Source of the DNA: a virus
Taxonomy: Duplodnaviria; Heunggongvirae; Uroviricota; Caudoviricetes
Length of the DNA stretch: 64,000 nt
Strand: one strand, 5' to 3'
IMG/VR virus record: IMGVR_UViG_3300002334_000208
Part shown: positions 1 to 64,000 of the stretch, one piece after another
Layout: each line of letters starts with the position of its first letter
Position numbering within the stretch: the stretch's first letter is position 1
Translations under genes and position numbers: made by a program
Notes under the pieces: generated by a model
The model's input: only the letters and a program-made list of their open reading frames with translations
Database searches by the model: none
What the model was told of the DNA's origin: nothing

Positions 1-128
1 GGTCGCGGAGCAGTGAAGAAAGCGCATTCAATATAACCTTGTGCGAATTCTGACAAATCAGTATATTTTGATTCCATTACACCATTCAATTGAAATTGTG
101 GCATGTGATAAACTCCCTATTGATCGAC

Positions 129-332
129 TTACTTAGTCCAGCGAAAATTGCGAGTAAGCGCGCGGTTTGATTGCATGTTGCGTTTAGTTGCAACACGTCT
201 TGCAGCATCGCTAACAAAAGCATCCATTTCGGCGTTGTGTTCAACAACATTAAACTTTGCAGAAACATAATCGATTTTCTGGTTCTTGTCTGTTGTTGTT
301 GTATGCGCTACGATTTTTTTAGTTCCAAACAT
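129..332 (-). CDS. hypothetical small protein (67 aa)
   Basis: ORF preceded by conserved ~40-bp upstream element (343-398) shared with another minus-strand gene. Confidence 0.35.
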   Translation of the reverse strand: MFGTKKIVAHTTTTDKNQKIDYVSAKFNVVEHNAEMDAFVSDAARRVATKRNMQSNRALTRNFRWTK

Positions 333-342
333 TTTTTTATTC

Positions 343-398
343 CCTGTTGTTGTTCCGATAAGATGAATATAACATTCAAACCTTACCAGAACGTTAAC
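343..398 (-). promoter_or_regulatory. conserved upstream element (promoter/RBS region), copy 1
   Basis: near-identical ~40-bp sequence TGTTGTTCCGATAAGATGAATATARCATTCAAAYCTTACCA also at 1251-1294; sits directly upstream of minus-strand start codon. Confidence 0.4.
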
Positions 399-416
399 AA
401 AGCCAGGTTTTTTATT

Positions 417-1040
417 TTATTTTGTCAAAACTTCCAAAGTGCGATTCAATGCATCTTTTCTCATATCTAAAAGAAACGTCCCTTGATATACGCAATCCAT
501 AACCAATTGCGAGAATGTTGCGCCAAGTGGTGAATTGAATTTCTTGTTATCGCTGGACATGCACGGCAATTGGTCCAGAATAACCAAAGGCGGAATCAAG
601 CCGCAAATAATAAATGCCGCTGCAATTTCCCATGATAAATCCATACCACCGCCAGAAAGCGCAAGGTAATAATCATCGCCTACTTGCACCAATGAAACGC
701 AACCTACTTCATTTGCAAGCTCGGTTGCAATTTCTTCAAGGTCACGATGGTTGCCCGGTAGCTCAATTTTATAGCTCCAGTATGTTGCTGGATAGTAACC
801 GTCTAGCCATTCGTCATAGGCGGATGTGTTCATAAAACGTTCTGTTGCATCCTCTAGCGTCATGTTTGACTCATAATCGCTGAAATGGTCGCCTAAAATA
901 TCAGTTGTGATATTTGGCATGATCACGTTGACGCTATGGCGTTGCCAGATATCCGTCCAGTCAACATGCTCACCACGATTCCAAAAAGAAGTTTTAGCAA
1001 GATTGTCCGTTGCGAATGTTTCGAGTCTTGAATCTGTCAT
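417..1040 (-). CDS. hypothetical protein (207 aa)
   Basis: long ORF, no recognisable motif. Confidence 0.45.
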   Translation of the reverse strand: MTDSRLETFATDNLAKTSFWNRGEHVDWTDIWQRHSVNVIMPNITTDILGDHFSDYESNMTLEDATERFMNTSAYDEWLDGYYPATYWSYKIELPGNHRDLEEIATELANEVGCVSLVQVGDDYYLALSGGGMDLSWEIAAAFIICGLIPPLVILDQLPCMSSDNKKFNSPLGATFSQLVMDCVYQGTFLLDMRKDALNRTLEVLTK

Positions 1041-1053
1041 TTGTTTAGTTCCC

Positions 1054-1236
1054 TTAAAATGATTTGTTTACAAGATAAACCAGTGTTGCAAGAACACCAT
1101 CCATTGAATTATTCGGGCCTATTGCCACGATTACCAAAAAGGCAAGAATCACAACTAACGGTTTAAAGCTTGGCGCTAATTCATGCACTGCTACCAGTAC
1201 ACCAAAAGCGATAAATAGTAAAATTGCTAGTTCCAT
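1054..1236 (-). CDS. small hydrophobic membrane protein (60 aa; start moved to internal Met MELAILL)
   Basis: N-terminal 40 codons of track ORF are the translated conserved upstream repeat; remaining sequence is one TM helix. Confidence 0.35.
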   Translation of the reverse strand: MELAILLFIAFGVLVAVHELAPSFKPLVVILAFLVIVAIGPNNSMDGVLATLVYLVNKSF

Positions 1237-1250
1237 AATCTTGCCTCGTT

Positions 1251-1294
1251 TTGTTGTTCCGATAAGATGAATATAGCATTCAAATCTTACCAAA
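1251..1294 (-). promoter_or_regulatory. conserved upstream element, copy 2
   Basis: 40/44 identical to 343-398. Confidence 0.4.
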
Positions 1295-1297
1295 GGG

Positions 1298-1642
1298 TTA
1301 AGAAAATAATATTTCTTCACCACCGCCTTTGATACGATGAACTTTATGCATATCAAAGCAACGCATGCGGTTAAAATCAGTCAAGCCTGTTTCGTTGTTG
1401 TGTTCATACAAGTTGTACAGTTGTGGGTTGTTCGCCTTGCGTGTTGCAATCTGGCGTTTGCCTTTCTCTGTTGCTTTGTCGCCCTTGGCTGCATTCTTGA
1501 CAGCCTTTGGATTGAAAACCATTGTGCGCATATCGCCATTCTTCTTTTTGAAGAATACGCTCACAAATTTTGCGCCTTGCTTATCGATAAAAGAAAGAAT
1601 TTCGGCGCGCTTGGCGTCCTGTTGTTCTGGTGTCAAAATCAT
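1298..1642 (-). CDS. hypothetical basic protein (114 aa)
   Basis: ORF; related CCTGTTGTTGTTYCGAT motif upstream at 1650-1680. Confidence 0.4.
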   Translation of the reverse strand: MILTPEQQDAKRAEILSFIDKQGAKFVSVFFKKKNGDMRTMVFNPKAVKNAAKGDKATEKGKRQIATRKANNPQLYNLYEHNNETGLTDFNRMRCFDMHKVHRIKGGGEEILFS

Positions 1643-1703
1643 AATGTTGTTTCCTGTTGTTGTTTCGATGGTTAGAATTTAGCATTGAGGTATTAACAAA
1701 AGG

Positions 1704-1883
1704 CTAATGATTAGCCCAATAATGCGCTTTTACCCATGGCCTTGCCGCCTCAATTGATTCAGCTATATGAATCACTTTTCCTTTGAATTCGACAACAATA
1801 TCCATAAACGAATTATGACTCATGCCATAACCACGTTTAAACATTAGTTGATCAAATTCGTGACATTGTACTTCATTTAACAT
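1704..1883 (-). CDS. hypothetical small protein (59 aa, below ORF-track cutoff)
   Basis: hand-translated minus-strand ORF MLNEVQCHEF...HYWANH filling the gap 1700-1885. Confidence 0.3.
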   Translation of the reverse strand: MLNEVQCHEFDQLMFKRGYGMSHNSFMDIVVEFKGKVIHIAESIEAARPWVKAHYWANH

Positions 1884-1886
1884 GAA

Positions 1887-2087
1887 TTAGCCTTCTACTT
1901 TAAAATGCTGTTTCGGTTCTTGCGCATCTGACTTTGTTTTCTCGCCTCCCGAAGGCGCGCCAGTGATACAAATTGTATAGCCTTCAATTGTCTTGAAGTG
2001 AAATACACATTTATGCGAATTGATAGACGAATCGGCAAGCGCAACACTTGGCGCAATTACTAGTAGTGCAATTAAAAGATTTCTCAT
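1887..2087 (-). CDS. small secreted protein with signal peptide (66 aa)
   Basis: N-terminal MRNLLIALLVIAPSVALA signal-like sequence. Confidence 0.4.
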   Translation of the reverse strand: MRNLLIALLVIAPSVALADSSINSHKCVFHFKTIEGYTICITGAPSGGEKTKSDAQEPKQHFKVEG

Positions 2088-2287
2088 GTTGTTTTCTTTA
2101 GGTTTGGGTTTCTAAATAGACGCCCGGCAATGAAACCGGATTCGTAGTCTGCAATCTGGTATTTGTTCCAAGTGTCTGGAATGTCATACCACGATGTTTT
2201 TAAGGCTAGTTTATAGCCTCGCATATATAATTTATTTCCCACATTTGCAGGATCAAAATCTCTTGATAATTTGCAGGAGTCATTCAT
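2084..2287 (-). CDS. hypothetical protein (67 aa)
   Basis: ORF with 4-nt overlap to neighbours, operon-like. Confidence 0.35.
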   Translation of the reverse strand: MNDSCKLSRDFDPANVGNKLYMRGYKLALKTSWYDIPDTWNKYQIADYESGFIAGRLFRNPNLKKTT

Positions 2288-2532
2288 ACCCTTGACTCCC
2301 TTGCATCAGCAAAACCTAAACGGTAAAGCGTTTTTTCCTCCGGGTTGTATAAATGACTCGGGCTTGAAAGTTTATCCCATGCATAGCCCTTGTTAAAGCC
2401 TTCCATATAGAAACGGCTATCGCAATAATCTGGGTTCATGCATTCTTCTGCTGGTCTAATTCGTCGTTTCATGTTCACATCCAGGTTTTGTTTCGTTGCA
2501 TTATACATAGTCGTTATTTTCTTAGAACACAA
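2284..2532 (-). CDS. hypothetical protein (82 aa)
   Basis: ORF. Confidence 0.35.
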   Translation of the reverse strand: MCSKKITTMYNATKQNLDVNMKRRIRPAEECMNPDYCDSRFYMEGFNKGYAWDKLSSPSHLYNPEEKTLYRLGFADARESRV

Positions 2533-2590
2533 GCCGATTCGTTTTAGTTGGTTTATAGAGCGTTAATGTTCAGAAAAAATTTTACCTAGC

Positions 2591-2780
2591 ACATAAAAGT
2601 TGCGTGTGAATTTTTTCGAGTGCATAAAAGTTGCGTGTGAATTTTTTCGAATACATAAAAGTTGCGTGTGAATTTTTTGCCGGTTCAAAATTTTCGTGTG
2701 GAAATTTTCCACTCACATAAAAATCGGTCTGTCAATTTTTCGACCAACAAAATTTTGGTATGGTTAATTTTCCGTTAACG
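2591..2780. repeat. about 6 degenerate tandem copies of a ~30-bp unit (CATAAAAGTTGCGTGTGAATTTTTTCGA)
   Basis: three near-perfect copies at 2591-2680 followed by degenerate copies; each carries an AAAANTT...AATTTT imperfect palindrome. Confidence 0.7.
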
Positions 2781-3030
2781 TAATTTCACACGTTAACCTT
2801 AATTCGTAAGGTTAACAAATGTTTAATTTTGCAAAACGTTAACCTTAATAATTATGATGAACATTGGTTAACGATTGACAACAAATCGTTTCCAGACTAA
2901 GTTAACAAAAGATGAAATTCACATTTCGTTAACCTTAACGAATCGTTAACTGGTTAACGTTAAGATTTTGTTAACCACGTTTTTTAACGATTTGTTAACC
3001 ATCTTTTTTCACCAAGTCCGTTAACCATGC
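2770..3030. repeat. cluster of >=12 GTTAAC-containing 8-10-mers (CGTTAACC / GGTTAACG iterons) in a gene-free AT-rich region
   Basis: GTTAAC core recurs about every 15-35 bp; a further group at 3820-3895 next to the terL stop. Confidence 0.65.
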
Positions 3031-3149
3031 TGCACGCAGAAACACGGCGAGCCGCAAAAAGCCGTCAAGCAGAAAAATTTCTTCTTCCGCGCTGCGCGCC
3101 GAGAGCTCGCCAAGCAAGCAAGCATGAAATCTTTTTTCTTTCTTTCAGC

Positions 3150-3449
3150 TCAAGCCGGATTACTCCTCAACTCATCCTCTATCACTGCTGAGCTATCCAG
3201 TGCAGCCGTACAGCATTGACCCAAAACAAACTCAAAATTCTCCTGATCGAAATGCCTTGAAGCGTCCTGAATATAATTTGATCTGTCAAATAATTCCTTG
3301 GCGATTTCTTGCTGCTTTAATCTGTACCCATAGAGTGGCATCACTTTTCTATTTTTGACATGCCACAGCTTTTTCCACCAGTGCTGTTTCTTTGCGTCGA
3401 TGGTTTGCATTCGATCATATTCTTCAATTGATTTACCTAAGATTTGCAT
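3150..3449 (-). CDS. hypothetical protein (99 aa)
   Basis: only ORF inside the 1.4-kb non-coding region. Confidence 0.3.
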   Translation of the reverse strand: MQILGKSIEEYDRMQTIDAKKQHWWKKLWHVKNRKVMPLYGYRLKQQEIAKELFDRSNYIQDASRHFDQENFEFVLGQCCTAALDSSAVIEDELRSNPA

Positions 3450-3911
3450 GAATTTTAAATAGCATATATGCCCCCTGGGAGCAAGCGTGAACCGATTCCT
3501 AATTCTGGTTTTCGATCAATAGACCCACCCCATGTTTGAAACTCGCAGGGTCCCTACTGCCTCCTAAAATGTGTGGTGTGGGCATAACACACATGTGTTT
3601 TGAGTTCTCATTTGTATTTAACCGTTTTGTTAAGGAGTTCTAAGAAAATGTGCAAACTCTTAGATCAAAAATAAAGACAAGCAAAATCAGTAACTTAGAG
3701 GATTAGTTCTAAGAAAATGACAGTGCTTGTTCTAAGGAAATCACGGGATTTTGTGTGGTATGTCAGTTACCACAGAGATATACAATTGGATTTGTGGTTA
3801 ATTTTCATGTCAAGTAAAATCGTTTGTTAAGGTTAATAGTAGATTTTCGCCGGGGAAAAAATCGTTTGTTAACCCTACTAATTAAGGTTAACAAACACGA
3901 AAATCTCGCTG

Positions 3912-5642
3912 CTATTTAGAGGCGTCGAGGATCGCTTGTGCTACGGGATGGAGCTCTTTTCCCTCTCTCTTGGCCAGGATATCTTCTCCAATTCTCTTGA
4001 TGATATCTTTTTTTACCCCAGATGTGTCAGCGCCTCCGCGCTTCATTTTCTTGGTGGTGCCAGAAATCTTAACCTTAACATGATTTAGGTATTGACTTGT
4101 CATGTCTACTGAGTCGTCATTTTTCCCGAAAGGAAATGAAACAAGTTCTAATTCATAGTCAGGTAACCACTCAGCACGCACCGGTAGGTTCACTAACCCT
4201 CCCTCAATCATTGGGGTGGCACCATCCATACGGAACTCTTTGGAGTTGTTGTTGGTACTGATTGCAATCACTGGATGTGGTCCTTGACCCTTGCCTTGTG
4301 TCTGAATGTATTGGGTCCCTGATCCTTTGTCTTCCACCAACACAGCATCAACATTCCATGCCGTACCAACAGTGTTTATTGTTTTGACAAGCTCATTGAA
4401 TTCTAATTTTTCTCTCTTGATGTAGGCGAGGTAATGCTGTCCATCCTTGGTCTCAATCCACACACCAATTGATGTGAAATCCGCACGCTCATTTTTCTTG
4501 TTGGCTGTATCTACTGACAGCAATATTTTCTTCCATTCTCTTCTATCTGGCAATCTTTCGTATCGACCGAACCAAGAAAGATTTATCACGTTGCCTTCTT
4601 CATCCACAGGGTTGCCCATGTACAGAGAATTCCAATCTCGTGATTCGAGAGTAGCTTTCAAGTTCATCAAAATTTCGTATGTGTAGAAATCAGGCCATAG
4701 CGGTTCGTTCAATTTCCTTCCCATTGGATCATTTTCTTCATCGATACATATTGCTGGCACGTTGATGATATTCCAAGGAAGGCCTCTACCCTCTTTATTC
4801 ATATCTTCAATACGTGCTGCAAGATCATCATTGTTCCACCGCGTCATAATCAAAAATAGCGGAGCATGTGGGAGTAGTCTGGTTGTGAAATCAGCAGAGA
4901 ACCAGTCCCATACTTCTTGACGTGTTGTAGGGCTCTCTGCATCTTTTCTCAATGCGAATGGATCATCAATACCGGCACAACTAGCACGGAAGCCAGCGAT
5001 GCCCACGCCCACGCCTTTTGTATAATATTTAGCACCGGTTGTGACCGCCCATGTTCCAGCAGCTTTGGTATCTTTTGTCAGTTCGACATCTGGAAATACA
5101 TCTCTGTACCTTTGACTATCCACCATCGCTCTGGTTGGTTTACCAAATTCGCTTTCGCAGAATGCCTGGGTGTGTCCCCCTTGAAGATATTTATGTCTTG
5201 GGTTTCTTCCTATATACCACGATGGAAAGCGCCGTGATCCGTACTCTGACTTTGCATGTCCCGGAGCCATGGAAATTGACATTCTCATGAAGCCTTCTTC
5301 CCGGCGCTCCATCTTCATAAGCTGTTCACATAGCCAGACGTGGTGGTCGGCTGGTGGTTCATCCGGTACCATATATTCAGCATAGGCAGTGAGATCGTTT
5401 GGTGCCAGCAATTTTAGATGGTCCATGTAGCCTTTCTCAGTTGTGGCATGCATTTGTTCGAGAGCTTTCAACTGCCCTGTAACAGAAGACGTACCCAGGA
5501 GTGTAGTTAACTTTTCTGTTAAGTACGCATCTGGTTTCAATTTTTTGTAGAGACAATCTTCAAGGTGATCTTTTTGATCTGCGAGCGTTTTGATCGCGCC
5601 TCGAATGATCTTTCTCTGATCATGGGGAAGTGGTTGTACCAT
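3912..5642 (-). CDS. terL: terminase large subunit
   Basis: 576 aa; N-terminal ATPase region with SMAPGHAKS P-loop-like motif, C-terminal nuclease region (LIMTRWNNDDL, VLVEDKGSG). Confidence 0.8.
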   Translation of the reverse strand: MVQPLPHDQRKIIRGAIKTLADQKDHLEDCLYKKLKPDAYLTEKLTTLLGTSSVTGQLKALEQMHATTEKGYMDHLKLLAPNDLTAYAEYMVPDEPPADHHVWLCEQLMKMERREEGFMRMSISMAPGHAKSEYGSRRFPSWYIGRNPRHKYLQGGHTQAFCESEFGKPTRAMVDSQRYRDVFPDVELTKDTKAAGTWAVTTGAKYYTKGVGVGIAGFRASCAGIDDPFALRKDAESPTTRQEVWDWFSADFTTRLLPHAPLFLIMTRWNNDDLAARIEDMNKEGRGLPWNIINVPAICIDEENDPMGRKLNEPLWPDFYTYEILMNLKATLESRDWNSLYMGNPVDEEGNVINLSWFGRYERLPDRREWKKILLSVDTANKKNERADFTSIGVWIETKDGQHYLAYIKREKLEFNELVKTINTVGTAWNVDAVLVEDKGSGTQYIQTQGKGQGPHPVIAISTNNNSKEFRMDGATPMIEGGLVNLPVRAEWLPDYELELVSFPFGKNDDSVDMTSQYLNHVKVKISGTTKKMKRGGADTSGVKKDIIKRIGEDILAKREGKELHPVAQAILDASK

Positions 5643-6241
5643 TATTCAGTTGCATCTTTCAAATCTGCATCCTCAGTAAAACCAATGTCGTCTGCAGCTA
5701 CGATGTTTACTTTTGGTTTCTGACTCATCTCTCTCGCGAAATCTAATATCATTCCAATGGATGTGGTATCTGGTAGTTTGTTGTCGTTTCGTCTTCCATC
5801 AGGGTCCCGAGTTGTTCCTTCTTCCAGCACAGCCCAGAGCATAGCAATCGCTTTGTTCGATGCAGATATCTGTCCAACTTCTTGAGCCAGCACAACGTTG
5901 TGCATCAGGTGGGCGAGAAGATATGTTTTTGTGATTTTGAGTTCTTGGATCGCTGTGATTGTATCCACGTCACCAATTTCATTCGCTTGGTGCATGATCA
6001 GAGCATGGCGGTTCTGTGCCATTGACTTTTGCAACCACACTATGCGCTGTTTTACTTCTGGATAATTTGCTGTACGAGATGCCCCTGAACCTGTCTGTGA
6101 AAATCCGGCACCGATGTATGCTGGAGCCTGCTCCATACCCACAGATAAATTCTGCGCATACATTTCGTGGCGTGCGTTCGCTAATGGTACCTCTGGTAAA
6201 GGGAGTTGTTTCGGTCTATTTGGTGTTTTAGCATTACTCAT
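5642..6241 (-). CDS. terS: terminase small subunit
   Basis: 199 aa directly upstream of and overlapping terL; N-terminal HTH pattern ARHEMYAQNLSVGMEQAPAYIGAGFS typical of TerS. Confidence 0.55.
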   Translation of the reverse strand: MSNAKTPNRPKQLPLPEVPLANARHEMYAQNLSVGMEQAPAYIGAGFSQTGSGASRTANYPEVKQRIVWLQKSMAQNRHALIMHQANEIGDVDTITAIQELKITKTYLLAHLMHNVVLAQEVGQISASNKAIAMLWAVLEEGTTRDPDGRRNDNKLPDTTSIGMILDFAREMSQKPKVNIVAADDIGFTEDADLKDATE

Positions 6242-6318
6242 GAGATATCCAGTGCCGGGTTGTTACCGATGGATTATCGCAAAATTAACCATGTTTGTAA
6301 AGATTTTGTTGGAATGGC

Positions 6319-6852
6319 TCAGCTCTCAAAGCGTTTTAAAGGCCCTCTAAGCCGTATTCCATGTGATAAGAGACCAAAGAGCGCGATCATAGCCGCTTCC
6401 GCCCTACCATCATCTTTTACCCGTTTGAACGTCTCTTCAAAGTCAGGGAAGAGCTTCATTGCTAGATTTCGGGCCCCTGTCTTACTCGCTGGGCATCCCA
6501 TCTTCGACTTCCATGACTGTGGGCGCGTTCTAAAGAGTTCGACATCTGACGCCATCATCACCCCCCGCACCAATCCGTACCGGTCGCCAAAATTGAATGC
6601 GCCTACGTGTCCATCATGTGGCATCGACCAGACATCCTCAATGTAAGCAACGACATCGCCTTCTGGAGGGAGCATATTATAGATCGCTCGACCATCCACT
6701 TCATTTCTCTTCTTTGACTTTCCTACCGGGATCATGGGCATGTCATGAATATCCATCACTAATGTATTTGGATTGATGAACGCCAGCGCACCGTGTGCTC
6801 CCGGATCGATACCAATGAATGTGGGTTTTGTTTCCATGTTGTAGTTAACCAT
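6319..6852 (-). CDS. RuvC-like Holliday junction resolvase
   Basis: N-terminal FIGIDPGAHGALAF motif (RuvC/YqgF fold), 177 aa. Confidence 0.55.
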   Translation of the reverse strand: MVNYNMETKPTFIGIDPGAHGALAFINPNTLVMDIHDMPMIPVGKSKKRNEVDGRAIYNMLPPEGDVVAYIEDVWSMPHDGHVGAFNFGDRYGLVRGVMMASDVELFRTRPQSWKSKMGCPASKTGARNLAMKLFPDFEETFKRVKDDGRAEAAMIALFGLLSHGIRLRGPLKRFES

Positions 6853-7515
6853 GATGAGGGAAATAAAGCAACAATTTACTCAGAATCATATTTGACACAG
6901 ATAAATGGCTGAAAACTCCCATTTCGAAAGAGTTGTGTCAATTATCAGTGCCGTGTGTCAAGAAAAAACACGATTTCTAACACGATTTTCTGAGAAATTT
7001 ATCAAGGGGATCGGGAGAAAACTCCCCTTTCTTATACCTTTTTTAATTTATATATAAAGAATACATAATAATGATGGTAATGTACTACATTGCTATTAGG
7101 GAATAATATTATTTAAGACAAACGTAGACAGACAAGTAAATAAAATTACTCTCTATATAGGCGTTTTGGGTCGATATTTGATTATTTGGTTTTTAACGCC
7201 CTCTTTGGGGCTCAGTAAGGTTTCTTCTCTCAAATAAGGCTGAATATCTGACACAAATCTGTGTTTTTCGATGTACGCCTTGTTTATTTCAGGCACATAA
7301 TGCTCTAAGCAGTGCCTAAAACCTCAATCGGAGAGCAATCGCTCAATCCAGGAGAAGAGGACAAATCACAACACATTAGGGTTGCTTAACGGATTCGTCC
7401 TAACAATCAGCCTGACACATAGACAGCCCCTCGTCAAGGATTATTTACGAACGGCTCAAAGAAAAATTAACCATAACAATCATTTCAGTTTTACATCCAC
7501 TCAAACCAATGTTAC
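6853..7515. promoter_or_regulatory. 660-bp divergent intergenic control region (AT-rich, operator-like repeats)
   Basis: lies between minus-strand terminase/ruvC block and plus-strand early genes; GTGTCA/TGACAC inverted repeats and duplicated GAAAACTCCCMTTTC. Confidence 0.45.
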
Positions 7516-8088
7516 ATGAGATGCAATGACTGTTTACAAAAGGCTACAAATATGACTGACAAAGAGATAATTGACCAGCTAATCAAAGAGTATCTCAGCA
7601 TCGTTTCTGCTTACGATCAGGTTGCGTTGGTTAAACCCGAACTCTTATATATGCCACAACACGGCCCACAACACCTGAAAGATTCATTACAATTGGTTCA
7701 GGGAAAGAATGATTTGGAGACCGTGCTCAAGCGCTATAATAGATCAGTCACTCAATTAAACAAGCGTCTTCATTCAGCCAATAAACCGCGCAGCAGTCAC
7801 GTTGCGTTCATAGACATTGTTTCATTGCGTAAACATTATGATGGCACCAACCGATACAACCTCTCGAACAACTCTTATGTGGACACTGTAATTTCTGCGA
7901 TCCAAAAACACATCCCGGCACCGAAACTAAAAGCTTTCGACAATCTCGTGGAGCAAGCGCGCATTGGTGAGTACATGCAGCAGCGCGTTCCCAACGGCAC
8001 ACTCAAAGATTTTGACCTGCTGATTACCAACGCCGAGGAATGGCGAAAACACACGATCCGTGAAAAACACAAAGCGAGCAAAGCATGA
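7516..8088 (+). CDS. hypothetical protein (190 aa; possible start 7552)
   Basis: ORF, first gene of plus-strand block. Confidence 0.4.
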   Translation: MRCNDCLQKATNMTDKEIIDQLIKEYLSIVSAYDQVALVKPELLYMPQHGPQHLKDSLQLVQGKNDLETVLKRYNRSVTQLNKRLHSANKPRSSHVAFIDIVSLRKHYDGTNRYNLSNNSYVDTVISAIQKHIPAPKLKAFDNLVEQARIGEYMQQRVPNGTLKDFDLLITNAEEWRKHTIREKHKASKA

Positions 8089-8381
8089 AAGTCCTAAAGA
8101 AACCACTCCCCTTCCAAGTCGAAGTGCACTGCACTGGCAAAGGTAACGAGAAATCAGGTTGTGGCGCGCTACTGCTCGTCGACCGGGATGATCTGCGTTA
8201 TTTCTCACCACGAGAGACCACGTTTCATATTCCCTCTGAACAAGTGGTTGTAGGTTGTCCTGAATGTGGACACTCAACCGATCTGGAGCCAGCCCAATAC
8301 CCGCACCGCCATACATCTCTTACTCCATGGTCAAGGCAATGGCGAGAAAACAATCGAAACTTTGCAAAAGGATCAGAATAA
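8085..8381 (+). CDS. zinc-ribbon protein (98 aa)
   Basis: CxxC...CPECGH cysteine pairs. Confidence 0.4.
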   Translation: MKVLKKPLPFQVEVHCTGKGNEKSGCGALLLVDRDDLRYFSPRETTFHIPSEQVVVGCPECGHSTDLEPAQYPHRHTSLTPWSRQWRENNRNFAKGSE

Positions 8382-8584
8382 TGTTCATCGTATGGAACGC
8401 AAATAAAACCGAAGGCTTTGTCACCGACGACCGCACCGATGCTAATGAAGCAATGACTGGCGAACACGGCGTTATGGGTTGCCCACTTGCCGAGCGGTTC
8501 TACGAATTGTATGGCGAAGGCGGCGAATGCATAAAACAATTCATCCCAGAATTGGAAAACCTAAAAGACATCAACAAATCATAA
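8381..8584 (+). CDS. hypothetical protein (67 aa, start moved to MFIVWN)
   Basis: ATGA overlap with upstream gene. Confidence 0.35.
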   Translation: MFIVWNANKTEGFVTDDRTDANEAMTGEHGVMGCPLAERFYELYGEGGECIKQFIPELENLKDINKS

Positions 8585-8600
8585 ACACAGGAATAAAAAT

Positions 8601-9596
8601 ATGACAACATACATCCAATGTGAATGTGGTAACGAGAACGATCCGACGATGGAATCTGAATGTGGGTATTGCGGCGAGCCGGTAGGTCCTGCAAACAAAG
8701 TCTACGTTGCAAAGAAATTCAACAAAGACCACCAGCACATCATCAGCCGGGCAAACGTATTCATCGAAGAGTATCGCAAGCAGGGTTACAAATTGTCTCT
8801 GCGCCAGCTGTATTACCGCTTCATTGCGAAAGCTTGGTTGCCAAACACTGAGCAATCATACAAACGCCTTGGCAGCATCATTACGGACGCGCGCCTTGCA
8901 GGTGAAATTCCGTTCGACCGTATCGAAGATCGTGGACGCAAATGTAAATTACCATACAACAATGACGAGCCAGCCAGTGTTCTCGATGGTATTGAATATG
9001 CCTATTCCGAAGATCGCTGGGCAACTCAAGACACCTACGTGGAAGTCTGGGTTGAGAAAGATGCTCTGTCAAATGTGATCGAGCGACCATGCAACACTTG
9101 GGATGTTCCGTACATGGCCTGTAAAGGATACATGTCTGCCTCTGCGCAGTGGGACGCTGGCAACCGATTTAAAGCTGCCGAAGCAGAAGGCAAGCGTACC
9201 GTCTTGATTCACCTTGGCGATCACGATCCATCTGGCATCGACATGACAAGAGACAACCAAGTGCGCGTCTCCATGTTTTCCGAATGTGAGGTTGAAATCC
9301 GCCGCATCGCCATGAACATGGATCAGATTGAGAAGTACAGTCCGCCACCCAACCCAACAAAAGTAACCGATAGTCGTGCGAAAGCCTACATGCGAGAATT
9401 TGGTGATACCTCTTGGGAACTCGACGCACTGACTCCATCCGTCATTAGCGATCTGATCTCATCTGAAATCAAAAGCTTCATCGACTTCGAAGCATGGAAT
9501 GCAGCCGGTGAGATTGAGCGTGAGAACCGTGAGATGCTTGCCAAGATCAGCGACAACGCACAGGCTGTGTTGGATTTCGTATCTGAAAACTTCTAA
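8601..9596 (+). CDS. Zn-ribbon + TOPRIM-domain protein (possible DnaG/T7-gp4-type primase)
   Basis: N-terminal CECGN...CGYCGE zinc ribbon; VEVWVEKDAL (conserved Glu) and LIHLGDHDPSGI (DxD) TOPRIM motifs. Confidence 0.4.
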   Translation: MTTYIQCECGNENDPTMESECGYCGEPVGPANKVYVAKKFNKDHQHIISRANVFIEEYRKQGYKLSLRQLYYRFIAKAWLPNTEQSYKRLGSIITDARLAGEIPFDRIEDRGRKCKLPYNNDEPASVLDGIEYAYSEDRWATQDTYVEVWVEKDALSNVIERPCNTWDVPYMACKGYMSASAQWDAGNRFKAAEAEGKRTVLIHLGDHDPSGIDMTRDNQVRVSMFSECEVEIRRIAMNMDQIEKYSPPPNPTKVTDSRAKAYMREFGDTSWELDALTPSVISDLISSEIKSFIDFEAWNAAGEIERENREMLAKISDNAQAVLDFVSENF

Positions 9597-9615
9597 ACAA
9601 ACGACAGGAAACAAT

Positions 9616-10236
9616 ATGACTCACTCACTCACTCATCTCGTACTCACCATTCCATATAAGGAAGTGCATAAAGAAGCCACCAAGGAAAGCAAAATGCGCG
9701 CGGCAATCTCCCGGGCGTTCGGGGAAACAATTGGACGCTGCAATTGGAAACGAGATTTGGTTTTCACAATCACGCCGGAGCAGTACACCCACTTCCTGAT
9801 GTTGATGAACGACATCTATGATTTAATTCCCAAGTGGCTCGTCCAGGTGCGTAACAGAGATGACATGCCAAGGCAAAGAAAAATCTGCAATGCGACCAAA
9901 TATAGAAATAAAGGTATTAGGGGTTGCAGTAGCCGATCAACGCCATCCTATCTGTCATTCTTATTGCGAGCGCCAGCACAAAACTTCAATGGCACCGAGG
10001 CACATCATGCGCCGATAATGATTAATATGGTTAAGAATGTATTCAAAATTGACATTGAAGAAGAGCAAAACGATATCGTAATTCACTGCCGACCGGATCA
10101 GTTTGCCGCATATCTGCTTGCTCGCAAAGATGAGGCTTTTGTCGATAAGATCATAAATATGCAACTCGAAGAAATTACCTCCGAGCAGCTGAATGGAACA
10201 ATGCAATTCGATTGCACCCAGAAAGATGTACAATGA
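9616..10236 (+). CDS. hypothetical protein (start moved to MTHSLTHL)
   Basis: ORF; (ACTC)4 repeat immediately after ATG. Confidence 0.4.
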   Translation: MTHSLTHLVLTIPYKEVHKEATKESKMRAAISRAFGETIGRCNWKRDLVFTITPEQYTHFLMLMNDIYDLIPKWLVQVRNRDDMPRQRKICNATKYRNKGIRGCSSRSTPSYLSFLLRAPAQNFNGTEAHHAPIMINMVKNVFKIDIEEEQNDIVIHCRPDQFAAYLLARKDEAFVDKIINMQLEEITSEQLNGTMQFDCTQKDVQ

Positions 10237-10664
10237 TCAAGAAACTCAGAGCAAAGGTAGACGCCTTGGAATATGAGTTGTCACAGGCAATCGGCGTAGA
10301 AATGATCGACAACATACGCGCTCAGCTGAATGAAGCCAAGCATGAACGCGATCATTATGAAGATGCGCTGGACGTAGAGGTTGAAAAAGACTGCTCGACG
10401 GCATCAGACATCTTGGATAAAGTACAAGAAGACAGCCGGAATTCAATGTACACTCAAGCTAATCGCCGCGATCTTTTGATCGAGTATATCGCCAATGCTT
10501 TAGGCGCTGTTAGAGAAGAAACAGTTGCCGCCATGGATGATATGCATGACCTGCAACCCTTCATGACAGAAGCTCAAAAAATTGCTGACCTTGACATAGG
10601 TAACATGTCTGTGCGAGATATAGCATCGAAACTCAAAGCGGCACACGCTAAGGAAAAAGCATGA
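10233..10664 (+). CDS. coiled-coil protein
   Basis: heptad-rich sequence, ATGA overlap with upstream gene. Confidence 0.4.
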   Translation: MIKKLRAKVDALEYELSQAIGVEMIDNIRAQLNEAKHERDHYEDALDVEVEKDCSTASDILDKVQEDSRNSMYTQANRRDLLIEYIANALGAVREETVAAMDDMHDLQPFMTEAQKIADLDIGNMSVRDIASKLKAAHAKEKA

Positions 10665-11527
10665 CCACAACAGAATATGAAAATTTAAAATCTCAGGTAC
10701 ACGATGGGCTATCCAATGTTGAGCATAAGATAAAAGGCAACGCGCCGTACAAAGAGAAGCTTGACGCAGCTACAAAATTGGTAGCCGCCCGGCAAGCGCT
10801 GGAGACATACAAAAAATGTGCCCCGCCGATGCACGAAGACGCTGCTGCTTTTGAAAGATTAGCTACCGAAGATGTAGATCGCAAAGCTGATAAGATTGTC
10901 GCGCGCCGAGCAAAATTCGCCCGGGATATTGACTCGGTTGCTCTACCCAGCTTGAAAAATTTTGACAGCATTGCAAGTCTCCTTGGCATTAAAGATTCGA
11001 ACTATACCAGCGAGACCGGCAACGCCCTGCATACGTCAATCAACTTCATGATGATCTGCAAATACATTGCTGTGATGGAAGAAAACTATGACGCATTGCT
11101 TGATCAGCAATCATCGCACAACCGCGAGCATTATCTCCCGGATCGTGAGCCCAATGATTTTGAGGTTATTCAAAAAGAGATGGCTGAAACATTCAATCCC
11201 ATGGTCAAATTTCAGGCAGTCGAGGAAAGTAAAAGCATCACACAACGCTGCAAAGAAACACTCGACATACACCGCAAAGAAGATTGGTCTGTCTATCTAA
11301 AACAGGCGCGACTGATCTCATATCTGCAGATCACCGATGTATCTGTAAACGGGATTGCCAAGCGACTCAAATACCTGGCTGAGCAGAGAGACGATCTCAC
11401 TACCGGAGTCGTGCCACCAGCAAAAGTGACTGAATCCAGCGGCACCACGCACATCATCACAGAGACGGTGGACAAGAATACGATCATCATGAATGGACGT
11501 AAAACGGATGGAGGATCATCGATATGA
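10661..11527 (+). CDS. hypothetical protein (288 aa)
   Basis: ORF, operon overlap. Confidence 0.45.
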   Translation: MTTTEYENLKSQVHDGLSNVEHKIKGNAPYKEKLDAATKLVAARQALETYKKCAPPMHEDAAAFERLATEDVDRKADKIVARRAKFARDIDSVALPSLKNFDSIASLLGIKDSNYTSETGNALHTSINFMMICKYIAVMEENYDALLDQQSSHNREHYLPDREPNDFEVIQKEMAETFNPMVKFQAVEESKSITQRCKETLDIHRKEDWSVYLKQARLISYLQITDVSVNGIAKRLKYLAEQRDDLTTGVVPPAKVTESSGTTHIITETVDKNTIIMNGRKTDGGSSI

Positions 11528-11886
11528 TTCAATTCCTAAAACGCATCCGAGCAGTGGGTAACCCATTCCGAAATCCATTCCGCAACTGGCGTGAGATCAC
11601 ACTACGCCAAGTTTGGCGCTTCGTCTGGTTCTGGGCTAAAGCATTAGCCATTGGAGCAGTCGTCATGTGGCTATGGAGCGTGTTTGAGGAAAGTATCGAA
11701 CAACAGAAAGCGCGCGAACGTGCCGGACCTCAAGTTGGGCAGATATTGATCATCAAACCGTTCAATGAACTGGGCAGAGTGGAAAGAATTGAATGCTCTG
11801 TGAGGCCCTGCCTCTATTACATCTTGATGAAAGGTGGAGTGGAGCGCGCAATTACCGGGGACGAAATAATCAGAAACGCAGGTTGA
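11524..11886 (+). CDS. membrane protein, paralog A (KPFNELGRVE motif)
   Basis: TM helix plus motif IIKPFNELGRVERIEC shared with next gene. Confidence 0.45.
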   Translation: MIQFLKRIRAVGNPFRNPFRNWREITLRQVWRFVWFWAKALAIGAVVMWLWSVFEESIEQQKARERAGPQVGQILIIKPFNELGRVERIECSVRPCLYYILMKGGVERAITGDEIIRNAG

Positions 11887-11892
11887 GAATCA

Positions 11893-12180
11893 ATGACTTC
11901 GAAGGTAAAAATAATTTTGTGCATTATTGCATTGGTCGGTGGTCTCGTTATTTTCAACATACGCCAGACCGAACTAGCATTGGAAGCTTCGGTGCCATAT
12001 CGCATGGGTGACATGATAGAATACAAACCGTTCAATGAACTGGGCGTGGTCGAAGATGTATGGTGTGCAGTTAGCACTGAGCGTTGCTTTCTTAAATTAA
12101 CCATACGAGAAGGTAGACAGGTGACAATCGCCGTTGAGAATGTTACTAAAACAATAATAAAAATTGGAGACCGCAAATGA
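11893..12180 (+). CDS. membrane protein, paralog B (KPFNELGVVE motif)
   Basis: TM helix plus IEYKPFNELGVVEDVWC; tandem duplicate of previous gene. Confidence 0.45.
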   Translation: MTSKVKIILCIIALVGGLVIFNIRQTELALEASVPYRMGDMIEYKPFNELGVVEDVWCAVSTERCFLKLTIREGRQVTIAVENVTKTIIKIGDRK

Positions 12181-12419
12181 TTCCTGCCAGAGCTGCAGAA
12201 ATAGCTGATGCTGTGCGAGGCACATGCAAAGCCCTGTATCAAGTTGAAAGCAAAGACTTTGATGATGCCGGGGAAGAGCTGATGCAAGTGAAAGGCTTAC
12301 CTGAGGCATTCGACGCCTTGGTGATGTGCTGCGAGGAATGCGAGTGGTGGGTGGACACCCATGAAATCTCCGACCGGCAATTCTGCCATGAGTGCGAAGA
12401 CAATTCAGATACGGAGTAA
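12177..12419 (+). CDS. Cys-rich small protein (80 aa)
   Basis: CCEECEWW...CHECED cysteine clusters. Confidence 0.4.
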   Translation: MIPARAAEIADAVRGTCKALYQVESKDFDDAGEELMQVKGLPEAFDALVMCCEECEWWVDTHEISDRQFCHECEDNSDTE

Positions 12420-12421
12420 GA

Positions 12422-12781
12422 ATGACCAAGCAAATCATGACCGACGACGAAATTGAATCCAGAGTGACATCAATTGTTTCCACCCCATATGGTGAGAACT
12501 CACTCAAAGGCGCACAGATTTTGACCATCCGCAAAGTGGCAACAAATATTCTGGTGCATCAGCGCAACGCCTATCAGGATTACATCTCTGATCTGGAGCG
12601 CCGGTTAAAGCAAGCAGAAGATAGGGCCGATGTATATCAAGATGCCTACAGAAGACTCCCACCAAATACAAAAGGGTTGTCGTATTATCTCCTGCTATAT
12701 TTGACGATCTGCGCTGCAATGTTTGTGGCGTTCATTTCTTTCGTACCATATAGAACATTTATGGATTGGATTACAGTATAA
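12422..12781 (+). CDS. hypothetical protein with C-terminal TM segment (start moved to MTKQIMT)
   Basis: ORF. Confidence 0.4.
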   Translation: MTKQIMTDDEIESRVTSIVSTPYGENSLKGAQILTIRKVATNILVHQRNAYQDYISDLERRLKQAEDRADVYQDAYRRLPPNTKGLSYYLLLYLTICAAMFVAFISFVPYRTFMDWITV

Positions 12782-12847
12782 GAGGCAATTCACCACGCCA
12801 AACTTAGTAAAACAATACAATCATTTCGACGTTTATTAGGAGTCAAC

Positions 12848-13066
12848 ATGAAGCTACCAAAAACAGAAAACCTGATAAACAACTTTCTGAATGTGTTTAT
12901 CGTTGTGGGCTCGCTCATAGCCGGTGGTATCTGGTGGGCTGTGATCGACCAGAAAAATGCCGAGCGCCAAGCAAATTATGATGCTCAGCTTATGCAGAAT
13001 GCCGAGCGCTCAATGAACATTTACATTGACGCCTTAGGCAAAGGAGAATCCAATGGGAATGATTGA
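12848..13066 (+). CDS. small membrane protein (72 aa)
   Basis: one TM helix. Confidence 0.35.
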   Translation: MKLPKTENLINNFLNVFIVVGSLIAGGIWWAVIDQKNAERQANYDAQLMQNAERSMNIYIDALGKGESNGND

Positions 13067-13235
13067 AGACGGAATTCGCGATCTATATGAAGACGCATCG
13101 GTAGAGCGAGTGAAAAAACTCGCCGGTGACCGCATGGCGCATGCTATCCGGCACAAGCTGAACGAAGGCATGAGCCTTGACGATCTGCGCGCCCTCATGA
13201 GCAAAGTACGCTCGGCAATCAAGAGGCAGACATAA
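13053..13235 (+). CDS. hypothetical protein (60 aa)
   Basis: ORF. Confidence 0.3.
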   Translation: MGMIEDGIRDLYEDASVERVKKLAGDRMAHAIRHKLNEGMSLDDLRALMSKVRSAIKRQT

Positions 13236-13660
13236 TGATAATTTTTGATTTAGATGGCACACTTGCCTTAAACGAACATCGACAACACTTTGTCAAAGGA
13301 CCGAAGGGCGACCGTGATTGGGATGGCTTCTTCGACGCCTGTGGTCAAGATGAACCTAATGCGCCTATCATTGATACCTTGAAAATATTGATTGAAAACC
13401 ATCACGTTGAAATCTGGACAGGGCGCATTGAAAGAGTGAAGGTGAAGACAAAAATCTGGTTGCGCAATCAAGGTCTCGGACGTGTTCCACTTCGGATGCG
13501 CCCAGAGGGTGAGCACTGCCCGGACACTGAACTCAAGCAGCGCTGGATCGATGAAGCATCACTCAATATAACAATGGCGTTTGATGATCGAGATTCTGTC
13601 GTCGCAATGTGGCGTGCGAACGGTATTGTCTGCTGCCAAGTGGCACCGGGGAATTTCTGA
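13235..13660 (+). CDS. HAD-superfamily phosphatase (141 aa)
   Basis: N-terminal MIIFDLDGTL (HAD motif I DxDGT), later D-D acidic motif (FDDRD). Confidence 0.6.
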   Translation: MIIFDLDGTLALNEHRQHFVKGPKGDRDWDGFFDACGQDEPNAPIIDTLKILIENHHVEIWTGRIERVKVKTKIWLRNQGLGRVPLRMRPEGEHCPDTELKQRWIDEASLNITMAFDDRDSVVAMWRANGIVCCQVAPGNF

Positions 13661-13959
13661 TGCACATCAAATGGACAATGCGCCTCGGCGTTCCTCACAA
13701 ATCGTATATCAAAACTCACCACCGTATTATCCAACAACGTGCTGTTTGGGACGACAAAGAAAGTATATACATCTTGTCTGGCTGGGGATTTCCGAGTGAC
13801 TTTTTACTAAAAACGATATCCCTGATCCCACAGTATTTGGAAATACGAATGCCTTTTGGACAGGACAGCTATGTGTTTGGAACTTACCGGACAGATGGCG
13901 ACATGCCGATCCGCTGCCCACACGACCGAGCAATCAACCACTTTCACTGCAACCTTTAG
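13660..13959 (+). CDS. hypothetical protein (start moved to MHIKW)
   Basis: ATGA overlap with HAD gene. Confidence 0.35.
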   Translation: MHIKWTMRLGVPHKSYIKTHHRIIQQRAVWDDKESIYILSGWGFPSDFLLKTISLIPQYLEIRMPFGQDSYVFGTYRTDGDMPIRCPHDRAINHFHCNL

Positions 13960-13967
13960 GAACAAAC

Positions 13968-14255
13968 ATGGACATTGAATTCCCAACACTTGTTGAAATG
14001 ATGGCGCGCAACCTTTGCGAATCCGCTGGTAAAGACCCCAACCACGGCGAGCCCGGAAATTGTCCTGTCTATCCAGGCATGGATGAGAAAAAGTATTTGA
14101 ACGCCGACTACGAATCAGAGTTCAATAAAGACCCAAATGATTCGAAGTATCCACCGGACGATTTTTACAATGGTGACACGATCTGCTATGAGTGGCGCAA
14201 TCATATTTTTGCCGCGCAGAACTTGCTTGTTCTGTTCCAAAAAATGAATAGCTAA
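13968..14255 (+). CDS. hypothetical protein (95 aa)
   Basis: ORF. Confidence 0.4.
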   Translation: MDIEFPTLVEMMARNLCESAGKDPNHGEPGNCPVYPGMDEKKYLNADYESEFNKDPNDSKYPPDDFYNGDTICYEWRNHIFAAQNLLVLFQKMNS

Positions 14256-14533
14256 TGATCGATCTGCCAGACTATCTGCTGTATTCTCTGTCAGTATTCG
14301 TCAGCTTTGTTGCCGTGGCGCTGAAAGGATTCCAGCACAAGAACGTGATTGGCGACCACATGAAGTCGATCTTCTTCACGTCCTATTTGATGGCGGCGTT
14401 CGATGTGTGGGCAGTTAGCTTAATCGTATTAGGAGGCTGGCCTATCGCTCTGACCTCGGGCACCGGCGCAGCATTTGGCATGGTCTTCGCTGTAAAATTT
14501 CACAACAAAATGTATAAGAAAGAAAGCTCATGA
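14255..14533 (+). CDS. membrane protein (92 aa, 2-3 TM)
   Basis: hydrophobic segments. Confidence 0.4.
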   Translation: MIDLPDYLLYSLSVFVSFVAVALKGFQHKNVIGDHMKSIFFTSYLMAAFDVWAVSLIVLGGWPIALTSGTGAAFGMVFAVKFHNKMYKKESS

Positions 14534-14799
14534 CAAAAATGGAAACACCACTAAAACGGTATCCTGTAAAAGAAACCACCCGCGCTAAAATGGATAGCAA
14601 TTTCCGCTTAGTGCCACAACATGATGGTGGCTATCAAGTGCAGGCTGTTCGAAGATCAGGAGGGGATAAAAGAATTCTCAAAACAAGAGACGTTTGCAGG
14701 GTAGCAACACCAGAAGAATTTCAGATTGTTGTCAATAATCTGAGCCGACCTGTACTGCACTTCATTATACCGCCGAGAGATGTAGACAATGAATCCTAA
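14530..14799 (+). CDS. hypothetical protein (89 aa)
   Basis: ORF. Confidence 0.35.
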   Translation: MTKMETPLKRYPVKETTRAKMDSNFRLVPQHDGGYQVQAVRRSGGDKRILKTRDVCRVATPEEFQIVVNNLSRPVLHFIIPPRDVDNES

Positions 14800-15244
14800 T
14801 AGACGCTCATTCTTTGGCATGATGGCGGCTGCGCCATTGATAGCCAAGACCGCTGCAGAAGACGCTGCTAAGAAATTGGCTGGCATCAATCAGCGAGGAC
14901 TCACATCCAGAGTTTTTGTTGGTAATGGTTTCGCCGAATCCCTCGGATCAGATTCTCTACCATTCACTGAACGATTCAGTATTTCAAAATTGGTTCAGAA
15001 ATATCTGCTTAAAAATGGACTGCCGGAGTGGAAGAAAACGGAAATAAGAGAAGGCGCAATGCAGGTCTACAGCTTGAACGCCAACATTGCTGCCATGCGC
15101 AGCCCATCCCTTGTAGGCAAAGTACACATGCAGAGAAAAGTGAATTACAAAGAGGAAGTGGATGCCCTCTACAGACGATTTGCTGAAATGTCTATTGAAG
15201 GGCAGAAAGAGCGCTTCAAGAAGAAATTCAACTTCCATCTATGA
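14789..15244 (+). CDS. protein with twin-arginine (Tat)-like signal peptide
   Basis: N-terminal MNPNRRSFFGMMAAAPLIAKTAA matches S/T-R-R-x-F-L-K Tat motif plus h-region. Confidence 0.45.
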   Translation: MNPNRRSFFGMMAAAPLIAKTAAEDAAKKLAGINQRGLTSRVFVGNGFAESLGSDSLPFTERFSISKLVQKYLLKNGLPEWKKTEIREGAMQVYSLNANIAAMRSPSLVGKVHMQRKVNYKEEVDALYRRFAEMSIEGQKERFKKKFNFHL

Positions 15245-15456
15245 ACACAAAATGCATCATCTGTGGCACTCCGCGACCCACCGACGAAACCGATCCTCTT
15301 TATTGGGTCCAGGTTTCTAAGACCCAAATGGTTGACGGAGTGTGGAGAAACCTCTATGTAGAGGGAATAGACCTGTATCTTTGTGGCATCGAATGCTCGG
15401 CGGCGCAGGTCAAACAAACGAATCAATATGGAGACCGAGATGAAACTTCTGGCTGA
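15241..15456 (+). CDS. zinc-finger small protein
   Basis: CIICGTP...CGIECS. Confidence 0.35.
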   Translation: MNTKCIICGTPRPTDETDPLYWVQVSKTQMVDGVWRNLYVEGIDLYLCGIECSAAQVKQTNQYGDRDETSG

Positions 15457-15548
15457 TTATGAAAAGTTACATACCGAATTATATGAAAAACTTGCTCGCG
15501 CCGTTCAACTACATAATGATCTTCGCAAAAAAGCCAGAGAGGGCTGAC

Positions 15549-15932
15549 ATGAAATCCATTGACATAAAAACAGTAGCCAAACTCATTCACAACATCGAGC
15601 AGCTAGAAAAAGCGCTGCTGCAGATACGTGATGCCACACCAAATGGTTATAGTATCAGGTATGGCGGATATGAATTTAATCCAGCTTTCGCCTTCAATCA
15701 TTTTGGCGGCGGAAATAATGACCATGACGACATGTTCCGGCGCGTCGATTGCCTGTTCAATGAATACCTCTATGACTTGAAGCGCGCTCGCATTATTGAA
15801 CTTGATTCACTGGGCGTAGAATACGTCAAAGATGAAGCACACGGAGACGAAGAAGAAATAGATGATGAGGACGATAATCTACAACCTTCGGATTTTGTTA
15901 TGGGACCTGATGGTCCAATAGGAGGCATGTGA
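15549..15932 (+). CDS. hypothetical acidic protein (start moved to MKSIDIK)
   Basis: ORF. Confidence 0.35.
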   Translation: MKSIDIKTVAKLIHNIEQLEKALLQIRDATPNGYSIRYGGYEFNPAFAFNHFGGGNNDHDDMFRRVDCLFNEYLYDLKRARIIELDSLGVEYVKDEAHGDEEEIDDEDDNLQPSDFVMGPDGPIGGM

Positions 15933-16157
15933 TGTGGCGCCGCGAATACTCAGTCGAAGAAATAGACAAGGCGATCAAGGACTGCCGAGACAACGGTGAA
16001 AAGCCATATGGTTTCCTTGACTACGCCGATCTACGAACCGGCAAATATCGGTATGAATATTTCCTACCTTCCGATTAACCACGTTCCAGTGTTTTGCTTG
16101 TGTTCTAAGAAAATAACGTCTATATGGTATGTAAGAAACAAACACAAGGAAACGCAT

Positions 16158-16361
16158 ATGAACGCTGTGACACATCAACCCGGACGTAGAATTGAAAGCG
16201 TAATTTATGAGACCGGACCATATCGCACCGACATGTGTGGCAAGACAATGCCAATGTCTTTACATCTAACCAGCGAGAAAATCTCTCATGGTCTTGTCAG
16301 CCGGTTGCATAAATATGCATCTGAGCGCATGACAGAATCCGGTCTGCAGATGGCGGGTTAA
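16158..16361 (+). CDS. hypothetical protein (start moved to MNAVTHQ)
   Basis: preceded by TTCTAAGAAAATAACG motif at 16098. Confidence 0.35.
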   Translation: MNAVTHQPGRRIESVIYETGPYRTDMCGKTMPMSLHLTSEKISHGLVSRLHKYASERMTESGLQMAG

Positions 16362-16385
16362 TTCAAACAACAATAAGGAATCCCT

Positions 16386-16655
16386 ATGACAAACCAACTT
16401 TCAGATTTTGACCTAGCCGATATTGAATCGGCGTTCAACGGAAAAATGATTGCATTCACACCTGTTTTTGATGGCTCTCTCGGAGTAGCTGTTGCCAATG
16501 AGAAAGGCTACAGTCCTATCGGCAAGAACATGTATCTTGCCGACGATGATCGGTACGACACGGCATCTACAGAAGCCGACCGGCTTAATGAAAAACTTGG
16601 GCTAACTGACGAAGTGGCTACCAAGATCATCATCACCACGATGTTCGCTGGTTAA
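16386..16655 (+). CDS. hypothetical protein (89 aa)
   Basis: ORF. Confidence 0.4.
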   Translation: MTNQLSDFDLADIESAFNGKMIAFTPVFDGSLGVAVANEKGYSPIGKNMYLADDDRYDTASTEADRLNEKLGLTDEVATKIIITTMFAG

Positions 16656-16731
16656 CCATACCAGCCACTTCCGCTTGCTTCTAAGAAAATAACGGTTATA
16701 TTGAGTTCATCGAAACAAGGAGAATTCAAAA

Positions 16732-16959
16732 ATGACAAACGTTACAACAAACGAATCAGGCGGAAAAGGCAAACGGTTTAAATGGACTATCGAAATTTCT
16801 GTTGATGAGATTTGGGTTGCTGACGGTTTTGATATGACCGACGACCGCGCGACCGAAATGATGCTCACCGAACTTTGTTGGGCTGGAGGACACGAGGTAT
16901 CAGCCAAGGTCCTTGAAACACCGAAACCAGAACGTATCAGAAAAGCTCAGGGAGGGTAA
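16732..16959 (+). CDS. hypothetical protein (75 aa)
   Basis: preceded by TTCTAAGAAAATAACG motif at 16678. Confidence 0.4.
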   Translation: MTNVTTNESGGKGKRFKWTIEISVDEIWVADGFDMTDDRATEMMLTELCWAGGHEVSAKVLETPKPERIRKAQGG

Positions 16960-16968
16960 AAAACCCAC

Positions 16969-17310
16969 ATGAACGACAAATTACTTATCGCACTGCTTCA
17001 AGAAGTATCAGTGACAGACATGTACATGGCTTTGGAAGCAACCGCCAACCAAGCGTGTAAAACAGCCGATGAATTGTTTACTCAAGCCGAGATTTCTGCA
17101 TATGAGAACGCGGAAAAAGCCGGTGTCAACCATGATGATATTTTTGAAAAAGAGAAAAATTGGCAGGGGTGGCACACAACACATGCTCACATCATTGAAA
17201 AATATGCTGATCGGGACACGTTAGAATTCGCAAAAGCTTTTGAAAGGCGTTGCGCAGATATCAGTCTTATGCAAACATTTCTGGAGAAGCTTGCAGCAGG
17301 TAATGTTTAA
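16969..17310 (+). CDS. hypothetical protein (113 aa)
   Basis: ORF. Confidence 0.4.
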   Translation: MNDKLLIALLQEVSVTDMYMALEATANQACKTADELFTQAEISAYENAEKAGVNHDDIFEKEKNWQGWHTTHAHIIEKYADRDTLEFAKAFERRCADISLMQTFLEKLAAGNV

Positions 17311-17657
17311 TGATCTTCTACCATAATGGGCGATCCGACTTTTTCACCATGAAGGCTGGCGTTCTCGCCAGTCTAAAAACGCACAACGAAAAGTACGACG
17401 AAAAATTGCATATGATGTCGATCAAGAATCGCGAAGAAATCGTGGCTCTTCTCAATTACATTTGCATGCGGCATACGAAGGCCGAACCTGCACCATTCAG
17501 CGCTGGCATTCAATCTCCGCTCGGTGGAACGTTTGAACCCAAGCACACCGATGATGAAGACATACCCGATTGCGTACCCGATTTTATCCGCAAAGCAATG
17601 GGTCATATTTCACGCGCCGAGAGCGCAAAACTTCGAGAGGAAAAAACTGATGTTTAA
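17310..17657 (+). CDS. hypothetical protein (115 aa)
   Basis: ORF. Confidence 0.4.
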   Translation: MIFYHNGRSDFFTMKAGVLASLKTHNEKYDEKLHMMSIKNREEIVALLNYICMRHTKAEPAPFSAGIQSPLGGTFEPKHTDDEDIPDCVPDFIRKAMGHISRAESAKLREEKTDV

Positions 17658-17750
17658 ATGGACAACTTATGCCATCGTTATTTCATTCACAATTTGGGGT
17701 TGTTTATATGCAATACCCACTGCAGTGCAGACGCTAGGAGGCGTAAACTA

Positions 17751-17936
17751 ATGGCGAAGACTAGAAAAAGAGTGACCATGCTTGTCACAGTATCCGTACC
17801 GGTTGGGCGCACTGCTGCCTTTGCTCGCAAAGAGGTGAAAGAACTCATCAGCGAAGGCGCTGGTTATTACACCTACGCCGGTGAAGAAGTTAAATGCATC
17901 AGCGCTCGCCCGATGCCAAGACAGAGGGTCTGGTAA
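17751..17936 (+). CDS. hypothetical basic protein (start moved to MAKTRKR)
   Basis: ORF. Confidence 0.3.
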   Translation: MAKTRKRVTMLVTVSVPVGRTAAFARKEVKELISEGAGYYTYAGEEVKCISARPMPRQRVW

Positions 17937-18045
17937 TGTTTCAGGGCTTAGGTAAAGATATAGATAAGATGCTCTGGACGTTTGGTATCGCCATTGGTTT
18001 AGTTGTCTTTGGCATTGCTTTTGGTGCAGGATATGCAACGGCGGT

Positions 18046-19239
18046 ATGGCTATGACTACACCTTCCGGCAGACACTCCTACAGCCCACCGGCAATACAGG
18101 AAGTCAATAGATTATGTCGACGCGGCGTTAAGCCACCATTAACCTACGTTGACTTATCTGATATTGAATCCCGAATACTTGCGCATTATTTAAACCCGGA
18201 GAAAACCATGAAATACGATCTTCATTCAGCTTTAGACGAAATCAGGAAAACCACTTTCAGCGATGATGCCGGTAAACTACTGTCTTACAATAATGCCTTC
18301 AACTGGATTGAAGAGCAGGATACGCTGGACAGCAAACGCATTTCAGAATTATCCGGTAAAGATGCTCAGATCAGAGACATGCAAAAATTGCTCGAAGAAA
18401 AAGAGGTGCTTAACGGCACCCTTATGGAATACGCCGAAGAGCAGCAGAGCGAAGATATCGAAGACGCAAATGAACTGATTGCACTACGTAAGCAAGCTGC
18501 TGACGATGCCGAAAGAATCCGTCATCTGATCGCAGATAAGCAAAATCTCCAAGATCATATTTTGATGTTTGGCAAAGCTAATCCCGATCTGGCTGATCTG
18601 ATGCGAAAATCAGATCAGTACGATACACTATTGCGCCAACATGATGAGTTGGAAAAGTGCCGGACCAATCAAGGTCACACTATTGCACTAATGCGGGAAC
18701 GAGCCGATGAACATGAGAAGAAGATGGAGACGGCGGAGCTAGTTGCTGCCAATCTCAGACTAGCTCTGGTAGAGGAAGCGCGCGATGCCTCCTCCTACAA
18801 AGATAGTTATGCAAAATCAAATGATGCGTACTCCGCCGCCGTGAAAACGAGAGAGCATGCCCTTGACACCGTGGCACGTCAGGAAGACATAATTTACACT
18901 CAAAAAGAGGAAATTGAGGGTCAGAATATAAGAATTGAAACGCTGAATCAAACTAAGAAAAAAATGAGTCAGCAGATATATTCTTTGGATCGTAAACACG
19001 AACAGTTTACAAGAAACACAGGATTTGTCACCGGAAGATCGGATCATACGATCAAAAATGAAAGTGCTTCGCCAAGTCTTAGCACTTATGGATCAAGCAC
19101 TCATCTTAATAACAACAAACCGATGAGCATCAAGCTAGCAATACATCAAATGAAGAACAGTCTCGCAATGCAGGGCTATAATCATTATCGTTTTCTTGAC
19201 GATCCTGCATTCAAATGGTTGGAGGAAAAGTATGGGTAA
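18046..19239 (+). CDS. large coiled-coil protein (397 aa)
   Basis: long heptad-rich central region. Confidence 0.45.
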   Translation: MAMTTPSGRHSYSPPAIQEVNRLCRRGVKPPLTYVDLSDIESRILAHYLNPEKTMKYDLHSALDEIRKTTFSDDAGKLLSYNNAFNWIEEQDTLDSKRISELSGKDAQIRDMQKLLEEKEVLNGTLMEYAEEQQSEDIEDANELIALRKQAADDAERIRHLIADKQNLQDHILMFGKANPDLADLMRKSDQYDTLLRQHDELEKCRTNQGHTIALMRERADEHEKKMETAELVAANLRLALVEEARDASSYKDSYAKSNDAYSAAVKTREHALDTVARQEDIIYTQKEEIEGQNIRIETLNQTKKKMSQQIYSLDRKHEQFTRNTGFVTGRSDHTIKNESASPSLSTYGSSTHLNNNKPMSIKLAIHQMKNSLAMQGYNHYRFLDDPAFKWLEEKYG

Positions 19240-19450
19240 TTACAAAGCCAAAATAGACGATTTGGTAAAAGAGAACAAGAGACTTAAAACTCTTTTGGGA
19301 CTGACTGAACTTTCTCAAAGTGCCCTTCTACATAAATTGCAGAACGTGCAGCGTGTCAGTAAGAGTCGCATGGTGAGACTGAATGCAGCGAAAAAAGAAA
19401 TAGCTGAACTCAATGATGATATTGACTGCATCTATTTTCACTACACCTGA
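19232..19450 (+). CDS. coiled-coil small protein
   Basis: ORF starting MGNYKAK. Confidence 0.35.
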   Translation: MGNYKAKIDDLVKENKRLKTLLGLTELSQSALLHKLQNVQRVSKSRMVRLNAAKKEIAELNDDIDCIYFHYT

Positions 19451-19552
19451 TTGCAATCTAGGTTAACTATAAAATCAGCTAATCCTTTACATCAGGACTA
19501 ATACCGGCTAATACCGGACACACTGAAACTAAAATCTAACCAAGGAATTTTT

Positions 19553-20449
19553 ATGAAGAACATTATCAAAATTGCTCTCGTCATGGCTATGGGCAGTATG
19601 CTCTCTGGCTGCTTCTTCGGAGAGAAGGTGCAAGTACCACCAGCCTTTGAAGGCAAGGTGCTTACTCAAAATGGTTATCTGCCTGAGGCTTACCCTCCTT
19701 CGACATTTCGTCTGGCAAATTGCTGGACTATGTTCGGTGGTGTATGCGATGAGCTTGTGTTGATCGAAAAAAGCGACACCGGCATCAAAGAATCCTTTAC
19801 GGTATTCATGCCGCGTAACCAGCTTGAAATGACTTTCGATCTGCGCATGACTGCATCAATCGTCGATGGCAAAACCGATGCTATTCTGGCGCGAGTTAAA
19901 ACATCGCTTGTTGACGGACGAAAAACCGTAACCTTCGAACAAGTTTATAACACATATGCCAAGCCGATCATCCGCGATGCTGTTCGGGCAGTCGTTGCTA
20001 AGTATACTATTGATGAAGTTGCTTCGTCTCGTGATGCTGTCAACGAAAAAATCCGTGAACGTCTTACAAAAGTATTGGCGAATACTCCAATCGGTTTCAA
20101 AACTGCCGGTTTAGGAAAGGTCAACTACCCCGCTATTATTCTCAAGAAAAAAGAAGAAGCGGAAAATCGTCGGATCGAAATCGAGCAGGAAGCTGCTACC
20201 AAGCAGATCATGCTGATCAAACTCCAGACAAAACTGGAAGCCGCAAAAGCCAGTCGCGCAATTCGTCGCGAGAAAGCTCAGGCTGCTGCCGAAGAAAATG
20301 AAATCGCTGCTAAATCCATTACTGAAAAGTATTTGCAGTATAAGCGGTTGGAAGTTCTTCACGAGTTGGCTAAATCCGGTGCTACTACGTTCGTACCGTT
20401 TGAAGCACTTGGCACGGTTGGTCTTTCCAATAAGGTTCTGAACCGATGA
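19553..20449 (+). CDS. SPFH/band-7 (stomatin/prohibitin-like) lipoprotein
   Basis: lipobox MLSGC signal; SPFH-like core followed by long Ala/Glu/Lys-rich coiled coil. Confidence 0.5.
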   Translation: MKNIIKIALVMAMGSMLSGCFFGEKVQVPPAFEGKVLTQNGYLPEAYPPSTFRLANCWTMFGGVCDELVLIEKSDTGIKESFTVFMPRNQLEMTFDLRMTASIVDGKTDAILARVKTSLVDGRKTVTFEQVYNTYAKPIIRDAVRAVVAKYTIDEVASSRDAVNEKIRERLTKVLANTPIGFKTAGLGKVNYPAIILKKKEEAENRRIEIEQEAATKQIMLIKLQTKLEAAKASRAIRREKAQAAAEENEIAAKSITEKYLQYKRLEVLHELAKSGATTFVPFEALGTVGLSNKVLNR

Positions 20450-20775
20450 GCATTGAATTTCTCGGACTCAACTTCCTATTAGCCCTCATGAAAATATTTG
20501 GGCTGATAGGGGTAGTGATTACCCTCTTCTTAATGGCGATGGCGCGCGCGACGAAACTGAACGCTGTATTGTGCGTGATTGCTTTGATCGTATTGATTGT
20601 AGGCTTTACAGCCAAAAATAATGTGCGTATTGTAATCGACGATGGAGTTCGCCCATCACCGGTGATGCAATTGCAGAGCCAAGGCGAGATCAAGAGCCTC
20701 GCTCCGTCTCGTCCAACAGATGCACAGCGCGAAGAGCGTAATGCCGAAGAGTATGACTCGACCGGCAAAAATTAA
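20446..20775 (+). CDS. small membrane protein, possible NfeD-like partner of SPFH protein
   Basis: ATGA overlap with SPFH gene; 2-3 TM helices then soluble beta-rich tail. Confidence 0.35.
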   Translation: MSIEFLGLNFLLALMKIFGLIGVVITLFLMAMARATKLNAVLCVIALIVLIVGFTAKNNVRIVIDDGVRPSPVMQLQSQGEIKSLAPSRPTDAQREERNAEEYDSTGKN

Positions 20776-20801
20776 ACACAACATGCCTAGATCAAAATGG
20801 T

Positions 20802-21350
20802 TTGGGCATGTCCTCATTCAAAGGCAACAGCATGAACATCACCGACAAAGCCACCATCCATCGTCAAGCAAATGCAATCACTCGCCGTGACGGAATTATT
20901 GCCGGGTTGCGCGAAGACCTTGCCCGGCAAGAAGTGGAAATTGATTCCGCAAATGGAATCAACGAAGCTTTGGAAGAAGAGTTAGCGGAAACAAAATGTA
21001 TTCTTGCTGAAATGAATCAAGAAAAAGAGATCGCCCTTGATAAAGGAAGACGACTCTATCAGCATAACAAAGATTTGTGCAAGGCGCTTAAACCATTCGC
21101 GCGCGGGCACATTCTAGTATCGTGTGCAAAATCATATTTAGCAACAGCATGCTGCTCACCTTTTGGAAGACCGGAACATGTACCGCTAATCCCACATTTT
21201 GAGGGAAATGCACTTTATTCTTTCGCCGATCTAAAGCATGCATACGCTGTGTACGATGGCGAAATCACATTCGAAAATGGCTGGGAGCCCTTGGCTAAAT
21301 CCGGCTTCCCTTACAAAGATGAATCCATCAGAGGTACAAGCAATGAGTAG
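20802..21350 (+). CDS. hypothetical protein (182 aa)
   Basis: ORF. Confidence 0.4.
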   Translation: MGMSSFKGNSMNITDKATIHRQANAITRRDGIIAGLREDLARQEVEIDSANGINEALEEELAETKCILAEMNQEKEIALDKGRRLYQHNKDLCKALKPFARGHILVSCAKSYLATACCSPFGRPEHVPLIPHFEGNALYSFADLKHAYAVYDGEITFENGWEPLAKSGFPYKDESIRGTSNE

Positions 21351-21600
21351 ACGGTACAAAATATGTGGACCAACTTCTAGTGGAAATTTCTTTGTTTCTT
21401 ATCATGTGTGGGGACCGTTCTGGAAAAAGTCTATTATGGATGGCTGGTACTATCCACGGCAATATGACAGTTTTGCTACAGCAGAAATATATCTTAAAAC
21501 TCAGCGCAAACAAGACGCAGTAATTGATGAGGCAGTTGCAGACGCAAAAATAAAAAAAGCACAACGAAGAAAAGATTACAAATGTCAGGAAATAAAATGA
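21343..21600 (+). CDS. hypothetical protein (start moved to MSRRYK)
   Basis: ORF. Confidence 0.35.
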   Translation: MSRRYKICGPTSSGNFFVSYHVWGPFWKKSIMDGWYYPRQYDSFATAEIYLKTQRKQDAVIDEAVADAKIKKAQRRKDYKCQEIK

Positions 21601-22604
21601 GCAAGCAAACTCTCGGCGTCTTCATCGGACGCTTCCAACCATTTCACGCCGGTCATCTGGAAACAACCAGACAGGCGCTGGAGCTTTTTGATAAAGTGAT
21701 TATCATTATTGGCTCGGCGGACGTACCGGCAACAACTAAAAATCCTTTGGATATAGAGGCGCGCTCAGCAATTATTACAGCAGCATTCACCACTGAGGAA
21801 TTAGCACGTATCCACATCACCCGCGCAGACGACCATGACTACCAGCCAGGGCGCTGGATTGAACAGATCAAAATTCTGGTAGAGTGGACTCATTCACCCG
21901 ACCAGTGGGACATCACGCTGGTAGGACATCACAAAGATGAATCTTCATCTTATCTGGACTGGTTTCCAAATTGGAACTTCTACGAGTCTGAAAATTTCGA
22001 TGGCATGGGTGCTACGACAATCCGTGATCAGTTTTTCAATGGCAGTTCACAATTTATTTCTCCGAATTTCTTCTGCAACGAAAAACATCGGGCAGAAGTG
22101 TTTGATCGGATGACGCCACTGGCAGATATTCTCAGACCGGAATGGTGCCTAATTCACGAATATGAGAGCATTTGGGGTAAAGGGCCTCACAGGACCGCTG
22201 ACGCGCTTGTCGAGTGCAACGGTCATATCCTACTGATTGAACGCGGCCAAGCGCCCGGCAAAGGTCTTCTGGCGTTTCCCGGAGGCTTTCTGGAAAAAGG
22301 CGAGAGATTAATTGATGCTTCTATCCGAGAATTGATGGAAGAGACTAATATTGGTATCACAAAAAGTGAACTAATTGACTCTGCTTCACTTCCAATTGTG
22401 TTCGATGCCAAAAATCGCGATCCGCGCAGTTGGAATATCTCTGGGTTGACACATTTCAAAATTACGGCTACGACTTTACCAGACGTACACCCAGCAGACG
22501 ATGCGGCAAAAACAAGCTGGTATCCAATCACCATGATGCATGGTAAAGGAAAATTATTCTTTGCGGACCACTATCGAATTATTCAGAAACTTCTAAACGT
22601 TTAG
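21582..22604 (+). CDS. nadM: bifunctional NMN adenylyltransferase / Nudix hydrolase
   Basis: GVFIGRFQPFHAGH (HxGH nucleotidyltransferase motif) N-terminal; Nudix box GGFLEKGERLIDASIRELMEETNI C-terminal. Confidence 0.8.
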   Translation: MSGNKMSKQTLGVFIGRFQPFHAGHLETTRQALELFDKVIIIIGSADVPATTKNPLDIEARSAIITAAFTTEELARIHITRADDHDYQPGRWIEQIKILVEWTHSPDQWDITLVGHHKDESSSYLDWFPNWNFYESENFDGMGATTIRDQFFNGSSQFISPNFFCNEKHRAEVFDRMTPLADILRPEWCLIHEYESIWGKGPHRTADALVECNGHILLIERGQAPGKGLLAFPGGFLEKGERLIDASIRELMEETNIGITKSELIDSASLPIVFDAKNRDPRSWNISGLTHFKITATTLPDVHPADDAAKTSWYPITMMHGKGKLFFADHYRIIQKLLNV

Positions 22605-22612
22605 GAAATAAC

Positions 22613-23011
22613 ATGCCAGTCAATAAACAGAATATTGATATCTTGATAGACATCCTAAAAGATGAAGAAGTATTTTTTGATATGGCAGATTATCAAATCT
22701 ATACATCGCCATCTTCATGCGGAACAGCTTCATGCGGAACAGCTTCCTGCCTATGTGGGCATATTAATTATATATTGAACGGAGGTAAAATGGAACCTCA
22801 GGATTGGGGTAGACATAGTACAGCAAATAAGTTCTTGGGAATCTCGGACAGCGAAGGTAGGCTGTTATTTTTACCGGAAGAGAAGGTCATGCCAGACATA
22901 TATGGCGGCGATCTTTCACTTCAAAGAAAACTGGCGATAAATACATTACTGCATCTTAAAGAGACTGGCGAAGTTAACTGGTCTGATGCTAATCAAAAAA
23001 TCGGAGCATAA
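22613..23011 (+). CDS. hypothetical protein with SCGTA tandem peptide repeat
   Basis: 15-nt tandem DNA repeat 22717-22752. Confidence 0.4.
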   Translation: MPVNKQNIDILIDILKDEEVFFDMADYQIYTSPSSCGTASCGTASCLCGHINYILNGGKMEPQDWGRHSTANKFLGISDSEGRLLFLPEEKVMPDIYGGDLSLQRKLAINTLLHLKETGEVNWSDANQKIGA

Positions 23012-23012
23012 C

Positions 23013-24419
23013 ATGACAGCCAATATTATTCTCGACACCGACAGCTACAAGCAAAGTCACCATCTGCAGGACCCACCCGGTACCACGCACAAATCGTTCT
23101 ACATCACGGCGCGGGGAAACCCGGACACTGATTGTGAAGTTGCATTTCTGGGGCTGCAGCCGTACATCGAAAATATGCGCATCAACGCACAGAATATTGA
23201 AGAAGCGCAAGACGTTATTCCGAAGCACATCCCCGGGCTGGAATTCAATTTCGATGGCTGGCAAACAATCCTCAATGAATTCGATGGCTTTCTTCCTATC
23301 GCCATTGATGCGCTGCCGGAAGGAACTGTTGTCGAACGTGGTACACCGATGTTGCAGACGCACAACACCGATCCTCGTTTTCCTTGGCTCTGTGGGCATC
23401 AGGAAACTCGTATGCTCCGTTCGATCTGGTATCCATCTACGGTTGGTACCAAATCTCGTGGCTACAGGAGATTGATCGAAGAAGCTCTCCGCAAAACAGG
23501 TGGCGATGTTGACTCCGCTGTATTCAAGCTCCACGATTTCGGTGCGCGCGGCGTATCATCTCGTGAATCTTCTGCCATCGGCGGCTGGGCGCATCTCACC
23601 AGTTTTCAAGGTACGGATACAATGATGGCGCTGCTACATGCTCGCCAATATTACAATTGTGATATGGCTGGATTTTCCATACCGGCGTCCGAACACTCAA
23701 CAATGGCCTGTTGGGGTGAAGGGCGAGAGGTCGAAGCATACCGTCACATGCTGGAGACTTTTGGTCACACGATGTTTGGCACCGTCTCAGACACATGGGA
23801 TATTGAAAACGCCTGTACAAATGTTTGGGGCAACACGCTCAGAGATGAAGTTATTGCAATTCTTGGTCAGCTTGTCGTCCGCCCCGACTCTGGCGCAGTA
23901 ATCCCAATGGTGCTAGATTGTTTGGATCGCCTCGGTGTCCAGTTTGGTATTACCTTCAACAATGATGGCTTCAAAATGCTGCACGATAAAGTGCGGTTGA
24001 TCCAAGGTGATGGACTTGACGATACTTCTTTACCCCTCCTGATTGGTGCTATTGCTGATGCATTGTGGTCACTCGATAATACTGCATTTGGTATGGGTGG
24101 CGGTCTGCTGCAGAAGCACAATCGTGATGATTATAAATGGGCGATGAAATGTAATGCTATCTCATATGGTGATGAGGTCTGGCATGGAGTCAACAAAGAA
24201 CCAAAATCTGATCCAGGCAAAGCGTCTGCAAAAGGCAGAGCCTGGGTGAGCCAAGAAAATCATGTCTGGTATTCCAGCAGACATCAGCTATTAAGTTTTG
24301 AGGAAGATACAAATCCGGTCTTTCCTAATGCGCTCATCACTCATTATGTCAATGGCTTCACAACCATCGACGGTGACATGGAAGCTATTCGTGAAAGGGT
24401 TGCTCAAGATGTCAGATAA
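23013..24419 (+). CDS. nadV: nicotinamide phosphoribosyltransferase
   Basis: N-terminus ILDTDSYKQSHH, length ~468 aa, GTD and DG motifs typical of NAPRTase/Nampt family. Confidence 0.8.
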   Translation: MTANIILDTDSYKQSHHLQDPPGTTHKSFYITARGNPDTDCEVAFLGLQPYIENMRINAQNIEEAQDVIPKHIPGLEFNFDGWQTILNEFDGFLPIAIDALPEGTVVERGTPMLQTHNTDPRFPWLCGHQETRMLRSIWYPSTVGTKSRGYRRLIEEALRKTGGDVDSAVFKLHDFGARGVSSRESSAIGGWAHLTSFQGTDTMMALLHARQYYNCDMAGFSIPASEHSTMACWGEGREVEAYRHMLETFGHTMFGTVSDTWDIENACTNVWGNTLRDEVIAILGQLVVRPDSGAVIPMVLDCLDRLGVQFGITFNNDGFKMLHDKVRLIQGDGLDDTSLPLLIGAIADALWSLDNTAFGMGGGLLQKHNRDDYKWAMKCNAISYGDEVWHGVNKEPKSDPGKASAKGRAWVSQENHVWYSSRHQLLSFEEDTNPVFPNALITHYVNGFTTIDGDMEAIRERVAQDVR

Positions 24420-24852
24420 AACATCAAAAGTACATGTGGTGGATTTCGAAGGATTCCCACACGAAATAGTTGTTCATGTTGCAAACATAACTGTAATGGA
24501 AACTCAAACCGTCAGAGGTTTCGCATATGCGCAGATGCTGGCTGAGAAAACGCAAAGAGAAGCTGGCTGGTATGATGGCAAGGAATTCAGCTTCCCTGAA
24601 ACCACGGCTTTGATCCATTCAGAACTGTCTGAGGCGCTGGAGGCAGATCGTAAAAATCTCATGGATGATAAACTCCCGCACCGTCACGGCATTGAAGGAG
24701 AATGGGCAGATGCGTTTATCCGCATGCTGGCTGCTGGAGGTAAACAAGGATACAATCTTGGCGCTACGGTTGTCGAGAAAAACCGGTACAATATGGATCG
24801 TGCCGATCACAAAAAAGAAAACCGGGACAAGGCCGGTGGAAAGAGCTACTGA
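24409..24852 (+). CDS. MazG-like all-alpha NTP pyrophosphohydrolase (tentative)
   Basis: SELSEALEADRKN ... EGEWADAFIRML acidic EExxE/D pattern. Confidence 0.35.
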   Translation: MSDKTSKVHVVDFEGFPHEIVVHVANITVMETQTVRGFAYAQMLAEKTQREAGWYDGKEFSFPETTALIHSELSEALEADRKNLMDDKLPHRHGIEGEWADAFIRMLAAGGKQGYNLGATVVEKNRYNMDRADHKKENRDKAGGKSY

Positions 24853-24853
24853 T

Positions 24854-25132
24854 ATGTCAAAAATTACACCTGGATCGACCGAAAGAATCTTGCCAGACGC
24901 AGAGATGGATCGCATGTATGATTCGATCGGTCGCCCTGCAACTACCAATCAGTTTACCGGTAGAAACCATTTCATCACCGGCGATCAAGCCGAGAAAGAT
25001 GCACTGGAGAAATCGCCGTACTGGTTTGCTTCCTACAATCTCCTTGACGACCGCACGATGTATCGTGTGAACGGCGAAGGCTTGGAAGCTCTGGCTCTGT
25101 ACATCCTTGAATTGGATGAACCACATGTTTAA
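24854..25132 (+). CDS. hypothetical protein (start moved to MSKITPG)
   Basis: ORF. Confidence 0.35.
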   Translation: MSKITPGSTERILPDAEMDRMYDSIGRPATTNQFTGRNHFITGDQAEKDALEKSPYWFASYNLLDDRTMYRVNGEGLEALALYILELDEPHV

Positions 25133-25649
25133 GTTTGCTTCTCTTGGACAATACCTGCACACGAAATACATGCCAGAATTATTAGCACACTGTGCAGACT
25201 CACCAAGCCGAGAACTCGACGCCCATATTGCTGCATCGGTGCTGCGATCTGATCCTAATTACGCATCAGAAATGACTAACGATCCAGACATGTATGCTAA
25301 GACCAGAGAGAACCCAAAAGATCGCGAGACAAATGATGGGTGCTACGAGGGTGAGTTTTGGACATGCAGTAACCAAGGCACTTTTATTGTACCGGCACCA
25401 AAATTCACAACTGATGCCGATGCAGCGCTGGCACTGGTCGAGCGGATGCTCCCAGACAAATCCAGACACCATCGCATAATTTTACAGCGCAGCATGTGGC
25501 CGGAAGGCGATTATGGATGCAACTGGCAATGCGTAATTAGAGCGCATGCCGAAGATGGTCAAACGAGATATGGATCAACCATGGGTCTGGCGCTTATGTC
25601 AAGCCTGTTCACCTTCTTACTAAAATTGGAGAATGAAAATGAAAAATGA
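25116..25649 (+). CDS. hypothetical protein
   Basis: track ORF begins at a TTG at 25107; first ATG at 25116, in the same frame. Confidence 0.35.
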   Translation: MNHMFKFASLGQYLHTKYMPELLAHCADSPSRELDAHIAASVLRSDPNYASEMTNDPDMYAKTRENPKDRETNDGCYEGEFWTCSNQGTFIVPAPKFTTDADAALALVERMLPDKSRHHRIILQRSMWPEGDYGCNWQCVIRAHAEDGQTRYGSTMGLALMSSLFTFLLKLENENEK

Positions 25650-26196
25650 AATAACTCAAATGATGGACACAGTATTCAACTATGGCGTAAATAAAGCGCG
25701 GCTTCAAGCTGGCTTGGAAAACAAGACAAATCAAATCAATGACTTCAAGGCTTGCATGCAAATTCTAAAAGACAATCACAACAACGAGATGCAGGTCAGG
25801 GGGCAAGAGTTTGATGAGATGTCTAAGCGCATGGTCGCTGACACAGATAAAACTCATACAAAATTGGCAAACGATAACGATGCTCTGGATGATAAAATCC
25901 GGCATTTGAAAAACCTACTGATTGAAATTAGTTGCCCAGATGTAAGTAGGACAGCGGCTGTACCCGTAACACTGGCGCGCGAAGGTCTGAGAGAACTTCT
26001 CGACGTTGACTATCTTGATTACCGAGCAGAGGCTGTGGAGCCCGAATTAGCAGATGATCAAGATTATGACGACGATCCTAATCCAGGTTATGAAGGTGAA
26101 GAAGCGCAAGTACCGCAGAAAAAACAGAGCAAAGCTGAATACTTCGCAGAGAAGAAACGCTTGGCTGATAAAAGCGTATCGCCGACCGGAAAGTAA
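25633..26196 (+). CDS. coiled-coil protein with acidic C-terminus
   Basis: ORF. Confidence 0.4.
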   Translation: MKMKNEITQMMDTVFNYGVNKARLQAGLENKTNQINDFKACMQILKDNHNNEMQVRGQEFDEMSKRMVADTDKTHTKLANDNDALDDKIRHLKNLLIEISCPDVSRTAAVPVTLAREGLRELLDVDYLDYRAEAVEPELADDQDYDDDPNPGYEGEEAQVPQKKQSKAEYFAEKKRLADKSVSPTGK

Positions 26197-26245
26197 ACCT
26201 ATAGGTTGACATTCCACGCCTAAAAGTAAACCTATAGTTATACAA

Positions 26246-26800
26246 ATGGAGACGATAATGACACACGAAACCAGACATGTAATGATCGACATCGAAACGC
26301 TTGGGACACAACCTGGCTCGGTTATCATTCAAATTGGGGCCAAGCGCTTTGATCCTCGCACCGGCTATGTTTTTGTTAGAGATTTCGAGATGGGCATTGA
26401 TCCAAATTACCCACCATCGCTCAACGCTATTATTGATGCAGAGACTTTGAAATGGTGGCTGCAGCAAGACCCTAAAGTTCTGGCTAAAGTCATGTCCGGC
26501 ACTCATAATATTGTCAATGGCATGCGTGGTCTTTCTGAATATTGTTCCGGTTGCACTCATTTTTGGGCTAAGTCACCAGACTTCGACATGGGTCTTCTGG
26601 GTTATTTTTATGGAAAGTATTACACATCAACGCCTTGGACATACAAGAATAGAATGGATGTGCGAACTGTGCTTGAAATGGCAGATGTAACACAGCCACC
26701 GGCAGTGACTCCACATGACGCCGTGTCCGATTGTGAGGCTCAAATCATAGGAGTGTTGACAGCTTACGAAAAATGCGGTAAGACTGTCGTACTCGCCTAG
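26246..26800 (+). CDS. DEDD-family 3'-5' exonuclease
   Basis: VMIDIETLG (Exo I), HDAVSDC (Exo III-like H..D). Confidence 0.55.
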   Translation: METIMTHETRHVMIDIETLGTQPGSVIIQIGAKRFDPRTGYVFVRDFEMGIDPNYPPSLNAIIDAETLKWWLQQDPKVLAKVMSGTHNIVNGMRGLSEYCSGCTHFWAKSPDFDMGLLGYFYGKYYTSTPWTYKNRMDVRTVLEMADVTQPPAVTPHDAVSDCEAQIIGVLTAYEKCGKTVVLA

Positions 26801-27008
26801 CAATAGGCACTTCAAACAGTGAGAAAACTTCACACCAACAAAGGAGACGCCCTGATGAAGAGCTAATCCAATCCCAATGAGAAACAAAACACACAGTAGC
26901 AAATAATACGAATTAATAAATTGACAGAACCTCGGTACGAGAAATCGCATCGGGGTTTTTGTTTGACTTAACGTCCATAAAGGTGTATGCAGAAGAAAAG
27001 GAATCAAT

Positions 27009-27302
27009 ATGAAAATAACTCAGCAAGGATCAAGAACAAACGTCACTATGACGTTTTCAAATGGGTACAGCGTCAGTCTGACATCAGGCCACCGTGTAGG
27101 CTTGGAAGATTTTGGAATCATCTGGGCTGCATATTGGTCTGCAATCGACACCACCACAATCTCAGTTAATGAGTGGATGTATGATGATGAAGCTACTAAG
27201 TTTCTTGATTACATGAGCAAACTGGAGCCAGTCAATAATACTGTTGACAGTAAAGAATATATCGACGCAGACATCATCAAAATTTTTGGAGGCAATGGAT
27301 GA
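27009..27302 (+). CDS. hypothetical protein translationally coupled to rtcB
   Basis: 4-nt ATGA overlap with rtcB start. Confidence 0.4.
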   Translation: MKITQQGSRTNVTMTFSNGYSVSLTSGHRVGLEDFGIIWAAYWSAIDTTTISVNEWMYDDEATKFLDYMSKLEPVNNTVDSKEYIDADIIKIFGGNG

Positions 27303-28714
27303 ACATCACCGGCAGACATTTAATCGAATGGGGTTTCAACCCCGGTCCATTGTTTCCTGTTATGTTGGCATATGCCAATCAGCAGACGTACATTGACGAG
27401 CGCAGTCTTGAAGGCATCAAAAACTTACTTTTGGCACAGGATGAATTCATTCCTGTACCAAAACTTGAGCTGAAACCTCTCAGCCTTGATCCCCTTGCCA
27501 ATGTGACTTTCAACATCCTAACAACTGCTGGATGCGAATACGACCTAGATAACCTCTTGGCTGTAGAAAAAATCATGGGCAAACTCATGCGTACTCCGGT
27601 CGCCACTCGCGCAACTGTATTACCTGACGCCTGTCCTACTGGACCTAATTCAATGCCGGTTGGCACTGTTGTGGAAAGCCCACACATTCATCCCGGTTGG
27701 CACAGTGCCGATATCTGCTGCTCTATGTTCTTGACTGAGTACAAAAACGTAACCCCTGCTATCCTATTGGATGCGGTGAGTGATGCTGTGCATTTCGGCC
27801 CCGGTGGTCCAGACAGATATCGCATGACTGATGAATTGTTGGAAGCGTTCATGGGGAATTCATTCCTGAATGATCCACATATGTTGGACCTTGCAAACCG
27901 CCATCTTGGCAGTTCTGGCGATGGAAACCATTTTGCCTCGGTTGGCACTATGCAATCTAGCGGCAACACTACTCTTGTAACTCACTCTGGTTCTCGCGGC
28001 CCTGGCGCTCGCCTATATAAAATTGGCATGAAGGCAGCTCAGAAATACACCAAGTCTATTTCTCCGGCTACCCATAAATCAAATGCTTGGATTGACTCTG
28101 AAAGCGCAGAAGGTATTGAATACTGGAAAGCTCTGCAGATCATGCGCGACTGGACTAAATTGAATCATACTTTGATTCATGCAAGTTCTAGTTATCGCGC
28201 TATGGCTAAGGCTAATAATATACGTACTGTTAACCGCTTCTGGAACGAACACAATTTCGTATTCAAGCGCAATGGCATGTTTCTGCATGGCAAAGGTGCG
28301 ACTCCAGCCTTCGACGGTTGGGCAGATGATGCTAAAATGTTCACCATCATACCATTAAACGCCGCTGAGCCGATTCTAATCACTCGTGGCAGCGACAACC
28401 CTGATGCCCTTGGATTCGCTCCACACGGCGCAGGCAGGCTGATTTCACGCGCCCAGCACAAAAGAGACCTAGTAGCCGTTGGTATCTCTGACGCGCAGGC
28501 TTTCGAAGAAGAAACTCGTGATATCGATATGAGGTTCTGGTCCGGCGAAGCTGACGTGACTGAGCTACCATCCGCCTATAAAAATGCGTCGATGATCCGT
28601 GAAGGTATCAAAAAGTATGAGCTTGCACAGATCGTAGACCAAGTGTTGCCGTATGGATGCATCATGGGTGGTGTGTTCGATTGGCGAAATTATGCTAACG
28701 AGCAATTCAGCTAA
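27299..28714 (+). CDS. rtcB: RNA-splicing ligase RtcB (3'-phosphate/5'-hydroxyl RNA ligase)
   Basis: 471 aa; metal/GMP-binding motifs GDGNHFASVG, HSGSRGPG, APHGAGR. Confidence 0.85.
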   Translation: MNITGRHLIEWGFNPGPLFPVMLAYANQQTYIDERSLEGIKNLLLAQDEFIPVPKLELKPLSLDPLANVTFNILTTAGCEYDLDNLLAVEKIMGKLMRTPVATRATVLPDACPTGPNSMPVGTVVESPHIHPGWHSADICCSMFLTEYKNVTPAILLDAVSDAVHFGPGGPDRYRMTDELLEAFMGNSFLNDPHMLDLANRHLGSSGDGNHFASVGTMQSSGNTTLVTHSGSRGPGARLYKIGMKAAQKYTKSISPATHKSNAWIDSESAEGIEYWKALQIMRDWTKLNHTLIHASSSYRAMAKANNIRTVNRFWNEHNFVFKRNGMFLHGKGATPAFDGWADDAKMFTIIPLNAAEPILITRGSDNPDALGFAPHGAGRLISRAQHKRDLVAVGISDAQAFEEETRDIDMRFWSGEADVTELPSAYKNASMIREGIKKYELAQIVDQVLPYGCIMGGVFDWRNYANEQFS

Positions 28715-28732
28715 ACAAATTGGAGTTTATAA

Positions 28733-29422
28733 ATGAAAAAACCATCGACAAGAGCTGATGGACTCGCTCGTGATATGATCGAAGGACGCCCAACGCGCCA
28801 GAGCAATCCATCTTCCTTGATGGAGTATGTTCGGAGCGGAGGTGACAAAGAACGCCTTGGCGGTGTACTGGATCAGTTAGAGCAAGAGAAATCTGTACAG
28901 CCGACAACTGCCAAAATGACGATTGAGAAACTTATTGATTTGTGTAATACCACAAACGAACTTATTGAAGAAGCACTTTACGGCAGTGAAGAAGGCTATG
29001 CATGTACACGAACCGATGGCGAAGGAAACATATGCAAAGGTTTATTGGAATATTATCCTGATCATCCAGAGATGGGATGTTCATGCCACATAAACCCACC
29101 TTGCTCTTACTGCACCGATCAGCATTTAGAATGCCCGAAATGTGGATGGAAAGAAGAGTCAATTATTCACATTATAAATGATCATGTAGTGTCAGTTAAT
29201 AAAGACACCGGTGTGCTTACCAGCCATGGTCGGCGCAAGCTGGATAACACAAAAATCGATTATTATATCAACTCCCACAGTAATTCATCTCAGATATGCG
29301 AAGGCGTATATCCTAAAGGGACAACACGAGCCGAAGTCTTAAAAAAAGTTGATGGCACTTTTGGGGGAAGATGGGAAAGTTTTGGCAACGGCAAATTTAA
29401 ATTTATCGCGTACACTGATTAG
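28733..29422 (+). CDS. Cys-rich zinc-finger protein (229 aa)
   Basis: GCSCH...CSYC...CPKCGW cysteine clusters. Confidence 0.4.
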   Translation: MKKPSTRADGLARDMIEGRPTRQSNPSSLMEYVRSGGDKERLGGVLDQLEQEKSVQPTTAKMTIEKLIDLCNTTNELIEEALYGSEEGYACTRTDGEGNICKGLLEYYPDHPEMGCSCHINPPCSYCTDQHLECPKCGWKEESIIHIINDHVVSVNKDTGVLTSHGRRKLDNTKIDYYINSHSNSSQICEGVYPKGTTRAEVLKKVDGTFGGRWESFGNGKFKFIAYTD

Positions 29423-29614
29423 GAGCATGCCATGAAATATACTATGAAGAAAAAAGAGCCACTAAACACAAAAATATGGCACCGATGGTTTGCATGGCAT
29501 CCTGTGATCACTCGACAGAATACTATTACATGGCTATCCTTTGTCTGCCGGAAACAAGAGTTCTGGCGTGGCGGTAGATGCTGGCACTATTCAAATACTG
29601 ATGATTGAGGATTT

Positions 29615-29690
29615 TGGAGACATAGGTGGGAATCGAACCCACATGTGAAGATTTGCAGTCAACTGCGCTTACCGTTTCCGCCACTATGTC
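29615..29690 (-). tRNA. tRNA-like gene, 76 nt with encoded CCA; anticodon GCA (Cys) if the loop is placed as CUGCAAA
   Basis: reverse complement GACATAGTGGCGG...GTGGGTTCGATTCCCACCTATGTCTCCA. Perfect 7-bp acceptor stem, perfect 5-bp T stem with canonical TTCGATT loop, 3-bp D stem. The anticodon stem has two U-U mismatches, so it may score as atypical or pseudo. Confidence 0.5.
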
Positions 29691-30072
29691 ATATTGTTTC
29701 TGTCCAGTTACCTGTGTCAGGATCGATAATCTCGACTTTTGTCTGGCGCAGCTGTTTATCAACTTTTGCATCCAGTCCATCGTACAACCCAAGTCTCTTG
29801 GCTGTCTCGATCTTATGCCATGCCTTGAATATGCCTGTGGCAGACATGCGCCTGAACGCTTCCATTTTGTTTCTGAGCTGAGACCGATGCTCTTCACAAT
29901 TACCAACAGCACCAGAATCGATGTGAGTACACCGAACTGCGCTATCAGTTTTGTTACGCTTTTGACCACCTTTGCCGGAACCTCGATAGAAGTCCCAGCG
30001 GCAGTCTTTAGCAGTTACAGAAAATAGAAGTTCTTTAGCCATTACGCTGCGCGGACCATAGGATCGGCGCAT
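29689..30072 (-). CDS. GGQ-motif peptidyl-tRNA hydrolase (class-I release factor domain-3 only; ArfB/PrfH-like)
   Basis: RGSGKGGQKRNKTDSAVRCTHIDSG...CEEHRSQLRNK matches the RF GGQ catalytic domain; 127 aa; stop codon overlaps the tRNA 5' end. Confidence 0.7.
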   Translation of the reverse strand: MRRSYGPRSVMAKELLFSVTAKDCRWDFYRGSGKGGQKRNKTDSAVRCTHIDSGAVGNCEEHRSQLRNKMEAFRRMSATGIFKAWHKIETAKRLGLYDGLDAKVDKQLRQTKVEIIDPDTGNWTETI

Positions 30073-30425
30073 GAAGCAAAGTCACTAAGACGTTTTGCAT
30101 TCTTGCGAGCGCGCTTGGCATGTGCCGCATTGATGCGTCCCTGATGCAGCTCGGCATTTTGCGCCGGAGACAAACAGGTGGGGTGAGCATAAATGATTGG
30201 AGGTCCGCCCCAGCGAGCAATCTTTTTCAGATGATCTGCAAAGACTGGCAGAAATCTATCTCGAAAACCTTTGCGCTTCTGAACTGAAACGCGAGAGGTA
30301 TTCACGGCGTCCATCATTGCGGCGAGGAAGCCATTTGAATATGGATTTGTGCGTTGAGGTACGCCAAGTGCAGCTGCTGCGCCGGATGACATAACAGCGT
30401 TTTTGAGGGATTTCAGTAGTGACAT
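30042..30425 (-). CDS. hypothetical basic protein (127 aa)
   Basis: ORF upstream of GGQ gene, same strand. Confidence 0.4.
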   Translation of the reverse strand: MSLLKSLKNAVMSSGAAAALGVPQRTNPYSNGFLAAMMDAVNTSRVSVQKRKGFRDRFLPVFADHLKKIARWGGPPIIYAHPTCLSPAQNAELHQGRINAAHAKRARKNAKRLSDFASCADPMVRAA

Positions 30426-30465
30426 TTATTTCTCCTGTCGAGGTTAATATTACCCGAACATAGAG

Positions 30466-30696
30466 TTAATCACTCTTTCTGTCAAGGTTGCTATCGAATG
30501 GGATGCAAGTGATATTCACTTCATTGATAAATGGTGGCTTGAAGCGAATCACTTCTGCAGCCACCCTCCGACATATATCCATAGAAGGAAAATTGCGTGG
30601 ACTGAAATCCTGCTGATATTTGTCGTTGAGCATTAGCCCAGCTTCGCCATAAATCATGCCGACCAGTACAAAGACTGTCATTGTTACGCCTGTCAT
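30466..30696 (-). CDS. small membrane protein (76 aa)
   Basis: N-terminal TM helix. Confidence 0.35.
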   Translation of the reverse strand: MTGVTMTVFVLVGMIYGEAGLMLNDKYQQDFSPRNFPSMDICRRVAAEVIRFKPPFINEVNITCIPFDSNLDRKSD

Positions 30697-31217
30697 TTCG
30701 ATCTCCTTATCATCGCCCTGACACGAGCCAGAACTTTCGGTTTACCAGCAATGCTGATGTGATTTGCGTTCTTCACTACGATAACGGTACCACGATTTAG
30801 TGGTCTACCAATGGGATCGTCGGTGATAAAATTGTCTACGAAGCGAGGCACCCTGGAAACCACAGGGGATTTCGGCGCGTCGATGATGGCGAGATAGTCG
30901 ATCTTGATTCCCTCTGCTGCCAACCGGCGCGAGAGCTTCGCTGCAGCGGTACCACCGAGCGAGTGACCAATGATTATGAGTGGGCGATGGAGTATACCGG
31001 CTTCACTTCTTTTTATGATGTCATTGTAGATGCGATTACCGGCATGCCGTGTGTAAACCTTCGCGCCAACTTTTGATGAAAGAGATTTTAACCCATGACC
31101 AAAAGAAGAGCCGCCAAGCCCCATGATTGCATATGATGGTTTTGCAGGATTATATTCTGACGTGGTTGTGCAACCAGCCATGAATATGAGAATAAAAATG
31201 AGAAGTAGTTTACGCAT
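30693..31217 (-). CDS. lipoprotein alpha/beta-hydrolase (GxSxG esterase/lipase-like)
   Basis: lipobox IFMAGC; nucleophile elbow IIGHSLGG. Confidence 0.55.
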   Translation of the reverse strand: MRKLLLIFILIFMAGCTTTSEYNPAKPSYAIMGLGGSSFGHGLKSLSSKVGAKVYTRHAGNRIYNDIIKRSEAGILHRPLIIIGHSLGGTAAAKLSRRLAAEGIKIDYLAIIDAPKSPVVSRVPRFVDNFITDDPIGRPLNRGTVIVVKNANHISIAGKPKVLARVRAMIRRSK

Positions 31218-31340
31218 ATCGTCACCTTTTTATGGGAGCGCAGAGGCAGGAACAACAACAAACCCGCCTCCGGCTCAACCTATAGCGAAGTCACAGGGGA
31301 ATGAACTCCGCTAATAAGGTAACATTTTTTCAAAGAATCT

Positions 31341-31700
31341 TCAAGAATTCTTTGCTAATATCTTCAAACGTATGTCGATCCACTCCATTAATTGTGGAAG
31401 AGTTATGCAACCGGCACCGCCAGCGACAATTTCTCCGCCCCTAAATAGAACGAAACTGGGAGCAAATTTGCAATCATATGTGATCCCAAGGTCTTTGTCT
31501 TCATCCAAATCGGAGTATAAAAACAAACACTTATCGCCAATCTTCTTTTCGGCGTTATCAAGAATGATATCAAATTTGTTGCAGGGACCAGCCCATTCAG
31601 TCACAAAAGTCAGAAGAATTAAATCATCTGCCTTCTGAGCCTGGAGTAATTTTGCAAATTCATCGCAAAGGACGAATGAGAGTTGATCTGGTTTCTGCAT
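31341..31700 (-). CDS. thioredoxin-fold protein with non-canonical WAGPC active site
   Basis: LTFVTEWAGPCNKF aligns to Trx WCGPC; first (nucleophilic) Cys replaced by Ala. Confidence 0.6.
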   Translation of the reverse strand: MQKPDQLSFVLCDEFAKLLQAQKADDLILLTFVTEWAGPCNKFDIILDNAEKKIGDKCLFLYSDLDEDKDLGITYDCKFAPSFVLFRGGEIVAGGAGCITLPQLMEWIDIRLKILAKNS

Positions 31701-31721
31701 TAAATTCTCCGTGCCCTATAT

Positions 31722-34700
31722 CTAAGCCACTTCTTGCTCGTCGTCAAGCCATGTTTCAGCAAAGATTGAAGGATGGTTAACTCTCATTTCAGAGAGTGGA
31801 GGAAAGACGTAGCACCAGATCGGATTGGCATATGATGCTACGCGCCTTCGAGAAGTGACAACATCTTCGAAAGTCTGATTCATATATTTCTTGCACTCTT
31901 TAATGAAAGAAGTATGTGGATTAGATCGAGTATTATGTTTCCACCACGCATGCATAACACTGTGGGGCACCAGAGTTTCCTCGTCTTCTGAGAAAACAAT
32001 CTCATCCAAATCATCGGCGTACTGCGAAGAAGGAAGGGCCTCTCCTTGATAAAGCGCATCGTCCAACCATTTTTCCCAGTGAGGCTTGTTCTGAGAAATC
32101 TGTTCGTGGAGCCAAGGAGTGACTGGCGGCTTGAAGAAATAAGCTTTCCACCCTTCTTTCGGCTCAGGCCAATTTGTTAAAATGTGCATGAGTTTACCGT
32201 ACCCATCTTCATTCAACATTTGATCCATTAGGGCTCCGAAATGTTCTGGATTACCACAAAGAGTTGAGAGGCATTTCAGCACAAAGAAGCGGCGTTCATC
32301 TTTGGTCGCTGGAACAACGAAGCCAGCATTTGCCGTGCAAGCAAAACGTCGATAGTTTGGAATTTCCATATCATCGACACCCTTCAATTTGAGAGTGAAT
32401 GAATTGCTGGTGATTGCATCTTTGAGGTTTGCTTCTACTGTGCGGTCGCCACCCCAGAATGCTTCTGTCATGACAACGAGCAATTTGTTTTCGACGCGCG
32501 CATTGAAGTGACCAAACACTGTTTTCATATCGGCGGTTTTCATTCCATATGGATGTAGTAAAATATTTGCAAATATTTCTTCCATGACAATAGATTTACC
32601 ACAACCTTTATCTCCGTGAATTACGATTGCGCAACCCGGGATACCCTCCGGCACCTGAATGATATGGGCAAACCAAGACATAAAGAAGTCATACCATACA
32701 TCATTTGAGTGACACATATTTTCATAGATGTGATCAAGCAGCATGTCACAATTGCCATCTTCTTTTTCTTCAACGGCAAATCCGTTCCAAAGATTATAGG
32801 TCTTTCCCAGACCGTCAACATCATCTTTCATAATATTTCCTCCGCTTGGATCAAAAACCAGAGACGAATATTCGCGCCGATCTGCCCAGTCAAGCCACAC
32901 ATCTGCAGCATTCTTTTGTATTGTATTGCCTTGAGCAACATCAAATACGTCAAGCATTTTATTGCGGTGACGGATATTAAAATCGTATGGCACCATTGTG
33001 GTGATAGAGTTTTTTGCAGGATCGCGCCGATAGGCTTTGTCGTACATTATGATCGTGCGCCCGTTCATAGTGACCATTGCATGACGTTCATTCATGATGC
33101 GCAAATTCTGTTTGACTTCTTTGTCGTAACGCTTATCAGCGGTGCCAAATTCTTCCTCGGCCAACTGCTTAATCACATCCTTTACCTGCTTCGCAACAGT
33201 CCGCTTACCGAAGCCACTATTATCGGAGATTTGAGACACATGCAGATCATTCATGGCAGAAGATAACTCCAATCCAATCAAGCGCTTAATAGCGTCGATC
33301 AGGGCAGCTTCTTTCTTTTCAGGCATGTCAGAAATAAGTGATAGAAAATCCTGATAGTCCTCGGATAGGTTGTCGAATTCGTCTTTTGATACATTCAGAT
33401 TACCAATTTTTTCTGTGTAGAGACCTGAGTCTTCAATCTCTGTTTCTTCGTCGAGCAAATCAGACAAACTATTTGCCGAGCCAGAGCCATCCAAGCCGGG
33501 GACGAATTCCATAAGCTCGTCAAACTCTATGCCCTCGTCATGCAGGAATGAATCCAAATGCATGGAATACTTGTATCCTTTGCAGCTGGTATGCATGCAG
33601 TGGATAAAGGCTGTGTCGTATTGTTCCCCGGCGTCAGCTACACAGAATCCAGTCTTGTCATTCGGATCGGAATGCCCACCAATGAAGGTGCATTCAAATG
33701 TACCTTTGCCAGCCTTTTCCTCGGAATGCTTGACACCGTAGGTTTCCCAAAATTCATAGGCAAGAAAGTTTTTGCCATGCTTTTTGAGGAAGCCTTCTAC
33801 GCGCTTGTCATGAAAATCGTAATCGAAATAATCACCCTCTTCATCGCCGCCAGAACTCATCGCTTCTTGATCCAGCCATTCATTGCCGGTCATTTTTATG
33901 TAGCCAGATGGGTTGCCATCTTTGATAGACATCAAGTCCAGCAACTCGCCATTAATCAAATGGGATTCAAATGGAGCATCTTCTTTGTGGCGTCCACGAT
34001 AAAACAACCGAGAGACATCGGTGCAAGAAGCATCAAATTCAATTTTCAGCTGCTGCGCTACCCCGGCGTACTTCTTAGCCCAAATAGCAAAGCCCTCATC
34101 TTGTGAGCCAGCGACCTCTCCCGGGAGAAAGGGCTCATACAAAGGGAACACCGCTCGGTATTTATCCATAGGACTATGACTCACAACAGCCACGCGCCCA
34201 TAGCGAGTCGACTCCAGCGAGACTTCGAATTTGTCAAGAACCCCGGGGTGATATTTTTTCTCTTCAAGCAGATATTTACGCACATCATCAGCGTCGATAT
34301 CATTCTCATCTTTGTCCAACTTCAATTTCATTTTGATAGTCTTGAGAAGAATATTTTCCTCGGTATTGCCATGCGAGTTGGAAGTGTATACGAGAGCAAA
34401 TAGATCATTTTCTTTGATCCGTTCAATCATTTTGTCGATGGGAAATCCGTTGTCGATGTCGAGAGATATGAAGTTCATTTCGACCATTGCTTTTTTCAAA
34501 CGCTGGATGCGATCTTCGGCTAAACACCCCTGTAGAAATGACAGGCCATCCTTCGTCCCTACTTCATGCACAAGGTTGCCAGCAAGGAATTCGAAGAAGG
34601 TGAATTCTTGTGTACGCCAATTTTTGTCTTTGGAATTTCGCCCGATAGAAATGGTGACTTTATCCTGCATCCATTCTGGGAACTCATTTGAATTTTTGCC

Positions 34701-34739
34701 GAAGCCGTGAAAGATTGCGTGATCAATACCTGATGTCAT
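31722..34739 (-). CDS. primase-polymerase / D5-like SF3 helicase (replicative primase-helicase)
   Basis: AEP PrimPol motifs (ISLDIDNG DxD; SHSPMDKYRAVFPL sxH); Cys/His zinc motif; Walker A IVIHGDKGCGKS and VVMTEAFWGG in C-terminal SF3 domain; 1005 aa. Confidence 0.75.
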   Translation of the reverse strand: MTSGIDHAIFHGFGKNSNEFPEWMQDKVTISIGRNSKDKNWRTQEFTFFEFLAGNLVHEVGTKDGLSFLQGCLAEDRIQRLKKAMVEMNFISLDIDNGFPIDKMIERIKENDLFALVYTSNSHGNTEENILLKTIKMKLKLDKDENDIDADDVRKYLLEEKKYHPGVLDKFEVSLESTRYGRVAVVSHSPMDKYRAVFPLYEPFLPGEVAGSQDEGFAIWAKKYAGVAQQLKIEFDASCTDVSRLFYRGRHKEDAPFESHLINGELLDLMSIKDGNPSGYIKMTGNEWLDQEAMSSGGDEEGDYFDYDFHDKRVEGFLKKHGKNFLAYEFWETYGVKHSEEKAGKGTFECTFIGGHSDPNDKTGFCVADAGEQYDTAFIHCMHTSCKGYKYSMHLDSFLHDEGIEFDELMEFVPGLDGSGSANSLSDLLDEETEIEDSGLYTEKIGNLNVSKDEFDNLSEDYQDFLSLISDMPEKKEAALIDAIKRLIGLELSSAMNDLHVSQISDNSGFGKRTVAKQVKDVIKQLAEEEFGTADKRYDKEVKQNLRIMNERHAMVTMNGRTIIMYDKAYRRDPAKNSITTMVPYDFNIRHRNKMLDVFDVAQGNTIQKNAADVWLDWADRREYSSLVFDPSGGNIMKDDVDGLGKTYNLWNGFAVEEKEDGNCDMLLDHIYENMCHSNDVWYDFFMSWFAHIIQVPEGIPGCAIVIHGDKGCGKSIVMEEIFANILLHPYGMKTADMKTVFGHFNARVENKLLVVMTEAFWGGDRTVEANLKDAITSNSFTLKLKGVDDMEIPNYRRFACTANAGFVVPATKDERRFFVLKCLSTLCGNPEHFGALMDQMLNEDGYGKLMHILTNWPEPKEGWKAYFFKPPVTPWLHEQISQNKPHWEKWLDDALYQGEALPSSQYADDLDEIVFSEDEETLVPHSVMHAWWKHNTRSNPHTSFIKECKKYMNQTFEDVVTSRRRVASYANPIWCYVFPPLSEMRVNHPSIFAETWLDDEQEVA

Positions 34740-35123
34740 AAAAACCTACTTACGTTCAAAATCTGATACTGGGATATACCACGCAAAATTAACTATGACA
34801 AGAAAAAACTTGCAACGGTTTCAACTTTCTTGCTATAAAGTAAGCTGAAATTAAGGATTTATTATGGCTAAAGCATTTACTAACCCCAACTTAGAATGCC
34901 TATGCGCGCGCGTCCCAATAGACAAGTCGATGCTGATTGTTACCAAAGAACGCCGCCTCGTTGCAGCGTTCCATAAAGATTGCCCGGAACATGGCTGGAA
35001 AGAAACAATCCCTAAGAATGCGGTCGTCATCGTCCGTTAACCATTCTAAGAAAATAACGTTGTATTCTTAGAACATTAATCCTAGATTGAGAGGGAGTTA
35101 CTACCACTTACTAGGAGTTACTA

Positions 35124-35711
35124 ATGACAATCAAACGTGCAAAAGTTTTGACAGACAAACAATTCAGCAAACTGATGAAGCACCTCGCGGAGGGATTAAA
35201 CCCAGAGCGCGACCATGTGATGTTTGCTCTCTCATTTAAGTGCGGACTGCGCGCACAGGAGATTGCCGGGTTGAACTGGATTGACGTGACGGACGCCGAG
35301 GGGAACATCTACAAGCCGGATACAATGATCGAGTTGCCCCACTCAATTACGAAAGGCTCCGTGACAGAGGGTAAAATCATCATGCACAAGTTGGTATATA
35401 ACACATTGAAGAATCTGCGCAAAGCAAATTTGTCTGAATTTCTTATGCCAGCGCCACGCTCACCTTCTGGGCGCATGTCCACAAACAACGTGACAGTTTA
35501 TATGCATGCCGTGTTCAAGAAGCTCGGTTATGTTGGCTGCTCCAGCCACTCCGGGCGGCGCACGTTTGGCACAAAGTTGGCGCGTATTGCCAACAAGCAA
35601 GGAGGCTCTTTCGTGGATGTGAAAGATTTACTCCGCCACAAAGACATTCGAACGACACGAGCATATGTTGATTCTAGTGACACGCAGAAGAAGATGATTG
35701 CCGCAATATAA
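35124..35711 (+). CDS. short tyrosine recombinase (integrase/invertase catalytic domain only)
   Basis: box I GLRAQEIAGL, box II HSGRRTFGT, LLRHKDIRTTRAYVD with catalytic Tyr; only 195 aa. Confidence 0.65.
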   Translation: MTIKRAKVLTDKQFSKLMKHLAEGLNPERDHVMFALSFKCGLRAQEIAGLNWIDVTDAEGNIYKPDTMIELPHSITKGSVTEGKIIMHKLVYNTLKNLRKANLSEFLMPAPRSPSGRMSTNNVTVYMHAVFKKLGYVGCSSHSGRRTFGTKLARIANKQGGSFVDVKDLLRHKDIRTTRAYVDSSDTQKKMIAAI

Positions 35712-35791
35712 TTGGTAAACAAAAATAGTTAACATGCTTGACTTAATGGTTGGTTGTGTGCAATATGCGCGCAACCGATTAGGAGTCTATC

Positions 35792-36283
35792 ATGAATTTA
35801 GAAGACATGCACATAGCAGACGACCTACACAATGCCAAACTATTGAATCACATAGCAGATGATCGAATTGCGGTAAGAGATTTACTTGATCTGTATATTG
35901 GACCAGTCATTGGCTATGGAGTTTCCCGCACTGTCTTTCATGATTTCTTAGATAGCAACTGTGTTCTAAAATACGACCATGATGATCAACATGCGAATGT
36001 GCGTGAATGGGCTATATGGGAAGAATTACGAGACGCGCCGAGATATGCAAAATGGTTGGCTCCATGCATGCGGATATCACCATGCGGTAAATGGCTCATC
36101 CAGAAAATGACTACGCCAGTTGATAAATGGCCTAAGAAAATTCCCAAATTTATAAACGCCGATACTAAGCGAGGAAACTTTGGCCTTCTCGATGGGCAAT
36201 TGGTATGCCATGATTATGCTTATTTGAGCGTAATGCGCCACAACGAAAATCTCCTGAAACTAACTGACGTGAAATGGTGGTGA
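35792..36283 (+). CDS. hypothetical protein (163 aa)
   Basis: ORF. Confidence 0.4.
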   Translation: MNLEDMHIADDLHNAKLLNHIADDRIAVRDLLDLYIGPVIGYGVSRTVFHDFLDSNCVLKYDHDDQHANVREWAIWEELRDAPRYAKWLAPCMRISPCGKWLIQKMTTPVDKWPKKIPKFINADTKRGNFGLLDGQLVCHDYAYLSVMRHNENLLKLTDVKWW

Positions 36284-38049
36284 GAATTGAACACGCCGGT
36301 GGCGGAAGATATATTGCCTACATATCCCTAGAACAGCGACACGAATTTAAACGCGCTGGCTGGATTTGGGATAGCGTTATCAAAAAATGGACAACAGTAA
36401 AAATCAGCCTTGCTGCAGAGTGGGCTGATTTTGCTGTTGGAGATGCGCGTCCACTTCTCCAAGCATATAAAGACGGACTGTCCGGCGCTGTCGCTGACTC
36501 CATGGCGCACGATGCCGATATAGGTGTGCCTTCACCCGAAGGTTTAGATTACGCCCCATTCCAACGAGCCGGTATTTCATATGCCCTGCAGCGTAAAGAC
36601 ACACTAATTGCTGATCCACCGGGCACCGGCAAGACCATACAAGCAATCGGGATCAACAACGCAATTGGCGCGCGCAATGTCCTTGTCCTCTGCCCTGCAT
36701 ACTTAAAACTCAATTGGAAAAGAGAATACGAAAGATGGGATACGCATGGGCGCTCCGTGGGGATCGTCACGACAGTTCAGCAGGATAAGCTAGACAAAGA
36801 TGGCAATGTCATGCGCAAAGAGTCCAAGATTAAAGGGCGTCTTGGTGCAAAAATAAAAGAGACTGTTCTGGTGTATCCAGATACTGACGTTGTGATAATC
36901 AATGATGCTCTCATGGAACGATGCCAGCAATACATCAAGAATAAGATGTGGGATTCATTTATCGCAGATGAGTGCGAGGCATACAAAAATCCAAAAGCAG
37001 CAAGATCGCAGCAGGTATGGGGTGGAGGTTATGGAAAGAAGCGCATACCTCCAGTTGCATCCAAGCGGCGCACATTTTTGACCGGCACACCACTTAATAA
37101 AAATCCTTTAGACATGTGGGTATACTGCAAGCATTTTGATCCGAGAGGCCTCGGTTCGAACTGGCGCACATATATGTTCAGATATTGCGATGCCTACGAA
37201 AGTGACTTTGGCCTTGACGTAACTGGATCATCAAATCTTGAAGAATTGAACTTCAAGATGAGAGAAGCCTTCATGGTGCGCCGGGACAAAATCGACATCA
37301 TGCATGAGCTGCCACCGAAGCGCAGAGAGATTATCATGTTAGCCGATGATGGCATTCTTGATAAGGTCAACCGAGAAGTGAATAAAATTGCCGACCTTCT
37401 TGATGAGTTCAAGGAGATGGTTGGAGCAATCGATTTAGATGATCAGCAAGAGACACTTGACGCTATGCTGACATTATTCCCGGAAGACTTGGAAGGTAAA
37501 AGCTACGCCGAAATAGCTGGGCTTATGACCAACAAGCAAGCTGCAGCGTTTGACGAAATATCACTTGTTAGAAAAGCCCTGGCTGTCGCGAAAGTACCGA
37601 TGGTCAAGGAGCATGTGAGCAAATTGGTTGAGTTCGGCGAGAAAGTAATCGTCTTTGCGCATCACAATGATGTGGCCGATGCATTGAGAAAACACTTCCC
37701 TGACTTCGCATTTATTTCCGGCAAAGTACCAGCAATGAAACGCCAAGCACAAGTGGACAGACTTCAAGACGATCCAGATTGCCCGGGCATAATCTGCACA
37801 ATTGGCTCCGGTGGCGTAGGGTTTACAATGACCGCCGCGCGTTATGTGGTGTTCTCAGAAATGACTTGGCTCCCTACACAAATGGAGCAAGCAGAGGATA
37901 GGGCATGGCGCTGGGGACAGGATAATAATGTTGTTGCTCAATACCTTGTAGTGAATGGTTCGCTCGACGCAAGGTTCATGGAATTACTAGTAGAACGCAT
38001 GGATATTATCGAGAGAGCGTTGTCAGCTAAAAAAGCTAAGAAGGGTTGA
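36274..38049 (+). CDS. SNF2-family helicase
   Basis: motif I LIADPPGTGKT, motif II IADECEAYKN, C-terminal helicase domain; 591 aa. Confidence 0.75.
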   Translation: MVVRIEHAGGGRYIAYISLEQRHEFKRAGWIWDSVIKKWTTVKISLAAEWADFAVGDARPLLQAYKDGLSGAVADSMAHDADIGVPSPEGLDYAPFQRAGISYALQRKDTLIADPPGTGKTIQAIGINNAIGARNVLVLCPAYLKLNWKREYERWDTHGRSVGIVTTVQQDKLDKDGNVMRKESKIKGRLGAKIKETVLVYPDTDVVIINDALMERCQQYIKNKMWDSFIADECEAYKNPKAARSQQVWGGGYGKKRIPPVASKRRTFLTGTPLNKNPLDMWVYCKHFDPRGLGSNWRTYMFRYCDAYESDFGLDVTGSSNLEELNFKMREAFMVRRDKIDIMHELPPKRREIIMLADDGILDKVNREVNKIADLLDEFKEMVGAIDLDDQQETLDAMLTLFPEDLEGKSYAEIAGLMTNKQAAAFDEISLVRKALAVAKVPMVKEHVSKLVEFGEKVIVFAHHNDVADALRKHFPDFAFISGKVPAMKRQAQVDRLQDDPDCPGIICTIGSGGVGFTMTAARYVVFSEMTWLPTQMEQAEDRAWRWGQDNNVVAQYLVVNGSLDARFMELLVERMDIIERALSAKKAKKG

Positions 38050-38074
38050 CACTGGTTAACAGAAATAGTAAATA
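38046..38074 (+). promoter_or_regulatory. sigma70-like promoter (TTGACA-17-TAAATA)
   Basis: -35 TTGACA 38046-38051, 17-nt spacer, -10 TAAATA 38069-38074, 32 nt upstream of HD gene. Confidence 0.4.
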
Positions 38075-38106
38075 GAGATGATTAATGTCAGACGGAAGGT
38101 TTTCAA

Positions 38107-38769
38107 ATGACAAAGAGTATCGACACAAGATTGAATTTTCGCACAGTAACGCAACTCATCGAATTAGATGAATTTGATGTCACAAAGGTCAGTATTTTAG
38201 ACATAGCAGAAGGCCTCTGCAAAGCCAACCGATACTCAGGTCAATATGAAGGCGACCATATGTGTTCTGTCGCACAACATTCCGTTCATGTCTCTATGAT
38301 GATCGAGCAGGAGATGTCCGATCCACGCGCTGGGTCTTTCCATACCGCCGATTACGAACGTAAACACATCGACTGCATGGCGATGATGGGCTTGATCCAC
38401 GATGGGTCCGAAGCTTACATGGGCGACATGGCAACGCCTTTCAAAAAGAAAATGCCGGACTTTCAAATCATTGAAGAACAATTTCAAAACGCAATCTACG
38501 AAAGATATCTCGGCAAGGTGCTGACTGAGGAAGAAGAAAATCTTCTCAAGTTGTATGATTTCCGAGTGTTTAATATGGAGTGCCGTGCGCTCATGCGTCC
38601 GTGCGTTGATGATCAAAACATCATTGGAACAATGTTCGCCGGTGAAACATTCGAAACAACTTTCGGTCATCGTGTTGCCTGGTGGGATATCCCGCTCGCT
38701 CGCACCAGATTTCTCGAACGGTATGTTGATCTATCAAACCGTTTAAACATTCTGGCGGACGCAGCATAA
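38107..38769 (+). CDS. HD-domain phosphohydrolase (YfbR-like 5'-deoxynucleotidase)
   Basis: VAQHSVHV and GLIHDGSEAYMGD (H..HD..D metal motifs). Confidence 0.6.
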   Translation: MTKSIDTRLNFRTVTQLIELDEFDVTKVSILDIAEGLCKANRYSGQYEGDHMCSVAQHSVHVSMMIEQEMSDPRAGSFHTADYERKHIDCMAMMGLIHDGSEAYMGDMATPFKKKMPDFQIIEEQFQNAIYERYLGKVLTEEEENLLKLYDFRVFNMECRALMRPCVDDQNIIGTMFAGETFETTFGHRVAWWDIPLARTRFLERYVDLSNRLNILADAA

Positions 38770-39374
38770 TGTCACAAATTCCTAATACAGACCCAGCAAT
38801 GTCGAAGTCCAATTTCGACCGCATCGACAATGACTTTTATCCAACGCCAAGTTGGATAACTAAGAATGCTATTATGATCATGGAAGATGAAATGATCCTG
38901 CGCTCCGATGATTTGATTTGGGAATGTGCAGACGGTCAAGGGCATATATCCGATGTGTTTAAGAAGCACGGATACAATGTGCTTCAAACAGACTTAAACC
39001 CTCAATTAGAAGGCGTTGCTACTTCTGACTTTCTGAAAGAATATAAGACGTATCACTCAGGCATGATTTTTACCAATCCACCCTACGGACCGCTTGCGGA
39101 GGAATTCATCCGGCATGCGTTGAAATTGATGAAGGGCTGTCAAGGTAAAGTGGGAATGATACTCAGGAATGAATTTGATTGTGGCAAAAACCGTATGGAT
39201 ATTTTCTCGCATCATCCGGCATTTCGTGCTAAAATAGTTCTCACGACTCGCCCAAGATGGATCGAAGGCACTACAGGTAGCCCTCGCCACAACTTCTCAA
39301 TATTCATTTGGGATTGGGCGCACACAGGCCCAGCAGAATTATTTTACATGAACAAAAATTCAGACTTAAACTAG
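38769..39374 (+). CDS. DNA methyltransferase (N6-adenine or N4-cytosine, NPPY class)
   Basis: catalytic motif IV IFTNPPYG. Confidence 0.65.
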   Translation: MSQIPNTDPAMSKSNFDRIDNDFYPTPSWITKNAIMIMEDEMILRSDDLIWECADGQGHISDVFKKHGYNVLQTDLNPQLEGVATSDFLKEYKTYHSGMIFTNPPYGPLAEEFIRHALKLMKGCQGKVGMILRNEFDCGKNRMDIFSHHPAFRAKIVLTTRPRWIEGTTGSPRHNFSIFIWDWAHTGPAELFYMNKNSDLN

Positions 39375-39388
39375 CAGGACTCTCCCCA

Positions 39389-41035
39389 ATGACCAAGAAA
39401 AACAAAAAGACACCACAGTACGATTTTGCCAACATGACATACGGAGAGTTTCAAGACCTCTATGAAAAATATGGTTCGGAGCGCAAGACGGTGAAAGCCC
39501 TCGGCATCAAACGCACCACTCTCCAGAACTATAAAAAATCAGCATACAAAAGAATGTTCACGGCACAGCGCATGGAAGATGCCACAATCATCTTGCCGAC
39601 CGATCAGGTCCAGGTTTTTATCCTCTCCGCCGCGCAAGACTCTTCAAAAGTCCACAAAGGTTTCTTGAAAAACATCGAAGCGTATGCCCAGCACCGCAAC
39701 GCTGAAATCATGATCGCTGGTTACACCTACAACAAATCAATGTTCGAGGATCATTCAAAAGCTGCTGGCGTTTATGAAAGCTGCCTTGGACCATACCTGA
39801 TTTCAGATCGCGTGATGTTCGGTGAAGACCTGATGTTCTGCGCCGAGGTGAACACGCTGCCAACGGCTGTCAATCCACTATCTGGCATGGCTACATATAC
39901 CGGTCAGGCATCTGGAGTGTTCCCACATGCAAAGTATCATCTGGATTCAATCCCCGTTGACAAAGAATCTAATACCAAGATCATCCAGACCACCGGCACC
40001 ATGACGTACCCGAATTATGTGCAGAAGAAAGCCGGTCAGAAAGCCGAACACTATCACGAAATTGGTGCCTCGGTTGTCGAGCTACTTCCTGATGGTCGTT
40101 TCTTCGTGCGCCACATTGCTGCTGGCAAGAACGGTGATTTCCAAGACCTTGGCTACAAAGTTGAATCTGGCAAGGTCACCGAAGGGCATCGCGTTATGGC
40201 GGTCACTTGGGGTGACATTCACCACGAGAAGAAAGACGATGTGATCAATTATGCATGTTGGGGCGTAGGACCTGATATTGGTTCTCCTTACCTCACCATG
40301 GCAGACGAACTGCGCCCTGAATTCAGTTTCATTCACGACATCATCGACTTCAAACCGCGCAACCACCACAACATCAAAGACCCTCATTTCATGTACGAGA
40401 TGCACATCAGGGGTGAAGCGAACGTCGAAGATACTCTGGCAGAGGCAGCGGATTTCCTCCACAGCATTTGTCACCCAGATACGAAGACCGTTGTTGTCCA
40501 ATCAAATCACGATCTGGCACTGATGACCTGGCTGAAAACTGCCGACTACCGGATCGATCCAGAGAATGCCGAGTTCTTCTTGCGCACCCAAGCAGAGGTG
40601 TATTCTGCCATCAAAGCCAACAACAAAGATTTCCAAGTATTGGCTTGGGCATTCTACCGGTCTTGTGCTGATCTGAATGTAAAATGGTTGGTCGAAGATG
40701 AATCATTCACCATTGCCAATGGCATCCAATGTGGTTGCCATGGACATCTTGGAGCCAATGGTTCTAGAGGTAACCCTATGCAGTTCTCTCGTACTGGCCG
40801 CCGAAGTAATACTGCACATACCCACTCAGCTACTGTTAGAGATGGCGCATGGGTAGCCGGTGTATCTGGCTCTTTAGATATGGGTTATAACAAAGGTTTA
40901 TCTAGCTGGTCTCATTCTCACATTATTACTTTGCAAACAGGTAAGCGGCAAATGGTTACACAGTATCCAGACGGTCTTTGGTGCGCCGATGCACTGCAAG
41001 ACGCATTACAAACAGATTGGCCTCAGTATGGATAG
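39389..41035 (+). CDS. calcineurin-like metallophosphoesterase (start moved to MTKKNKK)
   Basis: WGDIHHE (GDxHG), QSNHDL (GNHD/E), CGHGHLG (GHxH) motifs; N-terminal HTH-like segment. Confidence 0.55.
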   Translation: MTKKNKKTPQYDFANMTYGEFQDLYEKYGSERKTVKALGIKRTTLQNYKKSAYKRMFTAQRMEDATIILPTDQVQVFILSAAQDSSKVHKGFLKNIEAYAQHRNAEIMIAGYTYNKSMFEDHSKAAGVYESCLGPYLISDRVMFGEDLMFCAEVNTLPTAVNPLSGMATYTGQASGVFPHAKYHLDSIPVDKESNTKIIQTTGTMTYPNYVQKKAGQKAEHYHEIGASVVELLPDGRFFVRHIAAGKNGDFQDLGYKVESGKVTEGHRVMAVTWGDIHHEKKDDVINYACWGVGPDIGSPYLTMADELRPEFSFIHDIIDFKPRNHHNIKDPHFMYEMHIRGEANVEDTLAEAADFLHSICHPDTKTVVVQSNHDLALMTWLKTADYRIDPENAEFFLRTQAEVYSAIKANNKDFQVLAWAFYRSCADLNVKWLVEDESFTIANGIQCGCHGHLGANGSRGNPMQFSRTGRRSNTAHTHSATVRDGAWVAGVSGSLDMGYNKGLSSWSHSHIITLQTGKRQMVTQYPDGLWCADALQDALQTDWPQYG

Positions 41036-41332
41036 ATTATTTAAATTATTCTCTTTCGAAAAGAAGCCAGAACCAGAAGTTTTCGTTAGAAGGCTCGGTG
41101 TTATTCTGGTAATCCCTAACTATTCTATGGTTAGTACAGCCGCACGTTTTTGGAAAAGCAACGGTAACAACAGAGGTTTTTTCCGTGTTGTAACTCCTCG
41201 CACATCAGTGATTGGATTGAGAGCAGATGTAATAATCAATCTGGCTCAGAAAACTGAAAGAAACAAAGACTGGTTTCGCTATGATCTAGCAACGAGACTT
41301 GCCCCTAATGGATTATTTTTGGACCTAGCATA

Positions 41333-43528
41333 ATGGCAAAACGCGAACTGCAGACTCTGATCTTCGATATCGAAAGTGATGGTCTGCTCCCGACAATGAC
41401 GAAAATCCACTGCTTAGCTATCCGCGAGTATGAGACTGGACAGGTGTGGCGTTTTCGTAAAAACAAAAAAGAAGATACCATCGCAAAAGGTATCACCATG
41501 CTCCAGAAAGCCAAAGTGCTTGTTGGGCAGAACATCATTGATTTTGATATCCCAGCCATTCAATTAGTTTTTCCAGACTTTGATCCTGTTGGATTAATCG
41601 AAGACACACTGGTTTATGTACGGTTGCTTTTTGCCAATCAGAAAGACAAAGATTTTGAACCATGGCGCAGAGGTAAACACCCCGGCAACTTAATTGGTCA
41701 CCAGTCGTTGGATGCATGGGGCCATCGCCTTGGGCTGCACAAAGGTGATTACAAAAAAGAGATGGAAGCAAAAGCTAAAGCTCTTGGGCTCACTGACAAA
41801 GAGGAAATCAGTTTCTTTGTTTGGGGTGAGTGGAATCAGAATATGGACGATTATTGCCTCGGCGACATTGATGTCAATACGAAACTATGGACGCATTGTC
41901 TTGCGCAAAGATTCCCACAAGGACCAATTGATTTTGAGCATGAGTTTCACGAATTTGCGTGTAAGCTATCTGCTGACGGTTTCCCATTTGACATTGCGCG
42001 TGCCAAAGTCTTGGCAGAGGAATTGATTGCTGATTCTGACGTACTTGTTGAGCAAGCAAAAGAATTTTATGGAAGATGGTTTGCCCCGGGCAGAAAACAC
42101 ATAATTGAAATGCTCTGGGACGATCCTGACGGAAAGAACGCCAAGAAGACATATGAAAAACCTCGCACCGAATATGGTGAAGACAGGTCCCGTTCGATCT
42201 GGGCAGAGGTTGACGTATCAAAACGCACAACAGCGTACAAATCCCTTTACACCAAGCGCACAAATAAAAAGACCGGCGTGGAAAAAGTCACTATGAACTA
42301 TGACAAGTTCGAGGACGCATTTGTTTCTAAGGTACAGATCAAAGATTTCAAACCAACATCTCGCCAAATGATTGTGGATCGCTTCACAACTATTTATGGA
42401 TGGGAGCCGAAAGAATTTACCGATGGCGGCGCTCCATCTGTCAATGATGATGTGTTACAAAATCTGATCGGTATAATCCCAATGGCAGAAGAGCTGGCGG
42501 AAATTTTCTACCTATCAAAACGTGTGGGTATGATTGCCACCGGACCAAATGCTTGGCTCAATCAAGTGGGAGAAGATGGGGCGATCCACCATAGATTGAA
42601 TGGGGGTGGAACTATTTCCGGGCGTTGTTCTCACTCATTCCCAAATGTTGGGCAGGTACCAAAAGTCAAGCTTGCTAAAGTCTTTGATGTGAACGGAGAG
42701 GTAAACACAAAATTCATTTCCGGCGATGGCACTATATCTCCACTCGTCTTTGATGCTGATGGTGAATATAAGAAGAATGCTATCTTAACTGGACGCAACG
42801 GTGATCATGGCTGGGACTGCCGCCGACTATTCTATACGCCACCTGGCTGGGTGCAGGTAGGCTGCGATCTGTCTGGTATCGAATTGCGCTGCTTGGCATC
42901 ACTAGCTGCACCCTATGACAATGGCTATTTGATTGACCAAATATTGAATGGGGATATTCACACTGCGAATCAACACGCTGCCGGATTGCCAACCCGGGAC
43001 ATGGCTAAGACATTTATTTACGCTCTGGTGTACGGCGCTGGCGATGTGAAGATTGGATCGATTGTTGATCCACTCGCCGACGAAGAAACACAAAGAGCAA
43101 GAGGCAAGGAACTAAAAGAAAGCTTCTTTAGCAAGCTGCCCGGACTTGCCGCTGCTGTGAAAATGATTAAACGTGAAGCCAAACGAGGCTGGATCGAAGG
43201 ACTTGACGGTCGCCGATTATTTGTCCGCTCACCTCACTCAGCACTAAATCTTAGACTGCAATCTGATGGAGCCGTACTAGCAAAACGGTGGACCTTGATT
43301 GCCATCGACAAACTGCTCGACGCTGGACATCAATGGGGTTGGGATGGCGATTTTGTATTCATGGCATTCGTACACGATGAACACCAAACAGCTGTGAAAC
43401 CACACCTGAGAGATTACATGAAAGAACTGATGGTGCAATCAGCAAAAGAAGCTGGAGAATTCTATAATTTCGGAATGGAAGTGGCTGCAGAGTCAAAACA
43501 CGGCATAAATTGGAGCGAATGTCACTAA
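41333..43528 (+). CDS. family A DNA polymerase with 3'-5' exonuclease domain (T7-like)
   Basis: Exo I LIFDIESDGL; Pol motif A DLSGIELR, motif B RDMAKTFIYALVYG, motif C FVHDE. Confidence 0.85.
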   Translation: MAKRELQTLIFDIESDGLLPTMTKIHCLAIREYETGQVWRFRKNKKEDTIAKGITMLQKAKVLVGQNIIDFDIPAIQLVFPDFDPVGLIEDTLVYVRLLFANQKDKDFEPWRRGKHPGNLIGHQSLDAWGHRLGLHKGDYKKEMEAKAKALGLTDKEEISFFVWGEWNQNMDDYCLGDIDVNTKLWTHCLAQRFPQGPIDFEHEFHEFACKLSADGFPFDIARAKVLAEELIADSDVLVEQAKEFYGRWFAPGRKHIIEMLWDDPDGKNAKKTYEKPRTEYGEDRSRSIWAEVDVSKRTTAYKSLYTKRTNKKTGVEKVTMNYDKFEDAFVSKVQIKDFKPTSRQMIVDRFTTIYGWEPKEFTDGGAPSVNDDVLQNLIGIIPMAEELAEIFYLSKRVGMIATGPNAWLNQVGEDGAIHHRLNGGGTISGRCSHSFPNVGQVPKVKLAKVFDVNGEVNTKFISGDGTISPLVFDADGEYKKNAILTGRNGDHGWDCRRLFYTPPGWVQVGCDLSGIELRCLASLAAPYDNGYLIDQILNGDIHTANQHAAGLPTRDMAKTFIYALVYGAGDVKIGSIVDPLADEETQRARGKELKESFFSKLPGLAAAVKMIKREAKRGWIEGLDGRRLFVRSPHSALNLRLQSDGAVLAKRWTLIAIDKLLDAGHQWGWDGDFVFMAFVHDEHQTAVKPHLRDYMKELMVQSAKEAGEFYNFGMEVAAESKHGINWSECH

Positions 43529-43595
43529 TTTATCCATTTGCCTGTTGACATCTGTTAACTATTAATGTTAAACACCCTTATTAACCTTTTAAGGC

Positions 43596-44270
43596 TTGAA
43601 TATGACGCAAAAATCTTATCTAGTTTTCGATACGGAGACAACAGGTGCAGCATGTAAAGACGATTTTACATACGAAGGCGCAGACGCTCCAGTTCAATTC
43701 TATGGTGGGCTATTCATTCCGCCAAAAGACCTATCGGAATGGTTTAAGATCGATGGAAAAAATTTGATCCCAACCGGTGAGATGCGCGCGCAGCAAGAAT
43801 TCAATATGCTGATCTGCGTACACAAAGGTAAGAAAGTACATCCAGGCGCTCTAAAAGTACACGGCATCACTGACGAGGTTGCCAACAAGTATGGCATGAG
43901 TACGTCAAATGCTGCCCACATTATTTCTGACATGATCAATGTCGCAGATGTCGCAGTCGCACATAATATTGATTTCGACCGGCGCATTATTAATCACCTG
44001 ATGTACCGCGAAGGTTTAATCAACGGCGAAGATTTTAAAGTAGGCATATGGGAAGATACTGAGATGTATTGCACCATGCGCAGCCTCGAAAATGTCTGCA
44101 AAATCCCCGGAAGAAATGGTTATAAATGGCCTAAGCTTATCGAAGCATATCGCCACTTTTTCAACAAAGACTTTGAAGGTGATGCTCACGATGCATCTGC
44201 CGACTCAATCGCCTGTGCAGAGATTTTCTTTGCCAAAATGTTCTTGGAGCAACAAGATGGTTCAGCTTAA
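43596..44270 (+). CDS. DnaQ-like 3'-5' exonuclease
   Basis: YLVFDTETTG Exo I motif; HNIDFD; H..A.D Exo III. Confidence 0.6.
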   Translation: MNMTQKSYLVFDTETTGAACKDDFTYEGADAPVQFYGGLFIPPKDLSEWFKIDGKNLIPTGEMRAQQEFNMLICVHKGKKVHPGALKVHGITDEVANKYGMSTSNAAHIISDMINVADVAVAHNIDFDRRIINHLMYREGLINGEDFKVGIWEDTEMYCTMRSLENVCKIPGRNGYKWPKLIEAYRHFFNKDFEGDAHDASADSIACAEIFFAKMFLEQQDGSA

Positions 44271-45315
44271 TTTTGAAGATATGTTCGACAGCTATGTTGC
44301 AAGTAATCAAAAAACATGGGCGCATGATCGCTCTAAAACAATCGGTGCATCTGAAATGTTTGCTTGCATCCGCAAAGTAGGCTTGGACAAACGCGCCGAA
44401 GAATTCGGCTACGAAGTTGATGAAGGGCACGAAGATAATTGGGGTGCCATGGAACGTGGTAATTTGATAGAAGATCATTGGGTTGTGCCAGTTCTCGATC
44501 ATGCTCTTCCACAGGGTGTTGGCTTTCTATTTGCTGGCGATGATCAAAAAACATTCATTGATGGGATCGTGTCGGCAACACCAGATGGACTATTGGTCGA
44601 TCTGAAAAAAGATGCTCTGGCGCATTACGGCATTGACGATATAAAATCAGATTGTGTTGGTTTTGAAATCAAATCAATTGATCCTCGCGTCACGCTTTCA
44701 GATGCAAAATTGATCCACAGTGGTCAGGCCCAGATGCAGATGGACTTGGTGCGTAAAAACACAGAGTTCAAGCCGAACTTCACAATCATCCTATATGTGG
44801 ATGCGTCTTTTTTGAACGACATGAAAGTGTTCATCGTTGAGTACGATCCAAATATTCCAAAAGCCGGAAGACAGCGCGCAGAGAAAATCTTCAACGTGGA
44901 GTCACTTGCCGAGCTACAACCAGAAGGTAAATTGGGGAACGACTGCCAGTATTGTAAATGGAGGTATGCTTGCGCCGACATCAGCGGAGATGCCATCCCA
45001 ACAGAAACCAAAGCGCACGATGTTGATCCAGAACTTATGGATCGCATTGCTGATCTGGTTGATAAAGAGCGCCAAGCTGCCGAGTATGAAAAAGGTGCAA
45101 AAGAAGATAAAGAGTTGCTGCGAGCAAATATTAAGCAAGCCCTCATAGAAGCTGATGTGCGAATCTTGGGTGACGAACGATTTAAAGTCACATGGACCAT
45201 GCAGAAAGGCCGCACGACTTTTGATAAAGCAGCAGCTATTGCAGCCGGTCTCGAACTAGATGGTTTTTCAAAAACCGGACCAGGTTTCGAAAAAATGACG
45301 ATCAAAAAACTTTAA
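44257..45315 (+). CDS. PD-(D/E)XK nuclease (YqaJ/RecB/Cas4-like) with C-terminal Cys cluster (start moved to MVQLNF)
   Basis: TIGASEMFAC (GASE motif), D..E.K core, C-terminal CQYCKWRYAC plus N-terminal Cys resembles Cas4/AddB Fe-S module. Confidence 0.55.
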   Translation: MVQLNFEDMFDSYVASNQKTWAHDRSKTIGASEMFACIRKVGLDKRAEEFGYEVDEGHEDNWGAMERGNLIEDHWVVPVLDHALPQGVGFLFAGDDQKTFIDGIVSATPDGLLVDLKKDALAHYGIDDIKSDCVGFEIKSIDPRVTLSDAKLIHSGQAQMQMDLVRKNTEFKPNFTIILYVDASFLNDMKVFIVEYDPNIPKAGRQRAEKIFNVESLAELQPEGKLGNDCQYCKWRYACADISGDAIPTETKAHDVDPELMDRIADLVDKERQAAEYEKGAKEDKELLRANIKQALIEADVRILGDERFKVTWTMQKGRTTFDKAAAIAAGLELDGFSKTGPGFEKMTIKKL

Positions 45316-45510
45316 GGAAGCAACATGTTTGGAATAGTGAATGTGCAATGTCAGATGTTTTGGCTAGACAAAGACTGTTCCTATACTGAAAGCTTCGACA
45401 AAAAATTAGGGCTTATGGATATCTGGTTGTTTATCGGTCCCCTACTAATTCAAATAACCAGAAAAATGAGCATTGAACAATTTAATGCCACAACCGATCA
45501 GGAGTAAAAT

Positions 45511-46494
45511 ATGACCGGAAAAGAAGTAAGTACAATCGTATCAGCAGAAGACGCAGGTAGCGCGCTACTCGCCTCTCTGAATCAAGGCGTAAATCCATGG
45601 GCTGACATGCTCAAAGATTTGGGCGATTTCTTTGGTGCCTTCATGAAGCTCAGTGGCCAGACCGGTGAGATCACATACAAAGATGGCGAAAAAGAAATCG
45701 ATATCGAAACACCGGCTCGATTTTGGGTGAACGTTCCTTCAATGACCTACGGCTACAATTGCTGGGTTGGTGGTGAACGTGTTGACTCTGAATCCGACCT
45801 CTGGGTTAACAAGCACACGCTGAAATCCAAAAAAGAGCTTGCGGACCACGGCCCGTATGACGAAGAAGAAAATGAAGGCTGGCAGGAATTTTACGGTCTG
45901 CATCTGATTCATGAAAATGAAGATGGCGAAGATGTGAAACTTTCCTACAACGCAGCAAGCGGAAGTGCCAAGCGCGCAGTCCGCATGTTCATGAAGTCCT
46001 ATGCTGAACAAGTTCGTCAGCAAATGACCGAAGGCGGCGAATTGCCGGTACCGTGCATTGAGATTACGGTGACGAAATTCAAAACCAAAGCGAAGAAAAT
46101 TATCTTCCCTCCTAACTTTGAAATTGTCAATTGGGCAGATGCATCTGAATTTGCCGAAGACTTTGCAATGGGTCAGGACGACGACGATAATTACGAAGAA
46201 GATGATCGCACCGAAGCCAGTGGCAGCGGAGAGGATGATTCTTCGAACTACGACCAAAATGAAAACGATGATGTAACTGACATCGATCCTGATACCGGTG
46301 AGCCGGTTGATGAATCCAAAGGTGAAAAAGAAGCAGAGAAACCTGCCGAAAAACCTAAGGGTCGTGGACGTGGCGGACGTGCTTCAACAAAGGCTAAATC
46401 AACCTCGAAGCACGAGGGTCCTCAAGATGAGGCTCCGAAAGAAAAACCTAAGGCGTCACGCGGTCGCGGACGCGGACGTGGTAAAGCGAAGTAA
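45511..46494 (+). CDS. acidic protein with RGG/RGR basic tail (possible ssDNA-binding/annealing protein)
   Basis: long D/E-rich segment then KGRGRGGRAS...RGRGRGRGKAK; sits between nuclease and helicase. Confidence 0.3.
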   Translation: MTGKEVSTIVSAEDAGSALLASLNQGVNPWADMLKDLGDFFGAFMKLSGQTGEITYKDGEKEIDIETPARFWVNVPSMTYGYNCWVGGERVDSESDLWVNKHTLKSKKELADHGPYDEEENEGWQEFYGLHLIHENEDGEDVKLSYNAASGSAKRAVRMFMKSYAEQVRQQMTEGGELPVPCIEITVTKFKTKAKKIIFPPNFEIVNWADASEFAEDFAMGQDDDDNYEEDDRTEASGSGEDDSSNYDQNENDDVTDIDPDTGEPVDESKGEKEAEKPAEKPKGRGRGGRASTKAKSTSKHEGPQDEAPKEKPKASRGRGRGRGKAK

Positions 46495-46517
46495 TTAATC
46501 GCTCTACATATGAAAAA

Positions 46518-46547
46518 GTTTCGGGCTGCGATAGTGTGGCCCGAAAC
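46518..46547 (+). terminator. stable hairpin after acidic-protein gene (9-bp GC-rich stem, no U-tract)
   Basis: GTTTCGGGC-12nt-GCCCGAAAC. Confidence 0.25.
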
Positions 46548-47921
46548 ATCTTCAAGCTTAGGAATATTATGACCGACATCACTTTATCAGATATGCAATG
46601 GGACGCAGTGAAGGCCGCAAAAAAATGGTTCGACGTATCTATCCCGGGTAAGTCTGATTCATTCTATTTAGCCGGACTTGCTGGATCAGGTAAGAGTACA
46701 GTTCTCCCTGACATAGTAGACTACCTCGGCATTGATCCGACCGATGTAGAATTTCTTGCACCCACCGGGCGCGCGGCGCGAGTTATGACAAAGAAATTAC
46801 GAGTACAGTTCGGGCGCACCGCACTGGCAACAACAATTCACAAATCAATTTACATCCCGAGCCATACAGAAGTTGATAGGCTCTTAAAATTGGTCGAGCA
46901 GCTGCAACATTACATCATCAACGAGCCAGGCGCAGAACTAAAGCAGCCGATTGCTGGTACACTTTTACCTGACGTAGCTCTGGCAGCAATAAGTAAGCGG
47001 CTGGACTCTGCCTACGGAGATGATCAACATTCTATGCCTCACTTCATGGTCAACATGGAGAGCAAGCTGAGAGAACGCCGCCTCATTATCTGTGACGAAG
47101 CGTCAATGGTTGGTTCTCGTGTCGCTGCCGATTTGAAGAGTTTTGGTATCCCGATCCTTGCTCTGGGTGATCCCGGGCAGTTGCCTCCAGTGAGAGATAC
47201 TGCTGGATTATCTGATGGTGAGCCAGATTTCTTTCTATCCGAAATACACCGGCAAGCAGCCGACAATCCAATCATCAGAATAGCCCACCAATTACGCAAA
47301 GGCATCTATCCACAATATGGACATTATGATGGGCTCGTGCATGTTGTGACGCCGCAAGACGACGAATGGACCGTAAACCCAGATTATAATGGTCAGGTGA
47401 TTGCCGGTACCCACAAGAAACGTTTCATTCTGACGGATAAAATTCGTAAGTCTATGGGATTTACATCTGATGGTCCAATGGAAGATGAACTGTTGATCGT
47501 CAAGAAGAATTCAAAACGCCATCCCGATCTTGTAAATGGTACGCCGGTCTGGTGTACGAAAAGCTCTGGTGCTGATGAAGATGGCTCACTGACATCTGGC
47601 TACTCAACTATGGATTTGTCTATCGAAGATGAAGACACAGGATTGAAATATGATGTCACTGCCGTTCAGGGATTATTCGAGGAACAACAGTTTCACAAAA
47701 AAGGCAAGCATACATGCAGCGGTCAGGCAAATCATTTTGCTAAAGTGAAACATGAACACGTCGAGTTTGGTTGGGTGATCACCGGTCATTCATCACAGGG
47801 ATCACAGTGGGAAAATGTAATCGTACATGACGAGAGTCAGGTATTCCGTGAAGCTGCGCACAAGTGGGCTTATACCTGCTGCACACGCGCCGAAAAAGAA
47901 CTCGTTTGGGTTATGAGATAG
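46536..47921 (+). CDS. Dda/RecD-like SF1 helicase
   Basis: Walker A GLAGSGKST; TIHKSI; C-terminal VITGHSSQGSQWENVIVH. Confidence 0.7.
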   Translation: MARNIFKLRNIMTDITLSDMQWDAVKAAKKWFDVSIPGKSDSFYLAGLAGSGKSTVLPDIVDYLGIDPTDVEFLAPTGRAARVMTKKLRVQFGRTALATTIHKSIYIPSHTEVDRLLKLVEQLQHYIINEPGAELKQPIAGTLLPDVALAAISKRLDSAYGDDQHSMPHFMVNMESKLRERRLIICDEASMVGSRVAADLKSFGIPILALGDPGQLPPVRDTAGLSDGEPDFFLSEIHRQAADNPIIRIAHQLRKGIYPQYGHYDGLVHVVTPQDDEWTVNPDYNGQVIAGTHKKRFILTDKIRKSMGFTSDGPMEDELLIVKKNSKRHPDLVNGTPVWCTKSSGADEDGSLTSGYSTMDLSIEDEDTGLKYDVTAVQGLFEEQQFHKKGKHTCSGQANHFAKVKHEHVEFGWVITGHSSQGSQWENVIVHDESQVFREAAHKWAYTCCTRAEKELVWVMR

Positions 47922-47930
47922 GAGAATTCT

Positions 47931-48515
47931 ATGACTAAGATTATTGCAATTTGCGGATTCAAAGGTTCAGGCAAAGATGAGGTAGCCAAGCGCCTTCCTG
48001 ATGCATATGTGAATTTAAAGTTTGCCGGACCATTGAAAGATATGATCCGTGTTCTCTTTGAAGCTCAGGGAATGTCCGGCGTAGAGCTGGAGCGATATAT
48101 CGAAGGAGATATGAAGGAAATACCATCCGAGTATCTGAATGGCAAGACATCGCGCGAAGCCCAACAAACCATTGGAACTGAATGGGGTCGCGATTTGATA
48201 TCTCCGACACTCTGGGCTGACATTTTGGAGCGTAGTTGCGAGCATCACGATTTCGTTGTCGTCACTGACATGCGCTTTCCGAATGAATTTGAACTGATGG
48301 AACGCTTGGGCGCAATAACGGTCAGGGTCGAGCGCGCCGGGCAAAACAGCAATGAATTTTCTGATCACCCATCAGAGAGATATATCAGCACATTCGATGT
48401 CGGATACGTCATTGACAATGATGGGTCTTTGGATGATCTCGACAAGAAAGTCAGCGAGCTGCTGACTGATGTTCAACGCGAAGAAGACTTCGCTAACGGC
48501 GGGAATTACAACTAA
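47931..48515 (+). CDS. deoxynucleoside monophosphate kinase (T4 gp1-like)
   Basis: N-terminal IAICGFKGSGKDEVA P-loop. Confidence 0.6.
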   Translation: MTKIIAICGFKGSGKDEVAKRLPDAYVNLKFAGPLKDMIRVLFEAQGMSGVELERYIEGDMKEIPSEYLNGKTSREAQQTIGTEWGRDLISPTLWADILERSCEHHDFVVVTDMRFPNEFELMERLGAITVRVERAGQNSNEFSDHPSERYISTFDVGYVIDNDGSLDDLDKKVSELLTDVQREEDFANGGNYN

Positions 48516-48516
48516 T

Positions 48517-49476
48517 ATGACCATTACAGCCAAAGTAATTGCACACTCAACCCATCCCGGTTGCCCGGACATCATTACGATGGAGCTTTCATATAATCGC
48601 TTCATCCACGCAGAATTCATGACTCATCGTGAGTTCTCACGCAACGCCTCATCATCGCGCGCCATTCCAGCTGCTCGTCAGCTGCAGATGATTCTTGATG
48701 ATACTGCTAAACCAGAAGTGTGGGGATCGAACAAACCTGGCATGCAGGCTGGCGCTGAGTTGACTGGAATGAAACTTTGGGCTGCAAAGAAATTGTGGGG
48801 CATGGCTGCGCGGATCAATGTTGGGCTGGCGCGAGCAATGAATCGTCTCGGCGTACATAAGCAGATCGTCAACCGTATCTGCGAACCATATGCTCACATC
48901 AAGGTGGTGGTTACATCTACCAACTGGTCGAACTTCTTGGCTCTTAGAGACCACCCGGACGCCCAGCCTGAGATCGCAATCTTGGCGCGCGCCATTCGCA
49001 GCGCTTTGGAAGCGCCACATGAGATATTGAAGCTGACACAATATGGCTGGCATCTCCCATATGTTACTGATGCTGATTTCCAACTCATTAATAATTACAT
49101 CTTACATGTCAATGAACATGGTGGAAGTACAGTAACTGACACACCCCTAACTATTGCTTTAAGAATTTCTGTAGCTAGATGCGCTCGCGTCAGTTATTTT
49201 GTTTTTGGAGACTCTAATATGCTACCAACTGTTGAGTCAGACCTTGCACTTTATTTTAAGTTGGTTGGTGGCTATCCTCTGCACGCAAGCCCGGCAGAGC
49301 ATCAGGCAAGTCCGATACCACCATTATTCCAAAAAGCCAATGGTGGTGTTGATGTGACTGGAAATCTTCGCGGATGGAAACAGTATCGCAAAACCTTGAT
49401 AGGTGAATCCGTGCTTGATCCAGAACAGTGGAAGCAAGACAAATTCACAAATTTCGCACACAACCCAGCAGAATAA
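48517..49476 (+). CDS. thyX: flavin-dependent thymidylate synthase ThyX
   Basis: ThyX motif RHRxxS as FMTHREFSRNASSSRAIP; ~320 aa. Confidence 0.8.
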   Translation: MTITAKVIAHSTHPGCPDIITMELSYNRFIHAEFMTHREFSRNASSSRAIPAARQLQMILDDTAKPEVWGSNKPGMQAGAELTGMKLWAAKKLWGMAARINVGLARAMNRLGVHKQIVNRICEPYAHIKVVVTSTNWSNFLALRDHPDAQPEIAILARAIRSALEAPHEILKLTQYGWHLPYVTDADFQLINNYILHVNEHGGSTVTDTPLTIALRISVARCARVSYFVFGDSNMLPTVESDLALYFKLVGGYPLHASPAEHQASPIPPLFQKANGGVDVTGNLRGWKQYRKTLIGESVLDPEQWKQDKFTNFAHNPAE

Positions 49477-49482
49477 ATTTTT

Positions 49483-49848
49483 ATGACCACAGAAAATCAA
49501 GAGGCGGTCGAACCGTCCAAAGAAGAATTACAGGAACTACGCGACGAGGGGCTTACCCGCGACGAGATAGCTGCGATCTATGAGACTTCAACATCTCAGG
49601 TAAAACGATGGTTGGCGGATTACAAGATCGTGAAAACCATTACTCAGCCAAATATGAATCTGATACCGGCTGCAACCGAGAATCTTAATTGGGATGCTGG
49701 GATGCCGGTGATGGAGAGATGCAAATTTCGTCTCGGTGAGCGCATGACAGAAGATAGCAGAGGATACCGCCTTGACGGTCGCCCTACATCTTCCAAAGAT
49801 TTGATATTAGCTGCTGGTCTACCCCTCGCAGACCGCGCACTGAGTTAG
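49483..49848 (+). CDS. small HTH-like protein (121 aa)
   Basis: ORF; LTRDEIAAIYETSTSQVKRW helix-turn-helix-like. Confidence 0.35.
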   Translation: MTTENQEAVEPSKEELQELRDEGLTRDEIAAIYETSTSQVKRWLADYKIVKTITQPNMNLIPAATENLNWDAGMPVMERCKFRLGERMTEDSRGYRLDGRPTSSKDLILAAGLPLADRALS

Positions 49849-51510
49849 AGCTCTATTGAGTTCTTGAGATAAACTAGTGCTTCGCTGATAATAGAGGGTC
49901 TTCACTTTTCTTTCCCACGCATAAATTAACAGTTCATGAATATCTTTGACCGGCGTATCTGGATGGATCATCAGATTGATTGATTGCGACTGATCAATAT
50001 AAGGGGCACGGTCGGCGGCTTGATCAATGATCGACATTTGCGACACTTCACCGAATGTTTTGAACACATCTTTCTCATCTTGAGAGAGGAAGTGCAAATG
50101 TGACACCGATCCACCATTCATCAAAATCGATTTCCAAGTAGGTGCCGTGTTCCAGCCTTTGCTTTCCAACAGAGCTTCCAAGAACTCGTTTTTTATAGGG
50201 AAATTGCCCTTGGCGAGCTTTTCGGTGTAATAATTGGAGTTTCTGGGCTCGATAGACTTTGAAACCTTACCAAGGATGAACGAGGATGAGGTTGTAGGGG
50301 CAAGAGCCATTCTGGTAGCATTGCGGTAGCCGTAACCCTCTAAAACCTCTGGTTCACCAAATGAGAGGGCCAATTCTCTGCTCGCCTCTGCAGATTGCTC
50401 ATTCAGCTGTATAAAGATGGTTTTGTTCAGAGCCCGGGCATATAGTCCGTCGAAAGCAAGCATATTGCTCTGCAGGTAAGAATGCCAGCCGAGCACACCA
50501 AGACCGACCGATCGGTGACGCTTTGCAAACCGGTGAGCGCAATCCATAAGGGGCACGCCCTCGGTTTTTTGAATGTACTCTTCCATCACGCTGTCCAGAA
50601 AATACATCATATTTCGGACAAGGTTGGTTTCTTTCCAATCGTCATAATAAAGGAGGTTCACCGAGGACAGGCAGCACACAAATGATTCGTCTTTACTGGA
50701 AGGCAGGGCAACTTCTGCGCACAGATTGGAAGCCCATATTTTCATTCCATGATCACGATACCATTGCGGCGCGCCATTGTTCACGGTGTCTGTCCAGAAT
50801 AGATAAGGATAGCCGGTCATGCTCCGTTTCTTTAGAATGCGCAACCAAACTTTTCTTTTATCATCGTCACCGGCAATCATTGCTTCCATCCACGCATCCG
50901 TGATGGTCACGCCAAGTGATAAATCCTGGATCGTATTCCCCTCTTCTCGGCACTCCAAGAATTCCATAATGTCGGCGTGCTCGATGTTCAGATATACCGC
51001 GCAATTACCACGGCGAATATTTGACTGGCTGATCACATCAACCGTCTCCTGTAGGATACGCATGAAATGGACTGGACCTTCTGATGTCCCACCAACGCTA
51101 ATCTTTGCGCCGCGCGGTCGCAGCTCGCCCATGTATGCGCTGGTCCCAGCACCGAACTTTGTTTGTCCGCCGATCTCAGCTGTCTTCAACAGAATTGATT
51201 CCACACTGTCGTCATAGAAACTGCCATTGCAGCTGATCGGCAGGCCACGGTCGTTACCGTAATTCGACCACACCGGTGAAGAGAATGAGACCCATCCTTT
51301 TAGGACCTGCTGTTCGAACTCATCAGCGAACCCAGCGATTTCAAGATTAGCTTCCGCTGTCTCGCAAATCTGCCTGATGCGTTCTTCTGGTGTCTGATTG
51401 TTGTGGAGATATCCTCGTGATAGGAAAGTTCTTGTGTCCGCGTCTAGCCATTTTGTCATTTTAAAATACATCTTCTGAGTTGTAGGTCTTTCCGTTTTTT
51501 GCGTAATCAA
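49819..51510 (-). CDS. nrdA: class I ribonucleotide reductase alpha subunit (short form, no ATP cone)
   Basis: active-site SNLCAEV, catalytic Cys/Glu/Asn context, 563 aa; adjacent nrdB. Confidence 0.75.
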   Translation of the reverse strand: MITQKTERPTTQKMYFKMTKWLDADTRTFLSRGYLHNNQTPEERIRQICETAEANLEIAGFADEFEQQVLKGWVSFSSPVWSNYGNDRGLPISCNGSFYDDSVESILLKTAEIGGQTKFGAGTSAYMGELRPRGAKISVGGTSEGPVHFMRILQETVDVISQSNIRRGNCAVYLNIEHADIMEFLECREEGNTIQDLSLGVTITDAWMEAMIAGDDDKRKVWLRILKKRSMTGYPYLFWTDTVNNGAPQWYRDHGMKIWASNLCAEVALPSSKDESFVCCLSSVNLLYYDDWKETNLVRNMMYFLDSVMEEYIQKTEGVPLMDCAHRFAKRHRSVGLGVLGWHSYLQSNMLAFDGLYARALNKTIFIQLNEQSAEASRELALSFGEPEVLEGYGYRNATRMALAPTTSSSFILGKVSKSIEPRNSNYYTEKLAKGNFPIKNEFLEALLESKGWNTAPTWKSILMNGGSVSHLHFLSQDEKDVFKTFGEVSQMSIIDQAADRAPYIDQSQSINLMIHPDTPVKDIHELLIYAWERKVKTLYYQRSTSLSQELNRALTQCAVCEG

Positions 51511-52477
51511 CCGGTTTGGAATGAAAGAAGTCAGTTGAATTGTTGCCGTAGAGTTCCACGTCGAACCATTCAGTCTGCTTCATCATATCATCGTTCGTGA
51601 TAGCAATTGGTGCAAAACCAATTGACTCCAGCGAACTGTTTAGCCGGGATGCTACAAAATTTCTTAATATAGGTTTGCTCAGTCCATCAACTTTATAATC
51701 ACCAAGCATCCATTCGATTAGTTCTGCCTCTGCATCGAATGCAACTATTGCTTCTTGCCTAATTCGTTCTGCCAGCTCTTCATCGAACAGTTCTGGGTAT
51801 TCTTCACGCAGCGTGTTGATCAGCTTGATGCCGATTTTTGCGTGTAGGTCTTCTTCATTGCGCGTATAGCTGACTTGTTGAGCGGTGTCCTTCAAGACAT
51901 TGCGGAATGTGTTGAAATGCATGATGGTGTAGAACTGACTGAACAGGCTAACATTCTCGACGAATAGGGTGAACAGAATGATGGCGTAAACATATTGCTT
52001 ACGATCATCGTCATATATTTTGCTGCTGTATTTGCGCAGATAATCAACCCGGCTTCTCACGACAGGCTCATCCAAATTTTTCTCAAATTCATCCTGGAGA
52101 TCAAGAACTTTGAGCAGCTTCTCATACGCTTGATTGTGAATGACCTCTGAGTTAGCCATAACCAGACCGAGATCAGAGATAGAAGGGTGTTTGAAGTTAC
52201 GACCGAGATCAGCCCAGAATCGCTTCACTGTGATCTCTATCTGACCAATAGCCGAGAGTGTGCGCGTAATCAGCTGGCGCTCCTGATCATTGAGAGATGT
52301 GAGGAATTGGGATTTATCTGAACTAAAATTGAATTCGTCCGGCGTCCAGAAGGTGCGCCAGAACGTGGTAATAAATTCTTGTGTCCACGGATACCTGTCA
52401 GGTAATCTGTGAACTTGTTCGTCAAATAAGCCCATGGGAAAATCTCTTGTTAGTGTGTGAGATTCAGTATGCCGCAA
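51461..52477 (-). CDS. nrdB: class I ribonucleotide reductase beta subunit
   Basis: di-iron ligand pattern ExxH twice (NSEVIH, NEEDLH), FVENVSLFSQF aromatic radical-site region. Confidence 0.7.
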   Translation of the reverse strand: MRHTESHTLTRDFPMGLFDEQVHRLPDRYPWTQEFITTFWRTFWTPDEFNFSSDKSQFLTSLNDQERQLITRTLSAIGQIEITVKRFWADLGRNFKHPSISDLGLVMANSEVIHNQAYEKLLKVLDLQDEFEKNLDEPVVRSRVDYLRKYSSKIYDDDRKQYVYAIILFTLFVENVSLFSQFYTIMHFNTFRNVLKDTAQQVSYTRNEEDLHAKIGIKLINTLREEYPELFDEELAERIRQEAIVAFDAEAELIEWMLGDYKVDGLSKPILRNFVASRLNSSLESIGFAPIAITNDDMMKQTEWFDVELYGNNSTDFFHSKPVDYAKNGKTYNSEDVF

Positions 52478-52542
52478 CCGAGCTGATTTTTCAATTTATA
52501 TATTTGCGTTTTGTGGAGAAAGATTTCTTGACTCTCGTCGAT

Positions 52543-53262
52543 CTACGTGCCGGTCGATCCGAAACCGCCAGAACCTCTGCCTGTAACATTTCTCTGGATA
52601 GTGTTTGCATCATCGAGCACATTGATATCCGGGCGTGTGCATCTCTCTATGATCAGCTGAGCAATGCGATCTCCGTGAGAAAGGATGACAGAAGTTGATC
52701 CAGTGTTCAATAGGATGACACCGATTTCGCCTTTATAATCACTATCGATGACACCGGCGAGTACGTCGATACCCCAGTCATCCGCCAAGCCGGATCGGGG
52801 AGCAATGCGCCCATATAATTCAGAGCTCGGAAGATGAATTTTGATACCGGTATGAAACAACCGGCGTTCGCCTGCATGCAGAGATACTTGAGGATACGAT
52901 GCGCGTGTGTCATTCGTGCTCATGCAACTGTGCATGTACAAATCCATACCGGCAGAGCAGGCTGATCCATATGTAGGAGCAATCGCGTTGGGTCGGCAGA
53001 GCTCGACATGCATTACTTCTTCACCATTGCCTGTGAACTCCGGCACTTTAGGGAAGCGCGATCTGATTTGATCAATACCACCAATGAGAGCGCCAGTTGT
53101 TGTCACCAATAAAGGAAGCCCGAGGACATTCCATTTATCAGTCAGTTTGGCTTTTTCAATGTCGGAGTTGACCTGACGTACTTCATATTGTCTGTTGTCG
53201 CTCTGCAAAATTCTGTCTGCTTCTGAGCAATCAAGGCTGTTCGGTTCAGTAAATAAAATCAT
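52543..53262 (-). CDS. dut: glutaredoxin-like N-domain fused to trimeric dUTPase
   Basis: dUTPase motifs SAGMDLY, RSGLA, GVIDSDYKGE, C-terminal RGSGGFGSTG; N-terminal ~85 aa has Grx-fold signatures (MILFTEPNSLDCSEA ... GLPLLV ... GALIGGIDQI). Confidence 0.7.
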   Translation of the reverse strand: MILFTEPNSLDCSEADRILQSDNRQYEVRQVNSDIEKAKLTDKWNVLGLPLLVTTTGALIGGIDQIRSRFPKVPEFTGNGEEVMHVELCRPNAIAPTYGSACSAGMDLYMHSCMSTNDTRASYPQVSLHAGERRLFHTGIKIHLPSSELYGRIAPRSGLADDWGIDVLAGVIDSDYKGEIGVILLNTGSTSVILSHGDRIAQLIIERCTRPDINVLDDANTIQRNVTGRGSGGFGSTGT

Positions 53263-53270
53263 GTCGGCTC

Positions 53271-53675
53271 CTAGTGCATCATTACGGGTTTAGGGCGAAG
53301 AGTTTCGAGTACTTCGACGAACACTCTCCTATCATTGTCATTATCAAATGGGTAGTTGTTTGCATAATCCATCATCCGGTGAAACAGTTTAATGTCGTCA
53401 CCGATGCTCGCCATGGGGTTTGTTATGAGACAGGTTGCTGTGTAAACGTAATCTTTGCCAATGTCGTCGTCAGAAAAATTGACGCTGATATCAACTGCAT
53501 TGCAATCAACCAAATGACCGGCAAGTTTATTCACAATGTTCTGCTTGATTACATCCGAACGTTTCATCCGTTCTTCTGGAGATTCGTTCTCAATATATGG
53601 GATGCGCCACTCACATGCGTACGGCTTATAGGTATTCGCTTGATGGAAATCATCTTCGTCGTTTTGCATTCGCAC
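53271..53675 (-). CDS. hypothetical acidic protein (134 aa)
   Basis: ORF. Confidence 0.4.
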   Translation of the reverse strand: MRMQNDEDDFHQANTYKPYACEWRIPYIENESPEERMKRSDVIKQNIVNKLAGHLVDCNAVDISVNFSDDDIGKDYVYTATCLITNPMASIGDDIKLFHRMMDYANNYPFDNDNDRRVFVEVLETLRPKPVMMH

Positions 53676-54029
53676 CTACTTCTTTTTGGTTTCTTTGGCA
53701 ACGCGCAGACGTTCGGCCTCGTTGAATGCATCTACTTTTTTCTGGTGGTCCTTGAGAATAAGGTCCAAGACTTTAAGATTAGCAGCACAATTATCACCAC
53801 GATGATCAGTCTTAGCAATGAGAACTGCGACATCTTTTTGAGTGCGCCCTTCAATCGAAGGAGAAACCACACGCGGTAAACAGCGGCGTATAGCATCAGG
53901 AATTTTAGGTGCCACCAACTTTGTCTGCACAGAGACAGTAAGAATTGGTGGGGTAGTCGCACAACTAGCGAGCGTCAATAACGCGATTGAGAATAGGAGA
54001 GACAGGACCGTCTTCACTTGGATCAGCAT
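53676..54029 (-). CDS. o-spanin (outer-membrane lipoprotein, Rz1-like)
   Basis: lipobox LTLASC; overlaps 3' end of i-spanin gene in a different frame. Confidence 0.55.
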   Translation of the reverse strand: MLIQVKTVLSLLFSIALLTLASCATTPPILTVSVQTKLVAPKIPDAIRRCLPRVVSPSIEGRTQKDVAVLIAKTDHRGDNCAANLKVLDLILKDHQKKVDAFNEAERLRVAKETKKK

Positions 54030-54339
54030 TCAATATTCCTTCCACAAACTCTGACAGGCCTTGCTGGGCTTGTTCGGTTGTTTCTACGTGCTTTCTGAGC
54101 GCTTTGAGATCGTCTTCAAGCAGGCGCGCCGTAAACGTCTTAACGCGGATCGTGCCCTCAAGGCCTTTGATCTTCACGTCTTTGACAATGATCTGTTGTT
54201 GGAGCAAAGCATTTTTTGTCTCCAGTCTTGATAACTTAATGGTCATTATACCAAAAAGCAACCCTGCTGACACTAAAATTGCAGCGCCGCCGAGTAACAT
54301 CATTTTGTTTAGGCCTAGTAAGCCAAGTAATTTACCCAT
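53965..54339 (-). CDS. i-spanin (Rz-like, N-terminal TM + coiled coil)
   Basis: single N-terminal TM then periplasmic coiled coil; position in lysis cassette. Confidence 0.55.
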   Translation of the reverse strand: MGKLLGLLGLNKMMLLGGAAILVSAGLLFGIMTIKLSRLETKNALLQQQIIVKDVKIKGLEGTIRVKTFTARLLEDDLKALRKHVETTEQAQQGLSEFVEGILNADPSEDGPVSPILNRVIDAR

Positions 54340-54342
54340 GGT

Positions 54343-54690
54343 TTATCCTTTAGCATCCGGGTCTTCTTCATATGGTTCGCTCGCCGGGCTTGGCGGTTTT
54401 GATTTAGAGGTAGGCATGCCCATATTCTTGCCAAGGTTCGACAATATCTCAGAGCGATCAATCGTTGTGGTTGACAGATATAGAAGCACGATCCATTGGA
54501 TCACACCCATGCAGCCTTTGACAAATGCTTCGGCAATGTCGCCGCTCCCAAAGAGCGTAACATAAAATGCCATCGCAGCAAATACCAATGTGCCGCCGAA
54601 CACATAAACTGCCCGGCGAGTTCTATTTGGTTTGTTAAATTCTTTCGGTGTAGTAGCCATGTACCCAGCCTTGTCCTGCTTGGCCTCCAA
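54343..54690 (-). CDS. holin (2 TM, charged C-terminus)
   Basis: two hydrophobic helices, Lys/Pro/Glu-rich tail, between endolysin and spanins. Confidence 0.5.
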   Translation of the reverse strand: MEAKQDKAGYMATTPKEFNKPNRTRRAVYVFGGTLVFAAMAFYVTLFGSGDIAEAFVKGCMGVIQWIVLLYLSTTTIDRSEILSNLGKNMGMPTSKSKPPSPASEPYEEDPDAKG

Positions 54691-55546
54691 GATATAATAG
54701 GAGCCATTTTCCGTCAGTTTTCAGCACGGTTCTTTCCATGCCTTTATCTAAATGTCCGATTGCTTTCCACTCAGGACCAGCACCTTCACGCACATTCAGT
54801 TTGTCGGTTGTCACGCGGATGCGGTATGTTTCTTCCTCATCCTTCTCTCGCTCACCATTATTGATACGGGCTTTATACCGCTTCATTGGGAACGCAGGAC
54901 CTGGATCAGTTTTCCAGCCGCGCGTATCGATTTCTTCGTGCGTGTTGATCGCTTTGATGTTGTATGCATCATCGAGAGCATCCACAATCTCATCCAGTTT
55001 TTTCAGCTGGGCTTCGGTGTACATAGGCCAATAGTAATAGCCTCCACCGAGAATAGGTTGCTTGGCTTTGATCATCAATTTTGGATCGTATCCTTTAGCA
55101 AACAGATAGTCGTCGGTGCGCTTGTGCCCGTAACCATCCATCCACACGCCTTCACTGACATATTTGAAGTAGCCAATGTTGACGATTTCGATGCCGATTG
55201 AGTAGCTGTTCAATCCACTGTATCCCATAAACCTGGAAGGACCAGCATGCCACGCGCGCTTGTTGAATGGAATCATCTGCGTTAGATCACCATCGCGATC
55301 TAAAACCAAGTGAGCGCTCACCTTACGGGTTTTAAACGCATGGATAGCATCAGCTGCAGACCAGCCACCGGTATAATGCATGGTGATGAAGATCGGATCA
55401 ATTACCACGTTTTTAGAATAGTTTTTGGTAGGGACGAAAGACACGCCCTGCAATTTATGTCGTACAACTTTCATATCGGTATCCTTATGATTGTAATTCC
55501 ATGCCAGCTTGCATTGCATCAACATCTGTTTTAGTCCATGCCCCAC
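54635..55546 (-). CDS. endolysin: N-acetylmuramoyl-L-alanine amidase (amidase_2/PGRP) with C-terminal SH3-like binding domain
   Basis: HYTGG, AHLVLDRDG, RAWHAG zinc-amidase motifs. Confidence 0.7.
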   Translation of the reverse strand: MGHGLKQMLMQCKLAWNYNHKDTDMKVVRHKLQGVSFVPTKNYSKNVVIDPIFITMHYTGGWSAADAIHAFKTRKVSAHLVLDRDGDLTQMIPFNKRAWHAGPSRFMGYSGLNSYSIGIEIVNIGYFKYVSEGVWMDGYGHKRTDDYLFAKGYDPKLMIKAKQPILGGGYYYWPMYTEAQLKKLDEIVDALDDAYNIKAINTHEEIDTRGWKTDPGPAFPMKRYKARINNGEREKDEEETYRIRVTTDKLNVREGAGPEWKAIGHLDKGMERTVLKTDGKWLLLYLGGQAGQGWVHGYYTERI

Positions 55547-56519
55547 CTCCCGGCCTTAGTCCAAATACTCCCTGCACGTTTTTATATGCAGCATCTGGCG
55601 CAATGCTCCCAGATTTAGCTATTTCTCCAGAGGCAGTTTTCACAAGCACATCTACATCATGAGAACCGACAAGTGTTGCACGAGTTGCAAGATTCACAGC
55701 AACGCCATAAATGGTATCTGTGCTCCCCATAGCGTCCATGTTATACAAATCTTTATTGTTGACAGTAGATGATTCCACATAAGTTGTATCACCATCATTG
55801 CTTCCAGTTTCATCAACATTAGAAACATTGGTGCTTGCTAGAGGTGTCCAATCTGAAACATCTCCTGCAGCATTAGGATAAATAGTATCAATTGAAATAT
55901 CTCCCAAGAAACCAGTAGGCGCATCTCCGGCAGAATTGTGTATTACAATATCATCATATGTGACAGTACCAAAATCGATACCACGTATTTCAACAGAGTT
56001 GATATTCGCATCTCCAACATTCGTGTCAGCGTTTGTTATTGAAACAACTGTTGCTTCGTTGAATTTCATCTCAACTATGCCAATTGTGTCGCTAATCACC
56101 ATGCGCATTTCCAGCCGGAAATATGTCCCTAGAGGCACTGCTTGTGATGAAGTAGCCAGCGTTGTCCCCCCTAAGCCTCTATGCACTCTTAAGAACCCTC
56201 CAGCCAATATCGAGACTGAAATATTCACATCATTGCTTGTCGATCTGAAAGATAGCAAATTTTCTCCGGCATCGGCAGCGCTGATGAGCATTGACAAAGA
56301 AAAAAACAATTCGTCTGTAGACACAGTGGTACCAGTAGCTGGAAACACTTTAGTGAGCAGCAACTGATCATCTATACCAACAATAGCACCACCACCAAAA
56401 CGTCCAGCAGAAGCTGACCAATTGAACTCGGCTGGAAATGCCGTGTCGTATTTTTGACCAACGTCCGAACCATCGGTCGCAGTGTAAGCATCACATCCAT
56501 CTACAAATATTAAAGCCAT
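55485..56519 (-). CDS. tail fibre protein (344 aa)
   Basis: Gly/Thr/Ser/Asp-rich beta-type sequence in tail-fibre block. Confidence 0.5.
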   Translation of the reverse strand: MALIFVDGCDAYTATDGSDVGQKYDTAFPAEFNWSASAGRFGGGAIVGIDDQLLLTKVFPATGTTVSTDELFFSLSMLISAADAGENLLSFRSTSNDVNISVSILAGGFLRVHRGLGGTTLATSSQAVPLGTYFRLEMRMVISDTIGIVEMKFNEATVVSITNADTNVGDANINSVEIRGIDFGTVTYDDIVIHNSAGDAPTGFLGDISIDTIYPNAAGDVSDWTPLASTNVSNVDETGSNDGDTTYVESSTVNNKDLYNMDAMGSTDTIYGVAVNLATRATLVGSHDVDVLVKTASGEIAKSGSIAPDAAYKNVQGVFGLRPGGGAWTKTDVDAMQAGMELQS

Positions 56520-56711
56520 TTAAGTTCCAATCGTAATTACTATTAGTGCTGGCGGTACAAATATCTTTTTAACCACTTCAACATATGCCTGAGAGACGCG
56601 AACCGAGCCACGTTTATTCTGAACGACCTCTGCATACACTTGAGAGACGCGAGCTTCCCCATGCTCGCTTTGAACGACTTCTGCATATACCTGCGATACA
56701 CGAGCTGCCAT
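56520..56711 (-). CDS. repetitive 63-aa peptide (RVSQVYAEVVQ x3), in-frame with downstream fibre gene across one TAA
   Basis: 51-nt tandem repeats 56535-56700; ORF frame identical to 55485-56519. Confidence 0.35.
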   Translation of the reverse strand: MAARVSQVYAEVVQSEHGEARVSQVYAEVVQNKRGSVRVSQAYVEVVKKIFVPPALIVITIGT

Positions 56712-58303
56712 TAGTTGCTCCTAAGCAGAGTGAAGGTCCATGATAAATCAACCAGTCCATTGAGATTTGAGGGAGAGTGAAGAGACAGCCGATCCCCAGC
56801 AGAAAAAGTGGTTTCACTAACACCAACAAAAGTAGCTATAGCTGTTCCATTTAAGAAACGCATAGTACCAATAGACACTTCGTTTTTTTGAATATCAAAA
56901 TCAGTTTCAGCCGAACAATTGGCTGATGAATAAGCAACGGAATCTCCAGCATCCGTTGCCAATAATGCAGTACGAGGTAATAGAAATTGCATCAGTTCAG
57001 AAGATAATGTTGCCACGCCTCCAATGAAAGCACCAACATCATATGGTAAATTAAAACCCTCAGACCAAGCAGTTTGTTTTCCGACAATGCCGACCATGTA
57101 GGAATTGCCCCCCGGCGTAGTGTAGGTGTTGCCATTTGCCACAGCTACATTCATGCTCACTGCTGTATATTCATTCGCCATTGGAAGGCCATTATAAATT
57201 CCATTCCCGGCTACATAGACACCATTTGATGCATTTACTGCAATATCAGTGCGCACAATCAGAACTAAATATTCAGTGCCAGCAGATAGCGTTAGATTTG
57301 AAGCAAATATCATTTCCTGCATTTTAGCAGTTGTTGTTGCTGTTTCTGTGAACACGGCAGTCTCGCCAATAATCGTATCAATGTCACCACCGGTGATAGT
57401 TGCGATCACTCCTTTATACGTCCCAGTATTCACAGTGTCTATCACACCAAATACGCCAGACACTTCAATGTCTTTGTACGGCTTGAGTATCAATCCTTTT
57501 GCTGCAGCAGCCACGGCTGACGTTGCACCAATTTCAGGGAAGATAGCATTGATGTAGACATTTGATTCCTCAACAGCCCCTCCAGAAAGACTTGAGAAGA
57601 CGAGATCAGTTGTATCAATCACGATTGGTCCGACAGTTATCAGTACAAAGACTTTACCAGCATTCACACTACCGGTGTTCACTACCACAGAAATACCGGG
57701 GACAACATCAACATCTTCATCAAAGTCTGCTGATCTAGCTGGTGTTCCAGATGCTGCCACAACACGTATACCATTTTCAGACGCATCGGCTTGGTTTTGT
57801 AGAAGAATGCGATCTCCCGTTGCCAGCACAACAGAATCTAAAGTATCACCATTTTCAAAATCATCTGCCAAAACACCTGCAGATGTTGATGCTGCCACCA
57901 CAGGCTCTTTCCAATATGCGATATTATTGTCGGTGTTGTTTGTCACCACTGATAGATCATTGACTGTACCATTGGTGTAGAACAATGTAACTTGCCCCGG
58001 CACCATCACCTGTGTGGCGCTCCCCATTGTTACAGTCAGTGTTGCTGTTCCATTCTCATTAGAGACGAAAAAGAATCTAGCAGACGCAAACAAAGTGAGT
58101 ATTCTTGGCACAGTTAAGTTAGCAGCAGTATACGCTACATTGCGCGTCATTTGCGTTTGTGTTAAAGTTATGTCTGTAGAAGAAAAATCCAAACTAAGTA
58201 CTTCGGTAAATGCGGCGTCGAGTTGCCCAACCATTGTATTAATGGTAGTTTCTTTATTTTCCTGATTCTCCAGAACCTGATCAATGTTTAAATTATTTGA
58301 CAT
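56711..58303 (-). CDS. tail fibre protein (530 aa)
   Basis: Thr/Val/Asn/Gly-rich beta-type sequence. Confidence 0.5.
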   Translation of the reverse strand: MSNNLNIDQVLENQENKETTINTMVGQLDAAFTEVLSLDFSSTDITLTQTQMTRNVAYTAANLTVPRILTLFASARFFFVSNENGTATLTVTMGSATQVMVPGQVTLFYTNGTVNDLSVVTNNTDNNIAYWKEPVVAASTSAGVLADDFENGDTLDSVVLATGDRILLQNQADASENGIRVVAASGTPARSADFDEDVDVVPGISVVVNTGSVNAGKVFVLITVGPIVIDTTDLVFSSLSGGAVEESNVYINAIFPEIGATSAVAAAAKGLILKPYKDIEVSGVFGVIDTVNTGTYKGVIATITGGDIDTIIGETAVFTETATTTAKMQEMIFASNLTLSAGTEYLVLIVRTDIAVNASNGVYVAGNGIYNGLPMANEYTAVSMNVAVANGNTYTTPGGNSYMVGIVGKQTAWSEGFNLPYDVGAFIGGVATLSSELMQFLLPRTALLATDAGDSVAYSSANCSAETDFDIQKNEVSIGTMRFLNGTAIATFVGVSETTFSAGDRLSLHSPSNLNGLVDLSWTFTLLRSN

Positions 58304-58321
58304 ATATCTATTCTTCTTTTT

Positions 58322-61300
58322 TTACAGAACATCGATTGCATATTCTTGGGTGAAGCCTCTGCCAACTTGAGCGCTGATTTGATACACTTTAACCGAAATT
58401 GTTGTGGGAATTGCACCAAAATCGGTGATAATGTCCGCATTTTGATAAGTATACTCTGGCGTGGGCAAACTTGCAACAGTTCTTTTCACTGCGCCTCCAG
58501 ACGATTCGAGTATTTCAATCTCGAATTCTAGAGTATCTTCACTCAGCAAAATGTCAGATGCACCATCGACAAGATCAGAACCGAATCTGTCACGACGACT
58601 CCATGCGAAATCTATATCAGAACCATCTAGCGTAGCAGTAATACCACCCGGAGCATAGGGCATATGGGTTCTGTGTTGACTTGTGATCGACACTTTTTTT
58701 CCATCTTTTAAGACCTGTTTATAACCGATTGCTCGATAAGCAATTTCTTGATTAATGCCTATGTCCAAACTCTTCAAAACAGCAGCATCCACACCACTAT
58801 TTTTTAGAAGAATGAAGCGCTCTCCTATGGTGTGGTTAAATGCCATCGTGTCGGTACCTCTTCGCCCTCTCAAGAAGTATTTTAAATCATACGTTTTGTC
58901 TCCGACAGATTCAGCAAAACGGAAGTGGATCAATTCAACTTCTCCATTTGTTTTTAATAGCAAAGCTCTATTTCCACCGTTCATCATCTCTATATCAGAA
59001 ATTGTTTGCATCTGCTCACCGCCCACATCCATTACAACTGTGAGTGCCGAAAATGCATCTGTTTGGTGGACAGCATTTATCGGAGGATCAGGCATGGCAT
59101 TTACTGTTGTGCCGTAGGAAGCGCCAACAATTTGCTTTGTAACAATATCTGGTGCTGAACTTAGTACCACAGTATTACTGGCATCTGGTATGACAATAGC
59201 TGAACTAAACGTTCCATCTCGATAGCCACTTACGAATGAGTGAAGCTTTGAATGGTTCGGATCGATTGTCACGTTGTCTGTTAGGAATGGAACATCAACG
59301 ATGAAAGCAGTGATGTTGTAAGACGTGATAATTTTCTGTGATTTTGTACCAGTGCCACTATAGGCTGTGGCAGTCGAAGTATATTGATTCGCAACTTCGC
59401 TTACGCCTAGAACCTGCATAGACAAATTCAAACCAACATCTAAATCTGTAATACGCTGACGGATCGCTGTGCCATCATTCAGAGTCACATCAACGACATC
59501 AGATGGATCAAGAGCAATATATTTCCAAGGCCAATTGAAGCCATAATTAGAGCGTTCAATCCATTCAGAATATAGCATTTTTTCAGACTGCTGTTTCGCC
59601 ACATCAGGATCGAGAGATGCCTCAATTTCAAAGCTCACTTCTTGATTAGAGCTCATAGTCAGGTTCGGTGCCAATGTTCTTTTTGAGGCATGGCTTTGCA
59701 GTCTGTAATCCAGCTCTCCATTGTAATAAATTACAGTCAAACGATTGGGTAATTCAACTTCCTGTATGCGCTCTTCTGTGACAACATCACCGGTTTTTGT
59801 ATCATAGATGCCCATGTCTTCTTCGGTAAGTGATATCACAGGGTCTTGCCCTCTGAAAACATATTTCAGTTTGTGGTCACTCTCGAATCCATCAAATTGA
59901 TATAGCTGCGCAAGAGGTTCAATTGCCTCACGGCTGGACATAGGCTCACCAACCAAATATCCAGGTACAGTGATGCTGCTGAGATCGGTGGCATCAATGT
60001 CGGCTAAATCGATATCAGCTCGTGTACTCAAATCTGTGACGATATTTTGTAGCGTTGAACCCACACCGTCATTACGTCCAAAGAAATATCTTACGAATGG
60101 TTTTCCGGGTAAAAATCCTACAAAGCTCTGTGTTTTAGAATCATAAGAACCAGTCCCCTGAACTCCACCAAATTCCCAATCAGGAGCGTCATGATTATGA
60201 ATTAAAGAACCATCAAGAGTATTGATCTGCACACCATTTTTATCAGCAATCCAACCAAACGTATAATCGGTTGATCTGCTATAAGACCAATGATCTTCTG
60301 TCGTAAAGCCATTCCCACTTGCGGCAATATTTTCTGTTTGCCACAATTTTGTTTCAGACACTGGATCATATTTTATAACACGTTGATCCCCAATTGACGT
60401 GTTCGCTCCAAAGAAAAGTAGAGTATCATCATACTCATTATAAATTGGACCAATAATTTTTGCAAGAGAACCGGCAGGTACAATATCAGCAGCTGTTATT
60501 TGTTGATGTAATGTTATGCTTATGCCACTGTAAGTGTCTGGATCAGCATCTTGACTTTCTATCCATTTTGCATTTTGGTTTATTGTTATTTTATAGATTG
60601 AAATGATACCACCGGTTACGGCTGCTGCCCAAGCCTCACAAAAGCCTTTTGCAGATTTGCCTTTGCAAATACCAATAATATCTCCATGGCTATCTGTAAT
60701 ATTCAATGGTTGTTCGGAAGTTGAATAAAGAAATTCCATATCGGGCACACTTAATACACCAATATTTCCTGCCTGCACACTCCCACATACAGCAAAATGA
60801 TATGTTTCACTGTCATCGTAGCAGCTTGGAAACGCCATCTTTGTGACCTGTCGCCAGAAAAACGGTGTCATAGCAGTTTCTGTACTGAATCCTCCAAAAC
60901 GTTTTTTCTCATACAATCCATCTGGATCAACAAGAACAACTGGTGAAGCGTTACCTCCTGTTAATGTTACAAGTAAGTCACCATTTGATGCTATTCCCAT
61001 TCCTCCGTATGTAGATATAGTCGCAGGAGGATCAAAAATTTCCGACAACGCTCTGCTACGATCCTGATTGCCATTGTTCATATTCACTCTTGCTATAGCC
61101 TCATCAAACTCAACATAATAGCAATAGCCTCTATCCCAATCAACACCAAACCAATGATCGTCATAATCATGCACATCGTTGTACAATGCTGTACCCACAG
61201 TTTGTATTCTCTGAGTGGACTCTCCTGCAACAACCTCGAACTCCATGCTCGGCACGCTATTACCGAATTCGGCAAGAGGCATGCTCTGAAAGACCACATA

Positions 61301-61963
61301 GGCAAGTCCCCGGAACGCCGGTGTGCTTCCTACGCCTTGATCTCTTTCGATTGTTGGATCGGGCAGCTGATCTTCGGTACCATTGTAGAGCTTGAAAAGA
61401 AGACCGGGTATCGACACATCTGTGTTCTCTCCAGTTTTATCGTAGATCAGTTTTGTATCAGCCCAGATACGAATCACATCATTGACTATGCCCTCGGCAA
61501 TACCAATCGCGAACGTGCCAAAATAGCTGTAATCAGTCGTGTTTGTGTAATCGCCATTCGATGTCGGTTCACTGCTGGTCAGTGTTGATCTCTCATAAAT
61601 TCCGCCAGCCCAAATGTTGTTCCCTCCAACGCGCATTGTTCCGTATACGATAGGGATTGGTACGCCGTAAGCAGAACCATTTACATTGATGTCGCTTATG
61701 CGCGGACCTTCGGCATCCGTCACAGAGCCCTTTTTTAGGGTCTGCACATCTTGCGGTACTGACAGAATTTTGTACGGAGCACCGGCATATGGTCCAAGAA
61801 TCAGAGCAAGATTATTCTGCAGGTAAATATAATTTGGATCGGTTTGATCTGAATGAGGCCCGTAAGATGGAATCACTGATGGCCCGGGGAAATAGATCGG
61901 GTTACCTCCCGGTCTTCCTCGGATGTAAACTGGTTTAGCGAATGTAATTGAACCTGATGGCAT
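58322..61963 (-). CDS. host-specificity / central tail fibre protein (lambda J / GTA g15-like, 1213 aa)
   Basis: size, position after distal-tail genes and before fibres. Confidence 0.5.
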   Translation of the reverse strand: MPSGSITFAKPVYIRGRPGGNPIYFPGPSVIPSYGPHSDQTDPNYIYLQNNLALILGPYAGAPYKILSVPQDVQTLKKGSVTDAEGPRISDINVNGSAYGVPIPIVYGTMRVGGNNIWAGGIYERSTLTSSEPTSNGDYTNTTDYSYFGTFAIGIAEGIVNDVIRIWADTKLIYDKTGENTDVSIPGLLFKLYNGTEDQLPDPTIERDQGVGSTPAFRGLAYVVFQSMPLAEFGNSVPSMEFEVVAGESTQRIQTVGTALYNDVHDYDDHWFGVDWDRGYCYYVEFDEAIARVNMNNGNQDRSRALSEIFDPPATISTYGGMGIASNGDLLVTLTGGNASPVVLVDPDGLYEKKRFGGFSTETAMTPFFWRQVTKMAFPSCYDDSETYHFAVCGSVQAGNIGVLSVPDMEFLYSTSEQPLNITDSHGDIIGICKGKSAKGFCEAWAAAVTGGIISIYKITINQNAKWIESQDADPDTYSGISITLHQQITAADIVPAGSLAKIIGPIYNEYDDTLLFFGANTSIGDQRVIKYDPVSETKLWQTENIAASGNGFTTEDHWSYSRSTDYTFGWIADKNGVQINTLDGSLIHNHDAPDWEFGGVQGTGSYDSKTQSFVGFLPGKPFVRYFFGRNDGVGSTLQNIVTDLSTRADIDLADIDATDLSSITVPGYLVGEPMSSREAIEPLAQLYQFDGFESDHKLKYVFRGQDPVISLTEEDMGIYDTKTGDVVTEERIQEVELPNRLTVIYYNGELDYRLQSHASKRTLAPNLTMSSNQEVSFEIEASLDPDVAKQQSEKMLYSEWIERSNYGFNWPWKYIALDPSDVVDVTLNDGTAIRQRITDLDVGLNLSMQVLGVSEVANQYTSTATAYSGTGTKSQKIITSYNITAFIVDVPFLTDNVTIDPNHSKLHSFVSGYRDGTFSSAIVIPDASNTVVLSSAPDIVTKQIVGASYGTTVNAMPDPPINAVHQTDAFSALTVVMDVGGEQMQTISDIEMMNGGNRALLLKTNGEVELIHFRFAESVGDKTYDLKYFLRGRRGTDTMAFNHTIGERFILLKNSGVDAAVLKSLDIGINQEIAYRAIGYKQVLKDGKKVSITSQHRTHMPYAPGGITATLDGSDIDFAWSRRDRFGSDLVDGASDILLSEDTLEFEIEILESSGGAVKRTVASLPTPEYTYQNADIITDFGAIPTTISVKVYQISAQVGRGFTQEYAIDVL

Positions 61964-61966
61964 GGC

Positions 61967-63601
61967 TTACTCCTGTCCACCTGTGCTGTTTTGAACAGCA
62001 ATGTCCACACTATCATCACCTGGGATGAATGGCTTTCCACGGAAATTCACAGCGTTCGCAAACCGGGAAATGCATAGAGGGAACGATTTATCGCAGCCGG
62101 GATATAGACGCACCAGTGTGCCCGGCGAAATTTTAAATGGAAACGGCACAAATAGTGATAGGTCACCAGTCGCAGCAATCCACGAACGTATCTCTCGCGC
62201 TTGTCCTTGGTTGATCCCAGATTCAATAAATATGGCTCCCCCATTGAACCAGCCATCCGTGGCGCGCGCGTCTGTTACGCTGATACCAATGTTGGCATTG
62301 TCCACATATTCGCTCACAGCACCAGCCCTATTCCAAGCCTCGCGTGCTGTCATAACTGCTGTCCCATCGGTTGTTTCAGCATCAATCACTGTGTCGTATG
62401 TTGGTTCACTTGCATCTGTCACACCAGCAGTTGTCACTTCGTAAATTACATCTTCATAAACAGCATGATGTGTATTTGTTGTCGCGATTTCTGTAACAGA
62501 AAATACAATCTCATCGAAGCAGGCATCGGCAATTCCACCAGATATTTTATTTGCTGTAAGTGTTGTTTTGATGAATCGCGTGTTTACTGGAACAGCAAAT
62601 GCAACCACACTTCGTTCTTCCCATGTGTCCAATGTAACAATTTCTTCTGTCGTGCTATCATACAGCGTACTTATCACTGCAGCAGCTGCATCAAGAAATT
62701 GCACGAGCACTCTGCCGGTATCATCCGCATTCGTATTCGCTCGGCGAATAGAGAAGCTAGATTCACATCCAGATGCATCAATAACGGCTTCGGAAACGCC
62801 GATGTCAAGAAGAGCAATAGTTTGAGATAGAACATTCAGATCGGCACTACCCCCACGGAGAAAATTAGCACCAGCATACGGAGATAACCCTTCGGTCGCT
62901 CCAACTTCAACTCGCCAAGTTCCAGCATCCACAGTCCAAGCAAATGGCACTATGTCGGCACCAGTTGCTCCAGTGTCGAATGATCTGTTTGTCAGTAAGT
63001 TTGGAAAAGATACGCCGGTTGTTGATCCAGTTGCCACAAGATAAAAATCCCCTAATTCCACAGAAGCTGAGCGCTGCACAAGTGGTACTAAAATTGGTAT
63101 ACCACATTTTGACGATCCAAGATCGGTACTACATTCGGCACTATATAGTTCCAGCACTTCCTGGCTTAAATTCTGTGTGAGGCCACGCAGTTCGACGGTG
63201 TATCCACCTTTAGATGAAAACGTGGCTTCACCCAATTTACCTTTGCGCATTTTGATCGCGCCATCAGAAAGAGAATCCCAGTTGACAATACTGACCTTGA
63301 TCGTCGCATAATCAAACAACCCTCCACGCAGATCGTCTTTGCTAATCACATTGGCATCGAACAATCCACTGACCACAATATTGTCAACAGATAGCCCTGT
63401 GTTGCTGGCAATTGCCGAGCGATTAAATCCAGTAGTGGCAGTATAAGTTTCGACGCTATCACCATCATCAAATAGGAGATTGACATCGTGATCAGTCAGA
63501 TGAAAAACCTCACCATCACGGCGCGTCATTTTCCAAATAGTAGCCAACGTTGTGACGGTACCATCGAGATGGGTCTGTAGTGCTGCACTGAGTGTTTTCA
63601 C
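61967..63601 (-). CDS. distal tail/tail-tip protein (possibly DUF2163/BR0599-family, GTA g13-like)
   Basis: 544 aa; C-terminal PGCDKSFPLCISRFANAVNFRGKPFIPG resembles the conserved C-terminus of this tail family (from memory; low certainty). Confidence 0.35.
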   Translation of the reverse strand: MKTLSAALQTHLDGTVTTLATIWKMTRRDGEVFHLTDHDVNLLFDDGDSVETYTATTGFNRSAIASNTGLSVDNIVVSGLFDANVISKDDLRGGLFDYATIKVSIVNWDSLSDGAIKMRKGKLGEATFSSKGGYTVELRGLTQNLSQEVLELYSAECSTDLGSSKCGIPILVPLVQRSASVELGDFYLVATGSTTGVSFPNLLTNRSFDTGATGADIVPFAWTVDAGTWRVEVGATEGLSPYAGANFLRGGSADLNVLSQTIALLDIGVSEAVIDASGCESSFSIRRANTNADDTGRVLVQFLDAAAAVISTLYDSTTEEIVTLDTWEERSVVAFAVPVNTRFIKTTLTANKISGGIADACFDEIVFSVTEIATTNTHHAVYEDVIYEVTTAGVTDASEPTYDTVIDAETTDGTAVMTAREAWNRAGAVSEYVDNANIGISVTDARATDGWFNGGAIFIESGINQGQAREIRSWIAATGDLSLFVPFPFKISPGTLVRLYPGCDKSFPLCISRFANAVNFRGKPFIPGDDSVDIAVQNSTGGQE

Positions 63602-63982
63602 TTAGGTATCTCTAACTTCGATTATCGGCAAGTTAGGGATTGATCCAGCGTTGAATACTGCTAATGTAATACCAAATTGATCCGTATCAAAGCGGCATAC
63701 AGCGTCAAATTCCAGTGTCACTGATACGTCAGTGCCGGTAGTTGCCGCATGGGTTGAACCAATCGTGACTTCGCCTGTGGTTGTATCTATGGCAACTTGT
63801 GTTGAAGATGGCGCTGTATTGTACACCACCGTTTGCTCAACACCGTTAACCTTAGCGACAACTGTACCATTGACAGGCTTTGAGATCAACCTATTAAATG
63901 ATATCCCACCATCGGTATATGTTCTAAAAAGAGCAAAAGTTGACGTAGAAGTGTCTGTTTGCCCTAAAACTTGATCTGTCAT
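63602..63982 (-). CDS. tail protein (126 aa; the true start may lie upstream of 63982, possibly beyond the window edge)
   Basis: same strand and block; in-frame with downstream gene across one stop codon. Confidence 0.35.
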   Translation of the reverse strand: MTDQVLGQTDTSTSTFALFRTYTDGGISFNRLISKPVNGTVVAKVNGVEQTVVYNTAPSSTQVAIDTTTGEVTIGSTHAATTGTDVSVTLEFDAVCRFDTDQFGITLAVFNAGSIPNLPIIEVRDT

Positions 63983-64000
63983 CTCATAATCGGACCAGTC

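What the first reader, a model, noticed from the sequence alone, without database searches (positions are those of the whole stretch)
2591..3900. 1.4-kb gene-free region with tandem 30-bp repeats and a dense array of GTTAAC iterons next to terL
The region holds about six tandem 30-bp units, each with an AAAANTT...AATTTT palindrome. These are followed by at least 12 CGTTAACC/GGTTAACG motifs within 260 bp, with three more just downstream of the terL stop (3820-3895). Apart from one weak 99-aa ORF nothing here is coding. Such iteron arrays mark replication origins, partition sites or packaging (pac/cos) sites. Sitting immediately 3' of the large terminase gene favours a packaging site or the physical genome terminus, assembled as if circular. 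An origin bound by an unknown initiator is the alternative.
Basis: seen in the sequence. Interest (0 to 1): 0.6.

Follow-up and report, generated by a model that had tools for sequence, protein, structure and literature searches.

The report
Host CtrA-box array beside phage terminase
The GTTAAC repeats next to the phage's packaging gene are most likely a cluster of docking sites for CtrA, the cell-cycle regulator of alphaproteobacterial hosts, a feature already described in related phages, so this is a new example of a known feature and not a new kind of origin or packaging site.

Summary
There are six 31-bp tandem units (2576-2772) and 12 GTTAAC sites in 252 bp (2774-3025), plus two exact sites and one degenerate element just after the terL stop.

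The GTTAAC motifs match CtrA boxes. Five exact TTAA-N7-TTAAC boxes and several TTAACC[A/T]T half-sites lie in the array. They are nearly identical to two phiCbK sites that CtrA binds and activates in published work.

The layout is conserved. The order is RuvC-terS-terL, a first GTTAAC cluster, about 1 kb of leader, a second array, a promoter, then small genes. It recurs in Lacusarx, phiCbK, phage C1, five metagenomic relatives and 45 IMG/VR loci.

In this lineage the long direct terminal repeat starts at or just after the 3' end of terL. The repeats themselves are regulatory sites, not pac/cos or origin iterons.

The 31-bp array is absent from the closest relative, and its function is unknown. 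The 99-aa ORF is probably a real gene.

Verdict: a new member of a known kind, of modest interest.

The parts
3912..5642 (-). Large terminase gene (terL). It is the anchor of the conserved RuvC-terS-terL-gap synteny.
   Evidence: Pfam Terminase_6N/6C and phrog_38 at 5e-89. It is 37-47% identical to terL of Mwe-JY26, Lacusarx, DSS3P8 and the phiCbK-like phages.
3856..3897 (-). Hairpin followed by a T-run, 15 nt after the terL stop. The arms are two inverted TTAACC half-sites (GTTAAC at 3868 and 3887). It is terminator-like and forms the first, terL-proximal cluster of CtrA-type motifs.
   Evidence: Terminator scan: 15-pair stem then ATTTTTT. RNA fold -26 kcal/mol, z = -5.2. An equivalent GTTAAC cluster lies +20 to +280 nt after terL in L010, Lacusarx, phiCbK and most IMG/VR loci.
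3816..3837 (-). Second, degenerate copy of the TTAACCTTAAC element (ATTAACCTTAACAAACGATTTT on the - strand).
   Evidence: Direct repeats D11 and D16, 42 and 55 bp from the hairpin copy. Site table.
3785..3813 (-). Candidate sigma-70-type promoter, TTGACA-N17-TCCAAT, with a TTAACCAC element in its spacer.
   Evidence: Hexamer coordinates. Read from the sequence. Inference only: it fell outside the rule set of the promoter scan.
3636..3745 (-). Three copies of ATTTTCTTAGAAC, the core of a promoter/operator cassette used elsewhere in this phage. This block is 83% identical to relative L015.
3515..3560 (-). A single GGGACCCTG-N-TTTCAAA-N-GGGGTGGG unit. It corresponds to a tandem repeat found after terL across the clade.
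   Evidence: Copy numbers are phiCbK 6, Lacusarx 5, C1 3, L008 3, L010 4, L006 2, and window and L015 1 each. The block is 84% identical to L015.
3150..3449 (-). A 99-aa ORF that is probably a real small gene, with a candidate promoter TTGCTC-N17-TATTTA (3456-3484) that would give a leaderless or near-leaderless mRNA.
   Evidence: Homologue P0123: 99 aa, 50% identity, no gaps, E = 6e-21. It is syntenic in L015. No Pfam or PHROG hit. The promoter and leaderless start are inferred from the sequence.
2760..3028 (.). Main array of CtrA-type boxes. It holds 12 GTTAAC sites and five exact TTAA-N7-TTAAC boxes (2763/2764, 2811, 2935, 2959/2960, 2984). It also holds TTAACCAT half-sites (2760-2767 on the - strand, 2995, 3021) and four TTAACCTT sites (2793, 2811 on the - strand, 2839, 2929), three of them in CGTTAACCTTAA elements (2791, 2837, 2927).
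   Evidence: The same array lies in front of the first post-gap gene in L005, L008, L010, L015, Lacusarx, C1 and phiCbK and in 45 IMG/VR loci.
2576..2772 (.). Six 31-bp tandem units (CATAAAAGTTGCGTGTGAATTTTTTCGAnTn), three near-identical and three degenerate. The closest relative lacks the array. Function unknown.
   Evidence: Absent from L015, which has a gap of about 215 bp in alignment A1. The core occurs nowhere else in the window. T-tract tandem arrays with different sequences and periods of 22-38 bp lie beside the CtrA array in relatives.
2500..2534 (-). Promoter cassette CTTGTGTTCTAAGAAAATAACGACTATGTATAAT for the first gene after the gap.
   Evidence: The aligned part (27 of 48 positions) is 93% identical to L015.
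2284..2472 (-). First small gene downstream of the gap, 62 aa from the ATG at 2472. The mechanical ORF call starts at a TTG at 2532, inside the promoter.
   Evidence: No family hit.

Best explanation
The window comes from an uncultured siphophage of an alphaproteobacterial host, in the phiCbK/Lacusarx/DSS3P8 terminase lineage. The 1.4-kb stretch after terL is the largely non-coding leader of the block of small genes that follows the packaging genes. In cultured relatives that block is the long direct terminal repeat.

The GTTAAC 'iterons' are binding sites for the host response regulator CtrA. They occur as full TTAA-N7-TTAAC boxes and as TTAACC[A/T]T half-sites, in two clusters. One cluster sits on the terL terminator hairpin (3816-3897). 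The other is a dense array (2760-3028) upstream of the promoter of the next gene.

Phosphorylated CtrA bound there would activate or repress transcription of the downstream small genes by host RNA polymerase. This would tie the phage programme to the host's cell-cycle or motility state, the 'lytic deferment' idea.

What is shown and what is inferred:
- Shown here: motif identity, clustering, and conservation of the layout across the clade.
- Shown in relatives by others: CtrA binding and CtrA-dependent transcription.
- Inferred: that CtrA binds here, the sign of the regulation, and that the region lies at a terminal-repeat boundary.

The 31-bp tandem array is a lineage-specific insertion between the array and its promoter. 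Its role is unknown; it may be a spacer, bent DNA, or sites for a phage protein.
For: 1. Clustering. 12 of 28 GTTAAC sites lie in 252 bp. Exact TTAA-N7-TTAAC gives 9 strand-hits, or 6 sites, against 0.8 expected, and 5 of the 6 lie in 2763-3000. TTAACCAT occurs 11 times against 2.6 expected.

2. Match to validated sites. The window boxes TTAACGATTTGTTAACC, TTAAGATTTTGTTAACC, TTAACGAATCGTTAAC and TTAAACATTTGTTAACC closely resemble the phiCbK gp005 and gp018 sites GCGTTAACGGTTTGTTAACAT and TTTTAACGGTTTGTTAACC. CtrA~P shifts those in EMSA, and their promoters lose activity in a ctrA-ts strain (PMC9437464).

3. Precedent. The same paper reports intergenic gaps and DTRs of about 1-1.3 kb that are dense in CtrA sites. 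It covers phiCbK-like phages, Lacusarx and others, and it notes a TGCGTTAACCAT repeat in Sphingomonas phage MMDA13.

4. Conserved architecture. A gap of 1.4-2.0 kb follows terL, with a GTTAAC array in front of the first downstream gene. It is seen in L005, L006, L008, L010, L015, Lacusarx, C1 and phiCbK. A motif-only scan of IMG/VR found 72 stretches. Of these, 45 have a terL homologue alongside, with clusters at about +20 to +280 and about +900 to +1550 nt and then further pairs downstream.

5. The motif is invariant while neighbouring phage proteins diverge (terS 27-56% identical) and while GC content of the gaps ranges from 37% to 53%. That fits a conserved host factor.

6. Host clues. All cultured terL relatives except Mwe-JY26, which is recorded on Microcystis, infect Alphaproteobacteria. 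The tail genes are of the GTA type: Rcc01698_C, BR0599, DUF2460.

7. Elsewhere in the window TTAACCAT sits about 15 nt upstream of a -35 element (16650) or replaces it (35036). The second is the classic layout of CtrA-activated promoters (abstract of PMC11264516).

8. The non-coding blocks are better conserved against L015 (73-93%) than the embedded ORF (63%).
Against: - No binding or expression data exist for this sequence.
- The host is inferred, not known, and 45% GC is low for many Alphaproteobacteria.
- The commonest unit, TTAAGGTTAACG(C), is not the canonical TTAA-N7-TTAA box. In arrays with a 13-bp period (L005, L008) adjacent units do not create canonical boxes. L005 has no exact TTAA-N7-TTAAC box at all, and the single one in L008 lies outside the array. 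A different, conserved binding protein is therefore not excluded.
- In this window the array lies about 225 bp from the nearest recognisable promoter, because of the 31-bp repeat insertion. In relatives the last half-site lies 15-37 nt from the -35.
- With one mismatch allowed, the full-box pattern is only weakly enriched window-wide: 24 against 15.8 expected.
Confidence: 0.7

Rival explanations
1. The GTTAAC arrays are the packaging recognition site (pac-like, bound by TerS/TerL), and they define the physical genome end next to terL.
For: The position directly 3' of terS-terL is conserved in every relative and in 45 IMG/VR loci. In this lineage the left DTR boundary, which is the packaging initiation site, lies at or just after the 3' end of terL. 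In phiCbK a GTTAACCAT lies 16 nt before the right DTR boundary.
Against: The same motif recurs as pairs in front of many later small genes and at unrelated promoters. terS is poorly conserved while the motif is invariant. The phiCbK left terminus lies about 790 bp upstream of its first GTTAAC, inside terL. The motif matches sites shown to bind CtrA.
Confidence: 0.1
2. A conserved phage-encoded DNA-binding protein, not host CtrA, recognises the extended unit TTAAGGTTAACG(C). The canonical CtrA boxes would then be by-products of unit spacing.
For: The 11-13-nt unit is more specific than the CtrA consensus. It is conserved from phiCbK to this phage. In arrays with a 13-bp period the units form no TTAA-N7-TTAA boxes.
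Against: Only terL, the RuvC-like resolvase, a weakly conserved terS, one 114-aa protein and the primase are shared across the fetched loci. None is an obvious sequence-specific regulator. The reverse complement of the unit is TTAACCTT, a 7-of-8 match to the CtrA half-site TTAACCAT. With a 16-17-bp period (phiCbK, C1, Lacusarx) adjacent units do form full boxes (inference from the sequence).
Confidence: 0.12
3. The region is a replication origin. The 31-bp A/T-tract iterons would bind an initiator, and the CtrA boxes would gate initiation as at the Caulobacter chromosomal origin.
For: Tandem iterons lie beside an array of CtrA-type boxes. T-tract tandem arrays accompany the CtrA array in every relative examined. 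From general knowledge, the Caulobacter origin carries five CtrA boxes beside an AT-rich region.
Against: The closest relative L015 has no 31-bp array. No initiator gene lies next to the region; the primase/helicase and polymerase genes lie 28-40 kb away. No convincing DnaA box was found by eye. The extremes of cumulative GC skew coincide with strand switches at about 8-10 kb and about 50 kb, not with this region.
Confidence: 0.05
4. The repeat-rich leader is a T5-like injection stop signal. It would be a cis-acting block in the terminal repeat where DNA entry pauses by binding a host protein, released later by the A1-like protein.
For: The phage encodes a strong homologue of the T5 A1 'DNA transfer protein' family, phrog_1745 at 9e-172. 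The T5 iss is a large untranslated, repeat-rich part of the long terminal repeat that carries an array of host DnaA boxes (Davison preprint).
Against: This is analogy only. The A1-like gene lies in the replication module, not in the putative repeat. Two-step injection is not known for phiCbK-like phages. Gill et al. argue that their A1 homologues more likely act on transcription.
Confidence: 0.03

Closest known systems
Gap and DTR regions dense in CtrA-binding sites in phages of Alphaproteobacteria (Mascolo et al. 2022, PMC9437464): phiCbK-like phages, Lacusarx, Cp1R7A-A1, vB_BsubS-Delta, MMDA13
   Same: An intergenic stretch of about 1-1.4 kb carries many TTAA-N7-TTAA(C) boxes and TTAACCAT-type half-sites, with a small unannotated ORF inside and small genes of unknown function downstream. 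The terL lineage is the same as phiCbK and Lacusarx. The box sequences closely resemble the validated phiCbK gp005 and gp018 sites.
   Different: This phage is uncultured, so no binding data exist and its host and adsorption route are unknown. The main array is separated from its promoter by a 31-bp tandem repeat insertion. In vB_BsubS-Delta the gap separates divergent modules; here the flanking genes are co-oriented.
Long direct terminal repeats of phiCbK-like phages and Lacusarx, with terL abutting the left boundary (Gill et al. 2012, PMC3556154; Nielsen et al. 2017, PMC5648845)
   Same: The synteny RuvC-terS-terL, non-coding leader, many small genes is shared. So are the sub-elements, in the same order: GTTAAC cluster, GGGACCCTG repeat, small ORF(s), T-tract tandem repeat (here after the array, not before it), GTTAAC array.
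   Different: No coverage or terminus data exist here. The genome is smaller (the contig is recorded as about 85 kb). In relatives L008 and L010 the portal gene lies only 4-5 kb after terL, so any repeat would be much shorter than 10 kb.
Caulobacter chromosomal origin (Cori), with CtrA boxes next to an AT-rich region
   Same: Several CtrA boxes are clustered beside A/T-rich repeated DNA.
   Different: There are no DnaA boxes and no evidence of replication initiation, and the A/T-tract array is dispensable in the closest relative.
Phage T5 injection stop signal region in the left terminal repeat (Davison preprint 10.1101/866236)
   Same: A large untranslated, repeat-rich segment in a long terminal repeat carries an array of sites for a host master regulator. 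The phage also has an A1-family protein.
   Different: The host factor differs (DnaA boxes in T5). Two-step injection has not been shown in this lineage. The resemblance is architectural only.

Membership tests
CtrA-site-dense gap/DTR region of alphaproteobacterial phages | Many TTAA-N7-TTAA(C) boxes and TTAACCAT half-sites in one intergenic region | tested here: met
   Five exact full boxes, three TTAACCAT and four TTAACCTT sites lie in 2760-3028.
CtrA-site-dense gap/DTR region of alphaproteobacterial phages | Strongly skewed positional distribution compared with the rest of the genome | tested here: met
   5 of 6 exact full boxes and 12 of 28 GTTAAC sites lie in 0.4% of the window, P = 4e-22. 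Only 64 kb of the genome could be examined.
CtrA-site-dense gap/DTR region of alphaproteobacterial phages | Sites lie in promoter regions of downstream genes | tested here: inconclusive
   In relatives the last half-site lies 15-37 nt from a sigma-70-like -35. In the window it lies about 225 bp from the nearest recognisable promoter. Other window promoters carry TTAACCAT at or near the -35.
CtrA-site-dense gap/DTR region of alphaproteobacterial phages | The host is an alphaproteobacterium that encodes CtrA | tested here: inconclusive
   Indirect only. All cultured terL relatives except Mwe-JY26 (recorded on Microcystis) infect Alphaproteobacteria, and the tail genes are GTA-type. No host assignment was possible.
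CtrA-site-dense gap/DTR region of alphaproteobacterial phages | CtrA~P binds the sites and changes transcription | not testable with these tools
   Shown only for phiCbK gp005 and gp018, Cp1R7A-A1 gp19 and DELTA_120.
phiCbK/Lacusarx-type genome with a long DTR starting at the 3' end of terL | terL of this lineage with RuvC-terS-terL-gap-small-gene synteny | tested here: met
phiCbK/Lacusarx-type genome with a long DTR starting at the 3' end of terL | Twofold read coverage or mapped physical ends at the boundary | not testable with these tools
   No reads are available. The phage's own contig could not be retrieved.
pac/cos packaging site | A sequence element confined to the packaging start and recognised by the phage's own TerS | tested here: not met
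   The motif recurs in front of many downstream genes and at other promoters. It is invariant while terS diverges. Cleavage and TerS binding themselves cannot be tested here.
Iteron-type replication origin | Iterons conserved among close relatives, an adjacent initiator gene, DnaA boxes or a DNA unwinding element, and a skew switch | tested here: not met
   L015 lacks the 31-bp array. No initiator gene lies next to the region. The skew extremes lie elsewhere.
Intrinsic terminator (hairpin 3856-3897) | A stable stem-loop directly followed by a U-run, downstream of a gene | tested here: met
   A 15-pair stem followed by AUUUUUU lies 15 nt after the terL stop. The fold is -26 kcal/mol with z = -5.2. 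The stem is AT-rich, with 4 G-C pairs, so its efficiency is uncertain.

The most novel reading that the evidence does not exclude
The two CtrA-box clusters that bracket about 1 kb of conserved leader may do more than tune one promoter. That leader sits at the start of the probable terminal repeat and carries the GGGACCCTG and T-tract repeats. The clusters could form a cis-acting checkpoint that couples DNA entry, packaging initiation or replication to CtrA, as proposed for the DnaA-box array in the T5 iss. Alternatively, they could act as a multicopy sponge that titrates CtrA~P and pushes the host into a replication-permissive state.
Probability: 0.1. Interest if true: 0.7.

Novelty: new member of a known kind. 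Interest (0 to 1): 0.3.

Why it matters
The finding extends the published CtrA-site signature to an uncultured phage of lower GC content. That signature was defined on a few cultured phages.

It also shows that in the phiCbK/Lacusarx terminase lineage the signature has a stereotyped, two-cluster layout anchored to the 3' end of terL. The layout is recoverable from motif searches alone: 45 of 72 IMG/VR hits have a terL homologue alongside.

This has three practical uses:
- It gives a cheap marker for predicting an alphaproteobacterial host.
- It helps guess where the terminal repeat starts in metagenomic contigs.
- It points to two further conserved non-coding elements, the GGGACCCTG repeats and the T-tract tandem arrays, for which I found no explanation in the papers I read.

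It does not reveal a new kind of origin or packaging signal.

Tried and rejected
- Near-identical DNA search of 2000-6000 against GenBank phages: no match.
- Exact search for the 31-bp unit in IMG/VR: none.
- Look-up of the window's own terL in the contig index, to see contig ends and copy-number variants: not on record.
- Single-protein terL scans of IMG/VR and JGI metagenomes: only distant fragments.
- Rfam at gathering threshold over the whole window, and at E-value threshold over 2400-4000: only a tRNA-Cys and two chance-level hits. An ncRNA reading was dropped.
- Phage-encoded CtrA: tblastn and phmmer with a CtrA sequence recalled from memory found nothing better than E of about 1 in the window. 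This is weak evidence, because the query is unverified and about 21 kb of the genome is unseen.
- DnaA boxes in the 31-bp units: only partial TTCACA matches by eye, so rejected.
- HpaI-site avoidance outside the region: not seen.
- GC-skew origin signal at the region: not seen.
- Local RNA stem formed by the TTCTTAGAAC copies: possible in L008 and L010. In the window all three gap copies share one orientation, so a protein-binding or promoter reading was preferred.
- Intrinsic DNA curvature of the 31-bp array: the A- and T-tracts are not in helical phase (inspection only), so no claim is made.
Full report
**Observation**

TRF reports a 31-bp unit at 2591-2678 (2.8 copies, 94% match) and a degenerate 62-bp register over 2576-2722. 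Gapless repeat finding places units at 2594, 2625, 2656, 2686 and 2748. A further degenerate unit at about 2717 is visible in the sequence. That makes three near-identical and three degenerate units.

GTTAAC occurs 28 times in the window against 10.0 +/- 3.2 expected. Twelve of these lie in 2774-3025, with a binomial P of 4e-22. Two exact sites (3868, 3887) and a degenerate doublet (3826-3837) follow the terL stop.

terL is 3912-5642(-). A terS-like gene (5642-6241) and a RuvC-like resolvase (6319-6852) lie upstream on the same strand.

**Anatomy, read in the direction of terL (window minus strand)**

1. A 15-pair hairpin plus T-run lies 15 nt after the terL stop. Its arms are inverted TTAACC half-sites, and the fold is -26 kcal/mol with z = -5.2. 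A second TTAACCTTAAC element and a possible TTGACA-N17-TCCAAT promoter follow.
2. Three copies of ATTTTCTTAGAAC lie at 3636-3745.
3. One GGGACCCTG...GGGGTGGG unit lies at 3515-3560.
4. The 99-aa ORF lies at 3150-3449.
5. The GTTAAC array lies at 2760-3028.
6. The 31-bp tandem array lies at 2576-2772.
7. A promoter cassette (2500-2534) precedes a 62-aa gene that starts at 2472.

**Relatives**

No close DNA match exists among cultured phages. The nearest cultured terL is Microcystis phage Mwe-JY26 at 47%. Next come DSS3P8-like roseophages, Rhodobacter, Sphingobium (Lacusarx), Erythrobacter and Citromicrobium phages, and the Caulobacter phiCbK-like phages.

Metagenomic terL homologues at 55-62% identity were traced to contigs. 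Every one has a gap of 1.4-2.0 kb after terL, then small genes, then the portal gene. The gap is free of called genes in L008 and L010 and carries inserted genes in L005 and L006.

GTTAAC is clustered in the same place in each contig, mostly as TTAAGGTTAACG(C). The last copy before a sigma-70-like promoter reads GTTAACCAT or ATTAACCAT.

Lacusarx, Caulobacter phage C1 and phiCbK show the same two-cluster layout.

I then scanned IMG/VR for TTAAGGTTAAC-N2-25-TTAAGGTTAAC alone. It returned 72 stretches, and 45 of them carry a terL homologue next to the motif. In these, clusters lie at about +20 to +280 and about +900 to +1550 nt after terL, with further pairs downstream.

**What the motif is**

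TTAA-N7-TTAAC and TTAACCAT are the published full and half sites of CtrA, the alphaproteobacterial response regulator (PMC9437464).

- Exact full boxes give 9 strand-hits (6 sites) against 0.8 expected. Five of the six sites lie in the array.
- TTAACCAT occurs 11 times against 2.6 expected.
- The window boxes TTAACGATTTGTTAACC, TTAAGATTTTGTTAACC, TTAACGAATCGTTAAC and TTAAACATTTGTTAACC closely resemble the sites upstream of phiCbK gp005 and gp018.

Mascolo et al. showed that those phiCbK sites bind phosphorylated CtrA in a mutation-sensitive way. They also showed that the promoters depend on CtrA for activity. The same paper describes gaps and DTRs of about 1-1.3 kb that are dense in CtrA sites, in phiCbK-like phages, Lacusarx and unrelated alphaproteobacterial phages. 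It notes a TGCGTTAACCAT repeat in phage MMDA13.

The motif stays invariant across phages whose terS is only 27-56% identical and whose gaps range from 37% to 53% GC. That fits a conserved host factor. GTA-type tail genes support an alphaproteobacterial host. I found no phage-encoded CtrA in the window, but that test was weak.

**Caveats**

- The dominant unit, TTAAGGTTAACG(C), is more specific than the CtrA consensus.
- Its reverse complement, TTAACCTT, is a 7-of-8 match to the half-site.
- Arrays with a 16-17-bp period (phiCbK, C1, Lacusarx) generate full boxes across adjacent units. Arrays with a 13-bp period (L005, L008) do not.
- L005 has no exact TTAA-N7-TTAAC box at all, and the single one in L008 lies outside the array.

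A different conserved binding protein therefore remains possible.

**Terminus**

Several published and annotated results place the DTR boundary beside terL in this lineage:

- In phiCbK the mapped left end lies in terL codon 652.
- In Colossus it lies just downstream of terL, where the authors place packaging initiation.
- Lacusarx has a 10.5-kb block of double coverage immediately after terS/terL.
- The annotated repeat of phage C1 starts 62 bp before the terL stop.

By synteny the window's gap probably lies at or just inside the left end of a terminal repeat. I could not test this, because no reads are available and the phage's own contig was not retrievable. The identification of the GTTAAC motifs as pac/cos or origin iterons is not supported.

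**The 31-bp array**

The closest relative found, L015, came from the homologue of the 99-aa ORF. It aligns along the whole gap but lacks about 215 bp that contain the six units. The core of the unit occurs nowhere else in the window.

Other relatives carry T-tract tandem arrays with different sequences and periods of 22, 26 or 38 bp. Those lie on the other side of the CtrA array.

This element class is therefore recurrent but fluid, and this copy is dispensable in a near relative. I can offer only guesses for its role: a spacer or bent DNA between the array and the promoter, or sites for a phage-specific protein. An origin reading is weak. No initiator gene lies next to it, no DnaA boxes were found, and the skew extremes lie at about 8-10 and about 50 kb.

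**The 99-aa ORF**

A 99-aa protein with 50% identity, no gaps and E = 6e-21 is encoded at the same position in L015. phiCbK has gp001-003 in the equivalent slot. The ORF is probably real, so the region is not entirely non-coding. The flanking non-coding blocks are better conserved against L015 (73-93%) than the ORF (63%).

**Verdict**

The finding is genuine, and the sequence is under selection. It is a new member of a described class: CtrA-box-dense leader or DTR regions of alphaproteobacterial phages. Interest is modest. Residual novelty lies in three things: the stereotyped two-cluster architecture tied to terL, the unexplained GGGACCCTG and T-tract repeats, and the possibility that the arrays do more than regulate a promoter.

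Noticed in passing
window 3515-3560 (-); L014 (phiCbK) 854-1000; L012 (Lacusarx) 7726-7830; L008 11953-12040; L010 12005-12120: GGGACCCTG-containing units of about 24-32 bp form a tandem array 70-400 nt after terL in most relatives examined. Copy numbers are phiCbK 6, Lacusarx 5, C1 3, L008 3, L010 4, L006 2, and window and L015 1 each. L005 has none. Gill et al. 2012 does not mention the motif, and I saw no explanation in the sections of Mascolo et al. that I read.
   Followed up: partly
window 2500-2534(-), 16097-16135(+), 16673-16710(+), 35036-35075(+); partial copies at 3637-3649, 3706-3718, 3729-3741: A repeated promoter/operator cassette, CTTG(T/C)(G/T)TTCTAAGAAAATAACG-N3-TAT(A/G)T. The core gives 11 hits against 2.0 expected. 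At 16650 a GGTTAACCAT lies about 15 nt upstream of the -35. At 35036 GTTAACCAT replaces the -35, and an inverted second core follows, which looks like an operator.
   Followed up: partly
window 39308-41035 (+): Strong homologue of the T5 A1 'DNA transfer protein' family (phrog_1745, E = 9e-172). As in phiCbK-like phages, it lies in the replication module.
   Followed up: partly
window 35124-35711 (+): A short (195 aa) tyrosine recombinase/integrase-family protein (Pfam Phage_integrase, 1e-17). It lies directly downstream of the promoter that has TTAACCAT at the -35, in a phage whose relatives are described as virulent.
   Followed up: no
window 38769-39374 (+): DNA methyltransferase (phrog_799, 1.5e-48; an NPPY motif is visible in the translation). 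Its target is unknown, and I did not examine whether it touches GTTAAC or GANTC.
   Followed up: no
window 58322-63982 (-): GTA-like distal tail module (Phage-tail_3 + Rcc01698_C, phiJL001 Gp84_N + BR0599, DUF2460). This is a useful clue to an alphaproteobacterial host.
   Followed up: partly
window 18127-18143: The only exact TTAA-N7-TTAAC box outside the gap. It is palindromic (TTAAGCCACCATTAAC) and lies about 80 nt inside the mechanical ORF 18046-19239. The true start codon may lie downstream of it.
   Followed up: no
L005 8298-8834; L006 11706-12263; terL homologues P0007, P0013, P0035 and others: Mobile elements populate this locus in relatives. HNH endonuclease genes are inserted in the post-terL gap, and LAGLIDADG/Hint (intein) domains sit inside several terL homologues of 830-930 aa.
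   Followed up: no
L014 (phiCbK) 10263-10287: A GTTAACCAT lies 16 nt before the experimentally mapped right boundary of the phiCbK terminal repeat (10287). This could be coincidence, or a hint that the motif also marks repeat ends.
   Followed up: no
L003 (Mwe-JY26) 10490-12700: The stretch about 0.9-3.1 kb downstream of terL in Microcystis phage Mwe-JY26 has no GTTAAC cluster. It is packed instead with other repeats: a 29-bp tandem array and a dispersed repeat of about 90 nt (three copies, D3), which may be a promoter unit. An annotated 'immunity repressor' lies just upstream of this stretch, on the opposite strand. The sequence is GC-rich, which is unexpected for a Microcystis phage.
   Followed up: no
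window 29615-29690 (-): A single tRNA-Cys (GCA) gene.
   Followed up: no

Follow-up and report, generated by a model that had tools for sequence, protein, structure and literature searches.

A tRNA-Cys(GCA) gene with tandem U·U mismatches in its anticodon stem is probably a functional phage tRNA gene beside RNA-repair genes

The tRNA genes of large lytic phages (T4, T5, phiCbK-like phages and the mycobacteriophages of clusters C, L and M) are complete, lie among early or auxiliary genes and encode their CCA, and in mycobacteriophages genes for RtcB and RF-1-domain proteins also co-occur with them. Phage integrases often target tRNA 3' halves, and attP sites of the P4, P22 and HP1 type, which lie over such 3' halves, likewise bring a tRNA-derived sequence and a tyrosine recombinase together in one phage genome. 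Phage tRNAs can also resist nucleases, as described for T5 tRNA-Tyr against retron-Eco7 PtuAB, phage tRNA-Lys against PARIS AriB and phage tRNA-Thr(UGU) against P2-OLD (PMC11555353, PMC12445682, PMC10264068). P2-OLD cuts tRNAs after nucleotide 28 and after nucleotide 40, at paired C28-N-G30/C40-N-G42 motifs with A37, and phage tRNA-Thr escape it when the CNG motif is altered and the stem is also shortened (PMC12445682). In bacteria, the RtcB2-PrfH rescue-and-repair operon sets a GGQ release-factor-like gene beside a gene for an RtcB ligase (PMC9304027).

We analysed a 64,000-nt stretch of DNA from a virus of the Caudoviricetes (the window), in which a sequence-only reading had pointed to a tRNA-like gene with a mismatched anticodon stem and had proposed that it was either a divergent functional phage tRNA or the remnant of an attP. 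The gene and its central features are as follows.

29615-29690, minus strand: tRNA-Cys(GCA) gene, 76 nt, CCA encoded, U73, 4-nt variable loop (ARAGORN, Rfam RF00005, direct read)
29647-29663, minus strand: anticodon arm GUUGA/CUGCAAA/UCUUC (non-standard pairs flagged in the cmscan alignment)
29654-29656, minus strand: anticodon GCA, tRNA positions 34-36 (ARAGORN places the anticodon at gene position 35)

The minus strand of 29615-29690 reads GACATAGTGGCGGAAACGGTAAGCGCAGTTGACTGCAAATCTTCACATGTGGGTTCGATTCCCACCTATGTCTCCA, 76 nt including the encoded CCA. The tRNA search tools suggested as a check were in agreement: ARAGORN called a tRNA-Cys(gca) at exactly 29615-29690 on the minus strand, the sole tRNA in the window, and the Rfam covariance model RF00005 gave 53.7 bits where the gathering score is 29 (window E-value 9.6e-9), with model positions 1-71 of 71 aligned. 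This score is in the middle of the range of tRNAs in phage arrays (30.6 to 75 bits). The acceptor stem is paired 7/7, the T stem (GTGGG/CCCAC) is paired 5/5, and the T loop is TTCGATT (UUCGAUU), all as the sequence-only reading had described; G53-C61, G18G19, U8 and A14 are present as well, so that the full set of cloverleaf features is found. The D stem has a G13·G22 mismatch; of the 11 viral tRNA-Cys that were aligned, 10 have no pair at 13:22. The anticodon loop, CUGCAAA, has seven nucleotides with U33 and A37. Direct reading also bore out the anticodon arm, the GCA (Cys) anticodon and the two U-U mismatches reported for it. Standard pairs are formed at G27-C43, G30-C40 and A31-U39, and the tandem mismatches are U28·U42 (29662 with 29648) and U29·U41 (29661 with 29649).

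The major identity elements for CysRS in E. coli are the GCA anticodon and the U73 discriminator. Both are present in the window tRNA, and U73 is invariant in the viral tRNA-Cys with Y·Y stems (12/12). The window tRNA and E. coli tRNA-Cys(GCA) further share A37, the 4-nt variable loop, the unpaired 13:22, G30-C40 and A31-U39. They differ in the acceptor stem, which is AU-rich in the window (GACAUAG versus GGCGCGU in E. coli), in the Levitt pair (A15:U48 versus G15:G48) and at 28:42 and 29:41 (U·U/U·U versus C-G/G-C); a need for G15:G48 is particular to the E. coli CysRS. The tRNA-Cys that we examined from cultured phages (LeBron, AM6 and Nanosmite) have fully paired anticodon stems, unlike the window gene. 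In the genes of the window, cysteine is encoded by 136 TGC and 73 TGT codons, TGC being preferred.

In contrast to the tRNA genes of large lytic phages, the window gene stands alone rather than in an array, and no similar tRNA was found in GenBank phages, where blastn returned one weak match only (81.5% over 53 nt). Megablast of 28000-31500 against the same phages gave no match, and a close cultured relative was not found. An exact 41-nt pattern of the tRNA had no match in IMG/VR, and exact look-ups of the GGQ protein described below, of its 117-aa form and of RtcB returned no contig; in the protein collection, the phage is present on 7 JGI contigs, with no variants. The genes around the tRNA are these.

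26246-26800, plus strand: Rv2179c-like 3'-5' exoribonuclease (Pfam PF16473, 109.5 bits)
27299-28714, plus strand: RtcB-family RNA ligase (Pfam RtcB, 105 bits; phrog_1075, 4.8e-76; weak matches to solved RtcB structures)
28733-29422, plus strand: p229, a cysteine-rich protein of 229 aa (10 Cys) with a conserved C-terminal domain (phrog_22771, 1.3e-43)
29432-29608, plus strand: 58-aa ORF convergent with the tRNA and stopping 6 nt short of its 3' end (ORF list)
29689-30042, minus strand: stand-alone protein with a GGQ (RF-1) domain, 117 aa when read from its likely start M11; longest ORF to 30072 (Pfam RF-1, 70.3 bits; phrog_3122)
30042-30425, minus strand: 127-aa protein, function not assigned, in the same operon as the tRNA and a conserved neighbour of it (53% identical to an ORF of L446)

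The sole orthologue of the window tRNA-Cys was found in a related phage fragment, L446, where a syntenic tRNA-Cys(GCA) lies between homologues of p229 (73% aa identity), which is thus also a conserved neighbour of the tRNA, and of the 30042-30425 protein (53%). A homologue search with the latter ORF returned only itself, and the 58-aa ORF, which matches no family in Pfam or phrog, is absent from L446. The two tRNAs are identical at 55 of 76 nt, and six pairs have changed on both sides between them: 4:69, 12:23, 30:40, 31:39, 50:64 and 51:63. On this comparison of sequences, with synteny retained and six stem pairs changed in a compensatory way, the tRNA-Cys gene is to be regarded as under selection. 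The anticodon stem of the L446 tRNA is fully paired, and the lineage has thus not conserved U·U. The L446 tRNA is itself aberrant, with an A54/A60 T loop and G10·A25, and fails the Rfam model even at E <= 10.

Given the two adjacent mismatches together with G13·G22, we considered whether the gene is a decaying or non-functional pseudogene with a broken anticodon stem. Folding predictions give this some weight: the isolated anticodon stem-loop has a predicted energy of -0.1 kcal/mol, that is, almost no stability (a repaired stem gives -5.0 and the arm of E. coli tRNA-Cys -6.9), and the MFE fold of the entire molecule departs from the cloverleaf, with a z-score of only -1.29. The failure of the L446 orthologue in the Rfam model also hints at relaxed constraint in the lineage. 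However, the six compensatory double changes preserve every other helix, no pair is lost in the acceptor or T stem, and the T loop, U33, A37, U73 and CCA are canonical, while most tRNA-Cys are unpaired at 13:22. Coding genes also flank the gene closely: one overlaps it by 2 nt and the other lies 6 nt away. What counts against a functional tRNA is rarity, since among 1.7 million bacterial tRNAs only 0.2% have an anticodon stem other than 4 or 5 bp; a fully Watson-Crick 5-bp stem is nevertheless typical rather than defining, as 5.8% deviate from it (PMC13092985). Decay of the gene is, in our judgement, unlikely, all the more so as the same motif was found in more than 20 otherwise intact viral tRNAs.

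Tandem U·U mismatches at the same positions were found in viral tRNA-Cys at 10 loci with 8 distinct sequences (at least 8 besides the window gene). At these loci the gene belongs to a cluster of 3-29 tRNA genes, and the GC content of the contigs is 33-54%. In an alignment of 11 such tRNA-Cys, pairing was 100% at 27:43, 30:40 and 31:39 as well as throughout the acceptor and T stems, with compensatory changes. A restriction of the motif to tRNA-Cys was considered and rejected, since an anticodon-agnostic scan found tandem U·U also in about 12 distinct tRNAs for Lys, Thr, Pro, Asn, Arg and Ile, spanning seven other anticodons, with the flanking pairs kept in all of them. All 12 of the U·U or Y·Y tRNAs that were tested pass Rfam (39.7-64.7 bits). 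In a control scan with A or C at all four mismatch positions (16 combinations), no tRNA was found. Among 77 unselected viral tRNA-Cys there was no internal tandem mismatch and one single U·U (1/77), and the tandem U·U tRNA-Cys are commoner than expected under independence from that single-mismatch frequency; U28:A42 is the commonest 28:42 pair (31/77). The deviation of the anticodon stem is thus real and rare, yet recurrent in tRNAs that pass the model. Because the same mismatches recur in other phage tRNAs, they appear tolerated or useful rather than a product of decay, and tandem U28·U42/U29·U41 is, as judged from these sequences, a non-canonical motif tolerated by working phage tRNAs.

The position of the mismatches raises a more specific and still tentative possibility, which refines the functional reading and is compatible with it: the tandem U·U may be an adaptation that makes the tRNA-Cys resistant to an anticodon-stem nuclease of the host or a prophage, such as an OLD-family Toprim nuclease, by taking away both its recognition motif and its double-stranded substrate, so that the phage copy would outlive the host's only tRNA-Cys when that is destroyed. 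E. coli tRNA-Cys (GCGGA/UCCGU) carries the P2-OLD motif, whereas the window stem (GUUGA/UCUUC) keeps G30, C40 and A37, has U in place of C28 and G42, and is unpaired exactly at the cut sites. As with the described nuclease-resistant phage tRNAs, the host version is a single-copy tRNA, the changes fall at P2-OLD recognition and cut sites, and counter-defence genes are nearby, with NAD+ salvage genes (NAMPT and NMNAT/Nudix) and RtcB in the tRNA region and Gad2 in the same block of a related locus (L082). The viral U·U tRNAs include Thr(UGU) three times as well as Lys(UUU), known targets of OLD and PARIS, and the excess of tandem U·U tRNA-Cys over the number expected from single U·U points the same way. 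Against this, no double mismatch destabilises less than tandem U·U, and tolerance alone could explain why U·U occurs without A/C mismatches. The paired stem of the L446 orthologue also argues against it, and the frequency of U28:A42 means that most viral tRNA-Cys lack C28/G42 without having a mismatch. In the OLD study itself, changing C28/G42 alone gave no protection (PMC12445682). Published escapes work through changed anticodon loops, or through a CNG change combined with the loss of a terminal pair, and an internal tandem U·U is not among them.

A broader version, which we regard as doubtful, is that tandem U·U is a selected signature, shared by the window tRNA-Cys and at least 20 further phage tRNAs (Cys, Lys, Thr, Pro, Asn, Arg and Ile), which as a class would evade stem-cutting nucleases and tend to travel with RtcB and a GGQ mini-protein. 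If so, the middle of the stem would be kept pyrimidine·pyrimidine between flanking standard pairs as a guard against cuts at 28/29 and 40/41, such as those made by P2-OLD.

A weakened anticodon stem could in principle also promote near-cognate reading of UGA, either as programmed read-through or as partial UGA-to-Cys decoding. There is precedent for this in that tRNA-Cys(GCA) naturally reads through UGA in yeast and in human cells (PMC6614816, PMC10573299), that read-through is governed by anticodon-stem length and the 28:42 pair (bioRxiv 10.1101/2023.06.19.543857), and that a tRNA-Trp with a 4-bp stem reads UGA in bacteria (PMC13092985). In the yeast work, however, a pyrimidine:pyrimidine 28:42 pair did not raise read-through. 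In the window, TGA ends 16 of 57 genes, long ORFs are intact under the standard code, and a candidate read-through gene was not identified. Stop-codon use is ordinary, so UGA recoding was rejected, and we consider a UGA-reading role of the tRNA highly improbable.

The functional reading is also informed by the gene order. The tRNA-Cys is the last gene of a minus-strand operon that comprises a primase-helicase, a thioredoxin, small ORFs, the GGQ protein and the tRNA, and this operon abuts a convergent RNA-repair cluster of the 3'-5' exoribonuclease, RtcB and p229. RtcB ligases seal 2',3'-cyclic-phosphate or 3'-phosphate ends to 5'-OH ends. The GGQ gene starts at M11 in a TAATG overlap with the upstream ORF, and its GGQ motif is invariant in 20 homologues. 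The protein could not be assigned as PrfH, as it scored 56.2 bits against the TIGR03072 cut-off of 166.65 with only its GGQ part aligning (profile positions 103-161 of 200), and the protein, of 117-127 aa, lacks the N-terminal ribosome-recognition domain. It was rejected as ArfB as well (NF006718, 32.9 bits against a cut-off of 100, with only profile positions 11-40 aligning). In comparison with the RtcB2-PrfH operon, the phage protein is thus a GGQ domain with a short tail, and the tRNA gene lies between the GGQ and RtcB genes, which are convergent in the window. In L082, which encodes a 67%-identical GGQ protein, RtcB follows co-directionally about 500 nt downstream.

How far this neighbourhood extends to the tRNA itself is variable. 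No GGQ gene adjoins the orthologous tRNA of L446, and the juxtaposition of tRNA and GGQ gene is thus not conserved. In a phage with a 65%-identical GGQ protein, the GGQ gene sits inside a tRNA island. Among the relatives identified via the GGQ protein, L001 and L082-L084 have no tRNA nearby, and L085-L087 have a tRNA island that lacks tRNA-Cys. A metagenome scan with an alignment-derived GGQ pattern gave, among the at least 600 stretches listed, only distant GGQ proteins, the phage itself being absent. A survey of 80 RtcB loci found a tRNA or tmRNA gene within 6 kb in 20 of them (a tRNA in 19), with varied identities, and showed no specific link between RtcB and tRNA-Cys. Neither RtcB nor a tRNA is annotated in the 10-55 kb region of the 101-kb genome of Microcystis phage Mwe-JY26.

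The TGA stop of the GGQ gene (29691-29689) overlaps nucleotides 1-2 of the tRNA, which suggested that the tRNA might serve mainly as an RNA-processing signal (tRNA punctuation), with the 5' cut by RNase P setting the 3' end of the operon mRNA. E. coli ArfA is made from a truncated non-stop mRNA, and a cut inside the GGQ TGA would similarly leave a non-stop mRNA, so that synthesis of the rescue factor could depend on the state of ribosome rescue. It fits this idea that no terminator-like site was found between the convergent genes; promoter and terminator scans around the tRNA gave nothing above the shuffled expectation. However, the overlap is not conserved, as the L446 locus lacks a GGQ gene and its tRNA is preceded by a 6-nt spacer, and neither in L085 nor in L225 does the GGQ gene run into a tRNA at its end. 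In compact phage genomes ORFs and tRNAs commonly overlap by a few nucleotides, and punctuation would not account for the conserved anticodon, U73 and CCA. We therefore hold such a primary role to be quite unlikely.

The second alternative of the sequence-only reading was that the tRNA is the core or remnant of an attP derived from a host tRNA gene and used by a nearby recombinase.

35124-35711, plus strand: tyrosine recombinase, 195 aa, catalytic domain only (Pfam Phage_integrase, 64.7 bits)

The recombinase ORF noted at the outset is real and starts 5,434 nt from the tRNA. Its family and its distance of 5.4 kb would be in keeping with an attP, and real att-like fragments of tRNA-Cys do occur in viral contigs (located in L274, L276, L286-L287 and L290-L293). 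Those genuine fragments, however, are 3' halves that have no 5' half and give no tRNA call, whereas the window tRNA is full length. Seven ORFs, including the primase, lie between it and the recombinase, which has no N-terminal DNA-binding domain and whose closest relatives (36-39% aa identity) are conserved genes of large lytic phages, namely phiCbK-like Caulobacter phages, DSS3P8, Lacusarx and Mwe-JY26. A functional link between the recombinase and the tRNA is not supported.

A host tRNA with an identical 3' half, another check that had been proposed, did not turn up either. When 185,579 species were scanned, each represented by one genome, the last 29 nt of the tRNA matched nowhere exactly, although the host may not be among the species sampled, and a relaxed 23-nt pattern gave six matches, none of them a tRNA-Cys with this T stem. 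Matches in Flavobacteriia MAGs were rejected as attB, as all they have in common with the tRNA is the T loop and a 9-nt piece of the acceptor strand, and ARAGORN finds no tRNA there. No second copy of the tRNA 3' end is present in the window. Moreover, the L446 locus holds a diverged tRNA with compensatory changes, which is unexpected for a sequence held identical to a host gene. The window tRNA differs from the P4-, P22- and HP1-type sites in being whole, in lying apart from the recombinase and in matching no host segment identically among the genomes scanned, and we regard an attP origin as very improbable.

The feature is thus most probably (at roughly 75%) a genuine, functional phage tRNA-Cys(GCA) gene in a translation-repair island rather than an attP remnant, as judged from the full cloverleaf, the calls by two tools, U73 with GCA, the L446 orthologue and the recurrence of U·U, which together favour the first of the two original alternatives. 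The phage is a large one of the lytic type, distantly related to the phiCbK/DSS3P8/Lacusarx/Mwe-JY26 group, with its own replication and nucleotide-metabolism genes; the window encodes a DNA polymerase, a primase, a ribonucleotide reductase, a thymidylate synthase and the NAD+ salvage genes. In the functional reading, the tRNA would be co-transcribed with the minus-strand operon, its 5' end would be freed by host RNase P and its 3' end trimmed by an exonuclease, and no CCA addition would be needed because CCA is encoded. Host CysRS would then charge the tRNA through U73 and GCA, supplying Cys-tRNA for UGC and UGU codons during infection. The phage tRNA may in this way top up or replace the host tRNA-Cys, usually single-copy, while the translation apparatus is under attack, alongside RtcB, which would religate cleaved RNA, and the GGQ protein, which would release stalled peptidyl-tRNA. 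The tandem U·U may be either merely tolerated or selected, for example for escape from stem-cutting nucleases.

A phage tRNA gene is ordinary in itself, and the useful result here is a negative one: the mismatched stem and the nearby recombinase mark neither an integration site nor a dead gene. Many unrelated phage tRNAs with otherwise paired helices have tandem U·U, exactly where P2-OLD amputates the anticodon arm, and, if phages do use stem mismatches, this would be a form of tRNA protection additional to the known anticodon-loop changes. The stand-alone GGQ protein beside RtcB and tRNAs in several unrelated phages parallels the bacterial PrfH-RtcB2 pair, and by this analogy suggests that phages may carry a compact kit that keeps translation going under ribotoxin-type defences.

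The sequence-only reading described a tRNA-like gene with perfect acceptor and T arms and a mismatched anticodon stem, and this observation is confirmed by the sequence. It had suggested scoring with tRNA search tools, and both tools used gave positive results. ARAGORN called a tRNA-Cys(GCA) at exactly 29615-29690 and no other tRNA in the 64-kb window, and the Rfam tRNA model matched the gene over its full length with 53.7 bits (gathering score 29, E = 9.6e-9), which is mid-range among phage tRNA-array tRNAs scored likewise (30.6 to 75 bits). The acceptor stem is paired at 7/7 positions and the T stem at 5/5, with a T loop of UUCGAUU, and the anticodon arm consists of G27-C43, U28·U42, U29·U41, G30-C40, and A31-U39 with the loop CUGCAAA. 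A G13·G22 mismatch in the D stem, the U73 discriminator, and a 4-nt variable loop had not been named in that reading. The GCA anticodon, U73, and the 4-nt variable loop are the same in E. coli tRNA-Cys, whose sequence was checked against the annotated, single-copy gene of 5,425 E. coli genomes and agreed at 100%. The window tRNA is a real phage tRNA-Cys gene, which is complete, carries the cysteine identity bases, bears the marks of structural selection, and lies at the 3' end of an operon, squeezed between coding genes:

29615-29690, minus strand, tRNA-Cys(GCA) gene, sequence GACATAGTGGCGGAAACGGTAAGCGCAGTTGACTGCAAATCTTCACATGTGGGTTCGATTCCCACCTATGTCTCCA
26246-26800, plus strand, Rv2179c-like 3'-5' exoribonuclease
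27299-28714, plus strand, RtcB
28733-29422, plus strand, p229, a 229-aa cysteine-rich protein without known family
plus strand, 58-aa ORF, its end 6 nt from the tRNA 3' end

The tRNA is the final gene of a minus-strand operon that comprises a primase-helicase (1005 aa), thioredoxin, three small ORFs, a stand-alone RF-1 domain protein (hereafter the GGQ protein), and the tRNA. The GGQ protein has its probable start at M11, where its gene overlaps the ORF before it in a TAATG (30040-30044), and the TGA stop of its gene (29689-29691) shares nucleotides 1-2 of the tRNA, so that RNase P processing would leave the mRNA of a rescue-type factor stopless. A role of the tRNA as a pure RNA-processing signal would have this appealing consequence, the removal of a stop codon by the RNase P cut, but the overlap is not conserved in three other viral contigs (L446, L085, and L225), and we consider such a role quite improbable.

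The earlier suggestion that the tRNA could be the remnant of an attP overlapping a host tRNA gene did not hold, and we rejected an integration site on five grounds, namely completeness, no host match, no repeat, the kin of the recombinase, and distance. Genuine tRNA-Cys 3' halves were found in the scanned viral contigs (L274, L276, L286-L287, and L290-L293); they begin near the anticodon loop, are mostly CCA-ended, gave no tRNA call, and are probably the att sites of phages integrating into tRNA-Cys genes. In contrast to the complete window tRNA, these fragments lack the 5' half. In the host-genome search that had been proposed for the 3' end, no matching host tRNA-Cys segment was found: the last 29 nt had no exact match in one genome each from 185,579 species, and a relaxed pattern with the T stem left free gave six matches, none of them in a tRNA-Cys and none with the window T stem. 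A search within the window found no second copy of the 3' end. The tyrosine recombinase (35124-35711, plus strand) is a 195-aa protein with the catalytic domain only, encoded 5.4 kb from the tRNA on the opposite strand with seven ORFs between. Its closest relatives (36-39% identity over the full length) are a conserved gene in phiCbK-like Caulobacter phages, Lacusarx, DSS3P8/Ruegeria, Erythrobacter, and Brevundimonas phages, and Mwe-JY26, which we take to be large virulent phages. A 30-bp palindrome (TTCTAAGAAAATAAC/GTTGTATTCTTAGAA, 35044-35073), whose outer arms are perfect over 9 bp, sits between two divergent genes, 50 nt upstream of the recombinase gene, and could be a recombinase or regulatory site.

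An orthologue of the tRNA is carried by L446, a 1,391-bp contig from a different sample that was reached via its homologue (73% identity) of p229, the most conserved neighbor of the tRNA. This tRNA-Cys(GCA), at 710-785, occupies the equivalent position, flanked on one side by the p229 homologue and on the other by a counterpart of the window ORF 30042-30425 (53% identity), and no GGQ gene is present beside it. The two tRNAs are identical at 55/76 positions; among what they share are U73, CCA, the anticodon loop, and ACAU as the variable loop. At six pairs (4:69, 12:23, 30:40, 31:39, 50:64, and 51:63), both bases have changed with pairing kept. This number was reached in few shuffles (6/500, with 0-1 in slid registers), and the changes bear the signature of selection on the cloverleaf. 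The L446 anticodon stem (GGUCU/AGAUC) has every pair formed, and the U·U/U·U of the window tRNA is separated from it by two one-sided differences only, at positions 28 and 41. The L446 tRNA has oddities of its own (a mismatched G10·A25, and A at T-loop positions 54 and 60); it is called as a tRNA by ARAGORN and was undetected by the Rfam tRNA model even at E <= 10.

The mismatched stem is also found elsewhere. IMG/VR was scanned for tRNA-Cys-shaped sequences with U at 28, 29, 41, and 42, and the matches were run through ARAGORN. Tandem U·U tRNA-Cys(GCA) was found at ten loci (eight distinct sequences, U73 in all). The clusters to which they belong comprise 3-29 tRNA genes, and the GC content of the contigs ranges over 33-54%. 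In an alignment of 11 such tRNA-Cys, which includes three variants (U·U/C·C, U·U/C·U, and C·U/C·U), pairing reaches 100% in the acceptor stem, in the T stem, and at 27:43, 30:40, and 31:39 of the anticodon stem, with compensatory changes. A control scan, in which each of the four positions of the same scaffold was A or C, covered 16 mismatch combinations and matched seven stretches, none of them a tRNA; among the matches listed for unselected viral tRNA-Cys, none of 77 distinct sequences had an internal tandem mismatch and 1 of 77 had a single U·U; and three cultured-phage tRNA-Cys have paired stems. These three controls, together with the recurrence, indicate that the motif is rare yet recurrent and specific to pyrimidine·pyrimidine pairs, U·U above all. 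Since the U·U sets were ascertained by pattern, they show recurrence, not frequency. Specificity for cysteine was ruled out by an anticodon-agnostic scan, in which 18 tRNA calls (~12 distinct) had the same U·U/U·U, their specificities being Lys(UUU, CUU), Thr(UGU), Pro(UGG), Asn(GUU), Arg(UCU), and Ile(UAU). All tested tRNAs with U·U or other pyrimidine·pyrimidine mismatches scored above the Rfam threshold (39.7-64.7 bits), and L085 has a tRNA-Phe with U28·U42 and C29·U41 immediately upstream of its GGQ gene. In phage tRNAs the mismatched stem recurs as a motif and is not damage; this recurrence and the covariation with the L446 orthologue both argue against a pseudogene, which we regard as improbable.

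Two further occurrences were noted. A near-identical tRNA-Lys(UUU) (two variants, one nt apart) with the same U·U stem as the window tRNA (GUUGA/UCUUC) is the sole tRNA on each of five viral contigs from different samples, some human-associated (L413, L427, L430, L433, and L445). Possibly the gene belongs to the host and lies next to a prophage; in that case, the motif would be shown to work in a cellular tRNA. On a 152-kb viral contig of 37.5% GC (L266, 6716-9374), a tmRNA, a U·U-stem tRNA-Cys, and a CUA-anticodon (amber-reading) tRNA lie within 3 kb, and this phage may use TAG reassignment or suppression.

In energy predictions, the anticodon stem-loop of the window tRNA reached -0.1 kcal/mol, with no stable hairpin, as compared with -5.0 for a repaired version, -6.9 for E. 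coli, and -3.1 for L446, and folding of the whole tRNA gave an MFE structure other than the cloverleaf. The U·U motif is thus predicted to be thermodynamically costly in isolation. Among 1.7 million bacterial tRNAs, 0.2% have an anticodon stem whose length is neither 4 nor 5 bp (PMC13092985). In tRNAs, the nuclease P2-OLD cuts the anticodon stem following nt 28 and nt 40; it acts where C28-N-G30/C40-N-G42 motifs are paired and A37 is present, and phage tRNA-Thr escapes it by a motif change and a shorter stem (PMC12445682). The motif is present in E. coli tRNA-Cys (GCGGA/UCCGU); the window tRNA (GUUGA/UCUUC) has C28 and G42 replaced, with G30, C40, and A37 kept, and both cut sites are unpaired, which would fit an adaptive role of the U·U stem. 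However, the L446 stem is paired, C28/G42 is already missing in most viral tRNA-Cys (among the matches listed, 77 distinct), and tandem U·U is the mildest double mismatch, favoring mere tolerance, so an adaptive role is possible but doubtful. That the loosened tRNA-Cys reads through UGA is hardly credible, given ordinary stop-codon use (27 TAA, 16 TGA, and 14 TAG) and the finding in yeast that pyrimidine:pyrimidine 28:42 gave no rise in read-through.

The GGQ protein belongs to a stand-alone family of 115-127 aa with >560 homologues, which recurs in phages beside RtcB and/or within tRNA islands and scores under the PrfH and ArfB cut-offs (for the window protein, 56 vs 167 bits and 33 vs 100 bits, respectively). 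Domain 3 is the only part matched in solved release factors, and the GGQ motif does not vary in 20 homologues. Examples are the window gene (29689-30042, with RtcB at 27299-28714), L082 (6001-8170), where the pairing with RtcB is repeated, and L085 (1255-1632) and L225 (9343-9672), where the gene lies within tRNA islands, adjoining a U·U tRNA-Cys in L225. At unselected tRNA-Cys loci, a GGQ gene was found in 0/120. The phage arrangement looks like a pared-down form of the bacterial PrfH-RtcB2 pair, which rescues and repairs ColE3-damaged ribosomes (PMC9304027). In L082, a Gad2-family protein (anti-Gabija, PF26128; 2034-2972) is encoded 3 kb upstream of GGQ/RtcB in the same small-early-gene block, and beside an RtcB gene in another contig (L061, 7736-8001 and 12007-12079) ARAGORN found tRNA-like genes with irregular two- or four-nt anticodon loops. 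p229 has 10 cysteines (4.4%), and its C-terminal ~145-aa domain occurs in hundreds of ~140-aa proteins without a Pfam family.

The whole window is phage DNA, as laid out in part here:

3.9-6.2 kb, terminase genes
21582-24419, adjacent NAMPT (477 aa) and bifunctional NMNAT/Nudix protein (340 aa), an NAD+ salvage pair

It also encodes a topoisomerase, the primase-helicase, helicases, DNA polymerase I, a RecE-like exonuclease, dNMP kinase, thymidylate synthase, ribonucleotide reductase, dUTPase, a lysis amidase, and tail genes. No nucleotide-level relative was found among GenBank phages; by protein, the nearest cultured phage is Microcystis phage Mwe-JY26 (DNA polymerase 47.6%), followed by the phiCbK-like, RcXuper/RpAliso, and DSS3P8 groups (~42%). 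Seven JGI contigs, of up to 85,105 bp, carry the same phage; their proteins are identical, and its 90%-identity clusters showed no protein variants. NAMPT plus NMNAT-type NAD+ salvage is a known phage counter-defense pathway against NAD+-depleting defenses. Because the salvage pair sits 3-8 kb upstream of the RNA-repair cluster, the region at 21.5-30 kb looks like a counter-defense island.

The window tRNA would be co-transcribed with the minus-strand operon (no promoter or terminator signal near it was above background), with its 5' end generated by host RNase P and its 3' end trimmed to the encoded CCA. Once charged by host CysRS, it would decode UGC/UGU; the window has 209 Cys codons in 57 genes, with TGC preferred. 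RtcB joins 2',3'-cyclic-phosphate/5'-OH breaks, which many ribotoxins produce, and GGQ proteins are able to release peptides from stalled ribosomes. The neighboring genes point to translation being kept going under attack, and the mismatched stem in this GGQ-RtcB neighborhood offers a modest, testable lead on how phages may protect translation.

What the first reader, a model, noticed from the sequence alone, without database searches (positions are those of the whole stretch)
31341..31700. Phage thioredoxin-like protein with WAGPC (single-Cys) active site, alongside a T7-type DNA polymerase
The 119-aa protein aligns to the thioredoxin active-site region, but the nucleophilic Cys is Ala (WAGPC). 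The genome also encodes a T7-like family A DNA polymerase (41333-43528) and class I RNR. T7 DNA polymerase uses host thioredoxin as a processivity factor independent of redox chemistry, whereas RNR reduction needs both cysteines. A phage-encoded redox-dead Trx therefore more plausibly serves as a dedicated polymerase clamp or a monothiol specialist than as an RNR reductant.
Basis: partly seen in the sequence, partly recalled or inferred. Interest (0 to 1): 0.55.

Follow-up and report, generated by a model that had tools for sequence, protein, structure and literature searches.

The report
Redox-dead phage thioredoxin (WAGPC)
This phage carries a well-folded thioredoxin that has lost the cysteine needed for redox chemistry, one member of a phage-only group of such proteins found in phages with a T7-type DNA polymerase, so it most likely works as a structural part of the replication machinery, though that is untested.

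Summary
ORF 31341-31700 (-) encodes a 119-aa classical thioredoxin fold (Pfam 43 bits; AF2 pLDDT 95; TM 0.9 to E. coli Trx). Its motif is WAGPC. Cys32 is Ala through a two-base change, and the catalytic Asp26 and Lys57 are also gone.

It is not an error. Three other lineages at about 55% identity keep WAGPCN under purifying selection. A profile search finds at least 58 clusters with WAGPC, including six cultured roseophages annotated plainly as "thioredoxin". Related phages carry WSGPA or CGPS/T. No paper in the searched library contains "WAGPC".

The phage also has a T7-type DNA polymerase with an 86-aa insertion at the T7 thioredoxin-binding site, and a class I RNR.

A redox-independent replisome role fits best, most likely docking on the polymerase thumb. 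A "monothiol specialist" is unlikely, because the retained Cys is the buried resolving one.

Verdict: a new variant of a known kind, of moderate interest.

The parts
31341..31700 (-). Gene for a 119-aa thioredoxin-fold protein with the motif WAGPC instead of WCGPC
   Evidence: ORF. Pfam PF00085 43.2 bits. AF2 pLDDT 95.0 with the full beta-alpha thioredoxin topology. TM 0.9 and rmsd 1.2-2 A to E. coli thioredoxin, including chain B of the T7 polymerase complexes 1t7p and 1t8e.
31581..31595 (-). Codons for W36-A37-G38-P39-C40 (TGG GCT GGT CCC TGC), the degenerate active-site motif
   Evidence: Read directly. Ala37 aligns with E. coli Cys32 and Cys40 with Cys35. Conserved as WAGPCN in all four lineages of the subfamily.
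31470..31472 (-). Codon for Cys77 in a YDC[KR] motif, four residues before the cis-Pro; conserved only in this subfamily
   Evidence: Invariant in P0001, P0002, P0003 and the L008 protein. Replaced by Val, Leu or Ile in the roseophage WAGPC proteins and in E. coli (Ile72). Its role is unknown.
31707..31710 (-). GGAG ribosome-binding site, 6 nt spacer before the ATG
   Evidence: Upstream sequence ...GGCACGGAGAATTTA-ATG.
31722..34739 (-). 1005-aa primase-helicase-like protein (DUF5906 NTPase at residues 707-817, acidic C-terminus ...WLDDEQEVA), immediately upstream of the thioredoxin gene on the same strand
   Evidence: Pfam PF19263 59.5 bits. Homologues are annotated as DNA primase or primase/polymerase in cultured phages. 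The pair primase-helicase then thioredoxin recurs in L001 (14-nt overlap) and L008 (4-nt overlap).
41333..43528 (+). T7 gp5-type family A DNA polymerase, 731 aa
   Evidence: phmmer against T7 gp5, E 3.6e-102 over the full length. AF2 pLDDT 91.9. The top 27 PDB fold matches are all T7 gp5, E down to 6.5e-54.
42089..42346 (+). Thumb insertion (residues 253-338) at the position of the T7 thioredoxin-binding domain. Ser332 (nt 42326-42328) aligns with T7 Thr327.
   Evidence: 86 aa between the anchors GRWFAP and FKPTSR, against 66 aa in T7. K+R = 20. Predicted as a beta-rich subdomain with pLDDT 81-92. 100 of 118 homologous polymerases have Cys where the window has Ser332.
49819..52477 (-). Class I ribonucleotide reductase, small subunit (51461..52477) and large subunit (49819..51510). 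The large subunit ends ...CAVCEG.
   Evidence: Pfam Ribonuc_red_lgC 319 bits and Ribonuc_red_sm 159 bits. The C-terminal CxxC is seen in the translation. By established knowledge of class I RNR, this pair needs an external dithiol reductant.

Best explanation
The gene encodes a thioredoxin that has been converted from a redox enzyme into a purely structural protein. It keeps the complete fold and the elements that form the partner-binding groove: Trp31, Gly33, Pro34, the cis-Pro loop and Gly92 (E. coli numbering). It has lost the attacking Cys32, the proton-relay Asp26 and Lys57, so it cannot reduce disulfides and cannot recycle the phage RNR.

I infer that it is a phage-supplied subunit of the replisome. 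Most likely it docks by its former active-site face onto the insertion in the thumb of the T7-type DNA polymerase, as host thioredoxin does on T7 gp5. This would stabilise the domain over the duplex, raise processivity, and free the phage from dependence on a compatible host thioredoxin. Co-expression with the adjacent primase-helicase, whose acidic C-terminal tail resembles the tail of T7 gp4 that binds the polymerase's thioredoxin-binding domain, would fit the same assembly.

Shown: the fold, the loss of the redox residues, conservation and purifying selection, phage restriction, the polymerase type and the insertion site.
Inferred: binding to the polymerase, and the effect on processivity.
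For: 1. Fold and identity. Pfam thioredoxin. AF2 pLDDT 95. Best PDB matches are E. coli thioredoxin, including the chains bound to T7 polymerase.

2. Redox machinery dismantled. C32A needs two base changes. D26 is T, I or A and K57 is S or C in the subfamily. D26 is M, F or V in the related degenerate phage proteins, whereas the canonical thioredoxin of phage BcepSauron keeps D26 and CGPC. NCBIfam TrxA scores 43 bits against a cut-off of 138.

3. Selected, not decaying. WAGPCN is kept at 55% identity. Between L008 and L009 there are 9 synonymous differences against 2 replacements.

4. A clade, not a singleton. 58 clusters with WAGPC score at or above 91 bits with the profile; canonical WCGPC appears only at 89 bits and below. 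A few members have also lost the second Cys (WAGPV, G, S).

5. Cultured members. RcXuper, RpAliso, DSS3P8, MAL1 and MD18 were read and carry WAGPCN. V10 is a sixth hit whose sequence I did not read. Bajun has WSGPA, and the Erythrobacter phages have CGPS or CGPT.

6. Groove residues. F27, G33, P34, cis-Pro76, G84 and G92 are invariant across all of these proteins; Trp31 is kept in most but is Phe in the two Erythrobacter phages.

7. Partner candidate. The T7-type polymerase has an insertion at the T7 site for thioredoxin binding. Its C-terminal strand aligns with T7 residues 322-333.

8. Co-occurrence. All six cultured roseophages (including V10) and Bajun carry this polymerase type.

9. Precedent. 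T7 uses thioredoxin independently of redox chemistry (stated in 10.1101/2025.10.05.680603). The T7 loop for thioredoxin binding is noted as present and extended in phiCbK-like polymerases (PMC3556154).

10. Basic tails. Pro-rich then Lys-rich C-terminal tails (PPxPxKGKKAKR) occur in 10 of 62 clade members and in the L008 protein. They have no obvious use in a reductase.

11. A matching loss. The window polymerase has Ser where 100 of 118 relatives have a usually lone Cys, at the position aligned with T7 Thr327. That fits a partner that has no Cys32.
Against: - No binding evidence of any kind.
- The gene lies 9.6 kb from the polymerase gene, on the other strand, and is coupled to the primase-helicase instead.
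- Relatives with the same thumb insertion have no thioredoxin of their own. This applies to the phiCbK-like Caulobacter phages and to Mwe-JY26 (absent from the hit list and from every hit listed). No thioredoxin lies within 10 kb of the polymerase in L030-L032.
- The insertion is predicted as a well-ordered beta-rich subdomain on its own (pLDDT 81-92). It may not need a cofactor.
- E. coli Gly74, where substitution blocks T7 binding (from memory), is Phe here.
- For Syn5, AlphaFold3 placed the host thioredoxin, not the phage one, on the polymerase (10.1101/2025.10.05.680603).
- The Cys/Ser covariation is not strict. The L001-type phage, which has a WAGPC thioredoxin, probably pairs with polymerase P0249, which keeps the Cys (same sample series).
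Confidence: 0.45

Rival explanations
1. The protein is an accessory subunit of the adjacent DUF5906 primase-helicase, or of another replisome protein, rather than of the polymerase. It would use the thioredoxin groove to hold a helicase segment.
For: The thioredoxin gene follows the roughly 1000-aa primase-helicase directly in the window (21-nt gap), in L001 (14-nt overlap) and in L008 (4-nt overlap). That suggests translational coupling. The pair stays together although its orientation relative to the neighbouring 195-aa recombinase-like gene and the SNF2 gene differs between the window and L008.
Against: The adjacency is confined to this small subfamily. In P0002's contig the upstream gene is a 70-aa ORF. 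In RcXuper, RpAliso, DSS3P8, MD18 and XM05 the neighbours are unrelated. Twenty IMG/VR loci with homologous primase-helicases have no thioredoxin within 3 kb. Shared synteny among related phages may explain the linkage.
Confidence: 0.15
2. The protein has a redox-independent role outside replication. Options are a holdase or chaperone like the SxxC thioredoxin domain of CnoX/YbbN, a virion-assembly factor as thioredoxin is for filamentous phage, or a decoy that competes with host thioredoxin for its partners.
For: E. coli YbbN/CnoX has an SQHC motif, no oxidoreductase activity, and acts as a holdase with a second reactive Cys elsewhere in the domain (10.1101/2020.04.09.034579; PMC10998233). 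This subfamily has a second conserved Cys, Cys77. Gene neighbourhoods in the wider clade are not replication genes. A lipoprotein-like hydrolase gene lies downstream in the window and in L007-L010.
Against: There is no TPR or other client-binding domain: the protein is 119 aa and a single domain. In cultured phages the clade is restricted to those with a T7-type polymerase. Basic C-terminal tails point towards nucleic acid or acidic-tail partners.
Confidence: 0.2
3. The protein still does thiol chemistry with a non-standard cysteine set (Cys40 with Cys77, or Cys40 alone). It would act as a specialised monothiol redoxin, for instance towards the phage RNR.
For: Cys40 is kept in 58 of about 62 clade members. 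Cys77 is invariant in the four subfamily lineages and aligns with a residue near the substrate groove (the position is inferred from human Trx Val71, from memory). The 64-kb window holds no canonical dithiol redoxin, although the RNR large subunit ends in CAVC.
Against: The retained Cys is the buried resolving one. Asp26 and Lys57, which tune the thiols, are gone. Some members have WAGPV, G or S, and Bajun has WSGPA. Cys77 is absent from the roseophage members. By established knowledge, both the dithiol and the monothiol mechanisms of the thioredoxin superfamily use the N-terminal Cys.
Confidence: 0.1
4. The gene is a decaying remnant of a captured thioredoxin gene and has no function.
For: Loss of the catalytic residues is what decay would produce first.
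Against: The ORF is intact with an RBS. The fold is predicted at pLDDT 95. The motif is invariant at 55% identity and across at least 58 clusters. Synonymous differences exceed replacements 9 to 2 between close relatives.
Confidence: 0.03

Closest known systems
E. coli thioredoxin TrxA acting as the processivity factor of T7 DNA polymerase (gp5)
   Same: The same classical thioredoxin fold (TM about 0.9). The phage has a gp5-type polymerase with an insertion at the same thumb position. The T7 role needs no redox chemistry (10.1101/2025.10.05.680603; PMC8010470 for the 76-residue domain and the 5 nM affinity).
   Different: The protein is phage-encoded, not host-encoded. It is naturally devoid of Cys32, Asp26 and Lys57. 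It shares only about 30% identity and has Phe at the Gly74 position. The polymerase insertion is 20 aa longer, shares only its C-terminal strand with T7, and carries a clade-specific YGEDxSRxxWxEV motif. Binding is untested.
The "thioredoxin" genes of DSS3-phi-8-like roseophages (DSS3P8, V10, MAL1, MD18, RpAliso, RcXuper)
   Same: The same WAGPCN motif, the same loss of Asp26, and the same T7-type polymerase in the genome. These are the nearest hits among cultured phages (32.6% identity).
   Different: They share only 25-33% identity with the window protein. They lack the N-terminal extension and Cys77, and their gene neighbours differ. Whether the two groups share a single C32A event is unresolved, because blast scores to the roseophage group and to the best canonical thioredoxins are similar. 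Published descriptions treat these genes as ordinary thioredoxins (PMC4961962). No paper in the library contains "WAGPC".
Cyanophage Syn5 thioredoxin
   Same: A phage-encoded thioredoxin in a phage with a T7-type polymerase and an RNR. The same two candidate roles were weighed for it (10.1101/2025.10.05.680603).
   Different: The Syn5 protein has CGPC and is redox-active. AF3 predicts that the host protein, not the phage one, binds its polymerase. The window protein cannot be a reductant, which removes one of the two options.
Thioredoxin domain of CnoX/YbbN (SQHC)
   Same: A thioredoxin domain that lacks the N-terminal Cys but keeps the C-terminal one. It has no oxidoreductase activity and has a second functional Cys elsewhere in the domain (10.1101/2020.04.09.034579; PMC10998233).
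   Different: CnoX is a bacterial two-domain protein with a TPR domain and acts as a stress holdase. The window protein is a single 119-aa domain in a phage replication region.

Membership tests
Thioredoxin (TrxA-type, Pfam PF00085 / NCBIfam TIGR01068) | Classical thioredoxin fold (beta-alpha-beta-alpha-beta-alpha-beta-beta-alpha) | tested here: met
   AF2 pLDDT 95 with the expected order of elements. TM 0.9 to E. coli thioredoxin. Pfam 43.2 bits against a cut-off of 23.5.
Thioredoxin (TrxA-type, Pfam PF00085 / NCBIfam TIGR01068) | Dithiol active site Trp-Cys-Gly-Pro-Cys | tested here: not met
   The motif is WAGPC. The nucleophilic Cys is Ala, codon GCT.
Thioredoxin (TrxA-type, Pfam PF00085 / NCBIfam TIGR01068) | Buried Asp26 and Lys57 that tune the active-site thiols | tested here: not met
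   Asp26 is replaced by Thr31 (Ile or Ala in relatives) and Lys57 by Ser63.
Thioredoxin (TrxA-type, Pfam PF00085 / NCBIfam TIGR01068) | Conserved cis-Pro76 loop and Gly92 of the substrate groove | tested here: met
   Pro81 and Gly97 are invariant in every alignment made.
Thioredoxin (TrxA-type, Pfam PF00085 / NCBIfam TIGR01068) | Score above the curated equivalog cut-off | tested here: not met
   NCBIfam TrxA 43 bits against 138; TIGR01068 40.9 bits against 96.8.
Thioredoxin (TrxA-type, Pfam PF00085 / NCBIfam TIGR01068) | Disulfide reductase activity | not testable with these tools
   Needs an insulin or DTNB assay. Absence is inferred from the missing nucleophile.
Thioredoxin as processivity subunit of a T7-type DNA polymerase | The cognate polymerase is gp5-type with an insertion between thumb helices H and H1 | tested here: met
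   phmmer E 3.6e-102. 86 aa at the T7 258-333 site. Fold matches to T7 gp5.
Thioredoxin as processivity subunit of a T7-type DNA polymerase | The insertion is homologous to the T7 thioredoxin-binding domain | tested here: inconclusive
   Only the C-terminal strand aligns (T7 AGAPYTPVEHVV against EDAFVSKVQIKD). The rest is a clade-specific beta-rich subdomain.
Thioredoxin as processivity subunit of a T7-type DNA polymerase | Tight 1:1 binding of the thioredoxin to that insertion | not testable with these tools
No multimer predictor is available.
Thioredoxin as processivity subunit of a T7-type DNA polymerase | Stimulation of processivity | not testable with these tools
   Needs a biochemical assay.
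CnoX/YbbN chaperedoxin | Thioredoxin domain with xxxC in place of CxxC | tested here: met
   AGPC here against SQHC in CnoX (10.1101/2020.04.09.034579).
CnoX/YbbN chaperedoxin | C-terminal TPR domain | tested here: not met
   The protein is 119 aa and a single domain that ends with helix alpha-4.

The most novel reading that the evidence does not exclude
A phage-restricted clade of thioredoxins has been stripped of redox chemistry and fixed as a dedicated, phage-encoded replisome subunit for T7-type polymerases. In most relatives the polymerase thumb strand carries a usually lone, conserved Cys exactly where T7 has Thr327, the residue that (from memory) was engineered to Cys to cross-link thioredoxin Cys32. 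Those polymerases may therefore tether host thioredoxin covalently. This phage would have replaced that arrangement with a non-covalent pair, Trx Cys32 to Ala and polymerase Cys to Ser, and so escaped dependence on the host protein.
Probability: 0.3. Interest if true: 0.72.

Novelty: new variant of a known kind. Interest (0 to 1): 0.58.

Why it matters
What phage-encoded thioredoxins do is an open question. A 2025-26 preprint states that their function had never been investigated, and it weighs RNR reduction against polymerase processivity (10.1101/2025.10.05.680603).

A natural, conserved and widespread thioredoxin without the nucleophile rules out the reductant role for this clade. It points to a structural role. 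It also occurs in cultured, tractable systems (DSS3-phi-8 and RpAliso on Ruegeria pomeroyi, RcXuper on Rhodobacter capsulatus), so the question becomes directly testable.

These genes are currently annotated as ordinary thioredoxins and counted as auxiliary redox or metabolic genes. For this clade that label is probably wrong.

If the polymerase link holds, the pair could be a self-contained processive polymerase plus cofactor of practical interest.

Tried and rejected
- I tried to co-fold the thioredoxin with the polymerase as a linker fusion with a combined alignment (A7). MAFFT had also misaligned the short thioredoxin rows.
- **Walking along relatives' contigs.** I therefore could not check whether the L030-L032 phages carry the thioredoxin beyond the 10-kb flank.
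- **Searches that found nothing.**
  - IMG/VR scan with the subfamily alignment.
  - Single-sequence primase-helicase scan.
  - Megablast of the region against cultured phages.
  - PHROGs scan of the thioredoxin.
- **Strict Trx Cys32 / polymerase Cys covariation: rejected.** P0249 comes from the same sample series as the WAGPC thioredoxin P0003 and keeps the Cys. RcXuper and Bajun carry a Cys three residues upstream instead.
- **One WAGPC clade or two?** Blast scores do not separate the roseophage group from the best canonical thioredoxins. A single origin of C32A is therefore unresolved. The shared Asn after the second Cys hints at common descent.
- **Thr327/Cys32 contact in T7.** Searches for published support found no paper in the library. 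That point rests on memory, plus the check that T7 residue 327 is indeed the Thr in PYTPVEH.
- **Model coordinates.** They are not exposed, so the Cys40-Cys77 distance could not be measured.
- **Bacterial genomes.** The scan used a narrow roseophage-type pattern and found only two sporadic WAGPC proteins. It does not test the window-type motif.

Full report
**1.

The minus-strand ORF 31341..31700 encodes 119 aa. A GGAG lies 7 nt before its ATG. Pfam assigns it to Thioredoxin, PF00085, at 43.2 bits against a cut-off of 23.5, over residues 14-109.

Aligned with E. coli TrxA, the motif W36-A37-G38-P39-C40 replaces W31-C32-G33-P34-C35. The Ala codon is GCT, two substitutions away from a Cys codon.

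The buried Asp26 is Thr31 and Lys57 is Ser63.

The AF2 model built with 62 homologues has pLDDT 95.0 and the full thioredoxin topology. Its best PDB matches are E. coli thioredoxins at TM about 0.9 and rmsd 1.2-2 A. They include the thioredoxin chains of the T7 polymerase complexes 1t7p and 1t8e.

NCBIfam's TrxA and thioredoxin equivalog models score far below their cut-offs: 43 against 138 bits, and 40.9 against 96.8.

**2. It is neither an error nor a dying gene**

Three further lineages at about 55% identity all read WAGPCN:
- P0002, from an ENA metagenome;
- P0003, from Logan assemblies (loci L001-L006);
- the protein of JGI contigs L008-L010.

An exhaustive HMMER search of 1.84 billion representatives found one close cluster at 121.6 bits, then a drop to 73 bits. 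The window protein therefore belongs to a small, isolated subfamily.

L008 and L009 differ by 9 synonymous nucleotide changes and 2 conservative replacements. That indicates purifying selection.

A second Cys, Cys77 in YDC[KR], sits four residues before the cis-Pro. It is invariant in this subfamily only.

**3. A larger, phage-only pattern**

The best hit among cultured phages is the "thioredoxin" of Rhodobacter phage RcXuper. It also reads WAGPCN. So do RpAliso, DSS3P8, MAL1 and MD18. vB_RpoS-V10 is a further hit at the same score as DSS3P8, but I did not read its sequence.

| Phage or group | Motif |
|---|---|
| Window subfamily (4 lineages) | WAGPC |
| DSS3-phi-8-like roseophages | WAGPC |
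| Brevundimonas phage Bajun (phiCbK-like) | WSGPA |
| Erythrobacter phages vB_EliS-L02, XM05 | FCGPS, FCGPT |
| N4-like phages | CGPC, CQPC or CKPC (all CxxC) |
| Burkholderia jumbo phage BcepSauron | CGPC |

A profile of eight WAGPC proteins retrieved 58 clusters with WAGPC at 91 bits or more. A few of them had also lost the second Cys (WAGPV, WAGPG, WAGPS). Canonical WCGPC proteins appeared only at 89 bits and below. That search is word-indexed and therefore favours sequences that share the motif itself. The high full-length scores nevertheless show real relatedness.

Many members sit on contigs of 120-150 kb, the genome size of the DSS3-phi-8-like phages.

A scan of bacterial genomes, restricted to a narrow roseophage-type pattern, found only two sporadic WAGPC proteins.

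Whether the window subfamily and the roseophage group share one C32A event is unresolved.

No paper in the searched library contains "WAGPC". The DSS3-phi-8 and vB_EliS-L02 papers treat the gene as an ordinary thioredoxin (PMC4961962, PMC9127768).

**4. The polymerase**

ORF 41333..43528 is a gp5-type polymerase. phmmer gives E 3.6e-102 against T7 gp5. AF2 gives pLDDT 91.9. The 27 best fold matches are all T7 gp5.

Between the anchors GRWFAP and FKPTSR it has 86 residues where T7 has 66. This is the site of the T7 thioredoxin-binding loop, residues 258-333 according to PMC3556154. That paper already noted an extended loop in phiCbK and suggested an unknown partner.

The insertion shares a motif, YGEDxSRxxWxEV, with Mwe-JY26, RcXuper, phiCbK and Bajun. 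Only its C-terminal strand aligns with T7: AGAPYTPVEHVV against EDAFVSKVQIKD. It is basic (K+R = 20) and is predicted as an ordered beta-rich subdomain with pLDDT 81-92.

According to PMC10201439, only about 29% of T7-like polymerases have a domain of 50 aa or more at this position.

All cultured phages with a WAGPC or WSGPA thioredoxin carry this polymerase type.

**5. A lead from the polymerase side**

In 118 homologous polymerases, the residue aligned with T7 Thr327 is distributed as follows:
- Cys at that position in 100;
- Cys three residues upstream instead (EGC...) in 9 more;
- no Cys in the strand in 9, including the window (Ser332) and its nearest relative P0247.

The insertion usually contains only this one Cys: 70 of 105 have exactly one.

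From memory, Thr327 faces thioredoxin Cys32 in the T7 complex, and a T327C mutant cross-links to it (Johnson and Richardson 2003). I could not confirm this in the library. I did confirm that residue 327 of T7 gp5 is the Thr of PYTPVEH.

If the memory is right, most of these polymerases present a Cys to the thioredoxin active site. This phage would then have lost both partners of that contact: thioredoxin Cys to Ala, polymerase Cys to Ser.

The covariation is not strict. Polymerase P0249 comes from the same sample series as the WAGPC thioredoxin P0003 and keeps the Cys. RcXuper and Bajun have the upstream Cys.

**6. Gene context**

The thioredoxin gene follows a 1005-aa DUF5906 primase-helicase-like gene. 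The gap is 21 nt in the window. The genes overlap by 14 nt in L001 and by 4 nt in L008.

The pair survives a rearrangement relative to the neighbouring recombinase-like and SNF2 genes.

The helicase ends in an acidic tail in the window, L001 and Mwe-JY26. This recalls the T7 gp4 tail, which binds the polymerase's thioredoxin-binding domain.

The adjacency is absent elsewhere:
- P0002's contig has a different upstream gene;
- the roseophage genes have unrelated neighbours;
- 20 IMG/VR loci with homologous helicases have no thioredoxin nearby.

**7. Interpretation**

Loss of Cys32, Asp26 and Lys57, together with retention of the fold and most of the groove residues (Gly33, Pro34, cis-Pro and Gly92 invariant; Trp31 kept in most members, Phe in the Erythrobacter phages), argues for a binding protein rather than an enzyme.

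The clade is restricted to phages with a T7-type polymerase. Some members carry Pro-Lys-rich tails. T7 provides a precedent. Together these make a replisome role the best explanation, with the polymerase thumb as the likeliest docking site (confidence 0.45). The primase-helicase is the second candidate (0.15).

The arguments against are listed in the explanation sections. The main ones are that no binding test was possible, that many relatives have no thioredoxin of their own, that the insertion is predicted to be ordered by itself, and that the Syn5 study reached the opposite prediction for a redox-active phage thioredoxin.

An RNR-reductant role is effectively excluded. A monothiol role is unlikely.

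**8. Verdict**

The finding is real and wider than reported. Its mechanism is plausible but unproven. It is a new variant of a known kind, a thioredoxin used as a non-redox cofactor. It is worth following up because cultured phages carry the same motif.

Noticed in passing
window 42326-42328 (Ser332 of the polymerase); homologues P0246-P0365: 100 of 118 homologous T7-type polymerases have a usually lone Cys (motif GAP[FY]C) at the position aligned with T7 gp5 Thr327, and 9 more have a Cys three residues upstream. The window and its nearest relative have Ser. This may mean that many phiCbK-like and related polymerases form a mixed disulfide with host thioredoxin.
   Followed up: partly
window 52543-53262 (-): The dUTPase (239 aa) carries an N-terminal glutaredoxin/NrdH-like domain whose CxxC is SLDC, so it too lacks the first Cys. 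Relatives L031 and L032 have a separate 77-78-aa glutaredoxin gene with CVWC or CSFC just upstream of dUTPase. The 64-kb window therefore holds no canonical dithiol redoxin, although its RNR large subunit ends in CAVCEG.
   Followed up: partly
window 30693-31217 (-); L007 841-1236; L008 10764-11360: A 174-aa predicted lipoprotein (signal peptide ending FMAGC) with a GHSLGG hydrolase motif lies downstream of the thioredoxin gene. It is conserved in that position in the relatives at 29-45% identity. Its function is unknown.
   Followed up: no
window 35124-35711 (+); L008 6127-6714; L001 5265-5852: A short (195 aa) tyrosine-recombinase-like gene, 56-58% identical in the relatives, sits at the boundary of a rearrangement. 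In the window it is divergent from the primase-helicase/thioredoxin block and co-directional with the SNF2 gene. In L008 it is the reverse.
   Followed up: no
L021 1486-1821 (Brevundimonas phage Bajun, ON529858 196250-196585): A thioredoxin-fold gene with WSGPA (no active-site Cys at all) is annotated as "exonuclease". It lies next to an HTH gene and a helicase gene.
   Followed up: partly
window 43000-43180 approx. (polymerase residues 446-502): The polymerase has a second insertion relative to T7: about 56 aa where T7 has about 21, between the motifs PNVGQVPKV and TPPGW. It was not analysed.
   Followed up: no
window 21582-24419 and 27299-28714 (+): The phage encodes an NMN adenylyltransferase/Nudix-like protein and a nicotinamide phosphoribosyltransferase-like protein (NAD salvage), and an RtcB-like RNA ligase. 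These were judged from the translations only.
   Followed up: no
P0262, P0263: Polymerases 59% identical to the window's are recorded on Rhizobium and Sinorhizobium chromosome-sized contigs (4.66 Mb and 526 kb). This hints at prophage relatives and an alphaproteobacterial host range for the group.
   Followed up: no
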